In this document: piece after piece, positions 1-64,000 of the stretch
How positions within the stretch are numbered: position 1 is the first letter of the stretch
Layout of the letters: each line of letters starts with the position of its first letter
Virus record (IMG/VR): IMGVR_UViG_3300045303_000152
Coordinates: 45,753-109,752 of that record
Reading direction: 5' to 3' (one strand)
Source of the DNA: a virus
DNA length: 64,000 nucleotides
The notes under the pieces: generated by a model
The model's input: the letters and a program-made list of their open reading frames with translations, nothing else
Databases searched by the model: none
What the model was told of the DNA's origin: nothing
Translations under genes and position numbers: made by a program

Positions 1-363
1 CTCGGCTTTTGCGCGCTGCTGCTGCGGGGTTTGCTACCAGCATCGCCAGTGCCCATCGTGGCCGCGTGCGAGGCATGGTCGGCCGCTAGTGCGGTCGGGC
101 AATAGCACTCACGAGCTAGAGCACCAACGTCGCCCCATTGCTTACCGTCACACGCGCGCACCGTCGCTGCACCGTGACGCGGGCATGGCTACCGGCGCCC
201 GTAACCCCTAGCACCAACAAACCCCAAACTTGCGAAACCCATGTTTCGCCTTCAATGCTCGGCACGCGCGCACCGTCGCCACAGCACGAGCATTGCGGCC
301 GATACCATCGGGCATGATTGAACTAATCAGCATGCAAACCAACATCGACGGGGGTTTTACACT

Positions 364-615
364 ATGACGCGAATTGATCGGTACAAGCACAATCGCAACG
401 TTGCCGAGCAATCGGCAACACTCACGGTCGGCTCAATTGTGCGCATCACTAGCGAGCACAATTTTTACAACGGTCGGCTTGCAGTCATCATCGGGCACGT
501 TCAATTCGCAATGAGCGAGCTTGATTGCTATTGGGTGCGTATCACTGATACGCAAGTCACTTGCCTTGAACGGGCAAACGAACTGCGCTTGATTGATCGT
601 CAGCACTCAAACTAA
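364..615 (+). CDS. hypothetical leader-region protein (possible SH3/KOW-like fold)
   Basis: 83-aa ORF preceded by GGGGGTT RBS; 'VGSIVRI...YNGRLAVI...YWVRI' pattern. Confidence 0.6.
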   Translation: MTRIDRYKHNRNVAEQSATLTVGSIVRITSEHNFYNGRLAVIIGHVQFAMSELDCYWVRITDTQVTCLERANELRLIDRQHSN

Positions 616-628
616 GGGGTTTACACTG

Positions 629-1048
629 ATGGTTAAACGCCCATTCGACGGCATCAACGTTGATGCCTTGCAAGCTTGGCTCGATAACTTCGAGCGAGCG
701 CACCCGACGACTAGCGTTAAGCCGGCCTTGCCCACTAAGGCGCAAACGTTTGCCGAGCTTGATCGACTCGCAACACCAACAACCCTTGCGACCGTGAGCA
801 TTCGCACGCGCAAGGGTTATCGACCGCTGAAGGGTTACAGCTACCCATTCGACAGTACACCGAATGATAGCGTCGTGCATACGCTGGTGCATTGTTGGTT
901 CATTGATTACGTCGGCCCCGACAAGCCCGCGCGCTATGGCAATGTCGAAATTTCGGCCGACGAAACGGCGACTTTGCTTGCATGGGTAGCCGAGTGGCGC
1001 ATTGCGCGTCGTCGCCCCATCAAACGCGTGGCTAACTGCTATCGCTAA
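629..1048 (+). CDS. hypothetical protein
   Basis: ATG 629 after GGGGTTT RBS at 616. Confidence 0.65.
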   Translation: MVKRPFDGINVDALQAWLDNFERAHPTTSVKPALPTKAQTFAELDRLATPTTLATVSIRTRKGYRPLKGYSYPFDSTPNDSVVHTLVHCWFIDYVGPDKPARYGNVEISADETATLLAWVAEWRIARRRPIKRVANCYR

Positions 1049-1168
1049 CCTTGCCTCGCCTCACTTGCCTGCGATCACTCGCGGGCTTGTGGGCCGATGC
1101 AATCGCATCGGTTGCCGTTTCGGCTTAGGCCCACGGCGAAAACACTGCACACTGAGGGGTTTACGATC

Positions 1169-1519
1169 ATGGCTCGTTCGATCAAGCATGCCAAGGCCAA
1201 GGGCGCGACCGTCACCAAGGCCAATGGCAAGGCCAAGTCGGCCAAGTCGCGCAAGGGCGCCAAGTCGCGCAAGGGCGCCAAGTCGCGCGTTGTCGCTCGC
1301 GAGTACCAGCCCAAGCCCGGTACCGGGCTCGAGTTCACCGACGACACGCGCATCACTGTGCTAGTGCGCGAAAACCCGAAGCGTGGCAAATCGGCCAAGC
1401 GCTTCGCAGGGTACCTCACCAAAAAGCCGAAAACCGTCGCGGCCGCGATTGCCGCCGGCCTCACCCGCGCCGACATTCGCTGGGATGCCGGCAAGGGTTT
1501 CATCAAGCTGGGCAAGTAA
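1169..1519 (+). CDS. basic Lys/Ala-rich protein with C-terminal 'NPKR...D-W-D' domain; probable DNA-binding protein
   Basis: AKSRKG repeats; C-terminal domain shared with 32760..33395; GGGGTTT RBS at 1156. Confidence 0.75.
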   Translation: MARSIKHAKAKGATVTKANGKAKSAKSRKGAKSRKGAKSRVVAREYQPKPGTGLEFTDDTRITVLVRENPKRGKSAKRFAGYLTKKPKTVAAAIAAGLTRADIRWDAGKGFIKLGK

Positions 1520-1575
1520 GCTCGGCTAGTCGCGTGGTAGCGTAGCGCGTCAAACATCAGCCCACAAACTGCAAC

Positions 1576-1627
1576 GCCCACGCGCACACGGTTGCCAAGC
1601 TGGCGATTGTGTGGCGTGGGCTTTTTT
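1576..1627 (+). terminator. intrinsic terminator
   Basis: GCCCACGC...GCGTGGGC stem followed by TTTTTT downstream of the 1519 stop. Confidence 0.7.
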
Positions 1628-1754
1628 GTTTGTACACTACCAATCATCATGGGGGTTCACATGCTCGACAAGCTTTGCGCGTGGGCATACCGGCTGCCGT
1701 TTCGTTTGTGCGAGCCGGCTTACCTGCGAGCCGACTACTGGCGCGAGGTGCATC

Positions 1755-1949
1755 ATGCATCGCGGCATACATAAGCTAATTCACCAATGGGTTGCTCGGC
1801 ACAACGTTTGGGCAATCATAGCGTTTTGTGTACTGATGATTTACGCACCTCGCGTGCTGCAAGTCGCGTGGCCGTTCATTGGCCAGCTAGCTTGCGCGAC
1901 AATCGTAGCCTGCGCGGTCGCGGCAATCGTCGCACGCTTCACACGTTGA
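1755..1949 (+). CDS. small membrane protein
   Basis: Two hydrophobic segments; overlaps the short ORF 1661..1774. Confidence 0.55.
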   Translation: MHRGIHKLIHQWVARHNVWAIIAFCVLMIYAPRVLQVAWPFIGQLACATIVACAVAAIVARFTR

Positions 1950-2164
1950 ACGTTTCGCCTCACGGGCTCGCACGATGCGAGCTTGTGGGCCGACACGTGG
2001 CGCAATCATGTGTCGGGCTTGTTGCCGCGCGCCAAGTACGGCGCAACGCCTGATGAGGTTAGCCGGGTTCAACCCGTTACCCGCTAAACCTCATTGGCCG
2101 TTGCACTGAGCGGCGGGCGCGCTGGCGATTGTCAGCGTGCAAACTAAACTCAATGGGGGTTCAT

Positions 2165-2347
2165 GTGCGATACGCAATTGTTGACTTGCGCACCGGGGAA
2201 ACCATGCGCGTTTGCGTCAGCATGCTCGCAGCGTTGCGTGAGGTGCGGCGCTTCAATGACCACGCGGCACAATGGCACGGCGCCTTGTCGCGCTACGCGA
2301 TTGTGCCGACTTATGACGCGGCGAACCTTTGCGGGTTCGAACTGTGA
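2165..2347 (+). CDS. hypothetical protein
   Basis: GTG after GGGGGTT RBS at 2155. Confidence 0.55.
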   Translation: MRYAIVDLRTGETMRVCVSMLAALREVRRFNDHAAQWHGALSRYAIVPTYDAANLCGFEL

Positions 2348-2446
2348 CGCCTGACAAGCTGCGAGCCTCGCACGTTCGCAGCTTGTCGGCCGCTACAGGC
2401 TAGCGGCGCCTCGCAATCGTGCGAGGTGCAATCGACGGGGGTTCAC

Positions 2447-2674
2447 ATGATGCAATCGCATAGCGTCACTCAGTTGCGCCACGCCATGACTCACGGCCAC
2501 TATCGCCGCATGCGCGCGGGTGACCTGTTGACGGGCTTGGTGCTCGGCATGGCACTCGGCATGGCACTCGGCACAATCATCACGCTCGCATGCCTGCGAC
2601 TTGATGAACTGACGCACAGCAGCGCCCGCGCGGTCGTGAGCGAGCGCACGTGCATCGAGGCGATGTTACGCTAA
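2447..2674 (+). CDS. small membrane protein
   Basis: GGGGGTTCAC-ATG; hydrophobic GMAL repeat segment. Confidence 0.55.
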   Translation: MMQSHSVTQLRHAMTHGHYRRMRAGDLLTGLVLGMALGMALGTIITLACLRLDELTHSSARAVVSERTCIEAMLR

Positions 2675-2688
2675 CCCGCTGCTGCCTG

Positions 2689-2712
2689 CTGCTACCCTCG
2701 CGAGGGTAGCAG
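2689..2712. repeat. perfect 24-bp palindrome CTGCTACCCTCGCGAGGGTAGCAG
   Basis: Read directly. Confidence 0.9.
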
Positions 2713-3136
2713 TGGCCAGCAACGGCAGTTGTATCCGCAACACCGTTGCTTGTCGCACGCAAGCCGAGTTGTATATCAAAGTAGTTCATGTTGGAATTGC
2801 AACTTGTTGGTGTGTCAGCGGTCGCGGTCGCGAGGCTCGCGAGGGTAGCTGGCCACGGGCTTGCGAGGCGCGATGCCGCATATGGTCACAATGGGGCCTA
2901 GCGCGGTCGCTGGCTCGCATCGTGCGAGGTGCGGCACTGCCCTAGCCGCGCGCGGTCGCTGGCCACGGGCGACGCTGCTAGGGGGCTTGCGTGCGTTGCG
3001 TGACGTGCGGTCGCTGGCCAGCTCGGCAGCTTGCCCAGCTCGGGGCCGACCGTGGCAGAGTTGTATAGTCAACAGAAGTCGAGTTTCCTCAACCTGAGGT
3101 TTCAATGCACATACATCTTCGCCTTGACTGTACATC

Positions 3137-3206
3137 TGAACCGCGTTCATCTTGTAGCTACATTCTGAACCGCGTTCATCTTGCATATGCATCTGATCAG
3201 CGTTCA
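3137..3206. repeat. array of TGAACCGCGTTCA units (two exact, one degenerate), 28-29 bp period
   Basis: 3137-3149, 3166-3178, 3194-3206; spacers contain palindromes TGTAGCTACA and TGCATATGCA. Confidence 0.85.
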
Positions 3207-3672
3207 GTTGCATGTCGAACGCAGGCAGGCAGGCGGCGGCTCCTTGTAATCGGCCTCGGTCGCCTCGGTCGCGCCGAAGTCCAGCAAATCTGAGATTTGT
3301 CTTGGGAAAATCTTAAATCTGAAGCTCGAAGCTTTTTGCCTCGGTCGCTTTTTCAACAATTCAATTCGAAACTTTCACAAACGATCCTTATGACGCCGCC
3401 CCACGCGCGGGCGCGCGCTGCCATGTTGTTGACGATTTGCTCGGCGATGCTGGGCAACTCCTTAGCAACAGATGCAGCTTTTGCTATAAGCTCAACGCTG
3501 AGCGATAGCACTAGCCTTGGGCTAGATCTACAGCATTGTTGCAAATCGTACATCGTATGATCGGCATGCGAGGTTCGAAAAACGGTTTTTCAATTTCGAT
3601 TTGGATTTTCCAAGTTCAAAATTTCCAAGTGCCAGTGAGGAAGCAACCAGTGCAACAAGTGAGGAGCGTGCT

Positions 3673-3972
3673 ATGAAAGTGTCAGAAGCAGGCGTGCTGA
3701 CATTTCAGGGGGTCAGCTTCAATTACACCCTGAGGAAGCCAGAGCACTATCGCAGTGCGATGTTTCAATACTGCAATCGCAACGCCTTCAAGGTTGAAGA
3801 TAGCAGAATATGGGGCATCGAGCTGGAACATGCAATCGAGTGCTTACGCAAGTACGCGCAACTGAAGCTGCCCGACATCATCGCCGATCAAGAGGCGATG
3901 TTTCGAGCTCTCGGCTTCAACGTAACGTGGGGCACTAACAGCAAGGCCCAACACGTCATCATCATTCACTAA
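3673..3972 (+). CDS. hypothetical protein
   Basis: GAGGAG RBS, ATG 3673. Confidence 0.65.
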   Translation: MKVSEAGVLTFQGVSFNYTLRKPEHYRSAMFQYCNRNAFKVEDSRIWGIELEHAIECLRKYAQLKLPDIIADQEAMFRALGFNVTWGTNSKAQHVIIIH

Positions 3973-3984
3973 GGAGAAAGGATC

Positions 3985-4248
3985 ATGCCCGCCCCGTTAG
4001 GCAAAACGATCAGGCTCGAAACCTACAAGAAGAATGTGTACCGATGCGTAACGAACATTCGGTATCAAGAAACCCAACTGCATGAGCTAACGATGCAGTT
4101 GGCCGGAACTACAAACCTGTACCGTCAGTCGAAGCTGCGCAAGCTTATCAAGAATAAGCACTTCACCATCGCACGCTGGCGTGACAAGTTAAAGTTCGAG
4201 AATGCTCGCGAGATAGAACCTGAGCCTAGACCAACACGAGTACGCTAA
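3985..4248 (+). CDS. hypothetical protein
   Basis: AGGAG RBS. Confidence 0.6.
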   Translation: MPAPLGKTIRLETYKKNVYRCVTNIRYQETQLHELTMQLAGTTNLYRQSKLRKLIKNKHFTIARWRDKLKFENAREIEPEPRPTRVR

Positions 4249-4280
4249 CCTGCACTGCACAGTCTGACACTCAATGGAGC

Positions 4281-4589
4281 ATGACTATGCCTATCAGCCG
4301 AAAGACCAACCTGCCGCCCACCAAGCCCAAGGTAAAGGTAGAAGAAGCTGCGCCTACCCCAAGCGTCGAGTACAAGCCTTCTACAACCAAATACCTGTTC
4401 ACGCCCAAGCATCACCGCAAGCTCGCTGAGTTCTGCGCTGCTCATATCAAGAAGGTTGAGCAGCGTGAGCGTGAGCAAGCATGGCAAATGGCCTATGATA
4501 TGGGCGAGATGTTACAAGCCGACCATCGCGAGCACTTCAAGCCAACTGAGTTCTTCGCGCTGGTACATCAGCTAGTAGACCAGAAGTAA
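4281..4589 (+). CDS. hypothetical protein
   Basis: GGAG RBS, collinear. Confidence 0.6.
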   Translation: MTMPISRKTNLPPTKPKVKVEEAAPTPSVEYKPSTTKYLFTPKHHRKLAEFCAAHIKKVEQREREQAWQMAYDMGEMLQADHREHFKPTEFFALVHQLVDQK

Positions 4590-4627
4590 ACTGCACACAC
4601 TGCACAACTAACAAATGGAGCACTACT

Positions 4628-5146
4628 ATGCCTAGGTTCGAATACATGAAGCTCAATCTTAGTCATGAAGATCGTGACGGCGATGATGTGGATAGCTTGA
4701 ACTACTACGGCGAGCAGGGTTGGCAAGTCATCGCCGTGCAAGTGAACGGCATGGCATATCTGATGCGGGCTGTAGAAGAAACTACTAGTGCAACCGTCGA
4801 CACGCCACCTGCAAGCCCGCGTGGTGTGCTGACGCTCGACGTAACATCCTTCGACCGCAAGGCTGATGAGACAATGTTGCGCGAGCTACACATACTGCGC
4901 AAACTGGCTACACAGGAAATAACGAAGTTGTCAGAGTTTGTTGAGGTGGTTCAATATCTGGAACCGACCGTCGAGTATGCGTCGGTAGTAGCGCTGCTCG
5001 ACAGGCTCGAGAACGTCGGCGTGGTTACGCGGCCCCAGAAGGGCAAATATACGGCAGGCCCGAATGCACAGCAATATATGCTGCTACTTATTCAAACGCT
5101 GACGGAACGGAAAGTAGAAATACCCAATGGGGTTCACAAGAAGTAA
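4628..5146 (+). CDS. DUF4177-like N-terminus plus possible winged-helix C-terminus
   Basis: 'FEY...LNYYGEQGWQVIAV...YLMR' motif; C-terminal 'LDRLENVGVVTRPQKGKY'. Confidence 0.55.
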   Translation: MPRFEYMKLNLSHEDRDGDDVDSLNYYGEQGWQVIAVQVNGMAYLMRAVEETTSATVDTPPASPRGVLTLDVTSFDRKADETMLRELHILRKLATQEITKLSEFVEVVQYLEPTVEYASVVALLDRLENVGVVTRPQKGKYTAGPNAQQYMLLLIQTLTERKVEIPNGVHKK

Positions 5147-5187
5147 GCAGCGCCTAAACCAAACCAGCTAATGAGGGGGAATATCAA

Positions 5188-5502
5188 ATGCCCGCGACTG
5201 ACAACGCCTTGATGGCAAAGCCTCGTAATGTGGATGTTACCGATGCACGCACCCCGATGTGGATTGTACGCAAGATCGTACATCGCTTGGTGCTCGACTT
5301 CGGCAGCATCTACGTGGTTGATCAGATACAAGTGGCGATGGTTGGCAAGGCGTATGGGTTTATGGTCAGTTTCGAACTGACGCCCCAATCACCAAACGTG
5401 GAGTTGATGTTCAACGTGAGAATTGCGTACTTCGACTATGTTGGGGAGATCAAGTGGTGTTGCCTTACTACCAGAAATGAGGTAACTGGGAGGTGGCAGT
5501 AA
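5188..5502 (+). CDS. hypothetical protein
   Basis: GAGGGG RBS. Confidence 0.55.
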   Translation: MPATDNALMAKPRNVDVTDARTPMWIVRKIVHRLVLDFGSIYVVDQIQVAMVGKAYGFMVSFELTPQSPNVELMFNVRIAYFDYVGEIKWCCLTTRNEVTGRWQ

Positions 5503-5970
5503 TGTCAACACAATACGCCGTCATGCGGCGGAGGGAAGTGAATATGTGGTATGTTGAGATGTGCAATGGCAAACGTCACGGCCCATTCGAAAGCTATGAA
5601 GATGCTAACCAAATGGCTAGCGACGACGTAGCCAGAATATACCGGGTTCACAGCGTATCTCATCTACTGGCCTATGACAGAGCCATGCGCGAGCGGCGTG
5701 GCAAGCTGTCGCCCATAACGCTGCCAACGCCAGATCACCCGGCATTGCGGCGCCTGCTTGACGAGTAGTCGTTCTACCCCAATTACCCCTAGCTATTAAT
5801 GTAGATCTAGTACCATTAGCTGCCCTAGCTAGCACCCTAGCGCCCAAAATTGCTGAACGCTGTATATGCACTAATAGCTACCAGATTTCGACCGTAAATC
5901 GCGTATGTTTCGAGTACCGGCCAACGCCGAACCCTACAAACCAACGTCAACTTATGAAGAGGAACTAACC

Positions 5971-6543
5971 ATGCCTGCATTCATCAATGCCGCGACTGGC
6001 AAGCCTGAGAAGAAGCGCATGCGAATGGAAACTACGATGCAAAGCGGCAATCGCCCATTGTCATTCGAGGATGCGTGCAAAAGGTTCAAGAAGCGCTTCA
6101 CCCTCGATCACACACCGGGCTGGGCGCGTCACATCGTCGAGCGCACGGGCAAGTATCCGGCTCCTCGGTACAACAGCGACGTGGAATGGTACCAACGGTC
6201 GGAGTTCATCGGTTTCGCTACGACCGGCAGCCGTAAGTACATTCGTGAGAACGACCCGACATGGCCGGTTGGTCGCTGGCTCGATAAGCCGTTCAAGCGT
6301 GAGGAGTTTGGCAAGGTAGCCAAGGCCAAGCAGAAAGCCGAGCGTTATGGCACGCAGCGCAAAACGTTGAGTAATCCTACTCCCAAGGCTTTGCAAGAGC
6401 TCGATCGGCTGATTACCGCTACCAAGCCCGCTGCACCAACTCAAACGGTGCCAAAAGGTCGGATCAGCGGTAAGAAGGCCAATCACCGGCCGACCAAAGC
6501 TGGCAAGAAGCCGACCAACGGCAACAAGAACGGCAAGAAGTGA
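5971..6543 (+). CDS. hypothetical protein with basic tail
   Basis: GAGGA RBS before ATG 5971. Confidence 0.65.
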   Translation: MPAFINAATGKPEKKRMRMETTMQSGNRPLSFEDACKRFKKRFTLDHTPGWARHIVERTGKYPAPRYNSDVEWYQRSEFIGFATTGSRKYIRENDPTWPVGRWLDKPFKREEFGKVAKAKQKAERYGTQRKTLSNPTPKALQELDRLITATKPAAPTQTVPKGRISGKKANHRPTKAGKKPTNGNKNGKK

Positions 6544-6571
6544 ACAAACGTCAACTCAAGGAACGTGCGTC

Positions 6572-6778
6572 ATGAGCGAGTCTGAAGCAGTTGCGTGGGT
6601 AGCACTGGGCTGGTGCTACTTCTGGGGAGCCATAGTTTCATTTGTACTGGTCTATATGCTTCGTGCTCCTGATCCAACAATAAATAGGTGGATTGTGCTG
6701 GTAACTTTCTCATGGCCAGTAACAATGCCTTGGATGATCGTTGATGCACTCGCCAACATGGTGAAGGACAAGAAATGA
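6572..6778 (+). CDS. small membrane protein (paralog of 7978..8232)
   Basis: ALGWxYFWG...WPV motif. Confidence 0.65.
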   Translation: MSESEAVAWVALGWCYFWGAIVSFVLVYMLRAPDPTINRWIVLVTFSWPVTMPWMIVDALANMVKDKK

Positions 6779-7740
6779 AAGCGCGCACATTCGACAAGGC
6801 CGATGTGTACGAGCGCATAACTGCTCAGATTATTAAGGACGTTGAGGCTGGGACGATACCCTGGCTGATACCCTGGTCACATTCTAAAGCCACTCAGGCT
6901 CGAGATTTGACCTTGCAAGACGTGTGGCCGGCTAACGCAATCACCGGCCACCTGTACAACGGCGCAAACGTGTTTCAATGCTGGATGCATCAGTCAAGGC
7001 TGAAGGCAGAAGGGCCACCGCTGTTCTTAACCTTCAAGCAAGCGAAGGCAGCCGGCGGCTACGTGCGCAAAGGAGAGCAGAGCATCATCGTCATCGGCTT
7101 CAACAGTGGCTTGAAGAAAGTCGAGCAGGACGATGGTACGACCAAAACCAAAAAGACTTTCTATGCGTTCGGCCACTTCGTATTTCACATCAGCCAATGT
7201 GAGAATGTGAAGCTGCCAAAGCGCAAGCCCATAGAGCGACCCGTGGGCCTCGACGATGACAAGGCATGGCAGGCGTTCATCAAAGCTACCGGAGCAGACA
7301 TTCGCCACGGTGGCACGAGTGCTCACTACAAGCCCATCGCAGACTACATACAAATGCCGACGGCCAAGGCGTTCAAGACTAAGGATGATTACAAGGCTGT
7401 CGAGTTGCACGAGTTGACACACTGGACAAGCCACAAGACTAGGTGCGACAGGCCAATCATGCACATGTTCCAAAGCGAGGGCTACGCAAAGGAGGAGCTG
7501 ATTGCCGAGCTGGGCAGTGCATTTCTATGTGCCAAGCTGGGCGTCGTGCAAAAGACTGTGCGTCACGCCGACTATGTTGGCGATTGGCTGAAAGTGCTCA
7601 AGAACGACAAGCGCGCCATCGTGCGCGCTGCGTCGCAGGCAATGAAGGCCACAACCTTCATTGAGACGCTGGTAGGTGATGCGTTGAAACCAAAAGTGAA
7701 GCGCAAGCGTTTGAAACCATCGAAAGGAAAAAGGCGATGA
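6775..7740 (+). CDS. ardC: ArdC-family antirestriction / ssDNA-binding protein with zincin-like domain
   Basis: 'YERITAQII...PWLIPW', 'YNGAN', 'LTFKQA...VRKGE', HELTH metal motif, 'YAKEELIAELGSAFL'. Confidence 0.9.
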   Translation: MKARTFDKADVYERITAQIIKDVEAGTIPWLIPWSHSKATQARDLTLQDVWPANAITGHLYNGANVFQCWMHQSRLKAEGPPLFLTFKQAKAAGGYVRKGEQSIIVIGFNSGLKKVEQDDGTTKTKKTFYAFGHFVFHISQCENVKLPKRKPIERPVGLDDDKAWQAFIKATGADIRHGGTSAHYKPIADYIQMPTAKAFKTKDDYKAVELHELTHWTSHKTRCDRPIMHMFQSEGYAKEELIAELGSAFLCAKLGVVQKTVRHADYVGDWLKVLKNDKRAIVRAASQAMKATTFIETLVGDALKPKVKRKRLKPSKGKRR

Positions 7741-7977
7741 CCCCAAGACACGGCGTAGCAGCAGCGACCTTCTTCACAGGCACGAGAAAGAATGGTGACA
7801 AGGTATGGATCAACGTGGCTGAAATAACCACGATGATCGACCACACCGACAAGAAGAAACCTGACAACAGGTACACCATCATCGCAACGGTGCATGGCGT
7901 GAGCCAGCAAGCTATGTTTCTGAACGAAACGCCAGAAACCCTGATCGCCACGGCGGTAACGATAGTCGGGTAAGCCC

Positions 7978-8232
7978 ATGTCAACTCGAGAAACGCTGCT
8001 GGTGCTGGCATTGGGTTGGCTCTATTTCTGGGGCCTGTTCATAACATTCTGCTTTCAAATGCTGACGGTAGCCTATTTCAAACAGACTAAGGAGATGAAC
8101 GGCCTGCATTTGGCCTACATCATCTTCTTATGCATATGCTGGCCTGTTAGCTTACCCAAGGCTGGCGTGCCAGCTATCGGCGACATGCTGTCAACGTTGG
8201 CAGCTCACATCAAGCAAAGGAGAAAGAAGTGA
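7978..8232 (+). CDS. small membrane protein (paralog of 6572..6778)
   Basis: ALGWLYFWG...WPV. Confidence 0.65.
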   Translation: MSTRETLLVLALGWLYFWGLFITFCFQMLTVAYFKQTKEMNGLHLAYIIFLCICWPVSLPKAGVPAIGDMLSTLAAHIKQRRKK

Positions 8233-8725
8233 GAGTGTTCAGGCGCCTGTCAGATGATGGGCATGCTTCTGTATTCAAGTCAAGGGTAAGCGCCGGCATG
8301 ATCGTACTGGAAATTGCCTATGCGCATGGCTTGGCCAGAATGATCACAACCTTATCCAAGGAGGAGGCCAAGCGTTACGCAACGTGGTTACTAAGCAAAA
8401 CGGAGTGAGCTAATGACTGGGGGTCACATGACGTTCATTGAGGAATACCTAGGCTGGGAGATATACCTCGATATGCCAGCGAAGATGTACTACGCAATAG
8501 ATCCTAGTAGCGGCACTCGCTACGGGCCTAGCCGCAGTCGAGCCGACTTGAAACTCTATATCAACAGAGTAAAAAGTAGCTTTAGCCTGTAACAATTAAC
8601 ATTCAAAGAAAGGAGAACTGACCATGCCGCAACTTGCGAGAGTTACCGTGCTGATGGGCCTAGTCACGGCATTTGCCATCGTGCTGGCTATCAGCTTGAT
8701 CGTGATATTCGGGTAGTCTGCAAAA

Positions 8726-8739
8726 GTTCAAAATTGAAC
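8726..8739. promoter_or_regulatory. palindrome GTTCAANNTTGAAC, copy 1
   Basis: GTTCAAAATTGAAC, intergenic, just before an RBS. Confidence 0.65.
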
Positions 8740-8759
8740 TTCACCAAGGAGAGGGAAAT

Positions 8760-11079
8760 ATGAGCGAGCATCGAGACGTGCGTAGTGACGCTTATTGGCA
8801 GGAGTGGGCCGATAACTACAAGCCGACGCCAAGTGGTCCACAGCCAACCGCCACGGGTTATCTGCTGCTGGCGGCGTATGGTAAGGCTAAGCGGGCACTC
8901 ATTCGGCTGGTGTGCTTTGTGTACCAGCACGACATCGAGACTGAAGAGTGGGATGAAGTCAACTACAAGATCGAAAACATACCCTGGCACTGCCGGCGTT
9001 GCGGTGCTGGCGGCATAACCCGCTAAGGCTAAGCTTCAACACAATCAGGCAGTATGTAAACTCTAAGGAAGAGAGGGATCGAGCTATGGCTAAAACAACC
9101 CAAGTCTGCATCAATGAGAACTGCGTGTTCGTGTTTCAGACCAATCACGGCTCGCTAGTAGTGAGGTTCGAGAAGGTAGGCACCCGTGATACTATTTACA
9201 GCGTCGTGACCTATCAGGACAAAAACAATACAATCATCGGGCCGAACATCGGCTACGCGTTCAAGCCGAGAAACAGCAACGAGGCGTGAGCATATGTGGA
9301 TACACAAAGTAGAACGAATATTAAAGGAGGGAACTATGGATGTGCAAATCGAGGCGATGCGTTGTCAAGTATCGAACGTGTTCTACCCTCATTGGGCACT
9401 CAGAAGGGTAGCGCTTGATACTAGCAAGGACACCGGCAAGAGCATCATCGTGCATGAGCCGTTGGCTCGAATGACAGCAACGGCTGTAAGGAACAATAGC
9501 CTAGAAGCTTTTGTGAAGCTGGTACGACTGTCGCAAACACTAAAAGACATAAAGGAGTGAGTAGCATGGGGAAGAACAGACGTAAGCCAATCGAGCGCAA
9601 GCGGCTAGGCCCAGTCGGTGGGCGATACTCGACGCCGTTCTTGAACTATGGCGCGGGCGTTATGAAGGTAACGCCACGACCCATCGACATCAAGATACCT
9701 CGCCGCTTGCTGCTTGCCTTGCAAGTACGTGAGGATAGCAAAAAAGAATGGGGTAACCTGCGCGCGCATTCGATCAACCAGTACACACCCGAAAGCCAGA
9801 AAAACAAGCTAAGAAAGGAACTCGAGTACTTGCGTGAGGGTTGGATGGTGAATGCCTACTTCGGTAGCAATGCATCATTCAGAATTCACGAGGTTTACAC
9901 CCGGCCCGAGGCAGCCACCTACTAAGGAACATGAATATCATGACAAAGAAAGCAAAGAAAAAGCTCAACGGCGTTCACGTGCAAGTCGCAGCGGAGCCAA
10001 TCGAAGCACCTCAATACCTGGGGCACAAGCCGCGCATGGGTAAAGGCAATAAGATCGCCTTGGCCCGAGCAATAGCAGCAGCACGCAACGCCGCTCGCAA
10101 GAGCAACTTGTTCGACGGCATCAGGGGGCACGGCATCGTGATACTCATAGATGCTGCATTGCAGGATGCATTCTTACCCAAGGGCAAGATCGAGGTGCGC
10201 CGCGAGGGGGATCGCTTACAACAAGCATTGAAGCTAGTGAGAGACAGCCAGCGCATGCAGCAGGCACCGCCAGGATTGCTAACCTAATGGAGCCAGAAAT
10301 GAAACACAAGCTAAAGCCCAAGGCTAAACCTAAGCTTGAGGAGTACATATACGCAATCGCAAATCCAGTCACCGGCATGGAGTTGGTGCGCTCGACCTGG
10401 GCGTACTCACTGCAGGAAGCTACTCGCCAAACTGAGAATATTGCTCGGTGCTTTGGCAAGTCAACAGAAGTTGTTCATGTTGAGAGGGCCTGATGATTAG
10501 AATAACACTGCCCCCTTATCCAGAAGTGATCCACATCATGGGCACGCACGGCCTACAATCGCTGACCACTGATAGATTTGCATACCTAGAGAGGGAGTAC
10601 AAGCAACATCTAGCCTTGCTGGTCAGCATGCAATACCACGGCAAGTTCACCGCAGATCAAATAACGGGCATGGTCTTTATCATAGGACTAATGCTGCAAG
10701 CACCCGATGGAGGTAACTGATGGCAACGTACAAACAATTCCCACACTGTCACGCATTCGCAGCCGGGCATGCTGCTGAGAACAGCATACCGCACGACGCC
10801 TTTCATCGCCTAAGGGACTGTGAGGTGTTGCAGACTGAAATCAACCTTTGGAATAGGACTGAAACCGTACTCGCTGCGCTGAAGCTAGATACTCCTGGTG
10901 GCAAAATTTCAGAGCGGCAAGCTGCACTGTTTCAGCTCGGCTATACCCAAGCAATGGGTACGGATGAAATTGCCGATGCCGCTGACGATACCGAGCGCGA
11001 CAAGCTTGAGAAGGAGTACGACCAAAAGCTGGGCCTCGACGACCCGACTATCAGAGAGTTTGTGATTTCGCTGTACTGA
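8760..11079 (+). other. run of small hypothetical CDSs (8760-9026, ~9086-9289, 9294-9560, 9557-9925, 9931-10287, 10287-10493, 10493-10720, 10720-11079)
   Basis: Tightly abutting + strand ORFs with RBSs; no recognised family. Confidence 0.6.
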
Positions 11080-11245
11080 AAGCAAACTCAACCCTAAGGA
11101 GACTTACTATGGAACCCAAGTTGGAATTCGCATTGACTTCGTGGTGCGTGATCTGCCGTAAGTTCGTGCTCGTGCCTTGCGAGCGTGGTGAGTTCGCCAG
11201 TAGTAAGAAACCAAGCTAAGCAAGCGCAAGCTAAGGAGATTTGTA

Positions 11246-13153
11246 ATGGCCGCTACTCGCAAGGTTAAAGAGCCAACAACTGCCAGACGTAAGGCAGCCG
11301 CCAAGAAAAATGAAAAGGTGGTGAAGGAGTATATAAGAAAAAAGCTGCCGAAGCCTTCGGCGAAGAAGTTCACGCCGAAGGCAATGATCGTCACGAGCAA
11401 AACGATCAAAAACACACCGGGCATGCCGCTCACGGCCAAGGCGTATTTGAAGAAGCCTACCAAGCCCACCGCAAAGGCAAAGAAGCCAGCCAAGGCTAAG
11501 GAGACTGTTAAGCGTTGGATACCAGCGCTCAGTGAACCCCAAGCCGAGCGAATGGCTAAGAAGCTAACCGAACAAATGGCTGCGGAGCTAACAGTTGAGT
11601 GGAAACCCAAGTACGAGCTTATTCTGCCCAAGGGCAACGTACCGGCCTCGCCGCAACAGTCTATATTATTTGATTGGATCATCGTGGGTTCCGGCAACGC
11701 GTTCGTGGAAGCTGTCGCCGGCAGCGGTAAGACGACATCGCTGACGCAAGGCTGCCGGTTCATGAGTGGCAGCGTGATGTTGACTTGCTTCAATAAGAAG
11801 ATAGCGGTCGACATCAGCACCAAGCTGGAACAGTTGAAGCTGGCCAACGTGAGTTCCAGCACGTTCCACTCGGTTGGTTGGAAAGCATGCATCAGAGCTT
11901 ACAAAGGCGTCAAGCTCGACGCCCGTGGTAAGCGCGATGCCATGTTCGAGTATTTGCGGGTAGAGGCTACCTTGATGGAGTTTCCCGTCAAGCTGCGCAG
12001 CATCGTCGGCAACCTCGTATCACTGGCAAAGCAGAAGGGCGTGTTCAAGTTTCACGAGCCTGATGATCGGGAGTTTTGGCATGACATCATCGAGCATCAC
12101 AACCTCGATGATGAGATCGAAGACCCCGCAATGGTCGAGCAGGCAATCGAGTTCGCCATCAGCGGCATCAAATGGTCGAAGGAGATTGCACCAAAGCTGA
12201 TGGACTTCGACGATCAGATTTGGATGCCCATCATCACCAACATGCAGGTGCCTAAGTTCGACTGGGTGCTGGTAGATGAAGCGCAGGATACGAATGCAGC
12301 ACGCCGGGCATTGGCACACAAGATGATGCACGAGCGCAGCCGCATTGTATTCGTCGGTGATCGCAACCAAGCCATCTACGGCTTTTGCGGTGCCGACAGC
12401 GATGCCATCGACATTTTGATGAAGGACTTCAACTGTATCGCCCTGCCGTTGAATGTCACCTATCGCTGCCCGCAAGCCGTGGTGCGTGAGGCTCAGAAAT
12501 ACGTGAGCCACATCGTAGCGTGGGATCAGGCAGCCATCGGCTCAGTGGCCAGCGTCAACGCCACCGAGTTTTGGGATAACGAAGTGGCGAAGCTTTATCC
12601 CGAATGCGCCATACTGTGCCGCAACACCAAGCCGCTCGTTGCATTGGCGTTTCAGTTGATCCGTCGCAACGTGGCTTGCCATGTCGAGGGTCGCGACATT
12701 GGCCAAGGTTTGCTCAAGCTGACCCAACGATGGAAAGTCACTGAGATAGGTGAGCTGCACGACAAGCTCGAAGAGTATCTCGAGCGTGAGCGGGCCAAGC
12801 TCGACCTTGCTCGTAAGGAGGCTCAGTCGGCCGCCCTGCAAGATAGGGTCGAAACCCTGTACATTTTGATGGAGGGCTGCACGACCGTATCGCAGCTTGC
12901 CGCCAAGATAGACAACCTGTTCAAGGATACCGAGGGTAGCCAAAAGCGAACCGTCACCCTGAGCACCGTACACAAAGCCAAGGGTCGAGAGTGGGACTAC
13001 GTGTACATTCTCGGCTTCGACAAGTACATGCCGAGCAAGTGGGCCAAGCAATCGTGGGAGAAGGAGCAAGAGACTAATATCATTTACGTCGCGATCACCC
13101 GAGCCATCAAACAACTCACGTTCACCGAGCACTTGGAGGATAAGAAAGCATGA
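11246..13153 (+). CDS. UvrD/Rep-like superfamily 1 helicase with Lys-rich N-terminal extension
   Basis: AVAGSGKT, DEAQD, VGDRNQAIYGF, YRCP, STVHKAKGREW, YVAITRA. Confidence 0.92.
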   Translation: MAATRKVKEPTTARRKAAAKKNEKVVKEYIRKKLPKPSAKKFTPKAMIVTSKTIKNTPGMPLTAKAYLKKPTKPTAKAKKPAKAKETVKRWIPALSEPQAERMAKKLTEQMAAELTVEWKPKYELILPKGNVPASPQQSILFDWIIVGSGNAFVEAVAGSGKTTSLTQGCRFMSGSVMLTCFNKKIAVDISTKLEQLKLANVSSSTFHSVGWKACIRAYKGVKLDARGKRDAMFEYLRVEATLMEFPVKLRSIVGNLVSLAKQKGVFKFHEPDDREFWHDIIEHHNLDDEIEDPAMVEQAIEFAISGIKWSKEIAPKLMDFDDQIWMPIITNMQVPKFDWVLVDEAQDTNAARRALAHKMMHERSRIVFVGDRNQAIYGFCGADSDAIDILMKDFNCIALPLNVTYRCPQAVVREAQKYVSHIVAWDQAAIGSVASVNATEFWDNEVAKLYPECAILCRNTKPLVALAFQLIRRNVACHVEGRDIGQGLLKLTQRWKVTEIGELHDKLEEYLERERAKLDLARKEAQSAALQDRVETLYILMEGCTTVSQLAAKIDNLFKDTEGSQKRTVTLSTVHKAKGREWDYVYILGFDKYMPSKWAKQSWEKEQETNIIYVAITRAIKQLTFTEHLEDKKA

Positions 13154-14954
13154 GACGGCTTTTGAAATGGTGGCGTAGGGAGAATTTGCGTGCAGCGGTC
13201 TACGGCGAGCAAATGCGATTTTTCTACCTCACACACCCCGACGACGTATCGGCTGAAGAGCTAGCAAAACATCGTGCGGATTGGGCTCGCCGTTTGCAAC
13301 TTGCTGATGCTGAGTACAGGCTGGAGGAGAAGAAGTCATGAACTACTACTGGGTTTGGTTTCGTACCTCTAAGTACGAGTCACTGGAAATAGCCAAGTTC
13401 GATAGTCAGGAGGGTGTGACGACCTTTCTAAACGCTTACGCCGGCAATAGTGAACTCGAGTTTACCGTCGTGTTTGGATCAGAGATCAAGTTCAGAGCTG
13501 TCACTGTCATCACCAAGTACGAGCGGGATGATACCGGCGAAAACCAAGGGGAGAAGAAAGCGTGACGGACCAGTACTGTAGCAAGTGTAGAAGTAGAATG
13601 GACATGATTATCACTGACTGCTCACAAATAGGTAGGTGGGTGGGCAGTGATGGGCTAACCGCAAATCGCCAGTTTAGAAAGGACACTGGTGAAGAGATTA
13701 TGGTGCGTATGTGGGTGTGCCCCAACTTCAATAAGAGAACCAACAACAATTGGTTTCAAGTAAACGTGCTAGGGCATGCCAAGTACGAGCAGCATGACAA
13801 GCAAGCAGAGTTTGTAAACCATGACAACCCGCACGCTGTAATCCTATAGCGCGCAACCCCAACCAAGGAGAACTACCCAATGTTACAAGATAAGCTCATA
13901 CCCCTACTGCTGGGCGCTGCTGTTTGCACCCTGGCCGGCGCGCTGGTATTTGGCGTTTCCACCATACCACGTGACCCGCCGCTGGCGCCGATCAAGCCAA
14001 TGAGCTTGAACACGGCAATCCAGCATTGCAACGATGCCGCCTACCAGAAGGCGCCCAACGTCAAGCAGTGGGACATCACCGAATGCCTGTACCATGCGCT
14101 GGATGGCAAGTACCCGATCAAGTCTTCCATTTCGAAGAAGCTGCCACAGTAGGTATGTTATAGGCGAGGCTGCATCAACCCCGAGGGCTCAAATGCGACG
14201 CAAACAACTAACCTCACAAAGGCGCAGAATCGCACCGCCGGCGCCTGATCGCCCGCCAGTAAAGGAGATGCTGGTCGGGCCAAAGAAAGCTTTCAAGCCA
14301 TCGCTGCTCGCGCAGTTTCAGCGGTTGCTTGAAAAGACCCCCGGCAACTACTGGATAATCGTGTACAGTGGCAAAGGGTATACTGACCTGGATTTGAATA
14401 CTACCAAAGAATCCACCGTCAGCACCATACGCCACTTCAAGCACTGTTACCCAGATGCCAAAGTGATCTACTTGAAAATACCCGACGAAGAGCCTAAAGC
14501 TAGCCCCAAACCAGCCAAGCGCAGCTTTGATAAAAAGAAGTACGCGAAAGCTGCCAGAGCCCGTCAATACTAAACCCAGTGGAGGCGTACCGTGCTTCGC
14601 TTAATAGTCAAAGTGTGCCCGAAAGAAAATGGCCGTTTCAACGGTGATGACGAAAGCATCAACCTGAAATGCTACAAAGTTTTCGAGGTGGAGCACGAGG
14701 ACTTGGAGGACTACATCACTGAGCAGCGTGATAATGGCCAGCCAATCAAGCTGGTGGCAATAGAAGTGTTCGAGCAAGCGCCACTGCCATTGGCAACGCC
14801 AGTGTTTCCAGAGTACAAGCCGAGCGATGCAAGCCCCGCCGCGCAAGGCTCATTGATGGCAGCACTCGCAGCGAAGCACAAGCCGGCTAATGACTTCTGG
14901 GGCAGCCTGTTCAAGCGTAAACGCTACGTGCCGCCGCTCAACTTGCCTAAGTAG
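13150..14954 (+). other. run of small hypothetical CDSs (13150-13341, 13338-13565, 13562-13849, 13880-14152 secreted/membrane, ~14193-14573, 14592-14954)
   Basis: Overlapping stop/start junctions and RBSs. Confidence 0.6.
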
Positions 14955-14961
14955 AATTGGC

Positions 14962-14975
14962 GTTCAATTTTGAAC
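14962..14975. promoter_or_regulatory. palindrome GTTCAANNTTGAAC, copy 2
   Basis: GTTCAATTTTGAAC just after the 14954 stop. Confidence 0.65.
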
Positions 14976-15134
14976 TTGTGGGGTAGAAACAGCTAGGGCG
15001 GTCGAGGGTGATGGGATTCCCTGACCGCCCTAACTCGTTGCACCCGCGCCGTCAACCCCTTGCGCGTCACAGGAGCATCATAACACTAGCGTAAACATAC
15101 CTAATCGTCAACCTAAACTGAGGGAGAACTAGCT

Positions 15135-15482
15135 ATGAGCCTTAATTGGGAGAACGACAAATGCCGCAAGTGCAAGCTAGCGCGCACACCTGAAGGGCAC
15201 GACCCATGCCTAGGTGAACTGCCGGGGGTTTTGTTCGCATGTTGCGGGCATGGCAACGGTGCGGGGTACATCTACTTCCAAAGCGGGGTGCTTATCAACT
15301 TCGGCTTTTGCTCGATTGAGCAAGTACCGCCAGAAAAGCTGGCTCAAAGCCGAGCATTGAAGCAATCAGAGTTATTCGAGGCTTACAAGCTCAGGCGATT
15401 GAACAATACCAGCATTGTTAAGCGAGATTCTGATGCATTAGTAAAGGCTAGAACATTCAGGTGGAGTAAGCAGTCGGGCTAG
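15135..15482 (+). CDS. Cys-rich hypothetical protein
   Basis: 'CRKC...GHDPCLGELPGVLFACCGHG'. Confidence 0.7.
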   Translation: MSLNWENDKCRKCKLARTPEGHDPCLGELPGVLFACCGHGNGAGYIYFQSGVLINFGFCSIEQVPPEKLAQSRALKQSELFEAYKLRRLNNTSIVKRDSDALVKARTFRWSKQSG

Positions 15483-15593
15483 AGGGTTAGGCTGGCAGGC
15501 ATAGGCTGGGCAACCCCGTTGCCGCCCCTACGAGCCTCGGCACTGGTGCTAGGGCTGGTACTGGGCATGCAACTAGAGTGCTAACCAGCATTG

Positions 15594-15622
15594 TTGAACC
15601 AGAAGAGAGTGAATAGTAGATT
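15594..15622 (+). promoter_or_regulatory. sigma70-like promoter
   Basis: TTGAAC-N17-TAGATT. Confidence 0.55.
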
Positions 15623-15628
15623 GGCGGG

Positions 15629-15989
15629 GTTCAACACGTTACTGGCTTGAAGCAGTTTCAGCGACGACCTACAGGCGCTTTTGTTTTGCCAGAGCCTCAA
15701 CTGGCCGCCCCTACGATCCGCAGGGTTTGGTTTGCATCAGTGGAGCCCCCACTGATCGAGCTACGCGCTTCCATGAGCGTGTTGCCGTATGCTCGCTGTT
15801 CGGTAGCAACCGGCCTTCAAACCGCATTGCTATATCCGGGGTTATGAGATTTGTCGCAGTAGGTGCTCGGCAGCACCGTCGCCTTTCATTGGTGGGCGGT
15901 GAAGGGTCAAGTTCCGCTGAAGCATCATCAGGCCGTAATCGCTAGGCAGTAGGCGGCGGAGGTCACGCTTCAACACCACTCCGCTCTTT
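15629..15989 (+). ncRNA. candidate large structured non-coding RNA
   Basis: Long-range stems 15638-15670 with 15904-15939 including G-U pairs, several nested hairpins, upstream promoter, terminal GCGGAG/CTCCGC hairpin plus TCTTT. Confidence 0.6.
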
Positions 15990-16125
15990 AACAAGCTCGA
16001 TCAGCTATTAGCTGGGCTCGCCTAGTGTGTAAGTACAACCATACTGCGATTCTTAAATCAAGTTGGTAATCGTATGTTGAAAGTGAGCAAGCAATCGGGC
16101 TTCGCTCAAACTCGAAGGTAACATC

Positions 16126-17076
16126 ATGTCACGTATGGAATCCAAAGCTTTGGAGCGGGCTATTGAAGCGTTCCGCAAGTTTACTGAAACACAAACAACA
16201 TTGATGGCATTGACCATCGGCCCTGAAGAGCTCATGAAGTTTTTGCAATGCAGGGGGAGTTGCATCATAACAGTAACACCCTCGCTCGCTCGCTGGATAC
16301 TTGATAACATGGGCGGGCGCAATCGCGATATCGTCAAGGCTACGGTAGATCGGTACGCCGAAGCCATGAAGAAGCCCAATGGCTGGCGCGTCACTGGTCA
16401 AGGGCTAATCTTCAACCGGGCTGGTAAGCTTGACGATGGGCAACACCGTCTCAGCGCTTGCATACAAGCCGAGGTACCATTCCAAACCTTCGTGGTGTTC
16501 GGCATGGAAGAAGACATTTTCAAGTACCTCGATGACAACAAGCCGCGCCGTGGCTCGGACATTTTCAAAATCAACGGCGTGCCTCTCTATGAGCCTACGG
16601 CAAATGCCATGCGTTGGCTTATGGTGCTTCGCAGTGAGGGTAACAACAAGAAGCGCGTCAGCAACGATGACAAGCTTGATTTCTATATCGAGCATGTTCG
16701 CGAGGTTGACAAGGTAGAGTTCATGCGCGAGTGCGCCGAAACCGCCTTGCAATTGGTGGGTGTTGGTGGGTTTCCAAAGGGGATCTTGGCAGCGCTGCTG
16801 TTCGAGGCCGGCGAAAAGCACGGTGAGCCAAAAGCACAAAAGGTCATGCAGGACCTGAAGCTCAACAAAGGCGAAGCGCGGATCTTCCGCGAAAACTACG
16901 GCAAAATGATGACTGGCTTCAGAGACGACAAGTCGTCATTGACTGACACTGCCAAGTTGCGAGCCATTGCCGAGGGCGTTACGGCTTGCATCGAGGAACG
17001 CCGCGTTTCGGTTAGCGCGCTCATGCGTGCAACTAACGTGAACAAGCCGGAGGAAACTGAGCCCAGCAACAAGTAA
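16126..17076 (+). CDS. ParB/Srx-superfamily protein (DGQHR motif)
   Basis: 'NRDIVKATVDRYAEAM...GW...LDDGQHRLSAC'. Confidence 0.75.
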   Translation: MSRMESKALERAIEAFRKFTETQTTLMALTIGPEELMKFLQCRGSCIITVTPSLARWILDNMGGRNRDIVKATVDRYAEAMKKPNGWRVTGQGLIFNRAGKLDDGQHRLSACIQAEVPFQTFVVFGMEEDIFKYLDDNKPRRGSDIFKINGVPLYEPTANAMRWLMVLRSEGNNKKRVSNDDKLDFYIEHVREVDKVEFMRECAETALQLVGVGGFPKGILAALLFEAGEKHGEPKAQKVMQDLKLNKGEARIFRENYGKMMTGFRDDKSSLTDTAKLRAIAEGVTACIEERRVSVSALMRATNVNKPEETEPSNK

Positions 17077-17148
17077 CATTTGGAAAATGGATGGGGTAGG
17101 CTCAGTATGTATAGTACGAGCCTACCCTAACCTTTTGGAGCTTACAAC

Positions 17149-17898
17149 ATGGCCGACTTCAAGGTACAAAATCTACGGGTTGCGAGTATAGGCTTTCCAG
17201 TCATTCGCCTTCGCAAGATCAACGATCAAAATGTTGCCGCTTTAGCTTCTTCCATGAAGCGAATTGGACTTCAACAGCCAATCATCGTTTACCATGCCAC
17301 GCGCGGGGCGATGGGGTTTGAGTTGGTCGCTGGTAAGCATCGGTTGCTGGCAGCAAAGAAATTAAAGTGGAAAACCATACCGGGGCGCGTGCTGCCTCAC
17401 GATCAAGTTAGGCAGGCTACTTTGATTGAGATAGATGAAAACCTTTGCCGAGCTGAGTTAACACCAGCCGAACGTGTGGCGCACCTTGCCGAGCGTAAGC
17501 GCTTATATGAAGAAGATCACCCTGAAACCAAACATGGCAAGGCCTCCAAAAGTAAAGGCGCAAAGTTTGCGCCTTTATTTAAGGATAAAGCTTTTCATAA
17601 AGATACAGCAGATAAAATTGGTAGGTCAGCGCGAGCAGTTCAACTTGACGCAGAACGTGGCGCAAAGATAGCGCCAAAAGTGCTTCAACGTATTCAAGGC
17701 ACAGCTCTTGATAAAGGGGTACATCTCGATACATTGAAAAACTTGAGTACTAAGGAACAGCATAAGTACGTGGACGATATGTTTCGTAAACCAAAAGAGC
17801 CTAGGTTAAAACCAACAGTCCGGTTGATAACATGCCCACGTTGTAAGAATTGCCCTGATTGTCACGGCACTCGAAAGATCGAAGTTGAAATCGACTAA
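17149..17898 (+). CDS. ParB N-terminal domain protein with HTH
   Basis: 'LASSMKRIGLQQPIIV', 'LVAGKHRLLA', 'IDENLCRAELTPAE'; C-terminal CPRC/CPDC. Confidence 0.85.
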   Translation: MADFKVQNLRVASIGFPVIRLRKINDQNVAALASSMKRIGLQQPIIVYHATRGAMGFELVAGKHRLLAAKKLKWKTIPGRVLPHDQVRQATLIEIDENLCRAELTPAERVAHLAERKRLYEEDHPETKHGKASKSKGAKFAPLFKDKAFHKDTADKIGRSARAVQLDAERGAKIAPKVLQRIQGTALDKGVHLDTLKNLSTKEQHKYVDDMFRKPKEPRLKPTVRLITCPRCKNCPDCHGTRKIEVEID

Positions 17899-20800
17899 CA
17901 TCAATGGAGCACGAGAAAATGCGTAAGAATGCCAAAGTAGCTCGCTCAGACCGCGAGCTTACAAAACTAACTGATCTGGAGAGACTTGCGTGGCGCTTGG
18001 TCCGTCACGACGCGCACGCTGCCTTCAGAGAAGGTAGACCTGGATGTATTGAACTGAAGCATCTTTACGCTTGGTTAGTAGAGCAGCGAAGCATTAAGCT
18101 CGGCCATCCATTACACAAGCTGTTATATCAGGAGTAAGCTTGAGTATAGCGTAGCCAACGAAACCTCAATGGAGCAGACTACCATGACCAACCGTGATTA
18201 TGAAGAAACAGAAGCTAACAGGCGTAACCGCGATCATATGGAGCTCTGGACTGCTAACGCGATAGAAGCCTGTCGTAACGACCCCGAGTTCTTAGCCACG
18301 GGGCTTTGCCCAGTGTGTGTTTGCCACACCCCCTGCCTCTGTGACCAAGCGGCAATCGTCTCTCGCATGAGAGCCTTCTACGAACTGCACCGACCTGGAC
18401 TCAAAAACGGCTATGCGCCTGCCACTATCAACTCTCACCCGCATAGCTTGCCGGAGGTGGGTGGCGGCGCACCGCTGCATTTGGGGACAGGTAGGGACCA
18501 TCTGGACGAACTGCTTACGCGGCTCTACACGATAGTAGAAAAAGGGCTTGATGCGCGCAAGGCCGGTAAGGAAATCGACCCGCCTGTTACTACGGCCGAA
18601 CGTATTGCGTGGGGAGAGCCAACCGCCGTGACTGAGCCCCGCCCTGAGAACCCCCCAGTCTTTGACAGCTTCGACTGGACCGGCGAGGTACGCGAGCCTC
18701 TGCTACTTAGGTTCTTCAGATGGCTCGCGCGGCCGCCAGTGATTAAGTAAGCCTTAGGAGAAAGAAATGTCAGTAGTTTGGAAAGAGACTGAGTGGGGGC
18801 GTAAACCCTACGGAAAGTGTGGACAAATAACGTGGCACTGCCCCTACGAACCTACCGATCCAATGTGCTGTCAGTACGCCGATATTCAAGCTAACAAGGC
18901 GCGAGCAGCAAAAAGGGAGTATCTCGAGCACAACAAGGCAGCATTCGACGCCGAGTATGGACCTGAGGTAGTATCGCAGGCTGAGTATGACGATGGGCCA
19001 GTAGGAGATACCAACGGAGGCTAATATGGATACAGCAACATGGCAATTCATAGGAGTGCTAGTAGCGATTGGAAGTAACTTGATTACTACCGTGTACTTT
19101 CTAGCTCGGCTACAAGCAAAGGTCGAGGCACTTACTGATAGAATTGATAGGCTTGAGGCTGATCTAAAACAAGACATTCGCGACCTAAGAAAAGATCTAA
19201 ATGATGTCATCCGACGCATTGATAAAAGCAGTTACGTGCCTGGAAGTTAAGTTGAGTATGCCTAGTGAGTATCACTGCACCTGACTACCAAACCCCAATG
19301 AATGGAGAACTGCAATGCAGAAGGTCAATGACACCTCAACCGACCGCCTGATCCGTTTCTCTTATACCGAGGGGGGCGGCTTGGGGCTCTTTATGATCGT
19401 GTTCAATGAGCCCGCACATGCGCATCACATTGGCAAGGCGATCAGCGACCCCACTGATCGCATTGAGATTATGTGCGAAGGCAGACTGCCAGACGGTTCG
19501 TCCTTCTTTCGCATCAGCGTGCTGACTACCGCCAAGAATGGTGGCAAGGTCAGCTACGAGGCCCGCCCGATGGGCAAGCAGGTTTACGTCTACCGGCGTG
19601 CTGCGGTATTTTCCAAACTCTTCAAAAAGCCCGGCTCACGTGGGCAAGGGCTCGAACGCCCGTTCATGTTCGGTCGTACCGACGCTGTAGAACTTACTAC
19701 GCTGCAAGTAGCAGAAGCTGGTGTAGATATGAACACGGTGAGTGACGCTGACTTCTTCATATCTGTTCCCATGGTCAACATGCCAGCGCCAAAGCCACGA
19801 CCAAAGGAGGTCGCTAGGCAAGGGCGCAAGCGTAAGCCGGAGTCATTAGAAAACGTCGCTGCCGGCGAGTTCCACATGAACACTGCCGACTTGTTGACGG
19901 AGGCAGGCTTCAAATGGCTAGTAGAGCAGCTTAATGCAGCCATGCAGCATAATCTAAACTTAGGCATCGCCGGCACCGAGGCCGAGCGAGTGGGTAAGGA
20001 AACTATGCTGCGGGGCACCTTGTCAGCGGTGCGCCGGCCTGTCACTTGGTCCAAATTATAACCTAGAACGCGGGTGTGTTAAGGTGAAAGGCAGTCGAGT
20101 ACTCACTCGATTACCTTTCAACCTTGGAGAGACTTTATGAAAGCCCCGCTCGTACTAATCCTAGCCCCCGTACTATTGCTATGGCCAGTCGCAGCCAAAG
20201 CGCAAGAACCTGACATGAAGTGGCTTAACCGCAACGTCGATTGTTTCTTCGGTCATTGCTATCGGGAACCTGCCCGTCGTGTGATTGTCATATATAGAAA
20301 GCAGAAGCAGGCTCGCATTTATCGAGATAGGTATAGAGAACGCGATGTGAACTATGACCGATATGATCGTGATAGGTATGATCGGTATGGCAGGCACGAG
20401 CGAGGTAGTGAGGGCGAGCATGGGTGTAAATCTCGAGTAGTGATTGCCGGCAATCAACATCTTACCGTCGCGGGCGCGAAAAAAGCCGCCGACGATGTCT
20501 GGGCCGGCATGGTGCGATTTCGCTATGGAGAAATGTTTATGGATCTCGATAACGCGCGGCGGGTTAGCTACACCTGTTCGCGTAGCTCAATTGCTGAGGG
20601 TGGTGTTGCTAACCTTGGCCAAACGTTGACCCGCTGCGAGATCGAAGCCGCGCCCTGCGCTGCTAAAAGAGACAACAAGTAAAAGGAGCAGTGCGATGTA
20701 CGATATCATCAACTCGACCGTCAACTTAGGTCACATCCCTCTAACCAGTTTACTGCCGATAGTTTTGGCTTTCCTATTGTTCTATTGGGCGATGTATCAG

Positions 20801-21133
20801 GTACGACGGGATATCAAAGCCCTCACTGCACAGCTCAAAGGATTAGATACCATCACTACCGTTGACGCGAAACTGGTTAGTGCCCTCGAATTGATTGAGG
20901 ACCAGCGCACGCTTATCAAAGAACAGACCAAGCGCATGGACGACATCGAGCGTGGAATTCGAGAGGTAGCTGTCAATACTGCCGCGGATGTGGCTTTGGC
21001 CCTAGAGAAAGCTTTACAAAAGACTCGTGGACGATACCGGCTGGTAGTCCACAAGCCTACACTCAAACTAGCCGAAGCCTTGAAGTCCGTCGAAGTAGCA
21101 GCATCGTAACTCAGGCGTGTAAGTAGAACTTGG

Positions 21134-21147
21134 GTTCAAATTTGAAC
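21134..21147. promoter_or_regulatory. palindrome GTTCAANNTTGAAC, copy 3
   Basis: GGGTTCAAATTTGAACCC, intergenic. Confidence 0.7.
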
Positions 21148-21255
21148 CCTAGACCAAGGAGAACTAGCCGTGCAGAACCGCGACTGTTTGGAAGCCCTCG
21201 CTATCTTGCTCGAGACCCATGACTTCAAGCCCGGCAAGTTCCACCTCCACAGCTT

Positions 21256-21321
21256 CATGAGCTCTTACGCCTATCTCCATGACACTTACATGAGCTCTTA
21301 CGCCTATCTCCATGCCACTTA
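21256..21321 (+). repeat. 33-bp in-frame tandem duplication
   Basis: MSSYAYLHDTY / MSSYAYLHATY; one nucleotide mismatch. Confidence 0.9.
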
Positions 21322-22583
21322 TGGGATAGGGGATGACCCGATATACCCCATAATCAAGAAGCTAGCCTCGCGGCACAATGGCATGGCGCCAATTGTTAAG
21401 GATGGGCAGCTTATTGACTGCCGCACCGTTGGCTGCGCGATTGGCTGGGGCATTGTTCTACTTCCGATTTTTAAGGAGCGAGGGCTGACGTTTAGCCAGC
21501 CGTGTAGAAGCGGCGGCTACGACGTTTTGGGTATTGAGTATAGACCCCCAAACCCCCGAGAGCACAACGTCGGCATGTATGCTGTAGAGAGGTTCTTTGA
21601 CCTGTCTACAACAGTGGCACACTGGCTATTCGTGGCGCATGAGTATAGCGTGCCCGAGCGGTCGAACCCGAAAGCAGTTGCCAGCCGCATTCGTGAGGTG
21701 TTAGCAAACCCAGAGCTAGCTAAACCCTCGTACACCTAAAAGTTTGCAACGTTGGTAAAAGGAGAATTACGCATGAAGCCTAGAAAACCCCAAAAACCCC
21801 AACCGCTCCCCGCTGTGCGACTGCCGCCACTAGCTGCGCCCTACTGCGAGACCTACCAGTACCGCATAGACACTAACCATGTCATCACCTTGTGGGGCAA
21901 GCAGGGTGACACGTTTCATGTCGGCATGGCAATGCACCTCAATCTGCTGCGCAACCTGTACGAAAGGGTGATGACATCTGCAGCTGAAATGTCGCAGAGA
22001 CAGCAGCAGGCAAACGCGACCGCTCAAAAGGCCGCGGTCAATGGCAAGGATGAGCCAAAGCTGGTAGAACCCGAGCCTGCAAAATCCGAGCTGGTAGAAA
22101 CTAAACCTGAGGAGAAGCAACCATGATACAGGCTACCGCCACAGCCGAACTCCGCTGGGTACTGCGCCCAGTAATCACCGGCGCCGCAGCTACGCTGGAA
22201 CAGCCCCCCGCCGTGCCTATTCTGCAGCGCCGGTTCCATGCCGTCGAGAACCCCGGCGGCCACAACGAGCGCAGTTACTTCCTTTGGCTCGACGTTCCTA
22301 CTATTGCCGAGCCCGAGGCTGACAGGTTGGCCAGAGTAAAGGCTGAGAATGCTATGGCAGCCAGCCAGCTGACGTTGCAATGGCCGAGCGTCAAGTTGTT
22401 CGGTTAAGTGCGTAGATAGTGCTTGCGTCAAACGATAAAGGAACGTCACTATGACAGGTCAAGACGTACTCGTGATCGCAGGCAGCCTAGGCTTCTTCGC
22501 CTACTCGTACTTCCTTTATAAATGGGGGTACGGGATGGGCCTAGCCGACGGTACCGCAACAGCCTACACATGCGATGTAGAGG

Positions 22584-23180
22584 CTAGGCAGTCGGTGGAG
22601 CGCTTTCAATCCGAGCGCGCTTCGCCAAAAAAGCTTCACTGAGTTTGAAGACTAGCCTCCGGGCCTTTTCACTTTCGTTTGGAATTTGCATCACAGTGAC
22701 AAACCCGGAGGCTAGCATTCGTTCCTCGCCCTCAGTACGGCGCCTGATGTCGGTAACGACCAAGCCATTATCCGTCAGACAGCGTCGGGCGAGATCCGTG
22801 TAGGCTTAGATATTATAGTGATGCCCCCATGAGCGGAAGGATACTATCAAGTCGACGGGTGGGATCACTAGGTTCGGGTCTGCGATGTGCCAATAGCATT
22901 CGACGTGCGGCAGCCGAGCTACGAAGTTGTTGTAGCCATCTCTAACGTCTGACCATGCCTCTGGCACCTTTTCGGTATAGCCGCCGTTGTTACCTGTGTC
23001 CTTACAGCTGCCGCCAGTACCATCCATTAAGTGAACTCGACCAATCTTGTAGTGCTCGGCAATCAGCAAACTTTTGACGGCGCGGCCTGAGCCGATGTCT
23101 AACATGGACTGTGGCTTGATATCGGGCAATGCCTCGACAAAGCCTGCGAAGGTCTTTTGAGCCCTGTACAAACCCGACAT
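22584..23180 (-). pseudogene. class I SAM methyltransferase interrupted by an in-frame TAA at 22806-22808
   Basis: LDIGSG motif, SFRSWGHHY; the frame continues past TAA with homology to the C-terminus of 24376..25011. Confidence 0.8.
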
Positions 23181-24015
23181 GGTTTTCCCTCTACTTAACC
23201 CCAACCGTATGTGATTATAGCAAACCCTCAACCAGTGAGCAAGGAGTGACTATGATCTTCCCAATCGAAAGCAGGCTGTACATGGAGAATGACAGGTTTA
23301 TGCTGCAATGGCGCGGCCATCAGTACGTCGGAAGTGGAGCTGGCGGCGGCGGAGCCGGCAGTGGCGGCGGTGGTCCGGCGAACACTAGCGAGTGCGGTGG
23401 AACGGTCGACTTAACCTCACACATCGAAGGGATAATTCGCCACGTACTGGACTCGTACTTCACGGGCAAAAGGCCAACCTGACATAAGCAAGGAGTTACC
23501 TCAATGCGTCTAATTCTACCCATCGTGCTGCTAGTGACGAAAGTGTACGAGATCTATGAAGCCTGCAAGCTCAGATGCCTCAAGCTGAGGAGGGGACGAT
23601 GAAAACTCGTGTTATATGGGAGGTAATGATTGCATGGAAACATCCATGCAAAGGTGTTGAGTACGAAGTGTATTACATAACCAGCCAATGGGAGTTAGTG
23701 GTACTTATAGATAAATGCACCGATCCTTTCTATTTATCAATGCAAATAGCCTAATATTAGGGTTGTCTAAGCAAGGGGCAATATGCTAGGTCTTACCCGA
23801 CCATCGAGGGTTTAGTAGGAGGGACTAAGATGAGCAGCAAGGTACTCGATCTCTATAACGCAGCTTCGCCGTACTTGGCCAAAGCTTGGGCTTGGCTGGA
23901 GCAGGCTGCCGCGCAAGTATTCATCTGGGCAAAAACCTACACCCATGCCACCATGTTCATCATTGGGTTCTTCTTAGGCTTGCTCGCTAGTCGCTTCATC
24001 TAAGGAAAGTAATAA

Positions 24016-24369
24016 ATGTGGAAGTCGCTCAGGGCGTGCTTGATTGCTTTGCTTGTCGGCGGGCATGGCTGGTACCCTCATGAGTGTTGCAGCGGGTTGG
24101 ATTGCGCCGAGGTAACGCAATTTTCCCACCCGATTGGGGAACAACTCGAGGCGTTGATTGTACCGGGCACACCAACCCCACCCATGATCGGTGACATCGG
24201 GCCACTGGCCGTAACGACCAAATATGGAACTGTCGTCGTGCCTGATAAATTCCCTCGACGGCGCTCAGAAGATAGTAACTGGCACGCATGCATTCGCATA
24301 GTCATGAAGAATAACGTGGTGCTGCTGCGTCGCCTGCTGTGCTTGTTCGAACCCGATCCAACATTGTAG
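24016..24369 (+). CDS. secreted Cys-rich hypothetical protein
   Basis: Signal-like N-terminus; 'HGWYPHECCSGLDC...SEDSNWHAC...LCLF'. Confidence 0.7.
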   Translation: MWKSLRACLIALLVGGHGWYPHECCSGLDCAEVTQFSHPIGEQLEALIVPGTPTPPMIGDIGPLAVTTKYGTVVVPDKFPRRRSEDSNWHACIRIVMKNNVVLLRRLLCLFEPDPTL

Positions 24370-24375
24370 AGTGCT

Positions 24376-25011
24376 ATGCAAATTATCGAAGGCATACACT
24401 TCCCTCAGCCGGTGCTGGATCACTTGAATGCAATTGCGCCCACGTGGGCGCAAACATTGATTGACCGAGCGTGGATGGCTTACATCACTATGGAGAAAGC
24501 CCTTAACCACGCAGTCGAGCGGAATGAAGTCAAAACCCTGCTCGACATAGGTGCTGACGCCGGCATGATTGATATTCTGCTGGGCGCCACCTCACAATTC
24601 CCCCAACTGACCGACATTTATTTGCTTGACGGCGATGGCACAAGCACGCGCCTCACTGAGAAGTACAGCGCAGAGCAGGTAGCCTGGAACAACGTGCATA
24701 TGGGCGTCGAGCTGGTGAAGGCTAACGTTAGCTCCACCATTGCCGTGCATGCCGTGAAGCCAGACCCGAGCTTGATACTGCCTCAAGCCATGGATGTTAT
24801 AATCAGCCTCAAGTCGTGGGGGCATCACTATCCCGTCGAGGTGTATCTCGAGTTCGTGAAGCATAACTTGGCTGCAACCGGCGTCGTGCTGCTCGACATC
24901 CGCGAAAATACTAACGGCCGCCAAGTGTTAGAGGCTAACGGCTTCAAGGTAGTCGAGTTGATACCTGATAGATCCTCAAAGTGCCAACGTATGTTACTAA
25001 GGCGGAACTGA
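24376..25011 (+). CDS. class I SAM-dependent methyltransferase
   Basis: LLDIGADAG, LLDGD, SLKSWGHHYPV. Confidence 0.85.
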   Translation: MQIIEGIHFPQPVLDHLNAIAPTWAQTLIDRAWMAYITMEKALNHAVERNEVKTLLDIGADAGMIDILLGATSQFPQLTDIYLLDGDGTSTRLTEKYSAEQVAWNNVHMGVELVKANVSSTIAVHAVKPDPSLILPQAMDVIISLKSWGHHYPVEVYLEFVKHNLAATGVVLLDIRENTNGRQVLEANGFKVVELIPDRSSKCQRMLLRRN

Positions 25012-25236
25012 AGGGGTAAATCAAATGTCAAGATACCTTTACCCTCGTGAAGAGCGAGGCACTAACGTCGAGCTACCAGCTACTCTCGCTCAATGGAGGG
25101 CTAATGTCGCCTATCGCTGCAAGCTGTGTGACACGGTAGTATGGACCAACACGAAGATCGAGCCGGTCGACGTACCCATCACGCGGGTTGAGCTGTTCAA
25201 TTTCAAGATCGTGAAGCCTGCAGAACCTACTAATTC

Positions 25237-25887
25237 ATGGAGCTTGCAGCGATGCGTATCAACTGGACTGAAAAGTCAGTAGAGTATTTGAACCGGCACA
25301 ATAAGCAGGGCGACGATAACTTTGCCCTGTTCGCTAAGCAGCAGATCAGAGCTCAGAAGCGCCTCGACGACATAGCACGGGTTGTCGATGAGTGGAGGCC
25401 AACTCGCTCGCTCGACATCGGGTGCGGGCTGGGCGTGATTGATATCCTACTTGCCGATCGCTATGATCTGGCTCACATTCACTTGCTCGACGGCGACGGC
25501 AGCAGCCCTATTCAGCACGACTATCAGTCTGACATGCAGCCGTGGAATGACGTGTTTGCGGCAGCCGAGCTTGTGCAGAAAAACGTGGGTAAGGAAGTAT
25601 CGGTCTACCCTCATTTGGTAGTGTCAGCGGGTGAGTCCATGGCTTCGATGGCCAAGGAGATTGGCTGGCTCGACATGGTGTGTAGCTTCAAGTCGTGGGG
25701 CGTCCACTATCCCGTCAGCACCTACCTGCAATTCGTGCACGAGGTTTTGCGCCCTGGGGGTTTGCTGGTCATCGACATTCGCGAGGAGCGTGGCGATGGT
25801 GACAAGAACAACCAAGTCGAGCAGGCTGGCTTTCGGCTCGTGAAGCAGTTGGACGCGCGAGTTCGCACGTTCAGGAGAGGCATATGA
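25237..25887 (+). CDS. class I SAM-dependent methyltransferase
   Basis: LDIGCGLG, LLDGD, SFKSWGVHYPV, LRPGG. Confidence 0.88.
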   Translation: MELAAMRINWTEKSVEYLNRHNKQGDDNFALFAKQQIRAQKRLDDIARVVDEWRPTRSLDIGCGLGVIDILLADRYDLAHIHLLDGDGSSPIQHDYQSDMQPWNDVFAAAELVQKNVGKEVSVYPHLVVSAGESMASMAKEIGWLDMVCSFKSWGVHYPVSTYLQFVHEVLRPGGLLVIDIREERGDGDKNNQVEQAGFRLVKQLDARVRTFRRGI

Positions 25888-26774
25888 AAGTCGGCTTCTT
25901 TTGCTCAAAGCGCCCTCGCTGCATTGAGTTCGCAGAGCTGTTTCGATTTGGCGTGCAGCGGTGCGGCGACGAGTTAGCTATCAGACCGGTGCTGAAAGCT
26001 CATGGCGATCCTCATGAGGTTGATGGGGAAATAGTACCTGATGTGGATGTAGCGATCATCAATGCAATCCTGCACCGCAAAGCTTTCAAGACCATGTACG
26101 ATGCCGGCATTCCAGTTGTGTACATCGACAAGGCTTATAATCGGAATTGGGACTGGCGGCGTGTCAGCATTGGCGCGCACCAGCCAACGCACTACCTAGG
26201 CTTTAGAGGCAAGCGTGATGGACGCCGAGTACAGTTCGGGTGGGAACCTGCAACGTGGCGCCGCAAAGGTTCGCACGTGTTGCTAGCGTGGTCAGATAAC
26301 CGCGATCATGAGTGGCGCGGCTGGCCCCCGCCGGAAGTTCATGTCAGACCTGTCATTATCGGCTTGCAGCATTTCACCGACCGCAAACTCTACTATGGCG
26401 CCAAGCCGAACTATCATCCAAGTGCTTCAATCACTAGCCTACTCGACATTCGCAATCTAACCCCTGATGCACAAATCTCTGATTACTTTACGGGTTGTCA
26501 TGCGTTGGTAACTCCCGGTACCAGTGTGTGCTTGCAGGCTATGTTGGTAGGTATTCCTACCATCGTGCTCGCTGATGCCATAGTGCGCAGCATATCCTCT
26601 ACATGCATTTGCCAGATCGAAAGCCCGTACCTAGCAACCCAACATGAGCGCATTCAGCTACTCAATGATCTTGCTTACTGTCAGTGGCATAAGGGGGAGT
26701 TTGCCGATGGCACAGCTTGGTTCGATATTCGTGACCAGTTAGAGGAAGGGGTAGGAGTCAATGTCAAATCGTAG
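25884..26774 (+). CDS. glycosyltransferase-like protein (GT-B, resembling KpsS/KpsC capsule-type)
   Basis: 'YIDKAY', 'ALVTPGTSVCLQAMLVGIP', 'LAYCQW..GE..GTAW'; paralog of 28244 and 60554. Confidence 0.6.
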   Translation: MKVGFFCSKRPRCIEFAELFRFGVQRCGDELAIRPVLKAHGDPHEVDGEIVPDVDVAIINAILHRKAFKTMYDAGIPVVYIDKAYNRNWDWRRVSIGAHQPTHYLGFRGKRDGRRVQFGWEPATWRRKGSHVLLAWSDNRDHEWRGWPPPEVHVRPVIIGLQHFTDRKLYYGAKPNYHPSASITSLLDIRNLTPDAQISDYFTGCHALVTPGTSVCLQAMLVGIPTIVLADAIVRSISSTCICQIESPYLATQHERIQLLNDLAYCQWHKGEFADGTAWFDIRDQLEEGVGVNVKS

Positions 26775-27551
26775 CGGCGCCTACTTGCTGTCAGAAACCT
26801 ATAACTTGCAAGCTGCAAGCGAGGGTATGTTGGTAGTGCCGAAGCTCAGGCGACGGCAGCCTAAGCAGACGATGCTGCCTAAAGATCCGCCATTGGTTAG
26901 GCAGTTTCGCTGGACTACCCCCGAAAGCGTGCTGGCTCGTATCAAGGAACTCGCGAGCCAGCCGCTCCGTACAGCACCAACTGGGTTTGCGCTCAACTAC
27001 AAAAGGCGCGACCAATGCCAAAGGGTGATCCCATGAAGTACATTCTGATTTGGTATATCTTACAAGCGAGTGGGTCAGCTATCGCATCAGGTGGCATGAC
27101 TTCTGGCTCAGCCGAGTTCAACGATCAAAAGAGCTGCGAGCTTGCGGCCGAGCAAATCAAGTCGTGGAATGACAAGGCCAAAACTGCGTGCATGGAAAAG
27201 GGTGAGTAAGGAGTGGGGTGATGAATACCAAGTTTGTGAAGCATCTGAAAGTAGGGGATCGCGTTCGGGTACAAGACCCTGAAGGCGTAGGCAAGGTGAC
27301 ATACGTTGGACGTTCTATAATGTTCACGGCGTCGGGCGGGTGCTTTAGAATAGATGCTGACTTGGTAGCCGGCCCAAATGCCGGCAAATCGGTGTGGGAT
27401 CAGCACCTGCCCGGCGATGCTGAAATCGAAGTCTACCCAGTTCACTAGGAGTAACGAACATGATGACGTATGCGCAAGGTTGGATCATCATCGGTGAGCT
27501 TGCCTTTGTCATCTTTCTAATCATTTACAACATTGGTATCGGAGGCCCACA

Positions 27552-28247
27552 ATGATTACGGTAACGCAAACCGAGCTCTATGCTCATGTGTGCAGTGGGG
27601 TTCATGGGGCGAAGTTGTCGACCTACCCATTCACGCACATCAGCATGAGGAACTTCCTGCCGCAGTTTCTGTACGGGCGGCTTATCAATTCACTGCCGGC
27701 GCCTGAGCTCTATACCCCGTTGAGCGATACTCGCGCGCAATTCGTATTCACGCCCGAGAACCAAGCGAAGCTGCCGGCCGATACGGTCGGAGTTTGGATG
27801 GACCTGCTCAAAGTGTTCAATGAGATTGGGTTCAAACAGACCATGTTCAACAAGCTGGCCAGCGGGTTGAAGCATCGCTTTGGCGATAAGACCCTCGACG
27901 ACATCGACTGCGACATGGATATCAGGTTGATGCGTGACACGGCTGGCTATGGCATTCTGCCTCACTGCGATACCATGAAGAAGATAATCACGATGCAAAT
28001 CTACCTGCCGGCCACCGATCGCTATATGGATAGCGGTACGGTCATGTACAAGAAAGACGTAGTCGCTGATGGTGAGGAATACGTTGAGGTAGTGCGCTTT
28101 CCCTTCATACCGAATTTCAGCTATGCATTCGTCGTCAACAATAAGGAGCCTCACCAAAGCTGGCACGGGGTAGAAACTCTGCCACCTGATTTCCCCGGCG
28201 CGCGCAACAGTCTGCTTGTGATGTTCAATGCTGTAGGTGGTAAATGA
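27552..28247 (+). CDS. 2OG-Fe(II) oxygenase
   Basis: HxD ('PHCD'), distal His ('SWHGV'), RxS ('RNSL'). Confidence 0.85.
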   Translation: MITVTQTELYAHVCSGVHGAKLSTYPFTHISMRNFLPQFLYGRLINSLPAPELYTPLSDTRAQFVFTPENQAKLPADTVGVWMDLLKVFNEIGFKQTMFNKLASGLKHRFGDKTLDDIDCDMDIRLMRDTAGYGILPHCDTMKKIITMQIYLPATDRYMDSGTVMYKKDVVADGEEYVEVVRFPFIPNFSYAFVVNNKEPHQSWHGVETLPPDFPGARNSLLVMFNAVGGK

Positions 28248-29116
28248 AATTCGCCTATCATCTGCGAGGCGAACGCCCTCGACAGAAGCAACTGTGTACT
28301 GCATTGCAAGCCGGCGCTGCCAAGCATGGGGATGAGGTAATCCCCATCGTTGGCTACCTAGGCCCAGAACCTAACGTCGATGGCGTGATACTGCTAGGCG
28401 TCAGCGGCCTTCACCACAGAATAAGCAACCGCATGGTGTACGATGCTTATCTCGCCAAGGGTAAGCGAACGATGCTGTTCGACAAGGGCTATGTGCGGAA
28501 GGACAGTAGCGACCGCGACTACTTGCGGGTGTGCGTCGATGGGTTCCAGCCACTCAGCTACTTCATGAACACAACCAGACCCAATGACAGATTTAAGCAG
28601 TTGGGTATCAAGCTAAGGCCCTACGCCACCAAAGGCGACTACTTCTTGCTGGATGGTGTCAGTCAGAAGTACTGCGCTTGGCATGGCATCGACAGTCACC
28701 TTGCCTGGGGCTTGAGCGTAATTGAGAAGATCAGGGCACACAGCAACCGCCCCATCGTTTACCGGCTTAAGAAGTCAGCGGCGAACTACAAGGCTCTGCG
28801 CGACATGCTGCGTACGACCATATCGAAGCGTGATCTGGCTGACGATATGAAACGCGCCATGATCGTCATCAGCCACGGCGGCAATCTGGGTTGGGATGCC
28901 ATGATGAATGGTCGCGCTCACTTTGCTATCGGCCCGAGCATTGCTAGAAGGGTAAGCGAAACCGACTGGGATAAAATTCACACGCCGTATGTACCTAGTG
29001 AGGCAGAGCGCTATCAGTTGATGTGCAATGTTGCGTACTGTCAATGGACCGTGGCCGAGCTAGCGAGCGGTGAGGGATGGGCAGTCATCAACCAGCAGTT
29101 AGAGGAAACCAAATGA
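28244..29116 (+). CDS. glycosyltransferase-like protein (paralog of 25884)
   Basis: 'FDKGY', 'VISHGGNLGWDAMMNG', 'VAYCQWTVAELASGEGW'. Confidence 0.6.
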   Translation: MKFAYHLRGERPRQKQLCTALQAGAAKHGDEVIPIVGYLGPEPNVDGVILLGVSGLHHRISNRMVYDAYLAKGKRTMLFDKGYVRKDSSDRDYLRVCVDGFQPLSYFMNTTRPNDRFKQLGIKLRPYATKGDYFLLDGVSQKYCAWHGIDSHLAWGLSVIEKIRAHSNRPIVYRLKKSAANYKALRDMLRTTISKRDLADDMKRAMIVISHGGNLGWDAMMNGRAHFAIGPSIARRVSETDWDKIHTPYVPSEAERYQLMCNVAYCQWTVAELASGEGWAVINQQLEETK

Positions 29117-29394
29117 GAGTAGAACTGTGGCGGGGCATTTATAAGTTGCAGGAAGAAATGGGTGACCTACAGCAGCTACTAGGCAAGCTTGGGGCATTTC
29201 CAAGCGAGCACCCTAGCGGTGAGGATACTGTAACTAAGGTATGGGAAGAGGTTGCTGATGTTCAGGCAGCCCTTGTTTACTTTAGGCGGCACAATGCCCC
29301 GCCCACTCAAGAAACCTATATTGTGAAACGGATGACACATAAGCTTGAGTTGTTCGAAACGTGGAACTTGAGCGGGGTAAAACCAAATGAGTGA
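29113..29394 (+). CDS. MazG-like nucleotide pyrophosphohydrolase
   Basis: 'KLQEEMGDL...EEVADV' acidic metal motif. Confidence 0.65.
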   Translation: MRVELWRGIYKLQEEMGDLQQLLGKLGAFPSEHPSGEDTVTKVWEEVADVQAALVYFRRHNAPPTQETYIVKRMTHKLELFETWNLSGVKPNE

Positions 29395-29609
29395 CGCAGA
29401 AGGACCAACGTGGTTTTACTGGCTCACCTATGAAGGCACGGGTAATCCACGTAGGCCCGATTATTTTGGTGGAGTATATTCGGCATTACAGCTAGCACAA
29501 GCGGCTGTGACTGATATCCACACTCATGTAGCAATTGCTAGGATCTATAAAATTGCCTTAGATCACCCGTGGTCGCCCGAATTAGTTTGGCAAGAGCGCG
29601 AGTAGTTCA

Positions 29610-30596
29610 ATGCCCGTATTCGATTGGCAGAAGTTTCTCGAGCATCATCGCATCGAGTACACTGATCGAGGCCGTAACGTCAGCAAGAACAACCTCGCGC
29701 TGAAATGCCCGTGGTGCGGCTCGGCTGATCCCAGCCAGCACATGAACGTGAGCCTTAAAGGCTACGGCTATTTCTGCTGGCGTGATGCCACGCATCGGGG
29801 TACCAACAATGCCAAGTTGGTGCAGAAGCTACTCAACTCGACTTGGGCAGAAGCAATTGAGGTAACTGGTGGCGCCGTCGAGGTGTTGCCAGATGAAGAC
29901 TTTGGTACCAGAATTAACCACTTGCTGCATGGTGAGGCTGAGCCGGTTCGCAAACTGCCCATGCCAAAGGATTGGAAGCGCCTCGACCAGCCGTCAGGCA
30001 ACCTACAGCGTAATCTCATCATCGAGTACATGAAGCGGCGAGGCTATGGGCTCGGTAGTGTGATGCGGCTGGCCAAGCGGTATGACATCCATTACGCAAT
30101 GAAGGATAATTGGGATCGTCGGGTTATTTGGCCGCTGCATGATCGGCATGGCGACTTGGTGAACTACACCGGCCGCGCCATCAGCAGCACTCAAAAGATC
30201 AGATACAAAACCCTGTCGGGCGACTTGGCCCGCATGCGCATGAGCGAGTGTCTGTTCGACCTGGGCACGCTTATCAAAGTGCGGGCAGAAGCTTTGGTAC
30301 TGACTGAAGGCCCGTTCGATGCCATGCGCATGGGTTGGATAGGTGAGCCGTTAGGCATCTACTCGACGTGCGTGTTCACTCAGAATGTCAGCGAAACGCA
30401 GGCCGCATTGCTAAGCCAGCTTGCTTACAGATTTGAACGTGTGTTCGTGCTATTCGACCAGGGCGCCGACTTGCAATCATTTAGAGCTGCAAGCTCGCTG
30501 GGCTTCGAGCGCATCAAACTTCCCAACGGTGTTAAAGATCCTGATGCTTTGTCGACTGCGCAGGCGTTTTCGATGTGCCACAGCCTGCTAGCGTGA
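29610..30596 (+). CDS. DNA primase (Zn-binding + TOPRIM)
   Basis: CPWC...CWR; LTEGPFDA; LFDQGAD; KDPD. Confidence 0.88.
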   Translation: MPVFDWQKFLEHHRIEYTDRGRNVSKNNLALKCPWCGSADPSQHMNVSLKGYGYFCWRDATHRGTNNAKLVQKLLNSTWAEAIEVTGGAVEVLPDEDFGTRINHLLHGEAEPVRKLPMPKDWKRLDQPSGNLQRNLIIEYMKRRGYGLGSVMRLAKRYDIHYAMKDNWDRRVIWPLHDRHGDLVNYTGRAISSTQKIRYKTLSGDLARMRMSECLFDLGTLIKVRAEALVLTEGPFDAMRMGWIGEPLGIYSTCVFTQNVSETQAALLSQLAYRFERVFVLFDQGADLQSFRAASSLGFERIKLPNGVKDPDALSTAQAFSMCHSLLA

Positions 30597-30724
30597 TGGG
30601 TTGTAACAGCAACCTAAGTTGCCAACATGGTAAATTTTATTAACCCGGATCTCGATTGTTTGGGCTATACTTAGGGCAGGCTAAACCGATGGGGTTTGGC
30701 CGAGCCTGAAATGGGGTTAGTCAC

Positions 30725-31534
30725 ATGGCAACGAAGACCAAGGAAAAGCCGAAAGTCAAGAACCTGCCAAAGTCCAGCTCGATGGTGCTGGTCAAGGTAG
30801 GCACCAAGAACACTGCCAAGTACTGGGCTGCACAGATTAATACCATTTGGCGTAAAACGGCCATCAGCTACATCGAGATGGGCAAGCTGCTGGTCGAGGC
30901 CAAGAGTGTGCTGAAGCAATCAGAATGGAAACTGCTGCTCGACAACGAACTCGACTTCGATGAGAGCAAGGCCAAAAAGTTGATACTGATCGCGCAGCAC
31001 CAAACTCTGACCAAAAGTTCAAATTTGAACTTGCTTCCACCCAGCTACACCACGCTCTACACGTTGACCAAGTTGGATGACAAGGCGGTCAGCACTGCCA
31101 TCAAGCGGGGCGATATCCACCCCAACATGGATGGTAGTGACGCCGACGAGCTGGTTCAGATGGTCAACCCAAAGAAGCCAAAGCCCGAGCTTTCGCGTGA
31201 GGCCGACGACGCCGAGGTGATCGAGCATGAGGACGATGAGCAAGAGGAAGATGATGAAGGCGAAGGCGAGGGTGCCGACGCTGGTGATGGAGATGACAAT
31301 GATGACGATGATGCGCCGGCGCCCAAGGGCATTCGAAAGACCGAGGAGGCAAAAGCGACGCCGTATGACACTGCCGTAGACAACTTCGACGGCGGCATCG
31401 ACAGCATGCTTTACTACTGTGAGAACCTCGAAGCCGCCATGGAAAAGAAAGGAGTCGATAAGCTCGATAAGGATTTGAAAGTCAAGCTGAAGCAACTGCA
31501 TGCCGTCACTGCACGGCTGCTGAAAACCTACTGA
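30725..31534 (+). CDS. DUF3102-like DNA-binding protein with acidic linker
   Basis: 'IEMGKLLVEAK...EW...L.F...AKKLILIA...LP.SY..LY.L' pattern. Confidence 0.6.
   Translation: MATKTKEKPKVKNLPKSSSMVLVKVGTKNTAKYWAAQINTIWRKTAISYIEMGKLLVEAKSVLKQSEWKLLLDNELDFDESKAKKLILIAQHQTLTKSSNLNLLPPSYTTLYTLTKLDDKAVSTAIKRGDIHPNMDGSDADELVQMVNPKKPKPELSREADDAEVIEHEDDEQEEDDEGEGEGADAGDGDDNDDDDAPAPKGIRKTEEAKATPYDTAVDNFDGGIDSMLYYCENLEAAMEKKGVDKLDKDLKVKLKQLHAVTARLLKTY
31017..31030. promoter_or_regulatory. palindrome GTTCAANNTTGAAC, copy 4 (intragenic)
   Basis: AAGTTCAAATTTGAACTT encoding part of KSSNLNL. Confidence 0.65.
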
Positions 31535-31766
31535 GGGGTTAGAGAGGGGAGCATTAGCTATGGCATCGCATGACCAGTCAACAATCGAAAAAGCATGGCT
31601 AATTTTTCTACTAATGGTGGGCATAACCAGCATTGTTGTGCTTGCCTTTCTACTGACGAATTGATATAACTGTAGGTGGCGTAGGACGGAGCTTGGCTCA
31701 ACTGCCCGAGCACCTTCACGGGCTCTGCCCTACGCCTTCACACAATCAGTTTGTCGGGGGTATCTC

Positions 31767-32378
31767 GTGACCTATACGCCATATCTCGACCAAGGACTAG
31801 AACGATGGCTGTTCACGACCGCTCGCCGTAATCTTTGGCGGGTGCCTCAATGGTACAGCGTGGATGACTTAGTGCAGGATGGCTACGCCAGCTTCTACAA
31901 ATGTGCCAAGCACTATGGCCGGCTGGCTCGCAAGCGCAAGCCTAAGAAGGATGATCGGCGCAACTTCATGGCGCTGGTCAAGCGCACGTTCGAAAACCAT
32001 ATCCATGACCTGTCGACCAAGTCTACCATTCAGCGGGTCGAAAAGCCGGTGTCGCAACTGCATCGGCCAGAAATATCGGCTGACGATTGGCTCGAACGTC
32101 ACGCCAGCGTAGTAGAAGAAAGTATGGCTGACATAACTATCGTCCTTCAGCAAGCACCGCGAGAAATCAAGCAGGCGATTGCCATACTGGTCGGCGATGT
32201 TGTGGACGTCAAATACCTACGCACTAGCAAGAAAAATACGAAGCTCGTTAATAGGGAGACAACCAATGAGTACCTGTGCCGGCGTCTGATCGCGTTTGGG
32301 CACAATTTCGATCCGAAAAAGGTTGACATGATCGAACAGGTTAGGCACTATTTCGGAGTGCAAGCTACCGCAACGTGA
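31767..32378 (+). CDS. sigma-factor-like protein (region 2)
   Basis: 'VDDLVQDGYASFYKCAKHY...F...VKRTFENHIHDL'. Confidence 0.65.
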   Translation: MTYTPYLDQGLERWLFTTARRNLWRVPQWYSVDDLVQDGYASFYKCAKHYGRLARKRKPKKDDRRNFMALVKRTFENHIHDLSTKSTIQRVEKPVSQLHRPEISADDWLERHASVVEESMADITIVLQQAPREIKQAIAILVGDVVDVKYLRTSKKNTKLVNRETTNEYLCRRLIAFGHNFDPKKVDMIEQVRHYFGVQATAT

Positions 32379-32759
32379 GTAAGGAGTGATAGCAAATGAG
32401 CTTTCACGTCGAGTTTGTGTCAGCTTCAGTAGAGGAGGCTGCGCACATCATCAATGAAGACTGCCCTACCTTGCCAGCCAGCGTCAAGAGCTTTCTCATC
32501 GAAGCGCTCGAAGGCTGCAAGGGCGCGGCGGTTTCAATCGCTGCACATGGGTACCTCTACGCACCGGGCGCCAAGTACGATAACTCCACCGTCAACATCG
32601 TGGTGAAACGGCTGGCGATGCGCACTGCGGCGCCCCCGCCGAAAGTGAAAGTAAAAGGGCCGAAACCCCCCAAAGGTTAGAGCTGGACTCTAAAACGTAT
32701 GTAGTGTGTAGGCCCTGAGTTCGGCCTAACCGATACCGTTACAACAAGGAGACTTAACG

Positions 32760-33395
32760 ATGAACGTTTATGACGAACTGACTGGCGCCGTGAAACTCAG
32801 TCAGAAGAAGGGCGAAGCCGATCAGGCGCACTTGAGGAAACTGGTCGAAAAGGCTAGCGAGCTATCTGACAAAGCGTGGGAAGGCTTGTCGGGCAAGGCT
32901 CAGACTTGGGTGAACTCGGCAGTCGATGCCGTGCAGGCCCAAGAGGACATTCCCGAACCGGCCGGCTTTGGCCAGCCCGACGATGACGACGAGGCCGAAG
33001 AGGAGCAAGAGACTGTTGAAGCTGCCGACGATGACGAAGACGCACCCCCAAGCAAAGGAGCTAAGACTGTGAAAGCCAAGGAAGCGAAGAAGGCCAAGGG
33101 CAAGCCGGCGAAGGCTGCCAAGGCTGCCAAGGGCAATGGCAAGGCAAAGGTTGCTGCCAAGAAGAAAGAGGGTGGCGCCAAGCGTGGCCGGGCAGCTCGG
33201 CTGTTCAAAGATGATCAGCGCATCACCGTGCTCAGCAAGAAGAACCCCAAGCGCGAGGGCAGCGGCGGCTACGAGCGTTTCGAGCTCTACTCCACCGGCA
33301 AGAAGGGCATGACTGTCAAGCAAGCGCTCGATGCCGGCGTCACCAGTGGCGACCTGAAGTGGGACAGCGAGCACAAGTTCATCAAGATCGACTGA
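32760..33395 (+). CDS. acidic/basic protein with C-terminal 'NPKR...D-W-D' domain (paralog of 1169..1519)
   Basis: RITVL..NPKR...RF..Y...TV..A..AG.T..D..WD. Confidence 0.75.
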   Translation: MNVYDELTGAVKLSQKKGEADQAHLRKLVEKASELSDKAWEGLSGKAQTWVNSAVDAVQAQEDIPEPAGFGQPDDDDEAEEEQETVEAADDDEDAPPSKGAKTVKAKEAKKAKGKPAKAAKAAKGNGKAKVAAKKKEGGAKRGRAARLFKDDQRITVLSKKNPKREGSGGYERFELYSTGKKGMTVKQALDAGVTSGDLKWDSEHKFIKID

Positions 33396-33470
33396 GCCTA
33401 CACAGCTAGCTCTGCCTACACATGGTGGCTTCATCTCCGGGTGAAGCCATCACTGTATGAAGGACACAAG

Positions 33471-34328
33471 ATGATAGAACTGCCCCCAAAAAACGTTGCA
33501 GCCCTATGCAAGTTCGTGATCGAGCGGCAGCGTATCTACACTCGTCGGCTTGCCGGCAAGTCGAAGCCTTGGACCGACGACCCGATATTGCGGCAATATA
33601 GGTTCTGCAACATTTACCGTGAGCAGGATAAGGTCACTAAGTGGATCGCCTACAACTGGCGCAATCCGAACAACATGCACACAGACTTGTGGTTTGCCAT
33701 GTTGGTCGCCCGCTACATCAACGAGCCCGGTACACTCAAGTTGCTACCGTTTCCCTTGCCTTGGAACCGGCTCAACTTTCACGATGCCGTGAGTGCTCGC
33801 AAGAAGGCTGGGCTGACGGTATACAATGCGGCTTACATCATTTCGACGGGCGGGCAATCTGTACCCAAGCACGAGTACCTGGGCAACTTCTTTGATAAGT
33901 TTTGGTGGATGCGAAAGCAAATTCGCCCACGCGAAGGCGATACCCTGGCCAATTTCAGCGAGCGGCTGGTGGCGGTGCAGGGCATGGGCAAGTTCTTTAG
34001 CGGGCAGATCATCGCTGACGTAAAGTATGCTGAAGGCAGTACCTTGCGCAAAGCCGACGATTGGTGGACATTTGCTGTGTCAGGCCCCGGCTCGAGACGC
34101 GGCCTCAATCGGGTTTGCAACAACCCCGTCGATCAGGGTTGGAATGAGGGAGATTGGCATGCGCACCTCAGTACGCTACGTCGTGCGGTCAATAAGGAGA
34201 TCACAACGAAGGGTTTGGAGAAGCTGCATGCACAGGATCTACAAAATTCGCTATGTGAGTTTGACAAGTATCTGCGAGTCCAAAAAGGTGAAGGCCGCCC
34301 TAAGCAAAAGTACGATGGTATGGCGTAG
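33471..34328 (+). CDS. 5-hmdU DNA kinase family (aGPT-Pplase clade 1 / HMUDK helical domain)
   Basis: 'ERQRIY...PWTDDPILRQYRFCNIYREQDKVT', 'GPGSRRGL', 'QNSLCEFDKYLR'. Confidence 0.85.
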   Translation: MIELPPKNVAALCKFVIERQRIYTRRLAGKSKPWTDDPILRQYRFCNIYREQDKVTKWIAYNWRNPNNMHTDLWFAMLVARYINEPGTLKLLPFPLPWNRLNFHDAVSARKKAGLTVYNAAYIISTGGQSVPKHEYLGNFFDKFWWMRKQIRPREGDTLANFSERLVAVQGMGKFFSGQIIADVKYAEGSTLRKADDWWTFAVSGPGSRRGLNRVCNNPVDQGWNEGDWHAHLSTLRRAVNKEITTKGLEKLHAQDLQNSLCEFDKYLRVQKGEGRPKQKYDGMA

Positions 34329-34417
34329 CTTTTCGATTGAGGATCGGACATGCGCCATCGGCGCGGTGTTCTGGCTGTGGTGTTCGATCGGCTACTTGGC
34401 TGGTCAAGTGGGGTAGA

Positions 34418-35278
34418 ATGGACCTGATCGTAATACCTACTTGGGGGCGGGCGAAGCGGCAGCAAACTTTGGCTGCCCTCGAGAAAACAGATGTTGTGTA
34501 TACCCACAAAGTAGTTCTACTTGTGCGGCCTGAGGAAGTGGCAAAGTACCGTCACCCAAGCTATAAAGGCAAACGCATTAAGTCAGCGACTATGAAAGAG
34601 ATTGACGTGGTGGCAGTGCCAGAAAACTGCGAAGGTATAAGTAAGAAGCGAGCCTATGCCTTGACCACGCTGGCAAAGCAGTACGACGCCAAGTATCTAA
34701 TGATGCTCGATGATGACCTGTCATTCTGTCATCGGCCTGATTTGCGTAAGGCAGATATGCCCTATATCAACGCTGACTCTTACGGCATGCACTGGATGAT
34801 CGAAACTATCACCGAGCAATTAGAAAAAGGGTATGCTCATGTCGGGTTGATTTCTAGGCAGGCCAACCGCAAGCTAGGTGTTAGGTGGCAGAAACCCGGT
34901 CGATTGATGAATGCCTATGCCTACAATGTGCCAATAATTTCTCAGCTAATACGCAAGCACAAATTAGTGCTAGGTCGCTTGCAGTTCATGGAAGACTTTG
35001 ATTTGACGTTACAGCTATTGCGCCTTGGTTATCCCAATCGCATCAGTTGCCAATTCGCCTGGACCACAACATCGAACCTAAATGGAGGTTGTAGCAGCTA
35101 TCGTACCGCAGAAGCACAAGCTGAAGCCGCGCGCAAGCTGGCCAAGCTGCACAAGCCTTTTGTGCAAACGGTAGAAAAGCAGGCCAAGACCTGGAAGAAT
35201 TCGTTGACTACCCGCGTCGATGTGCGGGTAGCGTGGAAGAAAGCCTATGAGGCTAGTAAGGGAGGTAAACGTGGCTGA
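34418..35278 (+). CDS. TET/JBP-associated-type glycosyltransferase (GT-A)
   Basis: 'IPTWGR', 'GISKKR', 'MLDDDL', 'MEDFDLTLQLLRLG', 'GGCSSYRT'. Confidence 0.8.
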   Translation: MDLIVIPTWGRAKRQQTLAALEKTDVVYTHKVVLLVRPEEVAKYRHPSYKGKRIKSATMKEIDVVAVPENCEGISKKRAYALTTLAKQYDAKYLMMLDDDLSFCHRPDLRKADMPYINADSYGMHWMIETITEQLEKGYAHVGLISRQANRKLGVRWQKPGRLMNAYAYNVPIISQLIRKHKLVLGRLQFMEDFDLTLQLLRLGYPNRISCQFAWTTTSNLNGGCSSYRTAEAQAEAARKLAKLHKPFVQTVEKQAKTWKNSLTTRVDVRVAWKKAYEASKGGKRG

Positions 35279-35895
35279 TACTTCTAAGGAACCCACCCTA
35301 AAGGACTTCACCTTGGGGGAGCTGATGGTACTGCACAACCAACAGCTAATTGCGCTGGCGCTGGCTAAGCTTTTGGCAGATCAAAACTTATTAGGAACGG
35401 CAGGTGCGCTTAGAGCTGGAATACAAACTGCACCAAGCAAGTAGGGTATAAACCAATGGCAGATACAAAGGACTTTTCGCCGGCTGAGCAGGCGATACTA
35501 CACAATCAGCAACTTCTCATGCTAGGAGTGGCTAGGCTTTTGGTAGAGGTGGACTGCAACTTACTGGCAGCTAAAATCCAAAGAGAGTTCATAACCGCGC
35601 CAGATTTTGTGGCGCTGGACGATACAGCTCGAGAGTTCGCGTTAAAGGGAGACTAGCAATGAGCTTGAAGGATGATCTCATAAAACTGCGCGACCAGCTA
35701 GCCACAGATTATCATCATTGTACCGGCTTGCGCACTATAGCTGCTGATGATCTCGTGCAAACATTAGGTGAGGTGGCGGCAGATATGCTGCCCGAGTTTG
35801 CTGCACTCGATGAAGCAGCGCAAGAGTTCGCATTGAATGAGGCGTGTCCAGAAGGCACCATTATAAGTTGTAGCCCCGTTCGCCTAGTAGAGTAA
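35271..35895 (+). other. three short tandem, partially paralogous CDSs (35271-35444, 35456-35656, 35659-35895)
   Basis: Shared 'KDF...LHNQQL' and 'F.ALD..A.EFAL' segments. Confidence 0.7.
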
Positions 35896-35916
35896 CCAGT
35901 AACCGGAGTACCCCAA

Positions 35917-36576
35917 ATGAAGCACGCTGATATCTATGGAAATGCTAGGTTAGCCGGCAGCGTTAAGAGATACCACGCCCAACCCTATTTGACGACGCAA
36001 ACCGTGGGCGAGCACACGTGGCAAATCTTTCGCATTTACACAACCATTTGGGGTGAAATTCCGCCCCATGTGACGACGGCGATTATCTGGCACGATGCCG
36101 GCGAGCTGTTCGCGGGCGATACTCCCTACCCAGCCAAAAAGGCTTCGCCGGGGTTGCGTGGGTTGCTCAAAACTTTGGAAATTGATGGCATCGAGCAAAT
36201 GGGTGGGCCGTGGAACCCCGACGGCAAGCTCACGACCCTTGAGCAAATCAAGATCAAGATTTGCGATAACCTCGACATGCTTGAGCACGGCTTGGTCGAA
36301 ATGGCGATGGGCAATCGCCTTATGGAGCCTGTCACCAACGTGACTTATGCGTGGCTCATTGAAACCCTCGACTGGGATAATGATGCGATACCTCACCTCG
36401 ATAAAGACTATGCCATTCGTTACCTGCTCAAAGTCCGTAAAGCGGCGCGAACGTATGGTATACCCAACGAGGTTTTCATCATCGAGAAAAATATACCCCT
36501 CGCTGCTCAGTTGACCAAGCTGGCCGCAGTAACCCAACCGCCAGGAACCCCCGTAGTTTTACCAGTCAACATCTAG
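35917..36576 (+). CDS. HD-domain phosphohydrolase (YfbR-like)
   Basis: 'VKRYH...QTVGEHT', 'HDAGE..AGD.PYPAK', 'KICD.LD'. Confidence 0.85.
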   Translation: MKHADIYGNARLAGSVKRYHAQPYLTTQTVGEHTWQIFRIYTTIWGEIPPHVTTAIIWHDAGELFAGDTPYPAKKASPGLRGLLKTLEIDGIEQMGGPWNPDGKLTTLEQIKIKICDNLDMLEHGLVEMAMGNRLMEPVTNVTYAWLIETLDWDNDAIPHLDKDYAIRYLLKVRKAARTYGIPNEVFIIEKNIPLAAQLTKLAAVTQPPGTPVVLPVNI

Positions 36577-36608
36577 CACGCATCAACCCATTCAATGGAG
36601 CATAGACA

Positions 36609-37112
36609 GTGGATATCATCAAGGCAACGGGTGGCCACCCAAATCAATGGACGTATAGAGACGCACCCGGCTTGATATGGATAAACACGGTCGCTCTTAA
36701 ATACGAGGGCAATGCTTGTCTTAAATGGCCGTACAGCATGGTTAAGGGAGGGTACGGGCAGCTAACTGTGAATGGTAAGTGTTGGAAAGCTAATAGATTT
36801 TTATGCATCTTAGCCTATGGAGAACCCCCGACTAACAAACATCAAGCAGCGCATACGTGCAAAACCAAGGGATGTATGACCAAGAAACATTTAGGTTGGA
36901 AAACTCCAGCCCAAAACCAGCGTGATCGAATTAAAGATGGTACTGATAGTAAGGGAGTACGCAATGGTAGAGCCAAACTAACTTTGCGCAACGTAAAGGA
37001 GATTAGACAAGCTAAGGGCAAAGTATCGCAAAATCGGCTTGCGGTACTTTTTGGCATTCACCAGACGACAGTAAGTAAAATACAGCGCAACCAACTTTGG
37101 CAAGGAGGGTAG
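36609..37112 (+). CDS. HNH homing endonuclease
   Basis: 'CLKW...GYG', 'AAHTC...C...HL.W.T..QN..D', C-terminal HTH. Confidence 0.85.
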   Translation: MDIIKATGGHPNQWTYRDAPGLIWINTVALKYEGNACLKWPYSMVKGGYGQLTVNGKCWKANRFLCILAYGEPPTNKHQAAHTCKTKGCMTKKHLGWKTPAQNQRDRIKDGTDSKGVRNGRAKLTLRNVKEIRQAKGKVSQNRLAVLFGIHQTTVSKIQRNQLWQGG

Positions 37113-37117
37113 TACCT

Positions 37118-38248
37118 ATGGATGTAATAAGAAGTACCAATGTTAATGAGGCGTATCTCAAAGGGTTGCACCTAATTGCAACCAAAGGCGTGCTCGAGAA
37201 ATCGCGCGCCGGCGACGTACTGGTAGTCCCCAATCCGGTCGTCACGCAATACAATTACCCAATGGAGCGGGTGCTGTTCGACGTGACCCGTGATGCTAAC
37301 CCCTGGTTTCATTTGATGGAAGCATTGTGGATGTTGATGGGCCGCAACGATGCCACATGGCTGGACCGCTTCGTCAAGGACTACTCGAAGCGGTTCGCTG
37401 AGGATGATGGTACCCAGTGGGGTGCCTATGGCCAGCGGTGGCGCAGTCACTTTCTTTCGACCAGCATGGAGTCATATGAGGAAGGCCCTATTGACCCGCT
37501 ATTTGACCAACTGTCGGAGGTGGTCAGGTTATTGCACAAGAACCCCAACGACCGGCGCGTGGTGCTACAGATGTGGGACCCCGAGTACGACCTGGGCAAA
37601 AACACGAAGGATGTACCGTGCAACCTTTGCGTGCTGCCGCGCGTGGTGAACAAAAAGCTCGACATCACCGTCTTCTGTCGCAGCAACGATGCCATCTGGG
37701 GTGCGTACGGCAGCAACGCCGTTCACTTCAGCATTTTGCAGGAATATCTTGCCGCGCGGTTGGGTGTAGGAATAGGCACGTATTACCAGATTAGCAACAA
37801 CTTTCACGCTTATAAGAACGTGTTCGAGGCTAAGACCAAGCACCTGATTATCGACCCTGCTGGACCAACCGGGCCGGCGCCCACGCCGATAGGTAAGAGT
37901 GAGTTCGTGGTGGCGCCTGCTTGGTACAGGCCAGCTGATACGTTGCAATGCCCCTACTACTTCCACACGGCGAAGCCAACGCCCATCGTGACTGCCGGCG
38001 ACACGTTCGACGATGACTTGATCCAGTTCTTCAGCGGCGATCACCCGCCGATCAAGTACTATCACAACAGCTTTTTCTCTGAGATCGCCATACCGATGTA
38101 CTACAGCTTCAAGGCGTGGCGAGATAAGGATTTGACTGGCGCCTTGCAGTGGCTTACGCGCATGCCTGAGCCAAATGGCGATTGGCGCCTTGCATGTCAA
38201 CAGTGGTATGATCGGCGCCGTTATGCTGGAACTAAGGTTCAAAGTTGA
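37118..38248 (+). CDS. thymidylate-synthase homolog, probable dUMP hydroxymethyltransferase
   Basis: 'DRRVV', catalytic 'DVPCN', 'CRSND', Asn at the dUMP-specificity position ('GAYGSN'), 'NFHAY'; adjacent to the 5-hmdU kinase gene. Confidence 0.85.
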   Translation: MDVIRSTNVNEAYLKGLHLIATKGVLEKSRAGDVLVVPNPVVTQYNYPMERVLFDVTRDANPWFHLMEALWMLMGRNDATWLDRFVKDYSKRFAEDDGTQWGAYGQRWRSHFLSTSMESYEEGPIDPLFDQLSEVVRLLHKNPNDRRVVLQMWDPEYDLGKNTKDVPCNLCVLPRVVNKKLDITVFCRSNDAIWGAYGSNAVHFSILQEYLAARLGVGIGTYYQISNNFHAYKNVFEAKTKHLIIDPAGPTGPAPTPIGKSEFVVAPAWYRPADTLQCPYYFHTAKPTPIVTAGDTFDDDLIQFFSGDHPPIKYYHNSFFSEIAIPMYYSFKAWRDKDLTGALQWLTRMPEPNGDWRLACQQWYDRRRYAGTKVQS

Positions 38249-38250
38249 AC
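38237..38250. promoter_or_regulatory. palindrome GTTCAANNTTGAAC, copy 5
   Basis: GGTTCAAAGTTGAACC overlapping the TS stop. Confidence 0.6.
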
Positions 38251-38277
38251 CGGGGCTCTAACTCAGGAGACAGGGTG

Positions 38278-38562
38278 ATGACCCGAAATAATACTATCTT
38301 ACTGTGCCTAGCGATCAACGTTGTAGTGAGCCTAATAGTGCTAGGCGGTTGCGATCCTCGACTGTGGCCTGATCCTACCAAGGAGAAGCAAGAGAAGCAG
38401 GCGCAAGTAGTTGCCGGCCGTGACAACGAGGGCTTGAAGATACGGGTGGACGACCTTGACCATCGGGCTAGGGATGAGGCAACGGCGGTTGACAAACGCT
38501 TTAGGGAACTAGAGCGTCGCATCGAGCGATTGGAACAGGGCCTGCCCGCAGTGCGTCAATAG
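38278..38562 (+). CDS. probable lipoprotein with coiled coil
   Basis: Hydrophobic leader ending LGGC. Confidence 0.55.
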   Translation: MTRNNTILLCLAINVVVSLIVLGGCDPRLWPDPTKEKQEKQAQVVAGRDNEGLKIRVDDLDHRARDEATAVDKRFRELERRIERLEQGLPAVRQ

Positions 38563-38575
38563 TTCAAAATTGAAC
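38562..38575. promoter_or_regulatory. palindrome GTTCAANNTTGAAC, copy 6
   Basis: GTTCAAAATTGAAC starting at the stop codon. Confidence 0.65.
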
Positions 38576-38588
38576 GAGGGTTCTAGTT

Positions 38589-38933
38589 ATGATAACCAGA
38601 AGAAAGCTGCTTTACTGGCTCGGCCTAGCGCCGGCTGCTTCAGTTCTGCCAGTCGACAAGTTCGGCTCGGCTAACGTGCTGTTCGATGGACCAACTGAGA
38701 ATATTGGCAAAACTATCCAATACGTTCAATACGTCGACCCTACTAAGTGGACTATACCTGAGGATTGGAATAAGGTTTACATTGAGTGCGTAGGTTACGG
38801 GGGTGGAAATGGTGGCGGTGGGGGTAATGCAACGAGAATGGAAATACGGCGTGGGTCAGGCGAAAGCACCACGACTGGTATTGGCGGTGCAGGTAGAAAG
38901 TTAGCTAAGGGAGAACCCGATGTCAGCGAATGA
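38589..38933 (+). CDS. Tat-signal-like glycine-rich protein
   Basis: MITRRKLL leader; 'WTIP...VYIECVGYGGG'. Confidence 0.55.
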   Translation: MITRRKLLYWLGLAPAASVLPVDKFGSANVLFDGPTENIGKTIQYVQYVDPTKWTIPEDWNKVYIECVGYGGGNGGGGGNATRMEIRRGSGESTTTGIGGAGRKLAKGEPDVSE

Positions 38934-39393
38934 TAGGCAGGTAGGTGGGAGCCACTACAAAGGCAGTTACGAGCATTGGGATTTTGTGACCAACGTTGGT
39001 ATGTCTTATTTACCAGCGCAAGTTTGCAAGTACCTGAAGCGCTGGCGTGACAAGAACGGCCGTGAGGACGTCGAAAAGGCTGGGCACTTCCTCGACAAAA
39101 TGATTGAGGTGGCACCTATTCTAATTTTGCAAAGGCCAAATATTCCCGCTGACTACATCAATAGTGAGGTTGATAGCTACTTGCACGCCAATGGCATTAA
39201 AGGTGAAGAAGCGGCCATCACTTCTATACTTGCGCATTGGTCTACCAAAAGCCATCTGCAAATGGCCAAGTGCTACATCGAGACCTTGGTAATGAAGATA
39301 CCCCAAGGGCACGCTACCATTAAGCTTGGTGGAGGCGGCGGCCACGCTTCACGGCCCGACAGCGATGAGAGCGTACATGGAAATAGATCGTGA
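38920..39393 (+). CDS. DUF3310 (SaV-like) protein
   Basis: 'QVGGSHY', 'KYLKRWRDKNGREDVEKA'. Confidence 0.85.
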   Translation: MSANDRQVGGSHYKGSYEHWDFVTNVGMSYLPAQVCKYLKRWRDKNGREDVEKAGHFLDKMIEVAPILILQRPNIPADYINSEVDSYLHANGIKGEEAAITSILAHWSTKSHLQMAKCYIETLVMKIPQGHATIKLGGGGGHASRPDSDESVHGNRS

Positions 39394-39871
39394 GGCATTG
39401 CTGGCGGCAATGACCTACAACAAAAAGTCTGGTATTTGCCGCTGGCGAACCACTCGTAAAGGAGTGGAGAAAGTTAATCAAGTGGCTGGCTATGTCGATA
39501 AGCAAGGTAAGCGCTGGATACGATTTAGCAATGGTAGGTATAGATCTACTCATCTTATTTGGTTTTACGTGACTGGTACTTGGCCTCCAGTACTTGTCGA
39601 TCATGAGGATCTAAACGTGTCAAACGATAAATGGAGAAACTTACGTTTAGCAACCCATGCGCAAAACCATTGTAACCTAAGAAAGAGTAAGCGTAACACC
39701 TCGGGTTACAAAGGGGTATCCTTTTGTAAGAAGAAAAATAAGTTTGAGGTACGTATCAATTTTGAGGGGAAATGCCACCGCCTGGGTTATTACAAAACTG
39801 CTAGGCTAGGTCACGCCGTTTACAAGAAAGCTTCGCAACGTTATCATGGTGCGTATGGGAGGATAAGCTAA
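39377..39871 (+). CDS. HNH endonuclease with AP2-like C-terminus
   Basis: 'VDHED.N..ND...NLRLAT..QN', 'NTSGYKGV'. Confidence 0.88.
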   Translation: MEIDREALLAAMTYNKKSGICRWRTTRKGVEKVNQVAGYVDKQGKRWIRFSNGRYRSTHLIWFYVTGTWPPVLVDHEDLNVSNDKWRNLRLATHAQNHCNLRKSKRNTSGYKGVSFCKKKNKFEVRINFEGKCHRLGYYKTARLGHAVYKKASQRYHGAYGRIS

Positions 39872-40965
39872 TGGATATTGATAGAGAACAACTATTGATT
39901 GCGGTACGCGCCGCTAGCAATGTGATGGCGACCAATCATTCGGTTCCCATCTTCAGTAAAATTTGGTTGATGGAAAACCACGTGCTGGCGTTCAACAATA
40001 CCAGCATGGTGATCCATATTCCAATCGACATGCCGGCACTGGGCGGCGTCGATGGCAAGCTGTTGGCCCAGTTGCTCGACCGCTCGGGTGAGGAAACAGT
40101 CAGTATAGAAGTCATCGATGGCAACAAGGCTCGGGTGGAAATCGGGCGCAGCAAGGCAACTCTAGCCGTGATGGACCCTACCGACTACGTGCATCAGTTG
40201 GCCAAGATACCCAAGATTAACGGTGAGGCGCCTATTGAGATACTCTGCGAGCAATTGGGCGAAGAGATCGACCTGGGGGCTTTGCTCAACGTTGGTACCT
40301 TGAAGCATGAACAGGATATTGCATTCAGCTCGCTCACCCTCAACGGCAAGGATGGCAAGCTGACCATGTACGCCAGCGACCGCATTAGTATCAATCGCAG
40401 CATCCTCAGCCTCGACAACATCGAAGAGCCGATAACCCGGCTGGTGCCGATGGATTTCATGCGCACCCTCAAAAAGCTGTGGGACTTGTTTGGTGAGGGC
40501 ACGCTGGTCATCGGCCCTAAGCACGTGATGGTCAGTGTTGAGGATGGACCTACTTTCTATACTACGACCAGCACGTCAGAAAAGCCAATCGACTTCAGGG
40601 CAGCGATAGGCCGGCTGTGGCCGAGCGGTAAGATTGATACCAAAACGCTCGTGCCAATACCTGACGACTTTTGGGATATCATCAAGCGCGCCAAGCTGTT
40701 CGCCAAAAGTGATCCTAACCTCGTCACTTTGGTTGCTAGGCAAAATGAGCTTGAGGTTACGGCCGCAAGTGCCGAAGGTAACTTCAATGAGGTGTTGGAG
40801 TTCGAGCACCCGTCGCAAAAGATATCAGTCAGTTGCGATGACTTGCTTGATGCAGCCTCGCACGTTGATCGTATCTACCTATCTGCTAGTGGTGTGGCCA
40901 TGTTTGGCCCACGCAAGTTCAGCCGGTTTGTAGCTGGCAGAACAACCTACAACCCAGGAAGCTAA
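39871..40965 (+). CDS. DNA polymerase III beta-like sliding clamp
   Basis: 364 aa; 'REQLL.AV...VPIFS.I', 'MYASDRI'; clamp loader nearby. Confidence 0.75.
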   Translation: MDIDREQLLIAVRAASNVMATNHSVPIFSKIWLMENHVLAFNNTSMVIHIPIDMPALGGVDGKLLAQLLDRSGEETVSIEVIDGNKARVEIGRSKATLAVMDPTDYVHQLAKIPKINGEAPIEILCEQLGEEIDLGALLNVGTLKHEQDIAFSSLTLNGKDGKLTMYASDRISINRSILSLDNIEEPITRLVPMDFMRTLKKLWDLFGEGTLVIGPKHVMVSVEDGPTFYTTTSTSEKPIDFRAAIGRLWPSGKIDTKTLVPIPDDFWDIIKRAKLFAKSDPNLVTLVARQNELEVTAASAEGNFNEVLEFEHPSQKISVSCDDLLDAASHVDRIYLSASGVAMFGPRKFSRFVAGRTTYNPGS

Positions 40966-40967
40966 AA

Positions 40968-42015
40968 ATGATGAGCCCCGATGATGTAGCACGCGCATGT
41001 TCCCATGCTCGCAGCCTTATACTCGCTCGCTACCCCACAGCTCGGGCACAGTCGGGGCTTATTATGACGTCTCACGTTCTTTGGATGCTCGATCAAATAG
41101 CCGAGTTCATGAGCGTAACGCCACCTCGCCGTGAGAAAGCTATGCGCTGGCTCGGGTTTGTGCAGGGCTATCTTTGGACGGCAACCTACTGCACCATTGA
41201 AGACTTGAAGAAGGTCAACCGACCTAGCGATGGAGCTGAGTGATGACCCCGTTGAGTAGGCTACGAGGTGATGGCTGGATGGTCGCGGTCCATAACGACT
41301 ACTGGCTTAATGGCAAGTTCATGACGTTCTGGCTATTTACTCATCCAACGGGAGTCTTTGTCAAAGGTGAGGCAGAAACAGATGAAGAAGCGCTTCGCGA
41401 GTGCGAGCGTAAGGCAACAGCTATCGGAGTTTAACAATGCCCATCAATCGACGCGGCGTGCATATCAACTGGCATGGTAAGTACCTCAATGAAGAGGAAA
41501 TTGCGGCTGACATGATAGCAAAGATCAGAGCCAACCCTGAGGGCGTCAAGGTTTGGCTTGATCCCATTAGTTGGGAACTGCCTTATAGCGACTATAAGGT
41601 ACTGCCTCCGCATGCTGGCGCCTTGATGAACGTCGGTATGCAAGTTCGGAATTACTATGGGCTTTGGCATCCTGAATGCCCGTATACCAAAACCGGCGGG
41701 GCTGATTTAGAAGTTAAGGATGGTATCATCACCGACCCAATGTTCCCTGACAACCTATCAATGCGCATAATTGACCGGGTGCGCAAGGTATTCGCGGATG
41801 AGGCCAAGCAATCGAAAGAGTTGCACATTGCCGATAGTCACCCCCAACGATCAGGCTTTGCTTGGTGCGGCGAAACATTGCTAGATAGCAGTAAGCGAAC
41901 CTTTCGCAACGTTGAGGAAGCTGCTCAAATCGGCCGTAGTGGTATGGATAGTTTCATTGTTTGCACTCGTTGCCTTGAACGGGTTACAGCAGCGCTACGT
42001 CACGGGCACAAGTAA
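40968..42015 (+). other. hypothetical CDSs (40968-41243, 41240-41434, 41437-42015)
   Basis: Collinear ORFs; the first has the recurring phage motif 'EKAMRWLGFVQG'. Confidence 0.6.
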
Positions 42016-44696
42016 TGAGCTTCTTTCCTATACCTGAAAAGGTAAGCAAACAAACAGCGGCTAAAGCCGACATTAAGATGCTCCATACCCTGGAGTGTCA
42101 AGCCTGCCCGTTGTCGCAGATCAAGGGTAACAAACACCCTGACATGCCGGCAACGGGCGTCAGTAACCCGATGGTATATGCATTGGGCGAGGCCCCCGGC
42201 AAGGATGAGGATATACGCGGCCGGCAGTTCGTAGGCAAAAGCGGCCAACTGCTTAGAGACTTGCTCATTGACATTATAGGCACCGATTACAAAAACTACT
42301 TTCGTTGGAACAACACTGTTCGCACCCGACCGATTGACAATGCCACACCAACTTGGCAGAGCATCGAGTGCTGCCGGCCTAGCATCGTAAGGGATATCGA
42401 ACAAAGCAAGCCGAAGGCTATATTTGGATTTGGCAACATACCGCTATCGTGGCTCACGGGGTATTCTGGTATCTATGCCTATCGCGGTCGCTGCATGCCC
42501 GTTAAAGTAGGCACGCACGTTTGCTGGTACTTCCCCATGCTGCATCCAGCGGCGATACTGCATGGCGTCAAAGGCTATGACCCCGACGACGATGACGATG
42601 GCAGCGATTACAATCAATCCGATCGCGAGTTCATCAATGAGGACCATCGCATACTCAAGTTCGATCTCATTAAAGCCCTGGCGTTGCTCGACAAGCTCGG
42701 GCCACCTATGATCCATTCAGCTGACGATGCCTTGAGCGGCATTGATGTGATGGATAAGTGTGACGATCAAGCCCTCGATGTCATTGAAGAACAGTTGAAG
42801 CTGTACGGCTCAAAGGTAGTAATCGGCATCGACTATGAGACCGACGCACTGCGACCGTACAATCCCGACCGGCGAATACTAACCGCCGCCGTCAGCGATG
42901 GGCTCGGTGCGATCACCATTCCATTCGATCACCCTGAAGCGAGCTGGACCCCCAAGCAGCGTGAACGCCTCGACCGCATTTGGATCAACTTCCTCACCAC
43001 GGCCACAGCTATCAAAGCGGTACACAACCTGCAATTCGAGCTGGAGTGGACTGGCCATCGGTTCGCCGGCGACTTGCTCAAAGCCGGTAGGTGGGAATGT
43101 ACGATGGTTCAAGCGTCGATCATCGACCATCGCTATAAGGGCACCAAGCCGAGCCCACTGTCGTTAGAGTTTCTGGTGCTGCAACACTTCGGCTTCAACC
43201 TGAAGAAGCTCGCAGCCGTCGAGCGGCACAACCTGATAAACACGCCGTTGCCTCACGTGCTCCAATACAATGGATTGGATGCCAAGTATCATGCGTTGCT
43301 GTTCAAGCGTCAGCACTCGATTATAAGGAATGAGAACCTACTCGTTGCCTACAAGCTCGCCAGCCGCCGCGTGCCCACGTTGGTTATGAGCCAGCTCAAA
43401 GGTATTCCTGTATCACAGAAGCAAGTCGAGGTGCTGCACGCCAAGTACGCAGATCGTATAGAAACAACCTCAAAGCAGATCGCCGTCAACCGCACCGTCA
43501 AGCGGTTCAAGAAAGAGTACAAATTCGACTTCGACCCCGGCAAGCATTGCGTGAAGCTGTTTCACGACATGCTGCAACGTAAGGAGTGCGAGGTATTCGA
43601 CAAGAAGAAACGTGATGCCAAAACTTGGTGGGTGGGTGATAAGAAAGTCAACAAGATAAGCTGCGATGAAGATGTGCTCAAGCAAATTGGCGGCGAGCTG
43701 CCAGAGCTAATCATTCGCTTGCGTAAGGCACAAAAGCGCATGGGTACTTACATTCTACCCATGCGTGAGGGCAGCGGAATACTTTGGCCCGGTAGCTATC
43801 TCCATCCGGTTTACAATCATACCTTCACCGATACCGGCCGGCTGAGCGCTGAAGAGCCCAACGTTCAAAACTACCCCAAGCGTGATGGCGAGGCCAAGGA
43901 GGTTCGCAAGGGCATCGTCGCTCGCAAAGGCCGTGTGATTGTCGCCATCGACTACGGGCAAATAGAAGCTCGCGTCATCGCCATGTACACGAAGGATAAA
44001 ACCTTCGTCAAAGCGTTGTGGGAAGACTACGACGTTCATATGGAGTGGGCCGAGCGCGTAGCCTATGCGATGCCAGGGCTAGTCGGCGGCAAGCAGTACC
44101 TTAAAGACAAACCCACGATGAAAAAGTTTCGCACGGGCATCAAAAACGAATGGACATTCCCACTGTTTTTCGGGGCCACGCTTGAGTCCGTTTGCACCTA
44201 CCTGACCGAAGGCAACGATCACGACTGCAAGGTAGAGCCCGGTCAACTCAAAAAGGTTCATGCCGATTTCTGGAAGCAGTTCGGCGGCGTGAAGGAATGG
44301 CAGGAGACCCTGCGCGACTTTTATGAGGAGCATGGGTATGTAGAAACCTTCACCGGCCGGCGCCGTCACGGGCCTATGAGCTTCAACAAGCTAATCAATG
44401 CACCCGTGCAAGGGTTCACTGCCGAGCTAGTGATGGACGGTATGTGTAGGTTAAGCGAAACAAATGACCCGCTGCTGCCCCCTGAAATTCAAATCCACGA
44501 TGACTTGACGTGGGTAAGCGTGCCCGAAAACAGGGTGGATGAATTGGCTGACAAGGCGCTAGATGTGCTGCTCAACCCGCCCGCGCCGTTCATCGAGCAT
44601 GTCAACGTACCGATCACAATGGAGCTTAGCGTAGGCAAGAACTGGCTGGAAATGACCGACATAGGCGTGTTCAAATCAAACGAGTGGAAGCAATGA
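42015..44696 (+). CDS. polA: family A DNA polymerase with N-terminal uracil-DNA-glycosylase-like domain and 3'-5' exonuclease
   Basis: GEAPG..ED..G..FVG.SG; IDYET; HNLQFE; YNGLDA; TGRLS..PN.QN; DYGQIEAR; NAPVQG; IHDD. Confidence 0.93.
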   Translation: MSFFPIPEKVSKQTAAKADIKMLHTLECQACPLSQIKGNKHPDMPATGVSNPMVYALGEAPGKDEDIRGRQFVGKSGQLLRDLLIDIIGTDYKNYFRWNNTVRTRPIDNATPTWQSIECCRPSIVRDIEQSKPKAIFGFGNIPLSWLTGYSGIYAYRGRCMPVKVGTHVCWYFPMLHPAAILHGVKGYDPDDDDDGSDYNQSDREFINEDHRILKFDLIKALALLDKLGPPMIHSADDALSGIDVMDKCDDQALDVIEEQLKLYGSKVVIGIDYETDALRPYNPDRRILTAAVSDGLGAITIPFDHPEASWTPKQRERLDRIWINFLTTATAIKAVHNLQFELEWTGHRFAGDLLKAGRWECTMVQASIIDHRYKGTKPSPLSLEFLVLQHFGFNLKKLAAVERHNLINTPLPHVLQYNGLDAKYHALLFKRQHSIIRNENLLVAYKLASRRVPTLVMSQLKGIPVSQKQVEVLHAKYADRIETTSKQIAVNRTVKRFKKEYKFDFDPGKHCVKLFHDMLQRKECEVFDKKKRDAKTWWVGDKKVNKISCDEDVLKQIGGELPELIIRLRKAQKRMGTYILPMREGSGILWPGSYLHPVYNHTFTDTGRLSAEEPNVQNYPKRDGEAKEVRKGIVARKGRVIVAIDYGQIEARVIAMYTKDKTFVKALWEDYDVHMEWAERVAYAMPGLVGGKQYLKDKPTMKKFRTGIKNEWTFPLFFGATLESVCTYLTEGNDHDCKVEPGQLKKVHADFWKQFGGVKEWQETLRDFYEEHGYVETFTGRRRHGPMSFNKLINAPVQGFTAELVMDGMCRLSETNDPLLPPEIQIHDDLTWVSVPENRVDELADKALDVLLNPPAPFIEHVNVPITMELSVGKNWLEMTDIGVFKSNEWKQ

Positions 44697-45619
44697 CAGC
44701 TCTAATAACCAAGTACAGACCCCGCAGATTTGCCGACGTGATCGGGCACGCTAGTGCCGTGCGTGCGTTGCAACGCGCGTTGGAAAAGGGTACCAGCAAA
44801 ACGTTTCTGCTGACTGGGCCGACTGGCGTAGGCAAAACTACGCTTGCCCGTATCGCTGCAACTGTCGCCGGCTGCAAGTCAGATATCATGGAAGTCGATG
44901 CTGCCACGCGCACTGGCATTGATGACATGCGCGAAATTGCTGAAGGCATGAACTACGCGCCGCTATCTGGCGATGCCAAGGCGTTCATCATAGATGAAGC
45001 TCATGCATTGAGCAAAGCGGCCGTGCAGTCATTGCTCAAAACGTTCGAGGAGCCGCCAAGCTGGGGCTATTGGTTCATGTGTACGACTGAGCCAACCAAG
45101 ATCCCCGCCAACCTGCGCAGCCGATGCCTGCACCTCACCTTGAAGCCGGTTGATACAGAGGATATCAAGGGCTTGCTCGATGACATAAACTCGAAAGAAA
45201 AGCTGAAGGTCAAGGGCGATATAGTGACGCTGTGCGCTGAGGAGGCCCAAGGCTCACCCCGACAAGCCATCACCAACCTAGCCTTGTGCGCCGATGTTAA
45301 AAACACAACTGAAGCTGCCGAGCTACTGCAATCGGCCGCTGAGCTACCCCAAGCAATCGACCTTGCACGCTTTCTATTCGCTGGCGGTTCATGGCGTGAT
45401 TGCCAAGCCAAGTTGCGTGCGATGAAGGATCAGAACGCCGAAAGCGTGCGCCAAGTCGTGCGGGCCTACATGACTACGATTGCGCTCTCCATTCCAGGGG
45501 GTAACAAGTTGGCCCAAGCTCTGGCCGTGCTCGAAGCCTTCGAAACCCCTTGTAACTCGCAGGACGGCATATCACCTATCGTGCTGCGTTGCGCTAGTTT
45601 GCTGGTCAGCAAAAGATGA
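44693..45619 (+). CDS. clamp loader, DnaX/RFC-like AAA+ ATPase
   Basis: KYRPRRF.DV.G; GPTGVGKTT; IIDEAH; LLKTFEEPP; SRC. Confidence 0.92.
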   Translation: MTALITKYRPRRFADVIGHASAVRALQRALEKGTSKTFLLTGPTGVGKTTLARIAATVAGCKSDIMEVDAATRTGIDDMREIAEGMNYAPLSGDAKAFIIDEAHALSKAAVQSLLKTFEEPPSWGYWFMCTTEPTKIPANLRSRCLHLTLKPVDTEDIKGLLDDINSKEKLKVKGDIVTLCAEEAQGSPRQAITNLALCADVKNTTEAAELLQSAAELPQAIDLARFLFAGGSWRDCQAKLRAMKDQNAESVRQVVRAYMTTIALSIPGGNKLAQALAVLEAFETPCNSQDGISPIVLRCASLLVSKR

Positions 45620-45669
45620 TCGTATGTAGTTAGTGACCGAACCCCCAAACCCTGTCAGAAAGCACCCCC

Positions 45670-46227
45670 ATGCAGCAACGCCCCGATAAGACCCCGAGCA
45701 AAAACCCCCAAGCGGCCGACTATCGCGAATTGCTGGTGATCGACCGCGACGATCTGGAAGGCTGCCTCACCGACCACTCTGACAACTTTTTCTACATCGC
45801 CGACGCCCACGTGCGGGCGGTCGCCAAGCGCGATGCCCTCAAGCTCGAGATCGAAGAGTTGCATGCCGCCCTCGATAGAAACATCCGTGAACAGGCCGCT
45901 AAGAACGAGGAGAAAACAACCGAGGCTGGCATTCAGCAAAAGATCAAAGACGACCCCGACATGCGCGACCTGAAGCAACAGCTTTTGAACGCCAGCCAGA
46001 AGGCCGATGAGTGGGGCGCCCTGAAGGAAGCCTTTTATCAGCGCGGCTACATGCTGCGTGAGCTTGTGGCGATAACGCTCAAGAAACTTTCAATGGAAGG
46101 AGAGATCAGCTCGACCGAACGTGCAACCAACGAATTGCGAGCGAAGCAGGGCGACCGCGCCATCGAGCGGGTGAGAACTGCCCGCGAAACGATGCCCATG
46201 AAGCGACTTGGCAAAAAGAGCAAGTAG
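45670..46227 (+). CDS. UvsY-like recombination mediator
   Basis: Helical 'K.TEA.I...I..DP' and 'AF.QRG.ML' pattern; lies near SSB and RecA. Confidence 0.55.
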   Translation: MQQRPDKTPSKNPQAADYRELLVIDRDDLEGCLTDHSDNFFYIADAHVRAVAKRDALKLEIEELHAALDRNIREQAAKNEEKTTEAGIQQKIKDDPDMRDLKQQLLNASQKADEWGALKEAFYQRGYMLRELVAITLKKLSMEGEISSTERATNELRAKQGDRAIERVRTARETMPMKRLGKKSK

Positions 46228-46234
46228 GTAACTC

Positions 46235-46459
46235 ATGGCCAAAATAACTACTCCGCTGCCAACCGGCATACAAAACTTGTGGAAGGGAATGCATGTACGT
46301 CACCAGCGTAGCGGCCATAAGTACACTGTGCTGTGTGTTGCCAGGGTTGAGAAAACGCTTGAGGTAGTAGTCGTCTATCGCAGTGATGATGCCGAGGACG
46401 AGATCTGGACCCGCCCTCATGGTGAGTTTTGCGATGGCCGGTTTGCAGTAATAGGGTGA
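46235..46459 (+). CDS. DUF1653-like protein
   Basis: 'RH..SG..Y.V...VVY...IWTRP..EF.DGRF'. Confidence 0.75.
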   Translation: MAKITTPLPTGIQNLWKGMHVRHQRSGHKYTVLCVARVEKTLEVVVVYRSDDAEDEIWTRPHGEFCDGRFAVIG

Positions 46460-46618
46460 GGACAGCGGAGGTGGAAAACATTGCATGGATAGTTGCTATC
46501 GTTCTTGTTGCGGTAGTAGTCTTACCGATAGCTAACTATGTAAATGTCAGGCTCATAAGCCTAGCGTACTACCGCAGCAGATTAGAGTACGTCAGAAACG
46601 TTCGTCAACTTGGAGTGG

Positions 46619-47914
46619 ATGATGAAAGCGAGTACCCAGTCAAAGACCAAGACCAACGGCGGTCGTCGGCATTTCACGTATCGCGGTGAAGACCGCACCG
46701 CCGAGGACGTCAGCCGCGCCAGCAAAACCAGCGGCGGCACTTTCGACCAGTATTTGACCCAAGGTGTGAATTTCTTCAAGCCTCGCGAGGGCGAGAACAA
46801 CATTCGCATCATGCCCCTTAGCTGGGAGGACACCAAAAAGTGGGGCAAGGACTGGGCGATACTGATCTACGTGCACCACAGCATCGGCGCCGACAATTCG
46901 GCCTACCTTTGCCTCGAGAAAATGAAGGGCGAGGCTTGCCCCATTTGCGAAGCACGGGCCGACGCCGAGACCGAGGAAGAGCAGCGCGCACTGAGGCCCA
47001 ACAAGCGGGCGCTGGTGTGGCTGATCGACCGCGACAACGAGAAGGCAGGGCCGCACGTGTGGTCTATGCCGCTTCAGCTTTACCGTGACCTGCAAACGCG
47101 CAGCATCGACAAGAAGACCGGCACGGTGATACTGATCGACCATCCTGACGAGGGCTACGACATTAGCTTCGTCAAGGAGGGCACCGGCCTGCATACCAAG
47201 TACACGGCCGTCGAGGTTGCTCGGGATGGCTCGGCACTCAGCGAGAACGAGAAAAAGCAAACCCGCTGGCTCGACCTGATCGCCGAGCAGCCGTTGCCCG
47301 AAATCCTCAACTACTACGATGCCGACTACATCACCAAGGTTCTCGAGGGCAAGTCGTCGAAGCGCGATGACGACGAGGACGAGGACGATGATGACAAGCC
47401 AGCCCGTAAGCGCGTCAAGTTGGAGAACCGGCGCAACAAGGGCAAGGCCGATGATGACGATGACGAGGCCGAGGAGACTGAGGACGAAGACGAGGACGAG
47501 GCTGACGAAAAGGCCATTCGTCGCAACAAGCGAAGCGTCGCCCGTGACGAGGACGATGACGATGGTGAGGCTGAAGAGGAGTCTGAAGACAGCGACGATG
47601 AGGACGAGGAGGATGCCAAGCCTACTCGCCGCCGCACCTCGAAGGTAGTCGATGATGACGACGGGGATGAAGAGACTGAGGAAAGCGACGATGACGACGA
47701 TGACGAGCCCAAGGCCAAAAAGGGTAAGGGCAAGCCGTCAAAGAGACGTGCGGTTGCCGCTGACGATGACGACGATGACGGAGATGATGAGGAGGCTGAC
47801 GACGATAGTGATGACGAGGACGAAGAAGACAGTCCGCCTAAGAGTAAAGCTGGTTCGGCCAGTGCCCGAGCGCGGGCTAAGCTCGAAGCGCTGAAGAAAA
47901 AGCGCCGTAAGTAA
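46619..47914 (+). CDS. gp32-like single-stranded DNA-binding protein with very long acidic tail
   Basis: 'FFKP.EG.N.IR.MP', HH...C...CPIC zinc site, 'GYDISF.KEG.G..TKY'; D/E-rich C-terminal ~180 aa. Confidence 0.8.
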   Translation: MMKASTQSKTKTNGGRRHFTYRGEDRTAEDVSRASKTSGGTFDQYLTQGVNFFKPREGENNIRIMPLSWEDTKKWGKDWAILIYVHHSIGADNSAYLCLEKMKGEACPICEARADAETEEEQRALRPNKRALVWLIDRDNEKAGPHVWSMPLQLYRDLQTRSIDKKTGTVILIDHPDEGYDISFVKEGTGLHTKYTAVEVARDGSALSENEKKQTRWLDLIAEQPLPEILNYYDADYITKVLEGKSSKRDDDEDEDDDDKPARKRVKLENRRNKGKADDDDDEAEETEDEDEDEADEKAIRRNKRSVARDEDDDDGEAEEESEDSDDEDEEDAKPTRRRTSKVVDDDDGDEETEESDDDDDDEPKAKKGKGKPSKRRAVAADDDDDDGDDEEADDDSDDEDEEDSPPKSKAGSASARARAKLEALKKKRRK

Positions 47915-47950
47915 GGTTTCCTGGCCTCTCGTGCAGTGTAGGTCAGGAGG

Positions 47951-48003
47951 CGGGTGGCGTAAGGCTTCAGCTCCATTGAGCCTTGCGTCACCCGTCACTT
48001 TTT
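47951..48003 (+). terminator. intrinsic terminator
   Basis: CGGGTGGCGTAAGGCT...AGCCTTGCGTCACCCG followed by a T-run. Confidence 0.7.
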
Positions 48004-48022
48004 AACGTTAGAAGGTAGGAAA

Positions 48023-49039
48023 ATGCGTAAGCGCCTAGGTGAGAAAGCTAACGGGGCTGACAATGACTACTTCAAGCCGGCAACCAACATCGAGTTCATC
48101 AGAAGCGGCTGCGTGCTGTTCGACTGCATGCTCGGCGGAGGCTGGCCACTCGGCAGAATGTCGAACCTCGTTGGCGACAAGTCAACCGGAAAAACCCTTT
48201 GCGCCATTGAGGCTGCTGCAAACTTCGCCCGACAATATCCTAACGGTCATATCTGGTATCGAGAGGCAGAAGCAGCATTTGATGAAAGCTATGCTGGTGC
48301 CCTCGGCCTACCTGTTGACCGGGTTGACTTTGGACCAGAGGGCCTCGATAGTGCTTGGGAAACTGTGGAAGATATATTCGAAGACCTTACCGACTGCTGC
48401 GAGCGAGCCATCGAAAGCAAAGAACCAGGGCTCTACATAATCGACAGCCTCGATGCCTTATCAAGCCGCGCCGAGCTGGCACGTAAGATTGATGAAGGCA
48501 GCTACGGCATGGAAAAGCAAAAGCAGCTTGGCCAGTTGTTTCGCCGGCTGACCCGCAAGCTAAAGGAAGCTCGCATCGCTTTGCTGATTATCTCGCAGGT
48601 GCGTGACAAGATCGGCATATCATTCGGTGACAAGCACCGGCGTTCTGGTGGCCGCGCGATGGACTTTTACGCCTCGCTCGTTGTATACCTGAGCCATCTT
48701 AAGCAACTCAGTCGCACCATTGGCGGCATCAAGCGGCCGACAGCCATTCACGTCAGGGCCAAATGCCAAAAGAACAAGATCGCCATGCCGTTTAGAGAGT
48801 GTGAGTTCACCTTGCGCTTTGGGTATGGCATCGACGAAATGGATGCCTGCGTGACCTTTCTCGAAATGGCCAAGGCGACCAAGCTCGTGCCTGAGCTGGA
48901 CAAGAACTTCATGACACGGGTTGATAAGCTGAACGATGCCGACTATAAAAAGCAATTGATCGTGCTGCGCAAAGCTACACGCAAAGCATGGCGAGCTATC
49001 GAGGTAGATTTTGCCCCCACAAGGAGGAAGTACGTATGA
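48023..49039 (+). CDS. recA: RecA/UvsX recombinase
   Basis: LGGGWPLGR, GDKSTGKT, IIDSL, SQVRDKIG, GGRAMDFYAS, KNK. Confidence 0.93.
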   Translation: MRKRLGEKANGADNDYFKPATNIEFIRSGCVLFDCMLGGGWPLGRMSNLVGDKSTGKTLCAIEAAANFARQYPNGHIWYREAEAAFDESYAGALGLPVDRVDFGPEGLDSAWETVEDIFEDLTDCCERAIESKEPGLYIIDSLDALSSRAELARKIDEGSYGMEKQKQLGQLFRRLTRKLKEARIALLIISQVRDKIGISFGDKHRRSGGRAMDFYASLVVYLSHLKQLSRTIGGIKRPTAIHVRAKCQKNKIAMPFRECEFTLRFGYGIDEMDACVTFLEMAKATKLVPELDKNFMTRVDKLNDADYKKQLIVLRKATRKAWRAIEVDFAPTRRKYV

Positions 49040-49998
49040 ATGAGGCACTTCCTAAATTGCTACGCGCAATCGCTAACGGCACCGCTGCTAAAGAAGCAGG
49101 GCACGACGTTGCGCTTAATTTAGCTGCCAATAAGCTAGAAAGGCTGCAGGATCTTACAGTCACTACTATTGTTGAGGTATGGAATAGTTTCGAAGGTAAG
49201 GAGGAGTGGACTGTACGCAAAAACAAGCTTCGTAATGATAGTCGAATTTATGAAGTCTGCCGTTGTAGGATTGATGAACCAGCAAGTAACGAGACAATTA
49301 AAGTGTTAGAAGCATTTTATACAGATGAAGAGGCTTACGTATTTCGCAAACGAGCAAAAAATGAAGCGCGTGCCAAAGCGGTTCTGGAATTTATAGGAAA
49401 GGATCACTAATGAAACCCCAACTTAAACGTAGATTGGTTATCAAGCAACCTGAGGCTCCATCTGAGGAAATTGCAGTTTCTATAATAGCCGAAGCTATCG
49501 TTGCAATTGCAGATGGCATTACAAACCTTCGCAATGGGCCACTGAATGATAAGGCACTACTGCTTTTAATTCAGCATGCAATACCAACAAGGCATCGGCC
49601 GACCACACAGCAGATAAGCGCCGTGTTGGAAGGCATTCAAGATCTGAAGCGACAGTATATCAAACGGTAGGAGACTTACATGAGACCTGCAAAGATAGGC
49701 GGTTTCACCAACATCATGCGCAAGCCTGATAAATGGAACCACAAAATACCTTGTGAAGATTTATATGTTCGTGCTGTGCGAAGCGCCGATGGCATGCCAA
49801 CCGTGACTAGCGCTTGGCTACCTAGCAAGGAAGAACTCGAGCAATTGAACAATGGCTGCCCGGTGCTGGTTTCCATCATAACAACCCAGCCGCTGCATCC
49901 TATGTCAATCAATGTTGGTACAGTTATCGATCTACTACCCGCTGCCGGCTTGCCGGGTGGTCCGAAGTTAGTCATTCCTAAAAAGGATCATAATTGAT

Positions 49999-50631
49999 AT
50001 GCATATATCAGCTAAGGAAATTTGGCGTGCTGTACCTGGATTGCCTTACTATTATCAAGTAAGCAACCGTGGACGCATGCGTTCTTTGGCTCGCAAAGAT
50101 AAACGTGGTTGGAATATAAAAACTCGTTATATGGTTGCTCGTGATAGATTCTTAATAACTAATGAAGGAAATAAAATTTGGTGCCCTTTTGCTGCATTAG
50201 TACTAAAAGCGTTTGTAGGTCCTCCACCTGATGATTGCTACTTATCTAGGCACCTAGACGATGATCGCTCAAACAATAAAGTAAGTAACCTTGCTTGGGG
50301 GACAGATGCTGATAATAGTAAAGATGCTATAAGAAATGGACGCAGCTTTGCATCTTATGGTCATTTAGGAAAAAAGCATTCTCTAAAGACTAAAAAATTA
50401 CTAAGCGATAAGTTTAAGGGCAGGCCAACTGGTAGAAAAATATCACCTTCCCATAGAAAAGCTTTACTTAAAGGATATAGAATTAAATTTCCAGAAAAAC
50501 CTGTAATCCTTTGTTTATGTGGTTGTGGAGAAGTAACACGCCCAGGTAAAAAATTTAGACATGGTCACTCAGGTAGAATTAGATTTCGCCAAATAAACAA
50601 AGATAGAATAGGAAAGGCAAGAACATGGTGA
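49999..50631 (+). CDS. NUMOD4-HNH homing endonuclease with NUMOD3-like tail
   Basis: 'EIWRAVPG..YQVSNRGR.RS', 'RHLDD...NN.VSNLAWGT..DN', 'GKKHS.KTK'; AT-rich. Confidence 0.9.
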   Translation: MHISAKEIWRAVPGLPYYYQVSNRGRMRSLARKDKRGWNIKTRYMVARDRFLITNEGNKIWCPFAALVLKAFVGPPPDDCYLSRHLDDDRSNNKVSNLAWGTDADNSKDAIRNGRSFASYGHLGKKHSLKTKKLLSDKFKGRPTGRKISPSHRKALLKGYRIKFPEKPVILCLCGCGEVTRPGKKFRHGHSGRIRFRQINKDRIGKARTW

Positions 50632-51167
50632 ACAGTAAAAGAAAAGGTGGAGCTTTCGAACGGGAAATATGCCGCTTGCTGTCGCTTTGGGTATCACACG
50701 GCAAGCAGGAAGATTTGTATTGGCGGTCGGCAATGAGCGGCGGTCGCGCTACTGTTGGCAAGCGGCGAGGGATTGATCTCGTTGCGCAGGCTGGAGATAT
50801 CAGTAGCGTACACAAAGCTGGCCACGTGCTCACCACTGAGTTCTACTTCGAAACCAAACACGTGAAGGAATTGCACTTAGACAATTTCATGGTGAAGGGT
50901 ACTGGCCAGCTCGCCACGTTTTGGGAAACCGCAGCTCAGGAAGCCTCCAGCTACCATAAGGCGCCGGTCATCATCGCTCGGCAAAATCATTTCCCTACCT
51001 TGTGGATCAGTGAGGATGGCATCGTTGACATGTTGCACGGCAGGGCGATCAAGCGGCGATGGCCAAAAGGCAAGCTCGCGCTTATCCGCGTAGCGGGTAC
51101 AGCCCTAGCTATATGGAACTTTGATTTGCTGCTCGCCACGCCGTTCAAGTATAGCGGCTTAAACTAG
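50625..51167 (+). CDS. Holliday junction resolvase (PD-(D/E)XK type)
   Basis: 'KGGAFERE', 'SGG', 'AGDI', 'FETK'. Confidence 0.8.
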   Translation: MVNSKRKGGAFEREICRLLSLWVSHGKQEDLYWRSAMSGGRATVGKRRGIDLVAQAGDISSVHKAGHVLTTEFYFETKHVKELHLDNFMVKGTGQLATFWETAAQEASSYHKAPVIIARQNHFPTLWISEDGIVDMLHGRAIKRRWPKGKLALIRVAGTALAIWNFDLLLATPFKYSGLN

Positions 51168-51190
51168 AGCCCCGTATGTTATGATTAGCC

Positions 51191-51277
51191 CGCATGCAGC
51201 TGCCTCCCCCGTCGGCCTCATGCGTGGCAGGCACGGGCCGACCCCCGCCCCAAGGAAGTCGGCCCGTGCCACTTTTA
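51191..51277 (+). ncRNA. candidate sRNA with two C-rich loops
   Basis: TG-n-TATGAT -10 at 51177-51185; hairpin with CCTCCCCCGT loop; perfect 13-bp hairpin followed by TTTT. Confidence 0.55.
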
Positions 51278-51458
51278 CCTGCAACCTGAGTAGCTACAAC
51301 CCGCCCCGGCGCCGTACCTAACCCCATGCCGCGCGAGCCTCGCCATTGCCCCCTAATCGTGGCGCCCGTAAGCACGAGCGACCCGCCCGCTAGGGTGCTG
51401 AGGGTAGGCAAACTGAACGCGGTTCAGGTGTCATAGCAACCTAGTACGAGGTAGCGCC

Positions 51459-52271
51459 ATGCTAGAGACAATGACCAAGCAGTCAGATTTAACTGATATG
51501 AAGTTTGGTAAGTGGATCGTGCTTGCTAGAGCAGCCAATCATGGTAAGGGTCAATTTTGGAAGTGTAGGTGTGGTGGCTGCAAGAAAACCTATAAGATCT
51601 ATTGGTCTAACTTGGTAAAAGGCAAGACTAGTCAATGCCGTCACTGTGCAAATAAGAGTAGTAGGCATGTACCTAGTGAGTATAGATCTAATTCTATTAG
51701 TAACCTTACAGGGCAGTCGTTTGATAATTGGGAAGTTCTATCGCTAACGAAGAGATTTAGCAGCTACTGTTGGATTTGTAGGTGTAAAATTTGTGGACAT
51801 CAAAAACAATTTCCCACTAGTTGGCTTACAAGAAAGAATACAAAAGGTTACGCGCGATTAGATTGCTATCGTTGCATAAAGAAGAAACAGCCAAAAGCTC
51901 TAACTGAAAAGCTCACAGAAATAACTCCAGTTAAAAAGCTTAGAACTATATATCGTAGAGAACGAATAAGCATCGCTGGAAGGTGGTGTGTTTACTGCGG
52001 TGAGTTAGCAACTACTAGGGAACATTACCCACCCAGAACCTCTACTAGAGGAGGATTTATTTTGCCTTGTTGTTTGCTCTGTAACGTTACGATCGGTGCT
52101 CGCTGGCCTTTCTCTTTTACGCGGCGAACAGCCGAAGTGCAATTAAAACGAAAGATAGCCTATCCTTGGTGCCCTATTACTTACTTGAGATTATTAGGCT
52201 TGAGTTATGATATTCTTGATCGTTTGATAAATCCTTGGATACCAGTATCGCTAACAACACTGGGAGACTGA
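51459..52271 (+). CDS. probable homing endonuclease (repeated zinc-ribbon domains plus HNH-like C-terminus)
   Basis: Two 'L.G..F..W.VL...W.C.C..C' repeats; 'CVYCG...REH.PP...PCC..CN'. Confidence 0.7.
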   Translation: MLETMTKQSDLTDMKFGKWIVLARAANHGKGQFWKCRCGGCKKTYKIYWSNLVKGKTSQCRHCANKSSRHVPSEYRSNSISNLTGQSFDNWEVLSLTKRFSSYCWICRCKICGHQKQFPTSWLTRKNTKGYARLDCYRCIKKKQPKALTEKLTEITPVKKLRTIYRRERISIAGRWCVYCGELATTREHYPPRTSTRGGFILPCCLLCNVTIGARWPFSFTRRTAEVQLKRKIAYPWCPITYLRLLGLSYDILDRLINPWIPVSLTTLGD

Positions 52272-52272
52272 A

Positions 52273-52803
52273 ATGCCACGAAGCGCCGCATACCGTAGGT
52301 GTCAAGATTTACTGCCTGACCTGAGTAAGGAAGAGTTAAAGGATATAATACTGAGGGCCAATGCGCTCGCCGGTATGGGCCGCGTGGCCGAAGCAATCGC
52401 ACCCACCACTAAAGGGAATTTGCTCGATCAAGATGACTGGCTGGCCTACGCCATTAGCCGAGCTATGATCCGTCGAGGGCAGTTCACTACTAAGAATGCA
52501 AACATGAGGATTGCCCTCGCTGCTAGGATCACCCCAACCTATAAAGAAGCTAGCCTCGCTCAGCGTATATGGATATTGGCACAGGTAGGTAGGCAGGAGC
52601 CGCTATTGGAGTATGAGCTACAATACTTAGGGGATGTCGTAATCAACGCCCTCATGAACAACCTATCATGGATGAACGGGCTCGACGCCGAAACACTGAT
52701 GCGCAACATCGACCGCATACCCAAAGCTTTGGATGCTGAGTTCCCAGGCTATGCCGCTAACAACCTGCTTCGTTTACTATTACCACATCGTAATAGAGGA
52801 TAA
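52273..52803 (+). CDS. hypothetical protein upstream of the helicase
   Basis: GGAG RBS; 176 aa. Confidence 0.65.
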   Translation: MPRSAAYRRCQDLLPDLSKEELKDIILRANALAGMGRVAEAIAPTTKGNLLDQDDWLAYAISRAMIRRGQFTTKNANMRIALAARITPTYKEASLAQRIWILAQVGRQEPLLEYELQYLGDVVINALMNNLSWMNGLDAETLMRNIDRIPKALDAEFPGYAANNLLRLLLPHRNRG

Positions 52804-54258
52804 GTGATGGCAGAGAATGAAAAGCTTGATGCCAACATTCAAAAGAACTTGCTGGCATTGCTGTGCTACGACGACAAGCGGGGTACAGAAGTTGCGAGCA
52901 TGCTGGAGGCCGATCAGTTCGATGGCTTGACGCGCACGATTGCCACGGCAGTCTACAAGTACCGATCGCAGTACAGAGGCAAGCCGCCCGGCCGACGCTA
53001 CATGCCAACGTTGATTGAGCAGTTGCCAATTCAGGATGAGCAATTGAAAGCTGCCCGCATGCTCAATCTTGAGATGGGCAAGCTGGTCAAGGCTATAAAT
53101 TCTGATTACGTGATAGGGCAGGCGAGCGGGTTTGCCATCAGGCAGAAATTCAAGCTCGAGACTGAGGCCCTGGCTACGGTACTCACCAAGCCGCCTTACG
53201 ATATGGATAAAGCCCGTGAGCTAGTTCATTCGATGGCGACCTACCAGCCTAGAGTAGTTGATGCCGGTATCAGGCTAAACGATGCGCGACAATCACTCGC
53301 TTTCCTCACTGCGCCGGATGATGGCTACAAGCTGCTCATTGGCCCTTTCGACAATACCAAGTTGCGGCTCGCGCCCAAAACCCTGCTACTCTATTTGGCT
53401 TTCAAGAACTCAGGCAAGTCATGGTTTTGCACGCATGTCGGGCGCTCATGCGCAATGCAAGGCGCAAACGTGCTGCACGTCAGCCTCGAGATGTCGCAAC
53501 AGCAAGTCGCCGGTCGGTACGTGCAAAACTTCTTCGGCGTGTCGAAGTACAGCTCGAAGTATCTGAAGGTTTCGTTTACGACTGAAAAAGGTGCAGCGAC
53601 GGGTTGGAACCAAAAGCTGGTCACACCTAAGCTGACAGTGGATAAGCGAGGTATCTACCAAATACTGAAAAACAAGCTGGCACAGTTCGATCGGTTGACA
53701 GAACGTATCATCATAAAGGAATTTCCCACTGGTAGCATGACGCTTCACATGCTCGAAAGCTATCTTGACTTTATGGATAGGCATTTCAACTTCCAGCCTA
53801 ATGTCATCATTGTCGACTACCCAGATTTGATGAAGCTGAGCACGAGGGATTATCGCATTGACATAGGCGAGAACGTCAAGGCGTTGCGTGGCTTGGCCAA
53901 CACCCGTAATGCAGCCCTGGTCTGCCCAAGCCAAATCAATCGAAGCGGAGCTACCAAAAAGCAGGTGCGCAGCATTCACACGGCTGAGGATATCAGCAAG
54001 GTGAACACGGCCGACAATGTGATTACCTACTCGCAAACTGGCACAGAGCGGCAGTACCATTTGGCTCGCCTATTGCTAGAACATGCGCGCGATACCGAAG
54101 CCGGTATAGAGGTCGCCATAACTCAGAACTATGCGATTGGCCAGTATGTTACTGATGCCCGGCTAATGCTCAACAGCTATCGCGCACGCATTGAAGAGGG
54201 TAACGAGCTGAGCGGCGACGATGCAAAGCCTGACGACAAGCCAGAAGGTTTGGTATGA
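52804..54258 (+). CDS. DnaB-like replicative helicase
   Basis: A....GKS Walker A, HVSLEMS, IIVDYPDL, SQINR, AEDISK...AD. Confidence 0.88.
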   Translation: MMAENEKLDANIQKNLLALLCYDDKRGTEVASMLEADQFDGLTRTIATAVYKYRSQYRGKPPGRRYMPTLIEQLPIQDEQLKAARMLNLEMGKLVKAINSDYVIGQASGFAIRQKFKLETEALATVLTKPPYDMDKARELVHSMATYQPRVVDAGIRLNDARQSLAFLTAPDDGYKLLIGPFDNTKLRLAPKTLLLYLAFKNSGKSWFCTHVGRSCAMQGANVLHVSLEMSQQQVAGRYVQNFFGVSKYSSKYLKVSFTTEKGAATGWNQKLVTPKLTVDKRGIYQILKNKLAQFDRLTERIIIKEFPTGSMTLHMLESYLDFMDRHFNFQPNVIIVDYPDLMKLSTRDYRIDIGENVKALRGLANTRNAALVCPSQINRSGATKKQVRSIHTAEDISKVNTADNVITYSQTGTERQYHLARLLLEHARDTEAGIEVAITQNYAIGQYVTDARLMLNSYRARIEEGNELSGDDAKPDDKPEGLV

Positions 54259-55829
54259 TCCTTCAAAGTACCATTCGCAAGTTTCTTAACCGGCAGCGTG
54301 ACGATCACCGCTGGCTCAAGAAGCTTAGCAAAAGCGACGTGGATGCATTGCTGAACTCGCTTGAGCCGCGCCCCAAGCTGTGGCCGAAGCTCATGCTGCA
54401 CCAAAAGGTCGCTTTCTACTTGGGGGTTGCCTACCAAAGCTTCTCATTCTGGCTTGACATGGGCTCGGGCAAAACCCTCGTTGCCTTGGAGCTCATGAAA
54501 TACTGGTACCAGTGCGGCGCCGCGAAGCGCTGCATCGTGTTTGTGATAACCGACAAGGCATTCCCCACGTGGGAAAAGCAAATCGAAAGGTACAAGATCG
54601 GCCTGCCGGTCATCGCCCTCGAAGAATCCAGCGTGAACAAGTGGGAGCAGCTCGACAGCTTTAAGCACGGTTTCGTTCTCGTCACCTATGCCGGCGCCGT
54701 GGCCATGTGCAGCGAAACGGTATCGGGCAAGGGTAAGAAAAAGCGTGGGTGGAAACTCAACAAGAACTTGATGAACAGGCTCAGCAACGGCGCTGACATG
54801 CTGGTTATGGATGAAAGCACTAGGGCCGGCAACATTCAATCGCTGAGCCACAAGCTCTGCGCCTACCTGTCGAAACGCATGGACTATCGCTATGCCCTAG
54901 CAGGCCGGCCGTTCGGGCGCGACCCCACATTGCTGTGGACCCAACAGCGTTTGATTGATCAGGGCGGTAGCCTTGGTGAAACGAAGGCGCTGTTTCAGGA
55001 AGCCTTTTTTGCTAAAGAGCGCAACCCATTTGCTCGCTCGCAGTATGCCTTCAACTACACGTTTAGAAAAGAGATGATGCCCAAGCTGACGGAGCTCATG
55101 CAGCACCGCAGCATCACGTATGAAGAGCGCGAGTTTCAGGATGTTGCCAAGGTAATTCGCATCGTCGAGCCGGTGTACCTGAACCGCACGGCTAGAAAGT
55201 ACTACGACTACGGCGTCAAAGAACTTGCCAAAGCTAGGGGTAACTTTGTCGAGACCAACAATATATTCCTAAAGCTGCGCCAAATCACGTCAGGGTTTGT
55301 CGGCGTCAAGAACGATGAAACTGGCGAGAAGGCATCGTTGAAGTTTGACGACAACCCCAAGCTGGACAAGCTGAGCGAACTCGTTGCGGAATTGCCCCTC
55401 GACCGTAAGGCCGTGGTATTCTACGATTACACATGGTCGGCCAGTCAAATCATTGCGCACTTGTCCTTTCTGCAGGGCATTCAATATATCTGGCTTTGGT
55501 CAGGCACTAAAAACTATCGTGCCGATCTAAAGAAGTTTACCGATGATCCCAAATGCCGCATTGCCATCATCAACAACAAGGTCGGTGCCTACTCGCTCGA
55601 TGGCTTGCAGGAAGTAGCCAACTACATATTCTTCTATGAAAGCCCGGTGTCGGTCATCGACCGCGAGCAATCAGAAAAGCGCCTCAACCGTAAAGGCCAG
55701 AAACGAAAGGTGTGGATGTATGACTTGGCAGTAGTCAACAGTGTGGATGAGCGCATACTTGCTTTCCATAAGGAAGGTAAGGACTTGATGACGATGGCTC
55801 GCAAAAACCCCGAAATCTTGTTGGAGTAA
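54255..55829 (+). CDS. SNF2-like superfamily 2 helicase
   Basis: LDMGSGKT, MDES, LRQITSGF, NPKL..L, Q..KR..R.GQ. Confidence 0.88.
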   Translation: MILQSTIRKFLNRQRDDHRWLKKLSKSDVDALLNSLEPRPKLWPKLMLHQKVAFYLGVAYQSFSFWLDMGSGKTLVALELMKYWYQCGAAKRCIVFVITDKAFPTWEKQIERYKIGLPVIALEESSVNKWEQLDSFKHGFVLVTYAGAVAMCSETVSGKGKKKRGWKLNKNLMNRLSNGADMLVMDESTRAGNIQSLSHKLCAYLSKRMDYRYALAGRPFGRDPTLLWTQQRLIDQGGSLGETKALFQEAFFAKERNPFARSQYAFNYTFRKEMMPKLTELMQHRSITYEEREFQDVAKVIRIVEPVYLNRTARKYYDYGVKELAKARGNFVETNNIFLKLRQITSGFVGVKNDETGEKASLKFDDNPKLDKLSELVAELPLDRKAVVFYDYTWSASQIIAHLSFLQGIQYIWLWSGTKNYRADLKKFTDDPKCRIAIINNKVGAYSLDGLQEVANYIFFYESPVSVIDREQSEKRLNRKGQKRKVWMYDLAVVNSVDERILAFHKEGKDLMTMARKNPEILLE

Positions 55830-55834
55830 CCCCA

Positions 55835-56152
55835 ATGGCTAAACAGCGTATGACTGTAGAAGAAATAATGGAGCAACTCGCCAGTGAGACTTTGCTAAAC
55901 CAAGTTAGGCGCAAGATCAGCAGCCACGCTGGCGTAGTGGAACAAGCTACGAGGCAAGTTGAGTCCCTTAGCCCGATTGCGCTTCGCAGGATGGAGTTCG
56001 AGGCAGCGATTGAAATCGCAGCTACGCTCGGCATCGACCTAACGCCTGGAGCTCAGCCACCAACTGGCGTGCGTGGAGCTATTGGTCCTAAAGGGCCTAC
56101 TGGCGCCCCAAAAGGTCCTACAGGTCCTAAAGCCAGTGAGAGGAATAAATGA
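55835..56152 (+). CDS. hypothetical protein with short collagen-like tail
   Basis: GVRGAIGPKGPT...GPTGPK. Confidence 0.6.
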   Translation: MAKQRMTVEEIMEQLASETLLNQVRRKISSHAGVVEQATRQVESLSPIALRRMEFEAAIEIAATLGIDLTPGAQPPTGVRGAIGPKGPTGAPKGPTGPKASERNK

Positions 56153-57174
56153 CCGCAATAGTCACCGCTGACTTGCACTTGAGCAGCAACCCCCGTGATA
56201 GCTATCGGCATTACTTTGTCAGGAACATCTTGCTCGGCATCGTGACGCGCAAGCGGCCGACCACGCTAATCATTCTGGGCGACCTGACCGATCAAAAGGA
56301 CTATCACAGCTCAGAACTGGTCAACACGATCGTCGAGTATCTATACGCCTTTTCGCTAGAATGTCCCGTAATCGTCATGCGGGGTAATCATGATTGCATC
56401 AACCCCGACATGCCATTCTTTGGCTTTGTCAAGCATATCCCCAACATCACTTGGATTACCCAACCCAAAGTGATGACCCTCGCCGGGCTTGGTGTGTGCT
56501 GCTTTCTGCCTCACACGCGCAACTACAAACGGGATTGGGAAGAGCTATCGTTCGCCCCGTACAAGCGTGACTCCAATACAGGCTTCATCTTTGCTCACAA
56601 TACCTTCGACGGCGCCGATGCTGGCCACGGTCGAACGCTGCGAGGCATACCAACGTCGGTGTTCCCCAAACAGGCTACAGTCATCAGCGGCGATATCCAC
56701 ATACCGCAAACTCTCAATCAGGTGACTTATGTGGGCGCACCCTACACCGTCACGTTCGGCGATAGCTACAAACCCCGCGTGCTACAGATTGGGTTGACAC
56801 CCTCGCGTGAAATCCAAATGCAGTCGATACCATGCGAGGGGGCGCAAAAGCGTGTCGTCGATATTAAGAACCCTCACAAGGGCTTGGCTATTGCTCTTAA
56901 CAAGGGCGACATGGTAAAAGCTCGTGTTCACTTGGCGGCGGAAGACTACGCTCGATGGAATGAAATACAGGCGCAAGTGCGCAAGGCAATCGAGCAACAG
57001 GGCGCCATCGCCAGCATCATCCAGCCCATAAAGGTAAGCCAGACTATCAAGCTGCAACGCAAGCGCACGGCTGGACTTCAGAATGATCTCGAGCTACTCG
57101 AAACCTACGCGAAGCGACGAGGCGTGACAACTGACACGCTGAAAACTGGTAAATGGATCATGGAGCAAGTGTGA
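56149..57174 (+). CDS. SbcD/Mre11-like nuclease
   Basis: ADLH, GDLTD, GNHD, SGDIH. Confidence 0.9.
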   Translation: MTAIVTADLHLSSNPRDSYRHYFVRNILLGIVTRKRPTTLIILGDLTDQKDYHSSELVNTIVEYLYAFSLECPVIVMRGNHDCINPDMPFFGFVKHIPNITWITQPKVMTLAGLGVCCFLPHTRNYKRDWEELSFAPYKRDSNTGFIFAHNTFDGADAGHGRTLRGIPTSVFPKQATVISGDIHIPQTLNQVTYVGAPYTVTFGDSYKPRVLQIGLTPSREIQMQSIPCEGAQKRVVDIKNPHKGLAIALNKGDMVKARVHLAAEDYARWNEIQAQVRKAIEQQGAIASIIQPIKVSQTIKLQRKRTAGLQNDLELLETYAKRRGVTTDTLKTGKWIMEQV

Positions 57175-57349
57175 TGCACTGGATATTTCTGTCGGTACTA
57201 GCTGTATGCGTAGCCATCCTAGCAATAGTATCAGATACTGACGACTTGAAGCAACGAGTTTGCCTATTAGAAGGCCGAGAGGTAACTAGAACCTACGTGC
57301 TTGGGTTCATATTGAACTATGGCTGTACTGACAAGGCGAAGGAAACGAA

Positions 57350-59194
57350 GTGAAGATCGAGTTTCGCCAGCTAGCAATCGAGCACTTCGGCAGCTTTGCT
57401 GAGAAGCAATTTCTCCGCCTCACGCCGTTGAGCGTCGGGGTGCATTTCGTGCGCGGCGTCAACGAGGTGGAAAAGCTTGGCCCCAACGGTGCCGGCAAGT
57501 CGAAGATGGTCAACGCTCTGGCGTGGTGCCTGTACGGCAAGACGACCGACAACCTCAAAGCATCTGATGTCAAGCCGTGGTCAGGTAAAGGCAAACCCCG
57601 CGTCAGTCTGATTGCCAACTTCGACGGCAAGAAACGGAAGGTAACGCGCACCGCCCCCAACTTTCTCGAGCTTGATGGCAAAGAGGTAAGCCAGGACGAG
57701 ATAGATAACTTGATGCACATGGACTACGGGGTGTTCAAGCAGGCTATGCTGTTCGGCCAATCAGAGCCGCTATTCTTTGACTTACCTAATAAAGATAAGC
57801 TGGCACTGCTGAGTGAAGTACTTGAGTTAGATAAGTGGGAAGTTCGTTCGCAAAGGGCGAGTGAGCGCACCCGCGAGCTAGAAGGTAAGCTGGCTGAATT
57901 GCGTTCGCAGGATATAGCGTTGGAGTCAGCTATTGTCAGAGTACGCGAGTTGATTGCCAGCACGATCGCCGCTCGCGATAAGTGGGAAGCTGAGCTGGCC
58001 ACCAAGCTGAAGAACGCTGATAAAGACAAACGAACACTTACAGAACAACTTGCAGCGGTTGAGAAGAAACTCAAAACGGCTACTCGCATCGGCGTGCATG
58101 CCGCGACCAAGCTAGGTGAGGTGCAGGCTGATCTCAAAATAGCTGAAGAGTACCTGAACAAGCATAACCAGCAACTATCTGTACTCAACGAGCGCAACCG
58201 GCAGCTTACGAGCCAGCGTGCGGTAGTTGTCAAAGACCTTAAAGAATTAGATAAGGCTCGCCGCTGCCCGACATGCAATCAACCCATAACCCACGTCAAC
58301 GTACGCACGCATCGGCAGCATTTGCAGGATAGGTTGAAGCAGCTCGATAAGCAAATCAAAGAGAGCACGCCGGCTGATATTCCTGAAACCCAAAAGCTGA
58401 CGTTCAAGTATAAGAATGACGTAATCATGAACCGGGCGCACGCGGTCACATACCAAACTGAGATGGATGGCCGCGCTCGTGAGGTAACAGCCCTGAATGT
58501 CACGCGGTCAGAATGCCGGGCAAGGCTCGACGTGATCGACAAGCTGATACAAGAGCGCGAGACTGAAGCCAATCCACACACGGCCCAGCTCAAAAAGCTC
58601 AAGACCCAGCTTACAGAAATGAAGGCTGAAAGCCTCGTAGCCGGCAAAGCAGCCGACAAAGCTTCAAGGCAGGCCGCGCGCAGCAAGTACTGGATAAAAG
58701 GGTTCAAGGACGTTCGACTGTTCGTAATAGAGGACGTGCTGCAGGAACTCGAGTTGACAACCAATGCATTGCTGGAAGACATGGGCTTGCTCGGCTGGCA
58801 AGTCAATTATGCAGTGGAGCGGGAAACCAAGTCGGGCAGCATTCAAACCGGCATGACGATCAGCATTCTATCGCCGCGCAACAAAAAGTCGGTCAAATGG
58901 GAGTCCTGGTCAGGAGGTGAAGGCCAACGCCTACGATTGGCTGGTGCTTTGGCACTGTCTGAGGTATTATTGGGGTACGCCAATATCGAGGTCAATCTCG
59001 AGATATTGGACGAGCCTACAAAGCACTTATCCGATGAGGGGGTAGTCGACTTGTGCGAGATGCTGACAGCGCGCAGTGAGCAACTGGGCCGGAAAATCCT
59101 GTACATCGATCACATGATGACGGAAGGTAGCCAGTTCGCCTCGACTATCGTGGTGCGCAAGACTAAGGCCGGTTCATTGATTGAGCAGAGCTAA
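57350..59194 (+). CDS. SbcC/Rad50-like ATPase
   Basis: NGAGKS, CPTC hook, SGGE signature, ILDEP, coiled coils. Confidence 0.92.
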   Translation: MKIEFRQLAIEHFGSFAEKQFLRLTPLSVGVHFVRGVNEVEKLGPNGAGKSKMVNALAWCLYGKTTDNLKASDVKPWSGKGKPRVSLIANFDGKKRKVTRTAPNFLELDGKEVSQDEIDNLMHMDYGVFKQAMLFGQSEPLFFDLPNKDKLALLSEVLELDKWEVRSQRASERTRELEGKLAELRSQDIALESAIVRVRELIASTIAARDKWEAELATKLKNADKDKRTLTEQLAAVEKKLKTATRIGVHAATKLGEVQADLKIAEEYLNKHNQQLSVLNERNRQLTSQRAVVVKDLKELDKARRCPTCNQPITHVNVRTHRQHLQDRLKQLDKQIKESTPADIPETQKLTFKYKNDVIMNRAHAVTYQTEMDGRAREVTALNVTRSECRARLDVIDKLIQERETEANPHTAQLKKLKTQLTEMKAESLVAGKAADKASRQAARSKYWIKGFKDVRLFVIEDVLQELELTTNALLEDMGLLGWQVNYAVERETKSGSIQTGMTISILSPRNKKSVKWESWSGGEGQRLRLAGALALSEVLLGYANIEVNLEILDEPTKHLSDEGVVDLCEMLTARSEQLGRKILYIDHMMTEGSQFASTIVVRKTKAGSLIEQS

Positions 59195-59318
59195 CGTATG
59201 TTGTAAGCGGGGCTGATGCACGACGATGATAAAACATTCTGGTTGATGCTGTTCCTGCTGTTTAGCCTAGTCGCTATATCAGCACTGGTAGCCATCAGCT
59301 TGATGGAGGAAGCGTTCG

Positions 59319-59897
59319 GTGACGATCTCAACAGGCAAATGGGCATACGGAAAATGGTACCCACCCTGCAGACTCTATCGCATAAAGCAGCGAGGCACGC
59401 GCGGCAAGTACAAGCGCTCGACCGAGACACGCATGAAAGCCTCTCAAGCCGTCAAAAAGACGAAGGCGAAGCGGTGGCAATCGCTCGCAAAGAAGTTCAA
59501 CACTTCTACCAAAAACATACAGATGTTCAACAAGTTGTGGAAAAACCAACAACGATGCGCAAAACGACGAGGCATAGGATTTCAGTTAACCTTTCATCAA
59601 TGGATGGCAATTTGGCTAAATTCTGGCAAACTACACAAACGCGGCAAGGGTGCGAAACTCTACGTTATGGCGAGGTTCAACGATGTGGGAAATTACGCCG
59701 TAGGCAACGTGAAGATAATTCTTGGCACTGAAAATGTTAGCGAGGGGCATAAACGTGAGCGTGTACGTAGACGATATGTGGAAGTACCCGATGGGCCAAT
59801 TCAAGGCCAGAGGTGGGCGCACCTACAAGATGAGCCACCTGATCGCCACCGACCTAAAAGAGCTGCATCGTATGGCTCGTCGCCTTGGTGTAGATAA
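59319..59897 (+). CDS. probable free-standing endonuclease
   Basis: 'AKRRGIGFQLTF.QW..IW', 'VMARFND.G.Y..GNVKII...EN'. Confidence 0.55.
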   Translation: MTISTGKWAYGKWYPPCRLYRIKQRGTRGKYKRSTETRMKASQAVKKTKAKRWQSLAKKFNTSTKNIQMFNKLWKNQQRCAKRRGIGFQLTFHQWMAIWLNSGKLHKRGKGAKLYVMARFNDVGNYAVGNVKIILGTENVSEGHKRERVRRRYVEVPDGPIQGQRWAHLQDEPPDRHRPKRAASYGSSPWCR

Positions 59898-60162
59898 ACG
59901 CCACTTTCAAGATAAGCATAGCGGGCCTCACTATGACATTGCGATGTCTAAGCGAAAGCTCGCAGTCGAGTACGGAGCTGTGGAAGTAACCATGCGCGAG
60001 CTTGCCGCCATACTTTGGTGCCAGCGCAACGAGTTGCCATTCCGCAATCCAGGTCACGCTTATAGACGAATGATCGCAAACTATCGAAACAGGGTGAGGG
60101 TTAGTGATGGAACGTCGTCGCTTGGGACAACTACCAAAGCCGTGCCCGCTCGTAACAGGTAG
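59755..60162 (+). CDS. DUF4031-like protein
   Basis: 'VYVDD...MSHL...ELH..A..LG...FQ...PHYDI'. Confidence 0.75.
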   Translation: MSVYVDDMWKYPMGQFKARGGRTYKMSHLIATDLKELHRMARRLGVDKRHFQDKHSGPHYDIAMSKRKLAVEYGAVEVTMRELAAILWCQRNELPFRNPGHAYRRMIANYRNRVRVSDGTSSLGTTTKAVPARNR

Positions 60163-60553
60163 AATAATCTACGATAAGTCAGCCGGTCAGCTTAGGCCCG
60201 AGAATTACCAATGGTACACGTACCTCACCAAGCCAACGTATGAGAAGTTTGGTGGCGTATTCAAGCGAGTAGGCCGCGACCCTAAGCGAATACCACAGAA
60301 TATTCTCGAGGCGTCAGGGCACAAGCCTCGCTCGGCAACGTCACGCATCAAAACCTATCTCATTGACTTAGAGATAGAGCGTGACCCCTCGCGAGATCGT
60401 GGCTTGAAGCGGTTGCGTGAGCTTTGCCTGCGCTGTGCCATAACGACCAATGAGATCCGGCACTGCGCGATCATTAACTGCCCACTCTGGTGCCATCGCC
60501 TAGGTACTAATCCCCATAACTTTCACAAGCGTCAAGCTAGAAAGGAGTAGTGC

Positions 60554-62080
60554 ATGCGCGTTGTAATTTACAGACCTACCAAGTCAGAGCATGACGCGGC
60601 GCTCGCTGACGCTTTGCTTACCGGGTTCGAGGCTAATGGCGACAAGGTATTTCTGAAGAAGTCAGTCGAGTTTAGCGGGATTGACGAATGGACCCAAATG
60701 ATCGTGCTTATTGGGCTCAACGACAAGTCGCTATATACCCAGCATATCAGAGCCGGCAAGAGCGTGCTGCTGATTGATGACGGCTACATCAACCCGCAGA
60801 AGTACTATCGGTTCGCCCTAGATGGGTTTCAGTCATGGTTTCTGCACAACAAGCCAATGGCGCATGGCCGGCTGGCAACTATATTGAAGGAAGCAGAGCT
60901 AACCATGCTACCTTTCGAAGAACGCCAGCAACCGCTCGGGCTGTACGTCGGCAACCCTGAAGCCTATTGCAGATGGCATGAGCTGACCGACGATAAGGAC
61001 GACAAGCATTCCTTCGACAGCAATATGTGCCGGCACATCGCCGTCAGGATAATCCCACAGGTTTGGGGCACGCCGACAGCGGCTTACCTACCAAATGCAA
61101 ACTTCAATGCTGCGCACCCAAAGTTCATGGATGGTCCCCGAGGCACCATTGTACTGCCCTCTGATACTCCTCTTAGCGAAGCGTTGCGGAATTGCTCCAT
61201 GCTGGTCGAGCACGGCGGAAACTTCGGCGTTGCCGCGCTTATTGCCGGCGTACCAGTTGTAGTTACAACGGCGGAAGGGATAAGTCCGGTGTACCCCATC
61301 GCTGGGCACGGCATTGAGGCAGTGCGATCACCCCCTAAAACTACGGATGCAGAGCGTGTGCAAGTACTGGCCAACCTAGCATGGCATCAGTTCACGTTGA
61401 ATGAGATTGCATCGGGCATGGCGTTGCAACACCTAACCCCGCACACGATTAAGCATTTGGAGGGCATGGTCAGCGATCCCAATAACCAAACCTATCTGAT
61501 TGCCCAATACAAGATGATGCACAACGCCGGCAAGTATCGTGGCGGGCTCAATGAGGAGATCATTGCCCACATCACCACGATGGTTGACGCTCACAAGCCG
61601 CAGAGCTTGCTCGACTATGGCAGCGGCAAGGGCAGGCAGTACCTCGAGAAAAAGCAGCACGAGCTATGGAACGGCCCCGAGCCAACATGCTATGACCCTG
61701 CACACGCGCCGTTCGCGACCAGACCCGAAGGGCAGTTCGACGGCGTGATCTGTACCGATGTGGCCGAGCATATTCCACCCGATGGCGTCGAGGCATTTCT
61801 CGACGACGTGTTGCAGTACGCTCGCAAGTTCGTGTTCTTTTGTATTTACACCGGGCCGGCGATCAAGTATTTACCCGACGGGCGCAACGTTCACCTCACG
61901 GTAAGAAAGCAAAAATGGTGGAACCAGCAAATCTTTGAGGCAATCTACCGACGTGAGCCGGCAAGCTTGACGCCGATAGCTGTTACCGTGCTCAGTGACA
62001 AGTCAATCCGAATGAAAAGCGACACCATCGAGATCACCACATTGTACCGAGGCGGGGAGCGAGATGAAAAAGCAGCTTAG
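60554..62080 (+). CDS. glycosyltransferase-like domain fused to a class I methyltransferase
   Basis: N-terminal paralog of 25884/28244 ('IDDGY', 'HGGNFGV.ALIAGVP', 'LAWHQF..EIASG'); C-terminal LLDYGSGKG, YDP, CTDVAEHI. Confidence 0.8.
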   Translation: MRVVIYRPTKSEHDAALADALLTGFEANGDKVFLKKSVEFSGIDEWTQMIVLIGLNDKSLYTQHIRAGKSVLLIDDGYINPQKYYRFALDGFQSWFLHNKPMAHGRLATILKEAELTMLPFEERQQPLGLYVGNPEAYCRWHELTDDKDDKHSFDSNMCRHIAVRIIPQVWGTPTAAYLPNANFNAAHPKFMDGPRGTIVLPSDTPLSEALRNCSMLVEHGGNFGVAALIAGVPVVVTTAEGISPVYPIAGHGIEAVRSPPKTTDAERVQVLANLAWHQFTLNEIASGMALQHLTPHTIKHLEGMVSDPNNQTYLIAQYKMMHNAGKYRGGLNEEIIAHITTMVDAHKPQSLLDYGSGKGRQYLEKKQHELWNGPEPTCYDPAHAPFATRPEGQFDGVICTDVAEHIPPDGVEAFLDDVLQYARKFVFFCIYTGPAIKYLPDGRNVHLTVRKQKWWNQQIFEAIYRREPASLTPIAVTVLSDKSIRMKSDTIEITTLYRGGERDEKAA

Positions 62081-62921
62081 GGCTAGAACCTTCAACTTCG
62101 AGCAAACCCCGCAATCCTCCCATACGGTGCTGCCGGCACCACCAGCCGAGTTCATCCCTACCTGCAAGCTCGATGTGATAACGTCGTGCTCGGCTGAAGG
62201 CTGGACCCGCTACGGCCAAAAGTGCGTGCGCTCATTCATGGACTATTGGCCAGCCGGCATCAAGCTGCATTTGGTGAGCGAGGATAACCTTACCCAGCAC
62301 ATTTCGGGGTTTGACCCCAACCGCATAGTATTCCACTCACTGTACAGCTACGAACTGGCTGCGAAGTTCTACGAGCGTCATAAGGATAACAAAGCATCCA
62401 AGGGCTACAAGCGACACACGTTCTACAACTTTCGCGAGGATGCCTATCGCTTCAGCAAGAAGGTATTCGCTATTCGCTTGGTGACGCTCAACATGATCGA
62501 GGGCCGGGTAATCTGGCTCGATGCCGATACGGTCACATCTAGCGCGATACCGTTGGAGTTGCTGTACCGCATACCACCCGATGACTACTGCCTCGCTTTT
62601 CTGGATCGGCCCCGCTACCATAGCGAGTGCGGCTTTGTCGGCTATAACCTCAACCATCAGGATACCAAAGACTTCATTGCCAAGTTCGCGCAGCTATACG
62701 AGCTGGATAAAGTGTTCGACTTGCGCGAGTGGCATGATAGCTGGGTATTCGATTGGCTGCGTCACAAGATGCAGATTAAGGGCTACCCAATCTCACACAA
62801 TAACCTGAGCCACCCATTTGTCCATAGCGAGCTGGGCAAGTATATGGACCACATGAAAGGCAATCGCAAGAACCTAGGTATGTCGGTTGAGCATCCAAAG
62901 TACAAACGTAAGAAGGGTTAA
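62064..62921 (+). CDS. GT-A glycosyltransferase-like protein
   Basis: 'RFSKKVFA', DxD 'WLDAD', 'SECGF', 'WHDSWVFD', 'HMKG'. Confidence 0.75.
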   Translation: MKKQLRARTFNFEQTPQSSHTVLPAPPAEFIPTCKLDVITSCSAEGWTRYGQKCVRSFMDYWPAGIKLHLVSEDNLTQHISGFDPNRIVFHSLYSYELAAKFYERHKDNKASKGYKRHTFYNFREDAYRFSKKVFAIRLVTLNMIEGRVIWLDADTVTSSAIPLELLYRIPPDDYCLAFLDRPRYHSECGFVGYNLNHQDTKDFIAKFAQLYELDKVFDLREWHDSWVFDWLRHKMQIKGYPISHNNLSHPFVHSELGKYMDHMKGNRKNLGMSVEHPKYKRKKG

Positions 62922-63193
62922 GCATGCTTCGCACCTGTATGGATTGTGAAGGCCCGCTGCATGCCGCCTTTAGCTTTGTGCTAGCTAGGGATGTCAATGC
63001 TTACCTCAATGGCGAGCCTGTAGCAGTAATTCGCGAGAGATGCGATTGGTGTGCTGCTTGGGCAGCTAGCTATGGAGGATGTGATAACGGCCTTCCCTTC
63101 ATGTGGAGGCTCGACGCCACGCAAGCGATAGCCGCTCGACGTAGGCAGCTCTGTGAACGACAAATGCAGCGCGCAGGTAAATAGGAGTGGAAT

Positions 63194-63883
63194 GTGAAAC
63201 AGCACCGGGGCATTTGGTTGCCAGATAACGACACGCACTTTGCCGAACACTTGGATGCAGGACCTGAGTACCAGGGTGCCGGCACCTACCAGTTTAAGAA
63301 GATTGAAATGGCACTGGCCAAGGTTGAGCAATGGCGAGGTGCGGTTGACGTAGGCGCGCACGTTGGCCTATGGTCGCGCGTACTAGCCGACAAATTCGAA
63401 AACCTCTGGGCCTTCGAGCCGGTACCAGAGCACCAAGCCTGCTTCATCAAGAACCTAGTCGAGCATAAGGCGGGCAAGGTAAGAGCTATCAATCCGCGTG
63501 TAGTGCTGCACCCTATCGCCCTTGGCAGCGCTGCCGGTCACACGTTCATCGACCCTGTTCCTGACAACAGTGGCAATGCCTGCGTTACCGACCATCACTT
63601 AAAGGGAATTAAAGTTCAATTACGAACTTTGGATAGCTTCAGGCTGTTCGAAAAGCACGTCGACTTCATCAAGATAGATGTTGAGGGCTACGAGCTTGAG
63701 GTTATCAAAGGCGGCGAGGAAACTATCAGGAAGTGCCGGCCGGTGATGGTAATCGAGCAAAAGCCGGGGCACGCCCAACGCTACGGGTTTGGGGAACGTG
63801 CCGCCGTCAATGTCGTGCTGGCTTGGGGTGCTGAGCTGCTGTGGCATCGAGCCGGCGACTACTGCCTGGGTTGTAAAAACTAA
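63194..63883 (+). CDS. FkbM-family methyltransferase
   Basis: VDVGAHVG, AFEP, IKIDVEGYE..V..G. Confidence 0.9.
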   Translation: MKQHRGIWLPDNDTHFAEHLDAGPEYQGAGTYQFKKIEMALAKVEQWRGAVDVGAHVGLWSRVLADKFENLWAFEPVPEHQACFIKNLVEHKAGKVRAINPRVVLHPIALGSAAGHTFIDPVPDNSGNACVTDHHLKGIKVQLRTLDSFRLFEKHVDFIKIDVEGYELEVIKGGEETIRKCRPVMVIEQKPGHAQRYGFGERAAVNVVLAWGAELLWHRAGDYCLGCKN

Positions 63884-63895
63884 CGGAGAGCAATC

Positions 63896-64000
63896 ATGGC
63901 CACGCCTAATACACCGTCGAATGAGAATACACAGCCAAATGAAACGATTGGAGCAACGTCTGCCAAGCCACGTGGCAAACCGTTCAAGAAGCTCGACCCG
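63896..64000 (+). CDS. partial CDS, possibly terminase small subunit
   Basis: GGAG RBS; N-terminal 'PRGKPFKK.DP' motif; truncated by the window edge. Confidence 0.4.
   Translation, partial: MATPNTPSNENTQPNETIGATSAKPRGKPFKKLDP

Follow-up and report, generated by a model that had tools for sequence, protein, structure and literature searches.

Like the locus described here, the first-step-transfer DNA of phage T5 is a block of small genes that heads the early genes, is purged of words common elsewhere, and is bounded by a non-coding stretch rich in repeats and palindromes. The pre-early proteins of T5 are A1, A2 and the 5'-deoxynucleotidase Dmp; to our knowledge, an even spacing of the avoided word elsewhere in T5 has not been reported. 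Avoidance of restriction sites likewise reflects selection on duplex words regardless of coding. T4-type phages carry in their hyperplastic regions promoter/stem-loop early-gene cassettes (PeSL), in which small orphan genes stand behind repeated leaders, each a hairpin with a conserved ribosome-binding-site word, and which are gained and lost between close relatives; we know of no word purge in these regions. The rules of thymidine hypermodification are known only roughly, in the form of a preference for TG or TC deduced from restriction digests. In phages M6, ViI, phiW-14 and SH-Ab 15599, kinase-dependent thymine hypermodification is partial and depends on context, being directed to TG and to a lesser extent to TC (PMC6449724, PMC13458397). 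NTC is the context preferred by a phage T-dioxygenase (PMC13229309), and bulky T adducts block non-cognate polymerases (PMC12686479). The DpdA enzymes that place 7-deazaguanine at GA or GGC (CAjan, PMC7544227; iggy, PMC10484667) are also phage marking enzymes that read two to three bases.

Here we describe an uncultured soil phage in which the word RGA/TCY is purged from a single 3.2-kb island of small genes and is spaced with unusual evenness everywhere else. The two features together imply that something reads RGA/TCY, most likely the phage's own thymine-modification machinery.

The window, the whole stretch of 64,000 nucleotides that was analysed, starts at base 45,753 of a 109,752-bp record. 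The ends of this record overlap by 149 nt with one mismatch, within a gene start, and the record is thus a circular assembly with the island in its interior, between the late (terminase-head-tail) block and the early/replication block (Table 1). An earlier note on this DNA had taken the island for a leader and a possible entry zone. Both readings rest on the window edge and are unsupported: position 1 is not a genome end, the hole runs 151 nt leftward past it to a total of 3.2 kb, and the circular record places the island at 45.6-48.8 kb. The attractive story of a first-entering leader is therefore to be corrected. Relatives of the TerL protein (best match Pam3, 46%) gave no usable prediction of packaging type. 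The island may be expressed early or first, as its position and the size of its genes suggest.

Table 1. Features of the island, of the remaining genome and of the genes discussed in the text (window positions unless marked as genome positions).
Feature	Position	Strand	Description
RGA/TCY-free island	1..3056; genome 45,602-48,808	.	5 sites in 3207 bp
Island gene 1, 83 aa	364..615	+	Ribosome-binding site GGGGGTT at 351; no known family
Island gene 2, 139 aa	629..1048	+	Ribosome-binding site AAGGGGTT; orphan
Island gene 3, 116 aa	1169..1519	+	Lys-rich tail and winged-helix-like C-terminal domain
Terminator-like hairpin	1585..1637	+	G+C-rich, long, then TTTTTTG; read from the sequence, 3' of gene 3
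Island genes 4-7	1661-1774, 1787-2053, 2165-2347, 2447-2674	+	Three of four preceded by GGGGGTTCA ribosome-binding sites
Non-coding right end of island	2675..3056	.	Palindromes; GCGGTCGCTGGC three times (2903, 2952, 3007)
Sharp right boundary	3057..3210	+	Third AGTTGTATAGT word (3059), then 29-bp tandem array
"Ruled" remainder	3057..64000 plus genome 1-45,601	.	RGA/TCY about every 25 bp
Anti-restriction-like early gene	6775..7740	+	phrog_7245, E = 4.5e-70; 3.7 kb downstream of island
DnaG-type primase	29610-30596
211-aa protein	32760..33395	+	Helical N-terminus, acidic linker, Lys/Ala-rich tract, winged-helix-like domain
5-hmdU DNA kinase	33441..34328	+	PF18723, E = 1.4e-43, 149.7 bits (cut-off 25)
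TET-associated glycosyltransferase	34337..35278	+	PF20691, E = 2e-14; adjoins kinase
Thymidylate-synthase homolog, 383 aa	37097..38248	+	PF00303, E = 5e-22; phrog_5131, E = 1e-101; candidate dUMP hydroxymethylase

Recounting reproduced exactly the five RGA/TCY sites that the earlier note had listed for positions 1-3050 (AGA 118, GGA 1483, GGA 2197, TCC 2734 and GGA 2793). Its expectation of about 190 sites under a uniform model came out at 190, while base composition predicts 182 and the rate in the rest of the genome about 126 (Poisson log10 P = -46). Shuffles of the island that preserve dinucleotides gave 103±7 sites, and the lowest of 1000 had 76. Only the AGA/TCT family (observed/expected 0.014) and the GGA/TCC family (0.036) are purged; the next-lowest trinucleotide in the island stands at 0.51, and none of the 16 4-bp palindromes is depleted. 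CGA, TGA, TCG and TCA, which had been called abundant, occur 76, 40, 97 and 57 times, and the abrupt end that had been placed near 3057 is equally clear, with AGA 3057 as the next site and dense sites downstream of it. The purge affects a single word to an extreme degree, and no second hole of this kind is found in the 109.7-kb genome.

Codon bias does not explain the purge. The coding DNA of the island holds 2 sites in 1815 nt, where 60.8±6.5 are expected after recoding with the codon usage of the genome and 48.2±5.0 when synonymous codons are permuted within the island; the non-coding DNA holds 3 sites in 1392 nt, with 41.3±4.5 expected. As the earlier note had argued from the strand symmetry of the depletion, the target of selection is duplex DNA rather than mRNA: the depletion is strand-symmetric, is found in both coding and non-coding DNA, and extends to the ribosome-binding sites, which read GGGGGTT inside the island as compared to AGGAG in the remaining genome. 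The restraint is visible in individual codons. In island gene 3, AAG stands before an A-starting codon in 0 of 18 cases, AAA being used there, whereas the paralog of this gene outside the island has 9 AAG-A junctions and 29 RGA/TCY sites in 636 nt. The GGA at 1483 is forced by a Trp-Asp pair (TGG GAT), and the paralogous domain keeps both residues without exception.

The G+C content of the island (60%, vs 52% elsewhere) and the enrichment of its proteins in Arg and Ala might suggest that the absence of the word has no function and that the island is a foreign insert of unusual composition or the product of a mutational bias. We find this scarcely credible. It is already contradicted by the codon permutation, by shuffles matched in composition or dinucleotides, which still give 100-180 sites, and by the filtering of substitutions since the split from a close relative described below; in addition, newly acquired cassettes are equally clean, the paralog elsewhere in the genome is full of sites, and a further 36 phage loci with a winged-helix-like domain, about 430 kb in all, contain no comparable hole.

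The same hole is present in a close relative, IMGVR_UViG_3300005544_000022 (81-95% identical in nucleotides), although gene cassettes have been gained and lost. The cassettes that differ are equally clean; island gene 2 is missing from the relative. With 237 substitutions in 2143 aligned bases, 4 and 7 sites remain, compared with 32±5 when substitutions are placed at random. The purge of the island is thus maintained by purifying selection. Two of the five residual sites lie in the non-coding right end, which also carries promoter-like AGTTGTAT words at 2727 and 2767, and both sites are kept in the relative. The tandem array beyond the boundary, CATCT-rich and with TGAAC-N3-GTTCA palindromes, is larger in the relative. 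The seven island proteins had no match in Pfam or PHROG, the first 6 kb had none in a nucleotide search against 50,697 phage records, and Rfam and tRNA scans of the island returned nothing over threshold. A simple scan for sigma-70 promoters and terminators found no excess over shuffles; the hairpin 3' of gene 3 is missed by such a scan because its loop exceeds 8 nt.

Outside the island the same word forms a spacing ruler, which was previously unremarked and is new here. The earlier note had treated the scarcity of RGA/TCY as a local property; it is true that the island is the only such hole, but the word is also 21% rarer than in synonymous shuffles elsewhere (4186 vs 5336±39 sites, z = -30). 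The coefficient of variation of the gaps is 0.784, as compared to 0.921±0.010 in shuffled sequences (z = -14), so that RGA/TCY has the most regular spacing among 128 word families, the runner-up reaching z = -6.7. Gaps of 8-16 bp are few, those of 9-11 nt occurring at 0.42x the shuffled number, while gaps of 48-59 nt occur at 1.54x; only 10 gaps of at least 100 nt were observed, where a geometric distribution at equal density gives about 76. The evenness appears only when the orientations are pooled (RGA(+) z = -1.2, TCY(+) z = +3.5, pooled z = -13.5), and AGA and GGA combined are more regular than each alone, both of which point to one class of sites at the level of the duplex. A lost site has a replacement nearby in 47% of cases, whereas random positions have one in 22%, and the ratio of 2.2 compares with 1.3-1.8 for control families; individual RGA/TCY sites are conserved no better than other trinucleotides. 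A 10.5-bp periodicity in the pair correlation was too noisy for a claim, and avoidance of a PAM was rejected as it does not predict the ruler.

An even density of the word elsewhere is not predicted by pure avoidance, and this weakens the view that host defence shaped the island in the manner of T5 first-step transfer. According to that view, a nuclease or toxin reading RGA/TCY hits DNA that is exposed before counter-measures are in place, and the island, being exposed first, would therefore have lost every target; the agent could be a restriction activity with a very short site, an enzyme that depends on modification or, as had been proposed earlier, a DarT-like ADP-ribosyltransferase. Such a factor is conceivable in that near-total loss on both strands is the outcome of a lethal per-site hit, and restriction pressure on this phage is clear, as the genome has almost no copies of many 6-bp palindromes (CCCGGG 0 of 36 expected, TTTAAA 0 of 18, GGGCCC 1 of 36). 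The anti-restriction-like gene lies close downstream, and the island adjoins the late block at its terminase end, a common location of packaging sites, and closes with a repeat- and palindrome-rich non-coding stretch. However, 4186 sites persist elsewhere, more evenly than by chance and with long site-free stretches selected against everywhere except in the island, an arrangement that avoidance alone would not predict; nor is RGA/TCY palindromic, and genome-wide it is under-represented by only 21%. T5 avoids ordinary restriction sites, whereas here a single asymmetric 3-bp word is missing and the island shows no depletion of any 4-bp palindrome. The T5 block also lies in a mapped terminal repeat, while the present phage is known as a circular assembly that lends no support to first entry of the island, and the island proteins match no T5 pre-early family, homologs of A1, A2 and Dmp being absent among the seven by Pfam and PHROG. 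We know of no described restriction activity with a degenerate 3-bp site, and overall we consider host defence an unlikely explanation.

The reading we favour, with a probability of roughly 45%, is that the lineage itself marks its DNA at RGA/TCY, probably by hypermodifying thymidine in TCY, and that the island is kept free of marks. As in M6, ViI, phiW-14 and SH-Ab 15599, the genome encodes a 5-hmdU DNA kinase and a homolog of thymidylate synthase, the candidate source of 5-hmdU in DNA, a Tet_JBP match not having been obtained; next to the kinase is a TET-associated glycosyltransferase. These genes, together with the published TG/TC contexts, make the link to thymidine hypermodification drawn in the earlier note plausible. 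Island gene 3 is a paralog of the gene for the 211-aa protein, which lies immediately upstream of the kinase and is its conserved neighbour in three lineages, an observation that we have counted for the marking interpretation.

If it is correct, RGA/TCY would be a three-base duplex word read by a system of the phage lineage, the likeliest reader being post-replicative thymidine hypermodification in which the T of TCY would be the substrate of the kinase and of the enzymes that follow it. Selection would hold one site per roughly 15-80 bp, on either strand, over about 106 kb, and would remove both close pairs (8-16 bp) and bare stretches (>100 bp); the loss of both extremes of spacing fits a requirement for marks throughout the genome combined with a cost of placing them too densely. 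From a single 3.2-kb module, seven small genes with their own G-rich ribosome-binding sites, the word would be excluded, so that this module would escape the marking of the remaining chromosome. We speculate that the island may contain the first genes read by unaltered host machinery; alternatively, the module may need to be hidden from modification-dependent host nucleases until its products act.

Several observations count against this reading. The characterised phages with the kinase pathway are reported to be mainly TG-specific. Among the scanned genes neighbouring the kinase there was no match to a Pplase or amino-acid:DNA transferase, so that, unlike the M6-type pathway, the one predicted here combines a kinase and a TET-associated glycosyltransferase with no recognised Pplase. 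Phage M6 itself has no word-free hole, and neither a TCY context nor ruler spacing nor an unmarked gene island has been described for its pathway. The genome-wide avoidance of 6-bp palindromes extends to those with the word in them (TCTAGA, GGATCC, TCCGGA). A fully protective mark would be expected to spare these, although selection against close pairs could account for their avoidance. As for a 7-deazaguanine mark, no TGT/DpdA homolog is present (PF01702, no match at E <= 1, with 14 of 14 control genomes matched).

The distribution of the ruler is in line with a role of the kinase pathway. The same ruler is found in the close relative, and in a more distant kinase-bearing relative (DNA polymerase 58% identical) RGA/TCY is again the top family, with 25 long gaps vs 57 expected. 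The ruler is absent from three relatives without the 5-hmdU DNA kinase, and G002-G004 (DNA polymerase 34-41% identity) have neither hole nor ruler; in G001 the syntenic region is missing. With three related genomes set against three, the association of ruler and kinase is confounded by phylogeny.

The exclusion zone of 8-16 bp around each site, whatever its orientation, might instead reflect a phage-encoded DNA-coating or compacting protein that binds RGA/TCY, covers about 10-15 bp per site and requires no chemical modification, the site-free island being left open for immediate expression. The Lys-rich winged-helix protein would be an example of such a reader: there are two paralogs, in the island and beside the kinase, with a Lys-rich tail and a confidently predicted winged-helix-like domain. 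Against this, three degenerate bases offer very low specificity for DNA binding, and the winged-helix match is modest (Z = 6.5) and speaks to the fold only; Foldseek returned nothing from the PDB at E <= 0.001. The domain family is also widespread (2505 representatives), and the 36 other loci mentioned above carry it without a hole. We therefore regard a coating protein as quite unlikely.

Primases, too, recognise trinucleotides (GTC in T7, GTT/GCT in T4, CTG in E. coli), and the genome encodes one of the DnaG type, so that RGA/TCY could be a replication word and the island a zone barred from priming. This seems very improbable. Okazaki priming needs about one site per kb rather than one every 25 bp with an exclusion of 8-16 bp, nothing points to a reason for 3.2 kb of small genes to be primer-free on both strands, and the ruler follows the kinase-bearing lineage.

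Returning to the marking interpretation, we suggest more tentatively that the phage carries an undescribed genome-marking code, in which a three-base word on either strand serves as a chromosome-wide ruler whose spacing is under stabilising selection, with one early-gene module left off. If this holds, sequence alone would reveal the target word of a modification or reader system together with an "unmarked" class of genes. The genome itself nominates the word (TCY), the spacing rule and the set of genes that would have to escape. This makes testable the specificity of one kinase family, any cost of bulky DNA marks to early expression or any targeting of them by modification-dependent defences, and the use of spacing statistics as a chemistry-free readout of modification motifs in metagenomic phage genomes.

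The organisation of the island resembles that of PeSL cassettes in its small orphan genes behind repeated leaders and in the turnover of cassettes between close relatives, although the leaders here are only putative promoters. A metagenome scan with a nearby 321-aa gene retrieved only the same close relative and a 2-kb fragment, while contigs from rhizosphere and soil runs belong to diverged relatives with rearranged cassettes.

A scripted count of RGA/TCY (AGA, GGA, TCT and TCC on either strand) returns exactly the five words that the earlier note had read by eye in window positions 1-3050: AGA 118, GGA 1483, GGA 2197, TCC 2734 and GGA 2793. From window 3057 on, the density in the window is 29-56 sites per kb; the nearly empty block, termed the island here (genome 45,602-48,808), is the sole such hole in the 109,752-bp record. 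Within it the observed/expected ratio is 0.014 for AGA/TCT and 0.036 for GGA/TCC, and among the strand-symmetric words of two, three and four bases nothing else is purged apart from the tetramers that contain these two families; the third-lowest trinucleotide family stands at 0.51. The expected number of sites is 182 from base composition, 126 from the site density elsewhere in the genome (Poisson 1e-46) and 103±7 from dinucleotide-preserving shuffles. Codon usage predicts far more sites than are found: the coding DNA (seven small plus-strand genes, called in this analysis) holds 2 in 1815 nt, against 61±6.5 when the proteins are recoded with genome codon usage and 48±5 when synonymous codons are permuted within the island. 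Since the latter permutation starts from a codon set that already lacks the four codons, the avoidance must operate at codon junctions too. The non-coding DNA has 3 sites in 1392 bases (41±4.5 expected). That such a scarcity should have a neutral, compositional origin is scarcely credible. Two finer readings of the earlier note, that a Trp-Asp pair forces the GGA at 1483 and that Lys codons are chosen so as to avoid the word, are also correct. The ribosome-binding sites of the island read GGGGGTT, AAGGGGTT or GAGGGGTT; AGGAG has 103 plus-strand copies in the record as a whole.

The proposal that the block is a leader had to be given up. The window covers bases 45,753-109,752 of the record. The first and last 149 nt of that record (genome 1-149 and 109604-109752), within a gene start, are the same but for a single G/T mismatch at position 23, which indicates a circular assembly and not real ends; the island is internal, and the "leader" is thus an artefact of the window cut. 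Its IMG/VR entry describes it as linear and 85% complete, yet the source run has a contig of 109,618 nt that matches it end to end. The sequence is present in contigs of soil and rhizosphere metagenome runs. In the gene layout (see table) the rightward block opens with the island, and 4.6 kb separate the island from the point where the late operon starts; both an early role and a packaging site close by are plausible. Next to the non-coding stretch on the island's left lies an HNH endonuclease gene, at a distance of 4.6 kb from the gene for the small terminase; it may encode either a homing endonuclease or an HNH protein associated with packaging. The final four sites before the hole lie in non-coding DNA, spaced 81, 81 and 78 nt, and site density tapers here before ending.

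Coordinates of the island, its surroundings and related features (L001, this genome; L002, the close relative; L020 and L006, further loci)
Feature	Coordinates	Strand
Small and large terminase, portal, major head protein, tail genes	genome about 41.0 to 12.5 kb	minus
Small terminase gene	L001:903-1685	
Small ORFs and HNH endonuclease	genome about 41-44.8 kb	
HNH endonuclease gene	L001:6310-6807; genome 44310-44807	minus
Non-coding stretch, 0.9 kb	after the about 41-44.8 kb block	
Final four sites left of the hole	L001:7361, 7442, 7523, 7601	
Island	genome 45.6-48.8 kb	
Same hole in the close relative	L002:1041-4410	
Early, nucleotide-metabolism and replication genes	about 49 kb to record end, on to 12.5 kb	plus
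Conserved 100-nt stretch	window 239-339; L002:1586-1686	
29-bp tandem array (TACATCTGAACCGCGTTCATCTTG...) with TGAAC-N3-GTTCA palindromes	window 3131-3206; L002:4440-4640	
AGTTGTAT	window 2727, 2767, 3059; genome 44991 (L001:6991), 21493	
AGTTGTAT	33825	minus
Anti-restriction-like gene	window 6775-7740	
Sigma-70 region-2-like gene	31767-32378	
C-terminal domain copies (~60 residues)	window 1334-1516, 33204-33392; L020:5963-6163; L006:4004-4183	
Longest site-free stretch outside the island	window 51254-51464	
Site-free stretch in G001	G001:C1:3128-3462	

Outside the island the 4186 sites have a mean gap of 25.4 nt with a CV of 0.784, and 10 gaps are at least 100 nt long, where a geometric distribution with the same density would give about 76. 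As a control we used 100-200 genomes with synonymous codons permuted inside each gene, built on our own ORF-based gene calls (157 genes, 88% coding). Compared with these, RGA/TCY is 21% rarer (5336±39 shuffled, z = -30) and far more evenly spaced (CV 0.921±0.010 shuffled, z = -14), and it is the leading outlier among 128 word families on both counts. Relative to the shuffles, the number of gaps is 0.42-fold at 9-11 nt, 1.54-fold at 48-59 nt and 0.5-fold at 100 nt or more, the last despite fewer sites in total; the pair correlation has an exclusion zone at 8-16 nt. This ruler-like evenness emerges only on pooling (RGA on one strand z = -1.2, TCY on one strand z = +3.5, both pooled z = -13.5; AGA/TCT alone z = -5, GGA/TCC alone z = -4), and the four trinucleotides therefore act as one orientation-blind duplex site. 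That the site is a primase word seems to us very improbable. The widest gap between sites outside the island spans 210 nt of G+C-rich intergenic DNA; it resembles the island spacers in style and is preceded by two hairpins with C-rich loops.

The ruler recurs in relatives with a 5-hmdU DNA kinase, as this phage has. In the close relative IMGVR_UViG_3300005544_000022 the CV is 0.75 with 2 long gaps against 28 expected, and in the more distant G001 (polymerase 58% identical) RGA/TCY is the top family with 25 against 57; in G002, G003 and G004, which lack the kinase (polymerase 34-41% identical), the CV ranks 19, 10 and 25 of 128 and long gaps are near expectation, few independent points in all. 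Single sites are conserved no better than other trinucleotides, and a gained site lies within 20 nt of a lost one at a ratio of 2.2, against 1.3-1.8 in control families, which lends weak support to selection on spacing rather than fixed positions. The 44-kb contig of G001, which stops short of the region syntenic with the island, has one 334-nt site-free stretch and is otherwise ruled.

The close relative, 81-95% identical in nucleotides, has the same hole with 11 sites, although gene 2 is absent and about 260 bp are inserted elsewhere. It keeps 4 of the 5 residual window sites, which fall either on a codon pair that forces the word or on non-coding words that are conserved. The two islands differ at 237 of 2143 aligned positions; random placement of these substitutions with the observed spectrum yields 32±5 sites, whereas the actual numbers are 4 and 7, and in the flanks simulated and observed numbers match. 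Selection against RGA/TCY is therefore ongoing, newly acquired cassettes included. Just upstream of the first island gene, 100 nt of non-coding DNA are 98% identical between the phages (flanks 36-59%); this stretch has no match in Rfam and may be a conserved leader, promoter or RNA element. The protein of the anti-restriction-like gene (phrog_7245, E = 4.5e-70) is 99% identical between the two, although the DNA around it is only about 88% identical.

The kinase (PF18723, E = 1.4e-43) adjoins a TET-associated glycosyltransferase, and the phage also encodes an HD 5'-deoxynucleotidase-like protein, a 383-aa thymidylate-synthase homolog, a ParB-N protein and several methyltransferase-like proteins; neither a Tet/JBP dioxygenase nor DpdA was found in this genome. 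From restriction mapping of M6, ViI and phiW-14 it was proposed that the kinase prefers TG or TC (PMC6449724), SH-Ab 15599 is modified chiefly at TG and less at TC (PMC13458397), and a phage T-dioxygenase prefers NTC (PMC13229309); exact motifs were described as unknown in 2018 (PMC5889632). Given these preferences, a TCY-specific member of this kinase group would be plausible. Directly upstream of the kinase, in a neighbourhood kept in G001 and a third contig, lies a 211-aa gene to which island gene 3 is paralogous (50% identity in the 62-residue C-terminal domain, E = 3e-15). The domain (ITVL..NPKR...RF.LY...TV..A...G....D..WD), which has no Pfam model, is predicted as strand, three helices, strand with pLDDT above 90, and its best structural matches are winged-helix domains at modest scores (Z = 6.5). 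It has 2505 representatives (E <= 1e-3) in a large protein library, mostly C-terminal in small viral proteins; in this lineage it comes after a Lys-rich tract, directly upstream of the kinase. As both paralogs have this tract, it is reasonable to infer that both bind DNA. A protein that reads the word with no chemistry involved is, in our estimate, quite unlikely.

We suggest, at a probability of about 0.45, that RGA/TCY would be targeted by a marking system belonging to the phage, not by an enzyme of the host, with the island as an unmarked module, because the word is disfavoured when crowded, favoured when absent over >100 bp, blind to strand and confined to the kinase lineage. The weakest steps are which base is modified and why the island is bare. 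A T5-like explanation, in which the DNA exposed first evades a nuclease or toxin of the host, accounts for the completeness of the purge and fits both the nearby anti-restriction-like gene and the strong genome-wide avoidance of 6-bp palindromes. Outside the island CCCGGG (0 against 36 expected), TTTAAA (0 against 18) and GGGCCC (1 against 36) are nearly absent and CCGCGG, AGGCCT, GTGCAC and ACATGT have 2 copies each, while others are over-represented (GCCGGC, 122 against 36); this loss is classical restriction-site avoidance in a phage also carrying a hypermodification pathway. However, the explanation leaves the ruler unaccounted for and none of the sixteen 4-bp palindromes is depleted in the island, and we consider it unlikely, if less so than a reader protein, a primase word or a neutral origin, all of which fall behind these two. 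The two can be combined: an unmarked module would evade a modification-dependent nuclease until its own products act, which needs stepwise entry.

The closest known cases are T5 first-step-transfer DNA, whose testable defining features the island lacks; context-specific thymidine or deazaguanine modification, documented here in part only; and classical site avoidance. Nowhere in the literature that we searched is a gene island free of one word described from a hypermodified phage, or a short word spaced like a ruler, and there is a substantial chance that the finding is a new principle.

Directly after the right edge of the island lies the 29-bp array, with further copies in the close relative; it is unusually rich in CATCT, that is, in the word absent from the island, and could be an operator or iteron array. 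AGTTGTAT, extending as AGTTGTATAGT, ...ATATC or ...ATCCG, recurs at the same edge and once in the 0.9-kb stretch to the left, and could act as a promoter element specific to this phage; the phage has a gene with weak likeness to sigma-70 region 2.

Follow-up and report, generated by a model that had tools for sequence, protein, structure and literature searches.

Six of the seven genes in the leader of an uncultured phage are preceded by runs of four or five G residues, and these G-runs are very probably ordinary Shine-Dalgarno (SD) sites spelled under a constraint that keeps the region nearly free of the trinucleotides RGA and TCY, as judged from sequence comparisons. The DNA analysed (the window) is a stretch of 64,000 nucleotides comprising bases 45,753-109,752 of the 109,752-bp IMG/VR contig IMGVR_UViG_3300045303_000152. 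The G-run start sites appear to be a secondary consequence of the RGA/TCY purge, and would represent an SD variant rather than a new mechanism; such a case of SD respelling driven by a ban is apparently undescribed. In the proposed scheme, selection at the nucleic-acid level would hold the 3.2-kb leader nearly free of RGA/TCY on both strands. The canonical sites GGAGG, AAGGAG, and AGGAG all carry GGA and would be forbidden in the leader, where the single-transition derivatives GGGGG(U), AAGGGG, and GAGGGG would replace them. These derivatives should retain base pairing to the CCUCC core at the 3' end of 16S rRNA, a single G.U wobble taking the place of the A-U pair, and GGGGGU, as the strongest predicted binder under the ban, would keep initiation strength.

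The leader is located in mid-contig, approximately 7 kb from the terminase gene, in the assembled contigs, in which the ends of the molecule are not visible. Structural genes and the genes for the portal and the terminase lie upstream of it on the minus strand, and the plus strand downstream of it carries replication genes together with an ArdC-type anti-restriction gene. It is bordered directly 5' by approximately 1.3 kb of non-coding DNA and directly 3' by a 0.9-kb non-coding repeat region. The start sites of the leader genes and the extent of the purged zone are listed in Table 1, in which L003 denotes a related phage, IMGVR_UViG_3300005544_000022, with 81-94% nucleotide identity.

Table 1. 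Leader genes, their putative SD sites, and the purged zone (window coordinates).
Feature	SD site and spacer	Site position	G-run	Start codon	Gene	Product	Strand	Pairing energy or basis
Gene A	GGGGG, spacer TTTTACACT	349..353	349-353	ATG 364	364-615	83 aa	+	-9.3 kcal/mol to anti-SD
Gene B	AAGGGG	614..619	616-619	ATG 629	629-1048	139 aa	+	-7.7 kcal/mol
Gene C	GAGGGG	1154..1159	1156-1159	ATG 1169	1169-1519	116 aa	+	orthologue and codon-position comparison
Gene D	GGGGG, spacer TTCAC	1651..1655	1651-1655	ATG 1661	1661-1774	37 aa	+	L003 comparison
Gene D'	GAGGTG	1746..1751		ATG 1755	1755-1949	64 aa, membrane-like	+	L003 comparison
Gene E	GGGGG, spacer TTCAT	2155..2159	2155-2159	GTG 2165	2165-2347	60 aa	+	frame from L003
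Gene F	GGGGG, spacer TTCAC	2437..2441	2437-2441	ATG 2447	2447-2674	75 aa, membrane-like	+	-9.3 kcal/mol
RGA/TCY-poor zone		151 nt 5' of window to 3057					.	trinucleotide counts

Six poly-G sites had been reported in the leader by an earlier, sequence-only reading of this DNA, and all of them are present in the sequence at the places given. TT follows each G-run, and the spacing from the SD to the start codon is 5-10 nt across the leader sites. Gene D', the only leader gene without a G-run, starts within the terminal part of gene D, to which it is translationally coupled. Genes were called with our own crude ORF and codon-score caller, and the SD window was set at -18..-4. Poly-G without GGA was found in the SD window of 6 of the 7 leader genes and of 11 of the 134 other genes (Fisher P = 8e-6), with the reservation that starts were picked by SD energy, which outside the leader may inflate SD frequencies of every kind. 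GGAG or AGGA occurs in 78 of the 134 other genes and in none of the 7 leader genes, as the same reading had claimed in saying that genes elsewhere mostly use these motifs. Similarly, any RGA is present in 104/134 versus 0/7 (Fisher P = 5e-5), and GGA alone in 66% of the non-leader genes. The foreseen objection that poly-G might be equally frequent elsewhere does not hold, although this spelling is also used by approximately 8% of the ordinary genes, for example at window positions 8428, 25025, 30725, and 31767. The longer motif GGGGTTYA has 9 matches in the window compared with 2.25 +/- 1.67 in shuffled sequences, and 5 of the 9 are within the first 2.5 kb.

The other objection foreseen at that stage, that the real starts map elsewhere, was examined by comparison with L003. 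The orthologous proteins of L003 start at the same ATG as the leader genes of the window, and the substitutions between the two phages at the first, second, and third codon positions number 6/4/25 in gene C, 3/1/11 in gene E, and 4/6/15 in gene F. The pile-up at third positions and the orthologous ATGs make the starts in Table 1 credible. Upstream starts at TTG 593, ATG 1097, TTG 1592, and GTG 2426 were rejected, being unconserved or frame-shifted in L003. For gene D, the in-frame ATG 1649 is both lost and frame-shifted in L003; therefore, 1661 was taken as the start. For gene E, the frame of ATG 2163 would require more than 12 amino-acid changes relative to L003, compared with 2 in the frame of GTG 2165. 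An alternative in-frame start of gene E at ATG 2153 is possible and would place the G-run inside the coding sequence.

L003 carries the same ban and the same motif, with poly-G sites at 6 of its 7 leader genes versus 1 of 28 downstream genes. The G-run is kept in all five orthologous pairs (5/5), whereas the spacers and the upstream bases differ; in gene A, GGGGG is retained with the spacer TTTTACACT in the window and TTTCAC in the L003 orthologue. Homologues of gene C, whose product is a basic protein with an ENPKRG...RWD domain, provide a comparison from normal sequence surroundings. Thirteen of them in other viral contigs carry GGAG-type sites, and the RGA/TCY density of their contigs is normal at 35-85 per kb. 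Gene B has no counterpart in L003, and no relatives of it were found in viral contigs; its look-alikes in the Atlas were dropped because they had too few common features.

The purged zone of 3.2 kb contains 5 RGA/TCY sites, whereas approximately 120 are expected. Those inside the window are at 118, 1483, 2197, 2734, and 2793 only, and the longest gap free of them is 1,365 nt, compared with a mean spacing of 26 nt in the genome. The first 2.7 kb contain neither TCC nor TCT, for which 25 and 23 occurrences, respectively, are expected, and only one AGA and two GGA, compared with expected numbers of 14 and 24.5. The earlier idea that the SD was respelled to obey a ban on GGA was thus too narrow as to the ban, since AGA, TCC, and TCT are purged as well, whereas the respelling itself is supported by GGGGGT being the best allowed predicted binder and by the GGAG sites of the 13 homologues. 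With regard to any strand-symmetric trinucleotide, the 109,752-bp record contains no second zone of this kind, and nothing similar was found in 80 unrelated viral loci, which were the output of an ArdC-based search for relatives and served as a negative control only. A purged zone and a motif cluster are also both absent from four distant relatives (34-58% DNA polymerase identity), two of which are fragments that may lack the region. On the plus strand, the flanks are asymmetric: the RGA-free stretch extends from -739 to 3057 and the TCY-free stretch only from -151 to 3086, and L003 is likewise asymmetric. This difference between RGA and TCY hints at a sense-strand component.

If the 303 substitutions between the window and L003 were placed at random, 43 +/- 6 RGA/TCY sites would be created, and L003 has 11. 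It is therefore apparent that the ban is under ongoing maintenance. The leader proteins are affected too. A dipeptide that forces an RGA ([KEQMW] before D or E) is found only once, compared with 6.3 expected (P = 0.008), and this sole case, at GGA 1483, is the W-D pair that is invariant in the gene C family. Start sites, codon choice, and even the dipeptide content of the proteins bear the imprint of the ban.

Predicted duplex energies were computed against ACCUCCUUA; that the host has a CCUCC anti-SD is an assumption based on the GGAG-rich sites upstream of the other genes. The seven leader sites have predicted SD energies from -7.2 to -9.3 kcal/mol with a mean of -8.5 kcal/mol, compared with a mean of -6.9 kcal/mol elsewhere, indicating that predicted SD strength is not lost in the leader. 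The strongest anti-SD binding predicted for any of the 3,120 hexamers that lack RGA and TCY is that of GGGGGT (-9.0 kcal/mol). GGGGGT ranks seventh among all hexamers, and the six better ones, headed by GGAGGT at -9.9 kcal/mol, all contain GGA. Each leader site is one A-to-G transition away from a common site of the genome, namely GGAGGT, AAGGAG, or GAGGAG. The G-runs thus combine the properties of an SD: predicted complementarity to the CCUCC core, the appropriate position, and conservation while the flanks drift. On the other hand, GAGG-type Watson-Crick sites are also compatible with the ban, as in gene D' (start 1755), and the use of G-runs was therefore not strictly dictated by it.

Poly(G) SDs have been found to drive strong initiation in Escherichia coli via G.U wobble, with GGGGG present in 73 of 4,566 native sites (Kuo et al., Genome Res 2020, PMC7263185), and this precedent backs the earlier statement that poly-G can pair with the anti-SD through G-U wobble. 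The E. coli variants resemble the leader sites in their G-tracts and in the wobble pairing to a CU-rich anti-SD. However, they are scattered or synthetic, whereas here poly-G is used by 6/7 of one gene class versus 8% elsewhere, and the apparent reason here, unlike in E. coli, is a DNA trinucleotide ban. Respelling of the SD is supported by the best-allowed predicted binding, the GGAG sites of the gene C homologues, the conservation of the G-runs, and the E. coli precedent; from these we infer that the G-runs pair with the ribosome and function in initiation. On the other hand, the view that they give this gene class a distinct and targetable translation signal found no support: 11 ordinary genes share the spelling, the same rRNA tail is predicted to be involved, and no class-specific factor was found.

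Regional purging of motifs is known from other phages. The first-step-transfer (FST) DNA of T5 is a motif-free region that is injected first (bioRxiv 10.1101/866236), and the leading region of Murciavirus is free of Type I restriction-modification (R-M) motifs (PMC12455610). As in these phages, a single early, variable region of small genes is purged here of a motif that is frequent elsewhere, and depletion is confined to this region. In T5, an injection stop region follows the FST DNA, and a large non-coding repeat region likewise follows the leader. Unlike the motifs in T5 and Murciavirus, the banned motif here is the degenerate 3-mer RGA/TCY, which is much shorter than any R-M site and is therefore in conflict with the SD consensus as well as with codon pairs. 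Thymidine hypermodification in known phages depends on sequence context (PMC8989533).

Pairing with rRNA and the ban leave one feature of the sites unaccounted for. A TT(T)CAC or TTTAC tail follows the G-run in 7/7 leader gene families. Of the 11 poly-G sites elsewhere, only 2 have it; the prevailing form there is GGGGGTA, in line with the pairing energy, which favours GGGGGTA/G. The tail may have been inherited with a shuffled cassette, or it may be a second signal. According to the former explanation, the six sites resemble one another over an extended length because they share a common origin and were shuffled as cassettes: hairpin elements and a translation start region would form a mobile regulatory unit, with new small genes inserted behind its copies; the G-run would still work as an SD, and the TT(T)CAC tail would be inherited rather than selected. 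We regard this as possible but somewhat doubtful. In its favour, the leader is a mosaic: in addition to gene B, which L003 lacks, an extra 59-aa gene of L003 (L003 3119-3298) is missing from the window and has its own G-run site. Homology blocks between the two phages break at 339 (10 nt 5' of the first G-run), 1051, and 1962, further joints were seen at 339/456 and 588/1955 in other soil metagenome contigs, and the extra L003 gene is flanked by copies of a repeated hairpin element (repeat families D11 and D18). However, most breakpoints are at hairpin elements rather than at start sites, and the G-run plus TT was kept while the orthologous spacers diverged, which suggests selection over mere inheritance.

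T4-type phages have mobile regulatory cassettes, consisting of a promoter, a stem-loop, and a ribosome-binding site, in hyperplastic early regions. The leader resembles these regions in that small early ORFs lie between repeated hairpin/start units and gene content varies among close relatives. It differs in that no promoter consensus was found in the cassettes, the breaks are mostly at hairpins, and the units obey the trinucleotide ban.

An alternative explanation of the sites, which we consider unlikely, is that GGGG(G)TT(T)CAC and its CA-rich upstream part together form a class-specific control signal that acts beyond a plain SD or replaces it. This cassette might be the operator of a translational repressor or activator, or its spelling might let leader mRNAs escape recognition of GGA/GGAG at the RNA level, for instance by a GGA-binding repressor of the CsrA kind or a RegB-like endoribonuclease. 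Such a signal would explain why the TT tail is concentrated in the leader families beyond what rRNA pairing requires, and similarity extends 20-35 nt upstream for some pairs of sites (repeat families D2, D14, and D16). The longer RGA-free stretch on the plus strand, seen also in L003, would be consistent with it as well. However, 11 ordinary genes share the G-run spelling, the spacers of orthologues differ in both length and sequence (as in gene A), and RNA folding of the six start regions revealed no significant or conserved structure (z-scores -1.8 to +1.0).

As for an agent acting on RNA, RegB of T4 cleaves GGAG in the SD sites of early mRNA (PMC1702504), so that there, too, what becomes of one temporal class of phage mRNA depends on how the SD is spelled. 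No match to RegB (PF10715) was obtained in the genome of the present phage, a weak negative because the control genomes also gave none. Furthermore, TCY is purged from the same strand, which an agent acting on sense RNA would leave unaccounted for. The same-strand purge of AGA, TCC, and TCT, a further difference from the T4 system, points to DNA and not to mRNA alone. In a more specific form of this idea, the cassette GGGG(G)UU(U)CAC would be privileged: mRNAs lacking GGA would evade an RNA-level reader of GGA (a RegB-like nuclease, a toxin RNase, or a CsrA-type repressor), while UU(U)CAC would recruit a factor. We consider this likewise unlikely. If it were true, the leader would be translated while all GGAG-led messages of the host and the phage are shut down.

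T7-type promoters begin with GGG. The reading that the G-runs are not translation signals at all, the true starts being elsewhere or the runs marking transcription starts of a phage RNA polymerase, is hardly credible: the in-frame ATGs 1649 and 2153 overlap two of the G-runs, and upstream GTG or ATG codons are available for genes C and F, but the upstream extensions are unconserved or frame-shifted in L003, third-position substitutions fit the frames of Table 1, and the large ORFs of the genome yielded no candidate for a phage RNA polymerase.

If the G-runs are respelled SD sites, selection that acts on triplets of the DNA can prevail over the best-conserved translation signal of bacteria, and the phage takes the thermodynamically best spelling that is allowed. 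The respelled sites would then be independent evidence for a real and strong RGA/TCY purge, and the leader would supply a natural set of G.U-wobble SDs for probing poly-G sites in vivo. In regions of this kind, starts will be misplaced by gene-finding programs whose scoring is limited to AG-rich motifs.

No match to the leader DNA was obtained by blastn against phage records, and none of the leader proteins matched a PHROG or Pfam family. No tRNA gene is present within the 64-kb window. Scans of the leader for σ70 promoters and terminators revealed no excess over chance, and a weak excess was seen in the upstream non-coding DNA (4 versus 1.1). The phage DNA polymerase is approximately 31% identical to the closest one of any cultured phage, and the public runs listed as containing DNA of this phage are soil and rhizosphere metagenomes, with no RNA run among them; contigs of such metagenomes show relatives and mosaic joints. 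The site of gene B is located immediately 3' of the stop codon of gene A.

The RGA trinucleotides are absent from the plus strand between −739 and 3057 (region read, window −739 to 3600, where negative coordinates lie upstream of the window start and the upstream part corresponds to L001:760-1500), whereas the TCY-free span of the same strand is shorter, reaching only from −151 to 3086. The purge is strand-asymmetric in the flanks of the purged zone. The same asymmetry was found in the related phage IMGVR_UViG_3300005544_000022 (L003), which is RGA-free from 720 and TCY-free from 1118. TCY is abundant in the non-coding flanks. Both of the GGA sites within leader genes, at 1483 and 2197, are kept in L003. 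The former is forced by a Trp-Asp pair that is invariant in the gene C family. The latter encodes Gly-Glu (GGG GAA); a synonymous codon would have removed it, yet it stays.

No Pfam model covers the gene C family, which has 426 representatives at E ≤ 0.001. The N-terminal tail is basic and rich in Lys and Ala, whereas the C-terminal part is a conserved domain (ENPKRG...F..Y...TV...G..R.D.RWD...G.I), which often lies at the end of proteins of 100-250 amino acids.

The start sites at 1649-1663 and 2153-2167 are both spelled ATGGGGGTTCAYRTG, in which an in-frame ATG overlaps the G-run, the GGGG(G) Shine-Dalgarno spelling. At the former site, L003 has ATA and one extra T; therefore, the overlapping ATG is not a start there. 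The latter site reads the same in the two phages. The hairpin and T-run 3' of gene C resemble an intrinsic terminator, and were overlooked by a simple terminator scan because the loop is long. This element lies only approximately 30 nt upstream of the next G-run start site.

Comparison of window 340-1050 with L003 1686-2072 shows that the two leaders are mosaic. L003 does not have gene B, and its homologue of gene A differs at the N-terminus and extends further at the C-terminus. Additional joints were found at 339/456, 588/1955, and 1723/1750 in contigs of other soil metagenomes. Repeated multi-hairpin elements separate the leader gene cassettes. Since the extra gene of L003 is flanked by a copy of the element on each side, these elements look like the points at which cassettes are gained and lost by recombination.

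Features in and around the leader (window coordinates; L001 coordinates reach upstream of the window)
Feature	Position	Remarks
Long non-coding stretch	L001:520-1860	1.3 kb, from upstream of the window to just inside it; between minus-strand gene and leader
Two similar hairpins	145-170, 257-282	loops with CACGCGCGCACCGTCGC; in the long non-coding stretch
Multi-hairpin elements	1053-1130, 1957-2030, 2342-2430, 2676-2725	common core GCTTGTGGGCCGA / GCTTGTCGGCCG
Gene C	1169-1519	unnamed protein family
Hairpin, then T-run	1564-1633	GCGTGGGC TTTTTTGTTTGT; 3' of gene C
Closing non-coding region	2700-3600	0.9 kb
Repeats	2900-3020	GGTCGCTGGCCA-type; in the closing region
29-nt tandem	3135-3192	TCTGAACCGCGTTCATCTTG; in the closing region
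ArdC-type anti-restriction gene	6775-7740	PF08401 + PF18818; phrog_7245

The long non-coding stretch contains several TTGAC boxes and four σ70-like matches, compared with 1.1 expected. The region closing the leader, which also contains palindromes, recalls the injection stop region of T5, the likeness being one of position. The ArdC-type gene lies 3.7 kb downstream of the leader and shows 99% identity with the L003 copy and at most 56% with all others found.

Follow-up and report, generated by a model that had tools for sequence, protein, structure and literature searches.

The gene cluster at positions 33471 to 39393 most likely serves to put hydroxymethyluracil in the place of thymine and to glycosylate it afterwards. 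It was identified in IMG/VR record IMGVR_UViG_3300045303_000152, a linear fragment of ~110 kb that is 85% complete, within a 64,000-nucleotide stretch referred to here as the window. We favor, with a probability of roughly 60%, a kinase-independent pathway of thymidine replacement and glycosylation that would yield base-J-like DNA containing glycosyl-hmdU, without phosphorylation.

Gene content of the cluster

All 5 genes named in the initial annotation (kinase-family, GT-A, HD hydrolase, thymidylate synthase [TS] homolog, and DUF3310) are present on the plus strand, near the positions first given for them. Its reading of a thymidine-modification cluster is upheld: a TS homolog specific for uracil, a GT-A glycosyltransferase of the TAGT type, and an HD hydrolase are encoded, but no amino acid:DNA transferase (AADT). 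The proposed pairing of a kinase with a glycosyltransferase stood for the glycosyltransferase and fell for the kinase, as the gene in question encodes the helical partner domain PF18723. The module lies among the replication genes of a tailed phage, with the following genes:

33471..34328 (alternative GTG start 33441), plus strand: PF18723 protein (HMUDK_hel, formerly aGPT-Pplase1), Pfam E 1.4e-43
34418..35278, plus strand: TAGT-family GT-A, predicted hmdU-DNA glycosyltransferase, PF20691 E 2e-14
35917..36576, plus strand: HD-domain YfbR-like 5'-deoxynucleotidase, PF12917 5.7e-6
36609..37112, plus strand: HNH homing-type endonuclease between the HD gene and the TS homolog, phrog_59/1872 1e-17
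37118..38248 (ORF call from TTG 37097), plus strand: TS-family enzyme, predicted dUMP 5-hydroxymethylase, PF00303 5e-22
38920..39393, plus strand: DUF3310-like protein, PF11753 6.6e-5, phrog_5839 2e-29
39326..39871, plus strand: second HNH endonuclease (HNH_3), PF13392 1.6e-7
42015..44696, plus strand: UDG-domain/3'-5' exonuclease/family A DNA polymerase fusion, PF03167 5e-16, PF01612, PF00476 3e-44

Both HNH genes lie outside the pathway. HNH_3 is a mobile element, and the HNH gene at 36609..37112 is missing from a 94% identical relative (L005), in which the HD and TS-homolog genes are directly adjacent.

The PF18723 protein is not a kinase

The gene at 33471 to 34328, initially annotated as belonging to a kinase family, matched PF18723 with 149.7 bits (cut-off 25) over residues 21–283 and profile positions 6–277 of 281. 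Its product is 32% identical to M6 gp55 and 29% identical to PhiJL001 gp19, and is thus a homolog of the helical protein gp55 of M6 and not of its P-loop kinase gp54 (PF18748). No Walker A motif ([AG]xxxxGK[ST]) was identified in the translation of 33441 to 34328, and the AF2 model (pLDDT 95.4) consists of helices only, with zero strands. A P-loop kinase identity is ruled out by the missing Walker A motif and the lack of beta strands in this high-confidence model. The name that Pfam gives to PF18723, "5-hmdU DNA kinase, helical domain," is misleading.

Structural comparison of the model gave VIA Z scores of 10.3 for QNG1, 9.7 for PaMx11 gp46 (over 220 aa), and 8–9.4 for HhH glycosylases, among them Mag1 (9.4) and EndoIII (8.4); the top 23 matches are without exception members of the HhH glycosylase superfamily, and the next ones scored below 4.5. 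Foldseek E-values for the same model, taken alone, were not significant. We read the PF18723 protein as a paralog of the amino acid:DNA transferases that has the HhH DNA-glycosylase fold.

Searches for a kinase and other tailoring enzymes

The P-loop 5-hmdU DNA kinase family to which M6 gp54 belongs (PF18748) gave no hit at E ≤ 1 across the 110-kb record, nor was it found in 25 related virus records, 10 of them at least 90% complete, or in the complete PhiJL001 and MW202897 genomes. The same search detected the positive controls M6 (1e-19) and RHph_I65 (1e-11). AADT (PF18724, aGPT-Pplase2) likewise had no match at E ≤ 1 across the 110-kb record, extending to the whole record an absence that had been reported for the window, and tblastn with M6 gp51–54 (gp51 being the AADT and gp54 the kinase) returned nothing from the record. 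The proteins with a Walker A motif found in the window were all replication or repair ATPases.

The initial annotation had proposed phosphorylation of hmdU by a 5-hmdU DNA kinase, with the glycosyltransferase acting together with or after it; the product would be sugar-phospho-methyl-dU or hmdU in mixed phosphorylated and glycosylated forms. Without a kinase, such products have no enzymatic basis, and the proposal found no support in the record, its 25 relatives, or the complete genomes. Several points speak for it nonetheless: the word "kinase" in the Pfam name, the fusion of a true kinase to the helical domain in SP10 gp186 (the only such fusion; Lee 2018 Table 3), and the phosphate-bearing glycosylated thymidines known in SP-15, YerA41, and Carin-5. 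A distant kinase gene could also lie elsewhere in the genome, the record being an 85%-complete linear fragment. Against these stand the all-alpha protein without a P-loop, the failure to find PF18748 in searches whose controls worked, and the finding that M6 gp55 is dispensable for phosphorylation or transfer in vitro, where gp54 is required. The survey below adds that TAGT and kinase did not co-occur in any of 160 loci. We consider the phosphate route highly improbable; a glycosyltransferase acting directly on hmdU is a simpler explanation.

Distribution of the module in IMG/VR

We surveyed 80 TAGT loci and 80 PF18723 loci. PF18723 was adjacent in 73 of the 80 TAGT loci and a TS homolog was present in 74, while none harbored a kinase or AADT. 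The PF18723 loci encoded a TS homolog in 70 cases, a kinase in 25, and TAGT in 22, with 23 loci carrying the TS homolog only; TAGT and kinase never occurred together (0/80, Fisher p = 4.8e-5). In the tree, PF18723 proteins linked to TAGT are intermingled with those linked to the kinase. We interpret TAGT and the P-loop kinase (with AADT) as tailoring branches that exclude each other, either of which can be added to a core of PF18723 and TS homolog, which form an invariant pair. The pairing of PF18723 with TAGT is a widespread conserved module that is common in uncultured phages and not unusual; nor is it new, as it is already present in PhiJL001, and co-location has been noted for pelagiphages (PMC9599517).

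Possible roles of the PF18723 protein

Our best guess is that the PF18723 protein binds or flips hmdU in new DNA. Its conserved cysteine hints that it could have a chemistry of its own that alters the final product. The near-invariant C272, in an LCEFDKY motif, falls in the alignment on the catalytic Cys247 in the ETVLCKYKS motif of AADT, and D193 falls on the invariant AADT Asp. The protein might then be a catalytic AADT paralog whose Cys attacks C6 of hmdU or glycosyl-hmdU, so that the final base is not simple glycosyl-hmdU; part of the hmdU could, for example, become thymine or another 5-substituted uracil while TAGT modifies the remainder. The structural match to PaMx11 gp46 and the pairing of PF18723 with a TS homolog in every tailoring branch, including the 23 TS-only loci, are consistent with such a role. 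However, the profile–profile comparison with AADT gave a weak score (probability 7%, E 0.005), there is no leaving group without a kinase, and in vitro work on M6 did not reveal a function for gp55. Fusions of the PF18723 domain to PolA and to Prim-Pol/helicase were also seen, and these suit a DNA-binding module equally well. We regard a catalytic PF18723 protein as unlikely, although less so than the phosphate route, and tentatively prefer binding or flipping of hmdU as its role.

The glycosyltransferase

The GT-A gene reported initially was borne out by a PF20691 match of 54.4 bits, above the gathering score of 27.5, and by a conserved DDD motif: among 28 homologs, D125 and D126 are invariant and D127 nearly so. 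It also matched phrog_842 (5e-37). The likely start is ATG 34418, giving 286 aa, where the ORF call began at TTG 34337; homologs of 280–290 aa all carry PF20691. This gene is the sole TAGT in the record.

The T6 DNA glucosyltransferase belongs to the TAGT family (PMC13390438), and phage GT-A DNA glycosyltransferases resemble the base-J glucosyltransferase JGT structurally and often adjoin ThyS. By analogy with these characterized members, and from its synteny with the TS homolog, the TAGT would transfer a sugar onto a 5-hydroxymethylpyrimidine in DNA. Direct action on hmdU is not guaranteed, because the T6 member adds the second glucose and not the first. Given that GT-A enzymes are diverse in function, the glycosyltransferase might instead act off DNA, for example on host cell-envelope glycans or protein, leaving virion DNA with plain hmdU or T. 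We consider this distinctly improbable: the gene is tied to the TS homolog and PF18723 within the replication block in 73–74 of 80 loci, the family includes proven DNA glycosyltransferases, and, since a search of the 110-kb record for Tet_JBP (PF12851) gave nothing at E ≤ 1, no acceptor other than hmdU is apparent.

Nucleotide-level enzymes and the proposed pathway

The TS homolog, the only one in the record, matched PF00303 and phrog_5131 (1e-101), and its best PDB matches were CMP hydroxymethylases. It harbors C175 in PCN (Cys146), D198 in RSND (Asp169), and N207 in GSN (Asn177). The Asn reported at the specificity position was recovered by alignment, in which GAYGSN falls on the PFN of thymidylate synthase and the CMP hydroxymethylase MilA has Asp. 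D172 occupies the Leu143 position, three residues before the catalytic Cys (compare the DVAC motif of MilA). According to PMC13326640, a retained Asp169 indicates that an enzyme is not a 5-hydroxy synthase, and a residue other than Leu at L143 goes with hydroxymethyl versus methyl transfer, the latter rule being a correlation only. The protein is 44% identical to M6 gp58 (44–45% across M6 gp58 and PhiJL001 gp24) and has the PCN and GAYG(S/A)N motifs in common with the M6 protein.

The HD hydrolase, described as such initially, is a YfbR-like protein that scored 26.6 bits against a PF12917 cut-off of 25.9, a marginal match, and its gene is syntenic with M6 gp59 and PhiJL001 gp25. Similarly, the DUF3310 assignment is sustained by phrog_5839, with a marginal Pfam score of 23.3 bits, slightly below the 24-bit cut-off, and by synteny with M6 gp61 and PhiJL001 gp26. 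In T7, DUF3310 is recognized at 4.5e-23 in the nucleotide kinase gp1.7, but pairwise comparison of the protein encoded at 38920..39393 with T7 gp1.7 detected no similarity.

The pathway is proposed here from gene content, with the DNA target of the glycosyltransferase, the sugar, and the extent of modification read from family membership and synteny. Judging by its active-site signatures and its orthology to the M6 enzyme, the TS homolog is predicted to be a dUMP hydroxymethylase that would convert dUMP to 5-hydroxymethyl-dUMP. The HD 5'-deoxynucleotidase would reduce the pool of dTMP, or of other dNMPs that compete, while phosphorylation of hmdUMP may fall to the DUF3310 protein as a nucleotide kinase. 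The marginal scores of these two proteins count against the scheme, as does the failure to find a dCMP deaminase. The UDG-PolA fusion (42015..44696) is the predicted replicase that would incorporate hmdUTP into DNA. After replication, the single TAGT would move a sugar from a host NDP-sugar to the 5-hydroxymethyl group, with base-J-like glycosyl-hmdU as the probable end product.

Comparison with known systems

The closest counterparts are PhiJL001 (AY576273), a phage of Alphaproteobacteria, and HTVC023P-type pelagiphages. [quoted passage not shown] Both have the same genes in the same order beside PolA, likewise without a P-loop kinase. However, the proteins are just 29–45% identical to those described here, and the present locus has 2 HNH insertions and a lineage-specific upstream block of GT-like and MTase-like genes. 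PhiJL001 additionally encodes Nmad5, which is absent from the 110-kb record, as well as a dCMP deaminase and an RNR, neither of which was detected here.

M6, YuA, PaMx11, ViI, and PhiW-14 (Lee 2018, 2021) share the orthologous backbone of TS homolog, PF18723, HD, DUF3310, and PolA, and modify hmdU after replication, as predicted here. The present cluster, in contrast, lacks the P-loop kinase, AADT, and PLP/rSAM/FAD tailoring enzymes and harbors TAGT instead; the chemistry expected is thus O-glycosylation, with no amine displacing a phosphate.

The predicted product type, a glycosyl-oxymethyl-uracil in DNA made by a GT-A of the TAGT/JGT kind (JGT being placed there from the literature), is that of kinetoplastid base J (JBP1/2 and JGT). 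There, a TET/JBP dioxygenase acts on T in DNA, whereas here hmU would come from a nucleotide-level TS homolog before replication. The logic of T-even glucosyl-hmC is the same, with a TS-family hydroxymethylase (dCMP hydroxymethylase) before replication and DNA glycosyltransferases (alpha/beta-GT) after it, and the second glucosyltransferase of T6 is in the same Pfam family as the TAGT. The T-even base is cytosine (Asp), whereas here it is uracil (Asn), with a single glycosyltransferase and an extra PF18723 partner. In phage 5mYOX/TET clusters (Burke 2021; Pyle 2024; T-dioxygenases 2026), GT-A enzymes also act on 5-hydroxymethylpyrimidines, often beside ThyS, but the present cluster has no dioxygenase or methyltransferase and its acceptor would be made before replication.

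Upstream region

Two further features lie upstream of the module:

25884..29116, plus strand: lineage-specific accessory block encoding two paralogous proteins (25884-26774 and 28244-29116; 27% identical, 9e-28), with unassigned ORFs between them
29077..29394, plus strand: "MazG-like" ORF, phrog_4856 2.8e-4

The MazG-like assignment made initially did not hold up, with no Pfam match even at E ≤ 1 and phrog_4856 as the only hit. This ORF falls within a ~270-bp stretch missing from a 94–98% identical relative and had no match in the close relatives L005 and L086, where the flanking genes abut. It is weakly supported and, from these sequence comparisons, does not appear to be a conserved component.

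The accessory block was otherwise seen only in the closest relative, and its paralogs had no family match. The AF2 model of the accessory-block protein (pLDDT 79.6) has a two-Rossmann, beta-Kdo-transferase-like architecture and matched KpsC (Z 9.0 over 226 aa) and WbbB (Z 8.7 over 241 aa). On the basis of this model, the block may elaborate a glycan.

Genomic setting and gene content

The IMG/VR record (109,752 bp, linear, estimated completeness 85%), of which the window covers positions 45753-109752, carries the cluster within a + strand replication block of the window, together with a primase-like gene, a sigma-like gene, a clamp-like gene, a UDG-exo-PolA fusion, and a clamp loader. Gene identities were assigned with Pfam and PHROG scans, and a gene was present at each place where the initial annotation had named one:

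33441/33471-34328, + strand, PF18723 "HMUDK_hel" gene (Pfam E 1.4e-43)
34337/34418-35278, + strand, TAGT glycosyltransferase (PF20691 E 2e-14; phrog_842 5e-37)
35917-36576, + strand, YfbR-like HD enzyme (slightly above the Pfam cut-off)
37097/37118-38248, + strand, thymidylate synthase (TS) family (Pfam 5e-22; phrog_5131 1e-101)
38920-39393, + strand, DUF3310 (23.3 bits against a 24-bit cut-off; phrog_5839 2e-29)
36609-37112 and 39326-39871, two HNH endonuclease genes scattered among the cluster genes

The record holds 1 TAGT and 1 TS homolog. When the phage collection was searched at the DNA level, no close relative emerged, the matches being 80-90-bp TS fragments only. BLASTP detected no pairwise similarity between the DUF3310 protein and T7 gp1.7, so the idea of a nucleotide kinase here comes solely from the Pfam family. 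No dCMP deaminase, RNR, or dGTP diphosphohydrolase was found in the record by tblastn with PhiJL001, M6, and RHph queries. The replicative PolA (42015-44696) bears an N-terminal UDG-superfamily domain (PF03167, 5e-16), so that a phage with predicted thymine replacement has an additional glycosylase-like module joined to its replication machinery.

An IMG/VR relative with 94-98% identity (L005/L086) differs from the window by two indels, and both sequences are present in the window and missing from the relative. One is the HNH gene at 36609-37112 (~510 bp), without which the HD gene of the relative abuts the TS homolog; the other is a ~270-bp stretch holding the ORF at 29077-29394, which had been called MazG-like. 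Since this ORF had no Pfam match at E<=1 and is missing from the relative, we rejected it as a conserved component. The window and the relative also have small ORFs of unequal length in two intervals, TAGT to HD and TS to DUF3310.

A predicted dUMP hydroxymethylase

The TS homolog was 44-45% identical in alignment to M6 gp58, PhiJL001 gp24, and the "pyrimidine hmase" of MW202897. Equivalent residues were located with HMMER alignments to solved structures and an alignment with the three phage homologs, using E. coli ThyA numbering as the reference. C175 (PCN) corresponds to ThyA C146, D198 (RSND) to D169, and N207 (GAYGSN) to N177, bearing out the Asn that had been read at the specificity position, and D172 occupies the position of L143, comparable to the DVAC motif in MilA, a CMP hydroxymethylase. 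N177 decides uracil versus cytosine specificity, D169N is a mark of 5-hydroxy-dCMP synthases, and L143 correlates with a methyl versus hydroxymethyl product (PMC13326640). The best PDB matches were hydroxymethylases, and the TS profile went unmatched over its C-terminal third, which, with orthology to the M6 family, supports the prediction of a dUMP hydroxymethylase.

Identity of the PF18723 protein

The Pfam title of PF18723 is "5-hmdU DNA kinase, helical domain," and GenBank annotates the same orthologs as "aGPT-Pplase1 domain-containing" in some entries and as "5-hmdU DNA kinase helical domain-containing" in others. However, the biochemically proven kinase of phage M6 is gp54, a P-loop protein of 187 aa (PMC8989533 Table 1) that matches PF18748, and the PF18723 protein of the window is a homolog of its neighbor, gp55. 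In M6 in vitro reactions, product was still formed without gp55, with gp54 and gp51 each required (PMC8989533). The kinase label of PF18723 probably derives from SP10 gp186, in which an N-terminal kinase domain is fused to a PF18723-type domain (Lee 2018 Table 3, PMC5889632). In the same 2018 table, M6 gp51 is entered as PPlase1 and gp55 as PPlase2, whereas the 2021 paper places gp51 in clade 2 (AADT, the amino acid:DNA transferases; PMC8989533 Table 1), in agreement with current Pfam, where gp55 is PF18723; the 2 labels thus appear to have been swapped in PMC5889632 Table 3.

A motif scan identified no Walker A motif in the window protein. Its AlphaFold model, built on 80 homologs, was all helical with a pLDDT of 95.4. 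Foldseek against the PDB gave no match at E<=0.001 for the model, a PDB sequence search with the protein returned nothing meaningful, and the fold was resolved only by the wide VIA search. The best 23 VIA matches among PDB representatives all belonged to the HhH DNA glycosylase superfamily. The model aligned with QNG1/DUF2419 (Z 10.3, rmsd 5.6, 232 aa), the PaMx11 gp46 amino acid:DNA transferase (Z 9.7, rmsd 4.3, 220 aa), Mag1 (Z 9.4), Ogg (Z 9.2), and EndoIII (Z 8.4), with unrelated folds appearing only below Z 4.5. The modeled fold, the lack of a Walker A motif, and homology to gp55 rather than gp54 argue that the gene is not a kinase, and the "kinase-family" assignment of the initial annotation was abandoned. 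A PF18723 match does not imply a 5-hmdU DNA kinase, and because of this naming trap, product predictions built on the kinase label are wrong.

We also searched for a kinase elsewhere in the phage. PF18748, PF18724 (AADT), PF18757 (Nmad5), and PF12851 (Tet_JBP) had zero matches at E<=1 across the whole record, extending to the rest of the record the earlier failure to recognize an amino acid:DNA transferase in the window. Likewise, tblastn of the record with M6 gp51-gp54 returned nothing, and gp55 matched at 1e-37. The Walker A ORFs found in the window, all of which were scanned, encode a UvrD helicase, RecA, DnaB, a clamp loader, and an SbcC-like protein, each a replication or repair ATPase. 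The ORF at 32760-33395, considered as a hidden kinase for its position equivalent to M6 gp54, was rejected, being K/A/E-rich and dissimilar to gp54. PF18748 was also missing from 25 IMG/VR records with TAGT relatives, including 10 that were >=90% complete and 4 with terminal repeats, and from the complete genomes PhiJL001 and MW202897; the same search recovered the positive controls M6 (1e-19) and Rhizobium phage RHph_I65 (1e-11).

Conservation of the module and exchange of partners

PhiJL001 (Mesyanzhinovviridae) encodes PF18723 (gp19), TAGT (gp22, 2.7e-53), Nmad5 (gp23), TS (gp24), HD (gp25), DUF3310 (gp26), and PolA (gp28). A TAGT alignment used to scan IMG/VR yielded 415 confirmed loci, and the best 80 of these 415 were examined by local tblastn. 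A PF18723 gene was identified in 73 of the 80 and a TS homolog in 74, mostly <3 kb from TAGT, and kinase, AADT, and Nmad5 were found in none. Many uncultured phages, along with the cultured PhiJL001, therefore carry a kinase-less hydroxymethylase/PF18723/TAGT module, and the cluster is a further case of a module already noticed and biochemically uncharacterized. What the initial annotation observed is partly confirmed and its interpretation is partly supported: a thymidine-modification cluster is supported, but the claimed novelty of a kinase-plus-glycosyltransferase pairing fails, as no kinase was found in the record and the module is widespread in IMG/VR.

In the reciprocal scan, a PF18723 alignment matched at least 590 loci, and 80 were retained. 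A TS homolog was present in 70/80, usually directly downstream, and the P-loop kinase was found in 25, TAGT in 22, and AADT in 7; kinase and TAGT occurred together in 0/80 (one-sided Fisher p = 4.8e-5). A further 23 of the 80 had TS without kinase, TAGT, or AADT, and these are either plain hmdU phages or a third, unrecognized tailoring branch. At these 23 loci (L088-L091, L096, L099, L100, L103-L106, and others), most of which also had HD and DUF3310, kinase, AADT, and TAGT went undetected within 10 kb.

In a quick maximum-likelihood IQ-TREE run, TAGT-linked and kinase-linked PF18723 proteins were intermixed, and well-supported branches forced at least 7 label changes for TAGT and at least 8 for kinase. 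The tailoring partner has therefore changed repeatedly, while the PF18723-TS core stayed stable. The family comprises 4007 clusters at 50% identity (E<=1e-3), and its long members are fusions to PolA, Prim-Pol plus helicase, or a 5'-3' exonuclease, pointing to a replisome-linked role that would place PF18723 at the replication fork and not with the kinase. Such proteins from other organisms or viruses (P0148, P0176, P0185, P0200, P0216, and P0243) join PF18723 to a family A polymerase, Prim-Pol with an AAA_25 helicase, or a 5'-3' exonuclease.

Proposed chemistry and the role of PF18723

Set beside the observed gene content, kinase and AADT absence, fold, active-site signatures, and co-occurrence statistics, the following route is proposed. 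The TS homolog would convert dUMP to hmdUMP, the HD enzyme would remove competing dTMP, and UDG-PolA would incorporate hmdUTP into DNA, after which TAGT would use an NDP-sugar to glycosylate the 5-hydroxymethyl group. The resulting nucleotide would be base-J-like and would form with no phosphorylated intermediate. Phage GT-A DNA glycosyltransferases are similar to JGT, the base-J glucosyltransferase of trypanosomes, and are often encoded next to ThyS, and the T6 DNA glucosyltransferase belongs to the TAGT family (PMC13390438). Phosphate-containing glycosylated thymidines occur in SP-15, YerA41, and Carin-5, but with other gene sets, and the literature searched reported no product of a PF18723-TS-TAGT module. 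The probable product in phages with the hydroxymethylase, PF18723, and TAGT is glycosylated hydroxymethyluracil. It would be a bacterial-virus counterpart of base J, and DNA containing it would withstand restriction enzymes and impede sequencing.

The strict either/or use of TAGT and kinase on an invariant PF18723-TS core makes the role of PF18723 a clear, testable question. A profile-profile alignment with AADT was weak (probability 7%, E 0.005), but it still paired C272 (LCEFDKY), which is nearly invariant, with the catalytic residue Cys247 (ETVLCKYKS) and D193 with an invariant AADT Asp. We give a catalytic role a low probability. Similarly low is the probability that PF18723 is an active Cys-dependent AADT paralog that partners phage dUMP hydroxymethylases universally, as part of the core, and works on the hmdU of nascent DNA with no need for a kinase. 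Possible roles include returning part of the hmdU to thymine, or passing flipped hmdU to the interchangeable tailoring enzymes. If PF18723 were catalytic, the product or pattern of the TAGT-type module would not be simply base J.

Genes upstream of the cluster

Two orphan paralogs, 27% identical (25884-26774 and 28244-29116), had only 4 homologs among 5.8 billion proteins. The model, of moderate confidence, was a 2-domain fold best matched over its full length by beta-Kdo transferases (KpsC Z 9.0, WbbB Z 8.7), and in the T-hypermodified YerA41 and Carin-5, Kdo-transferase-like glycosyltransferases adjoin the polymerase (PMC12686479). This block was present only in the closest relative, so it may, speculatively, add to the glycan in this lineage. 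Directly upstream of the first paralog lie 2 paralogous ORFs (24376-25011 and 25237-25887, ~35% identical) with sub-threshold class I SAM-methyltransferase matches only (E ~1e-3), and the ORF at 27552-28247 had no support from Pfam or PHROG. The protein encoded at 32760-33395, directly upstream of the PF18723 gene, matched 28 of the fetched loci; its C-terminal domain (~55 aa) matched the C-terminus of PhiJL001 gp18 and recurs once close to the start of the window, at 1352-1510.

Follow-up and report, generated by a model that had tools for sequence, protein, structure and literature searches.

A two-hairpin RNA element between the recombination and replication genes of an uncultured soil phage

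What is the role of two stable hairpins with C-rich loops that lie between two blocks of phage genes? The element in question sits in a 109,752-bp IMG/VR phage contig from soil (completeness estimate 85%), whose last 64 kb make up the window of 64,000 nt analysed here and numbered from its first letter. To our knowledge, the phage group consists of uncultured 110-kb soil phages with heavily modified DNA. The best cultured-phage matches of the DNA polymerase, in Edwardsiella and Vibrio phages, reach 31% identity, and blastn of the region against a collection of cultured phages gave no match; no cultured phage appears to be close to this one. A sequence-only reading of the locus had proposed that the hairpins form a small RNA whose C-rich loops shut off the leader genes of the phage through their G-rich ribosome sites, in the manner of alphaproteobacterial sRNAs. 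With a polymerase match of only 31%, the alphaproteobacterial host in this proposal is an assumption.

The element occupies a 291-nt gap between a PDDEXK endonuclease gene and a 270-aa ORF. On its 5' side lies a recombination block of gp32-like, recA-like and PDDEXK endonuclease genes, together with an HNH/NUMOD4 gene. The final gene of this recA-like block (50625..51167, plus strand), previously called a resolvase, encodes a PDDEXK_15 / RusA-like endonuclease (Pfam PF24608, E 4.7e-13; PHROG 244, E 2.7e-13). On the 3' side lies a replication block comprising a 176-aa gene, a DnaB-like helicase and an SNF2-type helicase. The intervening 270-aa ORF (51459..52271, plus strand) is HNH-endonuclease-like (PHROG 374, E 4.4e-15) and is found in the window genome only: three relatives (L002, L003 and L042) and the contigs of four other runs lack it, and the sequence of each departs from the window genome at 51396. 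In these relatives, the leader runs directly to the 176-aa gene that precedes the DnaB-like helicase. The HNH/NUMOD4 gene (49999-50631) and the HNH-like ORF flank the PDDEXK gene in the window genome alone; in L002, L042 and the other runs their stretches, where local GC falls to 46%, either cannot be aligned or are missing. Both appear to be free-standing homing-endonuclease-like insertions.

The two-hairpin structure is real. Every sequence feature described in the sequence-only reading is present where it had been placed, and the two adjacent hairpins fold far better than shuffled sequence: the whole element reaches -53.8 kcal/mol (z -5.0 against shuffles), and with the hairpins folded singly none of 200 shuffles was equally stable. 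Hairpin 1 (51188..51228, plus strand; -20.3 kcal/mol and z -3.5 on its own) begins 21 nt past the endonuclease stop codon and consists of a 9-bp outer stem with one bulge, a small internal loop and a 4-bp inner stem. Its apical loop, CCUCCCCCGU (51203-51212), is 70% C and contains the anti-SD core CCUCC. The terminator-like hairpin 2 (51230..51276, plus strand; -33.9 kcal/mol and z -6.8 on its own) starts 63 nt past the endonuclease stop at 51167 and has a perfect, GC-rich stem of 13 bp (51230-42 with 51258-70) under a 15-nt loop, CCCCGCCCCAAGGAA, that is 53% C; AC and then UUUU (51273-76) follow directly 3' of the stem. Upstream of the pair, GTATGT at 51174-51179 overlaps an extended -10-like sequence, TGTTATGAT, at 51177-51185. 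The sRNA-like anatomy described earlier, with a plus-strand RNA structure, a promoter-like motif in front and a hairpin with UUUU at the end, stands, unlike the silencing of leader genes attributed to it. For an alternative anti-terminator pairing between the two hairpins, inspection by eye turned up only a 5-bp option.

The element is carried by close relatives only, namely a 71-kb contig (G001 / L002), a 20-kb contig (L003) and a 2.5-kb metagenome contig (L042), all with ~93% nucleotide identity in the flanking gene. Contigs of four further soil and rhizosphere runs hold only the two alternative haplotypes already seen, and a more divergent variant in one of them (X3) does not extend over the hairpins. 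All 13 sequencing runs listed for a 5-kb stretch with the element are recorded as DNA. The structure comparison covers three known haplotypes in relatives that are ~93% identical, a range in which conservation alone is weak evidence. Hairpin 2 shows five stem differences between haplotypes, every one of which keeps the pairing; they comprise compensatory changes from A-U to G-C and from G-C to C-G, with two further pairs becoming G-U. All 78 of its 78 pair cells (100%) are standard pairs, against 28-41% with the partners slid. On the minus strand, these G-U pairs would turn into A-C mismatches, so the structure under selection is that of the plus-strand RNA; a minus-strand RNA, which would also have no T-run after the hairpin, was rejected on these grounds. 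In hairpin 1, both stems and the apical loop are invariant in the three haplotypes, and the changes (at 51197-98, and a 1-nt deletion at 51216) are confined to the internal loop. The loop of hairpin 2 behaves differently in its two parts: the 5' half reads CCCCCG in the window genome and CCCTTA in the relatives, and AAGGAA is kept. One-nucleotide indels separate the haplotypes at 51216 and 51247, so the element is probably non-coding on either strand; coding readings of 46 codons on the plus strand and 60-88 codons on the minus strand were rejected for the same reason.

Beyond these relatives, the searches returned nothing comparable. The exact 17-mer of loop 1 has four matches in IMG/VR besides the two known relatives, all unrelated and all in high-GC coding sequence. 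Distant PDDEXK loci on viral and metagenome contigs (39-56% identity) have another gene directly 3' and nothing like the element, and a search of 34 sources and of the remaining genome with a covariance model of the element brought up no additional copy.

The motif in front of the hairpins is better represented. CGTATGT emerged from a k-mer count over intergenic regions, and the copy that overlaps TGTTATGAT (51173..51185, plus strand) is one instance of a recurrent promoter-like motif. In the window, 10 of its 11 copies are on the plus strand and one is on the minus strand. Copies of CGTATGT(T/A), a strand-biased junction motif, stand at 5902, 16071, 23206, 24988, 32696, 45621, 51173 and 59195, with GTATGT at 9052 and 14153 and the minus-strand copy at genome position -943. 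Seven plus-strand copies are intergenic or at gene ends; the motif lies mostly at gene junctions, with a typical spacing of 26-70 nt 5' of an SD-led start codon. The 71-kb relative has a plus:minus ratio of 12:1, and orthologous sites are kept there even where the flanks have diverged. CGTATGT supplies the TG of an extended -10-like TGnTAnnAn, and no conserved -35 element was found alongside its copies. From its letters and placement, CGTATGT may be a promoter element and would then be a candidate promoter class of the phage's DNA-metabolism genes; given the lack of a conserved -35 element, it could instead be an RNA-level signal. One copy in the 71-kb relative precedes a U-tract hairpin by 3 nt, and one of those in the window lies within a hairpin loop. 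The copy at 51173 is exceptional in that two hairpins come next instead of a ribosome site, and in relatives without the HNH insertion it is followed by ~290 nt with no credible ORF. Several copies of the motif are followed by a C/A-rich stretch, such as AACCCCCAA. A separate observation concerns a 185-aa ORF (45670-46227, plus strand) with a CGTATGT copy 48 nt in front of it: its 5' UTR is C-rich (…GCACCCCCATG), and it has no visible Shine-Dalgarno sequence and no Pfam match.

Hairpin 2 is a stable GC-rich stem-loop on the transcribed strand, 3' of a stop codon on the same strand. Its U-tract has only four U after a 2-nt spacer, and it was not among the calls of a consensus terminator scan. 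When the phage was searched for strong hairpins, the same design, a hairpin followed by AC(C)UUUU, came up twice more: at 47949-47996, followed by ACUUUUU, and at 17092-17129, followed by ACCUUUU and then directly by the next ribosome site. The former belongs to a second double hairpin (47915-47996; z -7.1), which ends in ACUUUUU, lies right after the gp32-like gene and directly 5' of the recA-like ribosome site, and has no CGTATGT motif. This double hairpin is kept in the 71-kb relative, where one inner-stem C-G pair is lost by a paired deletion. The hairpins at 47949-47996 and 17092-17129 must be leaky, because the next genes follow with no room for a promoter; both resemble terminators that a good part of the polymerases pass, or stabilisers of 3' ends, inside a long array of plus-strand genes. 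Across the 110-kb contig (estimated 85% complete), the Q-type antiterminator families PF06530 and PF03589 had no match at E up to 0.1, and no antiterminator or other factor regulating read-through was found.

Downstream of hairpin 2, the spacer at 51277..51405 (plus strand) is non-coding, conserved and unstructured, its folding being no better than that of shuffles (z +0.8). Its identity to the relatives is 76-98% per 50-nt bin. It is 41% C, compared with a mean of 24% for the other plus-strand intergenic regions, and the intergenic region as a whole is the most C-rich of the phage. Since the C-richness runs ~130 nt past the hairpins, it is a property of the whole leader and not of the two loops alone. 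The leader also contains an operator-like palindrome of 13 bp, TGAAC-N3-GTTCA (51414..51426), 32 nt 5' of the start codon at 51459. Exact copies of this palindrome occur at 3137-3149, 3166-3178 and 51414-51426, and a one-mismatch copy at 3194-3206; in the early control region, the two exact copies stand in tandem at a distance of 29 bp, and the third is degenerate. The copy near the 51459 start is inverted, and its arms are kept in the 71-kb relative. TGAAC-N3-GTTCA looks like the operator of one DNA-binding regulator.

We consider a cis-acting boundary module the most likely reading of the element, and we put at about even the chance that its main role is that of an operon-boundary terminator and leader attenuator. 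As a plus-strand RNA module, it would mark the boundary between the recombination block and the replication block. Together with its short U-tract, hairpin 2 would serve as a leaky intrinsic terminator and 3'-end stabiliser for transcripts that come in from the 5' side. CGTATGT with TGTTATGAT, 7 nt past the stop codon, would be one of about eleven promoter-like copies in the phage, and transcripts starting at ~51188-51194 would begin with hairpin 1 and reach hairpin 2 within ~85 nt; the module would therefore also act as a promoter-proximal attenuator. The leader attenuated in this way would be unusually long (~290 nt), C-rich and untranslated, and would end in the operator-like palindrome. 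The analysis shows the folded structure, its conservation as plus-strand RNA, a motif that recurs with a strand bias and further hairpins of the same type; from these we infer that the motif is a promoter, that hairpin 2 terminates transcription and that the element works mainly in cis. A two-hairpin RNA of ~85 nt is an expected by-product of such a module. A transcript of this length, running from the motif at 51174 to hairpin 2, is plausible because CGTATGT is recurrent, strand-biased and kept in a relative, and a short RNA from the element seems a reasonable expectation. Against a purely cis role, the invariant loop CCUCCCCCGU of hairpin 1 is left without an explanation.

A trans-acting RNA is an alternative that we regard as unlikely but not negligible: an sRNA of ~85 nt, made from a CGTATGT promoter and ended by hairpin 2, whose C-rich loops (CCUCCCCCGU and CCCC..CCCC) pair with G-rich ribosome sites of phage or host and block translation. 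The two adjacent hairpins with C-rich apical loops, the anti-SD core in loop 1, the invariance of that loop while the stem of hairpin 2 changes with compensation, the placement of the promoter-like motif for a start at the base of hairpin 1, the C-richness of the intergenic region and the precedent of the 6C and cuckoo RNAs (PMC6486639, PMC4615179) all speak for it. However, no target stands out, since hundreds of windows pair equally well or better; the 5' half of loop 2 is not conserved; the C-richness reaches 130 nt beyond the hairpins and is not specific to the loops; no Rfam family was reached, the best being ErsA; and the element is seen only in near-identical relatives. Overall, we give a trans-acting sRNA of the 6C or cuckoo type a low probability. 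In one such version, which we also hold to be rather improbable, an RNA of ~85 nt would be made by a virulent-type phage from its own middle-class promoter, and its anti-SD-like loops would titrate G-rich sites of the phage's own early genes or of host genes. If true, the phage would carry its own functional counterpart of the 6C and cuckoo sRNAs, one that sets the timing of the change from early expression to replication.

The most specific form of a trans role is the one originally proposed, in which the sRNA silences the leader genes (starts at 364, 2447 and others) through GGGGG ribosome sites. Its sequence basis checks out: CGACGGGGG occurs exactly at 346-354 and 2433-2441, with its complement at 51206-51214, CGGGGGT is present at 2436 and 31755, and GGGG(G)TT-type sites were confirmed at four leader starts. 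However, when the 89-nt element was shuffled with dinucleotides preserved (n=2000), 52% of the shuffles matched one or more of 170 start regions with an exact complement of at least 9 nt, and 10% matched two or more, so the 9-nt match to the leader is at chance level as a signal of targeting. The 364 and 2447 sites are moreover not independent, because both carry the longer repeat ATCGACGGGGGTT. By duplex energy, the start regions of 2447 and 364 rank only 11th and 16th among 178, and each is matched or beaten by ~2% of all 30-nt genome windows, which makes hundreds of windows with pairing at least as good as that of the proposed sites. Stems also take up some of the bases of both claimed seeds: 51213-14 of the 9-mer fall in the inner stem of hairpin 1, and the GAC of the second seed falls in the stem of hairpin 2.

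The relatives argue in the same direction. The 71-kb relative covers the leader and has no forward CGACGGGGG; at its leader sites, AAACGGGGGTTT and ATCAACGGGGTTT, only 7 and 6 bases are still complementary although loop 1 is unchanged, and the conserved part of the sites is the G-run of the ribosome site itself. The second seed (51240-47) fares no better, having changed from GACCCCCG to GACCCTTA in relatives. GGGGG(T) ribosome sites also occur 5' of the genes at 5188, 8428, 31767 and 35325 and of several minus-strand structural genes, and they do not appear to define a class confined to the leader. The proposed silencing mechanism is not supported, its base-pairing being no better than chance, and the lesson is a general one: in a C-rich RNA, an exact 9-nt complement to a ribosome site is no evidence of targeting. 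As a side observation, the gene at 31767-32378, previously called sigma-like, is no more than a putative sigma factor: it matches Sigma70_r2 only below threshold (17.3 bits, cut-off 24), and its PHROG is one of unknown function. A strong leader hairpin at 2351-2389 (-27.2 kcal/mol), 45 nt 5' of the GGGGG ribosome site of the 2447 gene, keeps its pairing in the 71-kb relative through two compensatory pair changes.

Alternatively, there may be no independent transcript at all, the hairpins simply serving the endonuclease gene as 3' UTR and terminator, with CGTATGT not a promoter but, for example, an RNA-processing or protein-binding signal at gene junctions. We judge this somewhat less probable than a trans-acting RNA. 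It would account for the position of hairpin 1 only 21 nt past the stop codon, for the equivalent double hairpin at 47915-47996 that does without the motif, for the copies of CGTATGT found 3 nt before a U-tract hairpin in the 71-kb relative and inside a hairpin loop in the window, and for the lack of a -35 element. It sits less well with the overlap between the motif and a good extended -10 (TGnTATGAT), and with the promoter-like distances from start codons at which other CGTATGT copies are found.

A further group of roles seems improbable: an RNA that binds protein or acts as a decoy, a site that works at the DNA level close to the replication genes, or a 46-codon ORF at 51181-51321. AAGGAA(G) of loop 2 is conserved while the 5' half varies, there are many minus-strand G-runs beside the helicase genes, and the ORF is still open in relatives despite two indels; but the G-U pairs favour RNA over DNA, and the ORF has no ribosome site, a 10-codon stretch that is frameshifted between haplotypes, and sequence changes most of which alter the residue. 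The silencing of leader genes by an sRNA comes last and is very hard to credit, given that its two exact 9-nt matches are of a kind that chance supplies, that they are lost in a relative that retains the loop, and that GGGGG sites are found well beyond the leader.

Returning to the cis-acting boundary module as the preferred reading, we regard the element as an ordinary-to-moderately interesting regulatory element. Its value lies in marking an operon boundary and in helping to define a recurrent CGTATGT motif and an end signal made of a hairpin and AC(C)UUUU. Should the short RNA exist and act in trans, it would be one of few phage-encoded, anti-SD-like regulators with C-rich loops, and it would offer a handle on temporal control in uncultured 110-kb soil phages.

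Among known systems, the closest in appearance are bacterial sRNAs that pair through C-rich loops, such as the 6C, cuckoo/CcsR and RsaE-like RNAs. The C-rich loops of the 6C sRNA of Actinobacteria bind G-rich ribosome sites, such as the AGGGGGG of panD and that of dnaB, and they do so without a chaperone (PMC6486639). This is the mode of action that the sequence-only reading had in effect described, and the element resembles 6C in its adjacent hairpins with C-rich, single-stranded apical loops. Unlike 6C, it is phage-borne, has just two hairpins and no supported target, complementarity to targets being neither above chance nor conserved, and does not match the 6C covariance model at E up to 10. 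The cuckoo RNAs of Alphaproteobacteria, which include CcsR (RSs0680), have 2-4 hairpins side by side, with CCUCCUCCC in the loops (PMC4615179). The element is like them in its neighbouring hairpins, in a conserved loop motif of the anti-SD kind and in stems that vary with compensation, but CCUCCUCCC is absent here, loop 1 being CCUCCCCCGU and loop 2 different again, and there is no Rfam match. Over the whole window, no Rfam family reached its gathering score, and models of the 6C and cuckoo type were absent at E up to 10. The best sub-threshold alignment was to ErsA / Pseudomon-1 (RF01719), with a UAUGUU-containing 5' part, one hairpin and, after it, a terminator hairpin whose loop is C-rich and whose tail reads UUUU..CCUG; its 24.3 bits, against a gathering score of 50, and an E of 0.01 that is valid only for a 381-nt search do not amount to membership.

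For the cis-acting boundary module, the parallels lie among phages. In T7-type junctions with RNase III sites, a stable hairpin comes soon after a recurrent promoter motif at gene junctions and sets the ends of the mRNAs. The element differs in that hairpin 2 has a U-tract like that of an intrinsic terminator, and neither a phage RNA polymerase nor RNase III cleavage is evidenced here; the recurrent, putative promoter motif at junctions and the stable hairpin close behind it are alike. In the lambdoid pR'-tR' arrangement, which gives rise to the '6S' RNA, an intrinsic terminator lies only ~100-200 nt behind the promoter and in front of a gene block, and a short RNA is made unless termination is overcome. 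The soil phage departs from it in the kind of promoter motif, in the lack of any Q-like antiterminator domain found in the 110-kb contig and in the genes that lie 3' of the element, which are replication genes and not late genes. Even so, the arrangement of CGTATGT and the two hairpins recalls the layout of pR'-tR', with a terminator close behind a promoter, as it does that of T7-type junctions.
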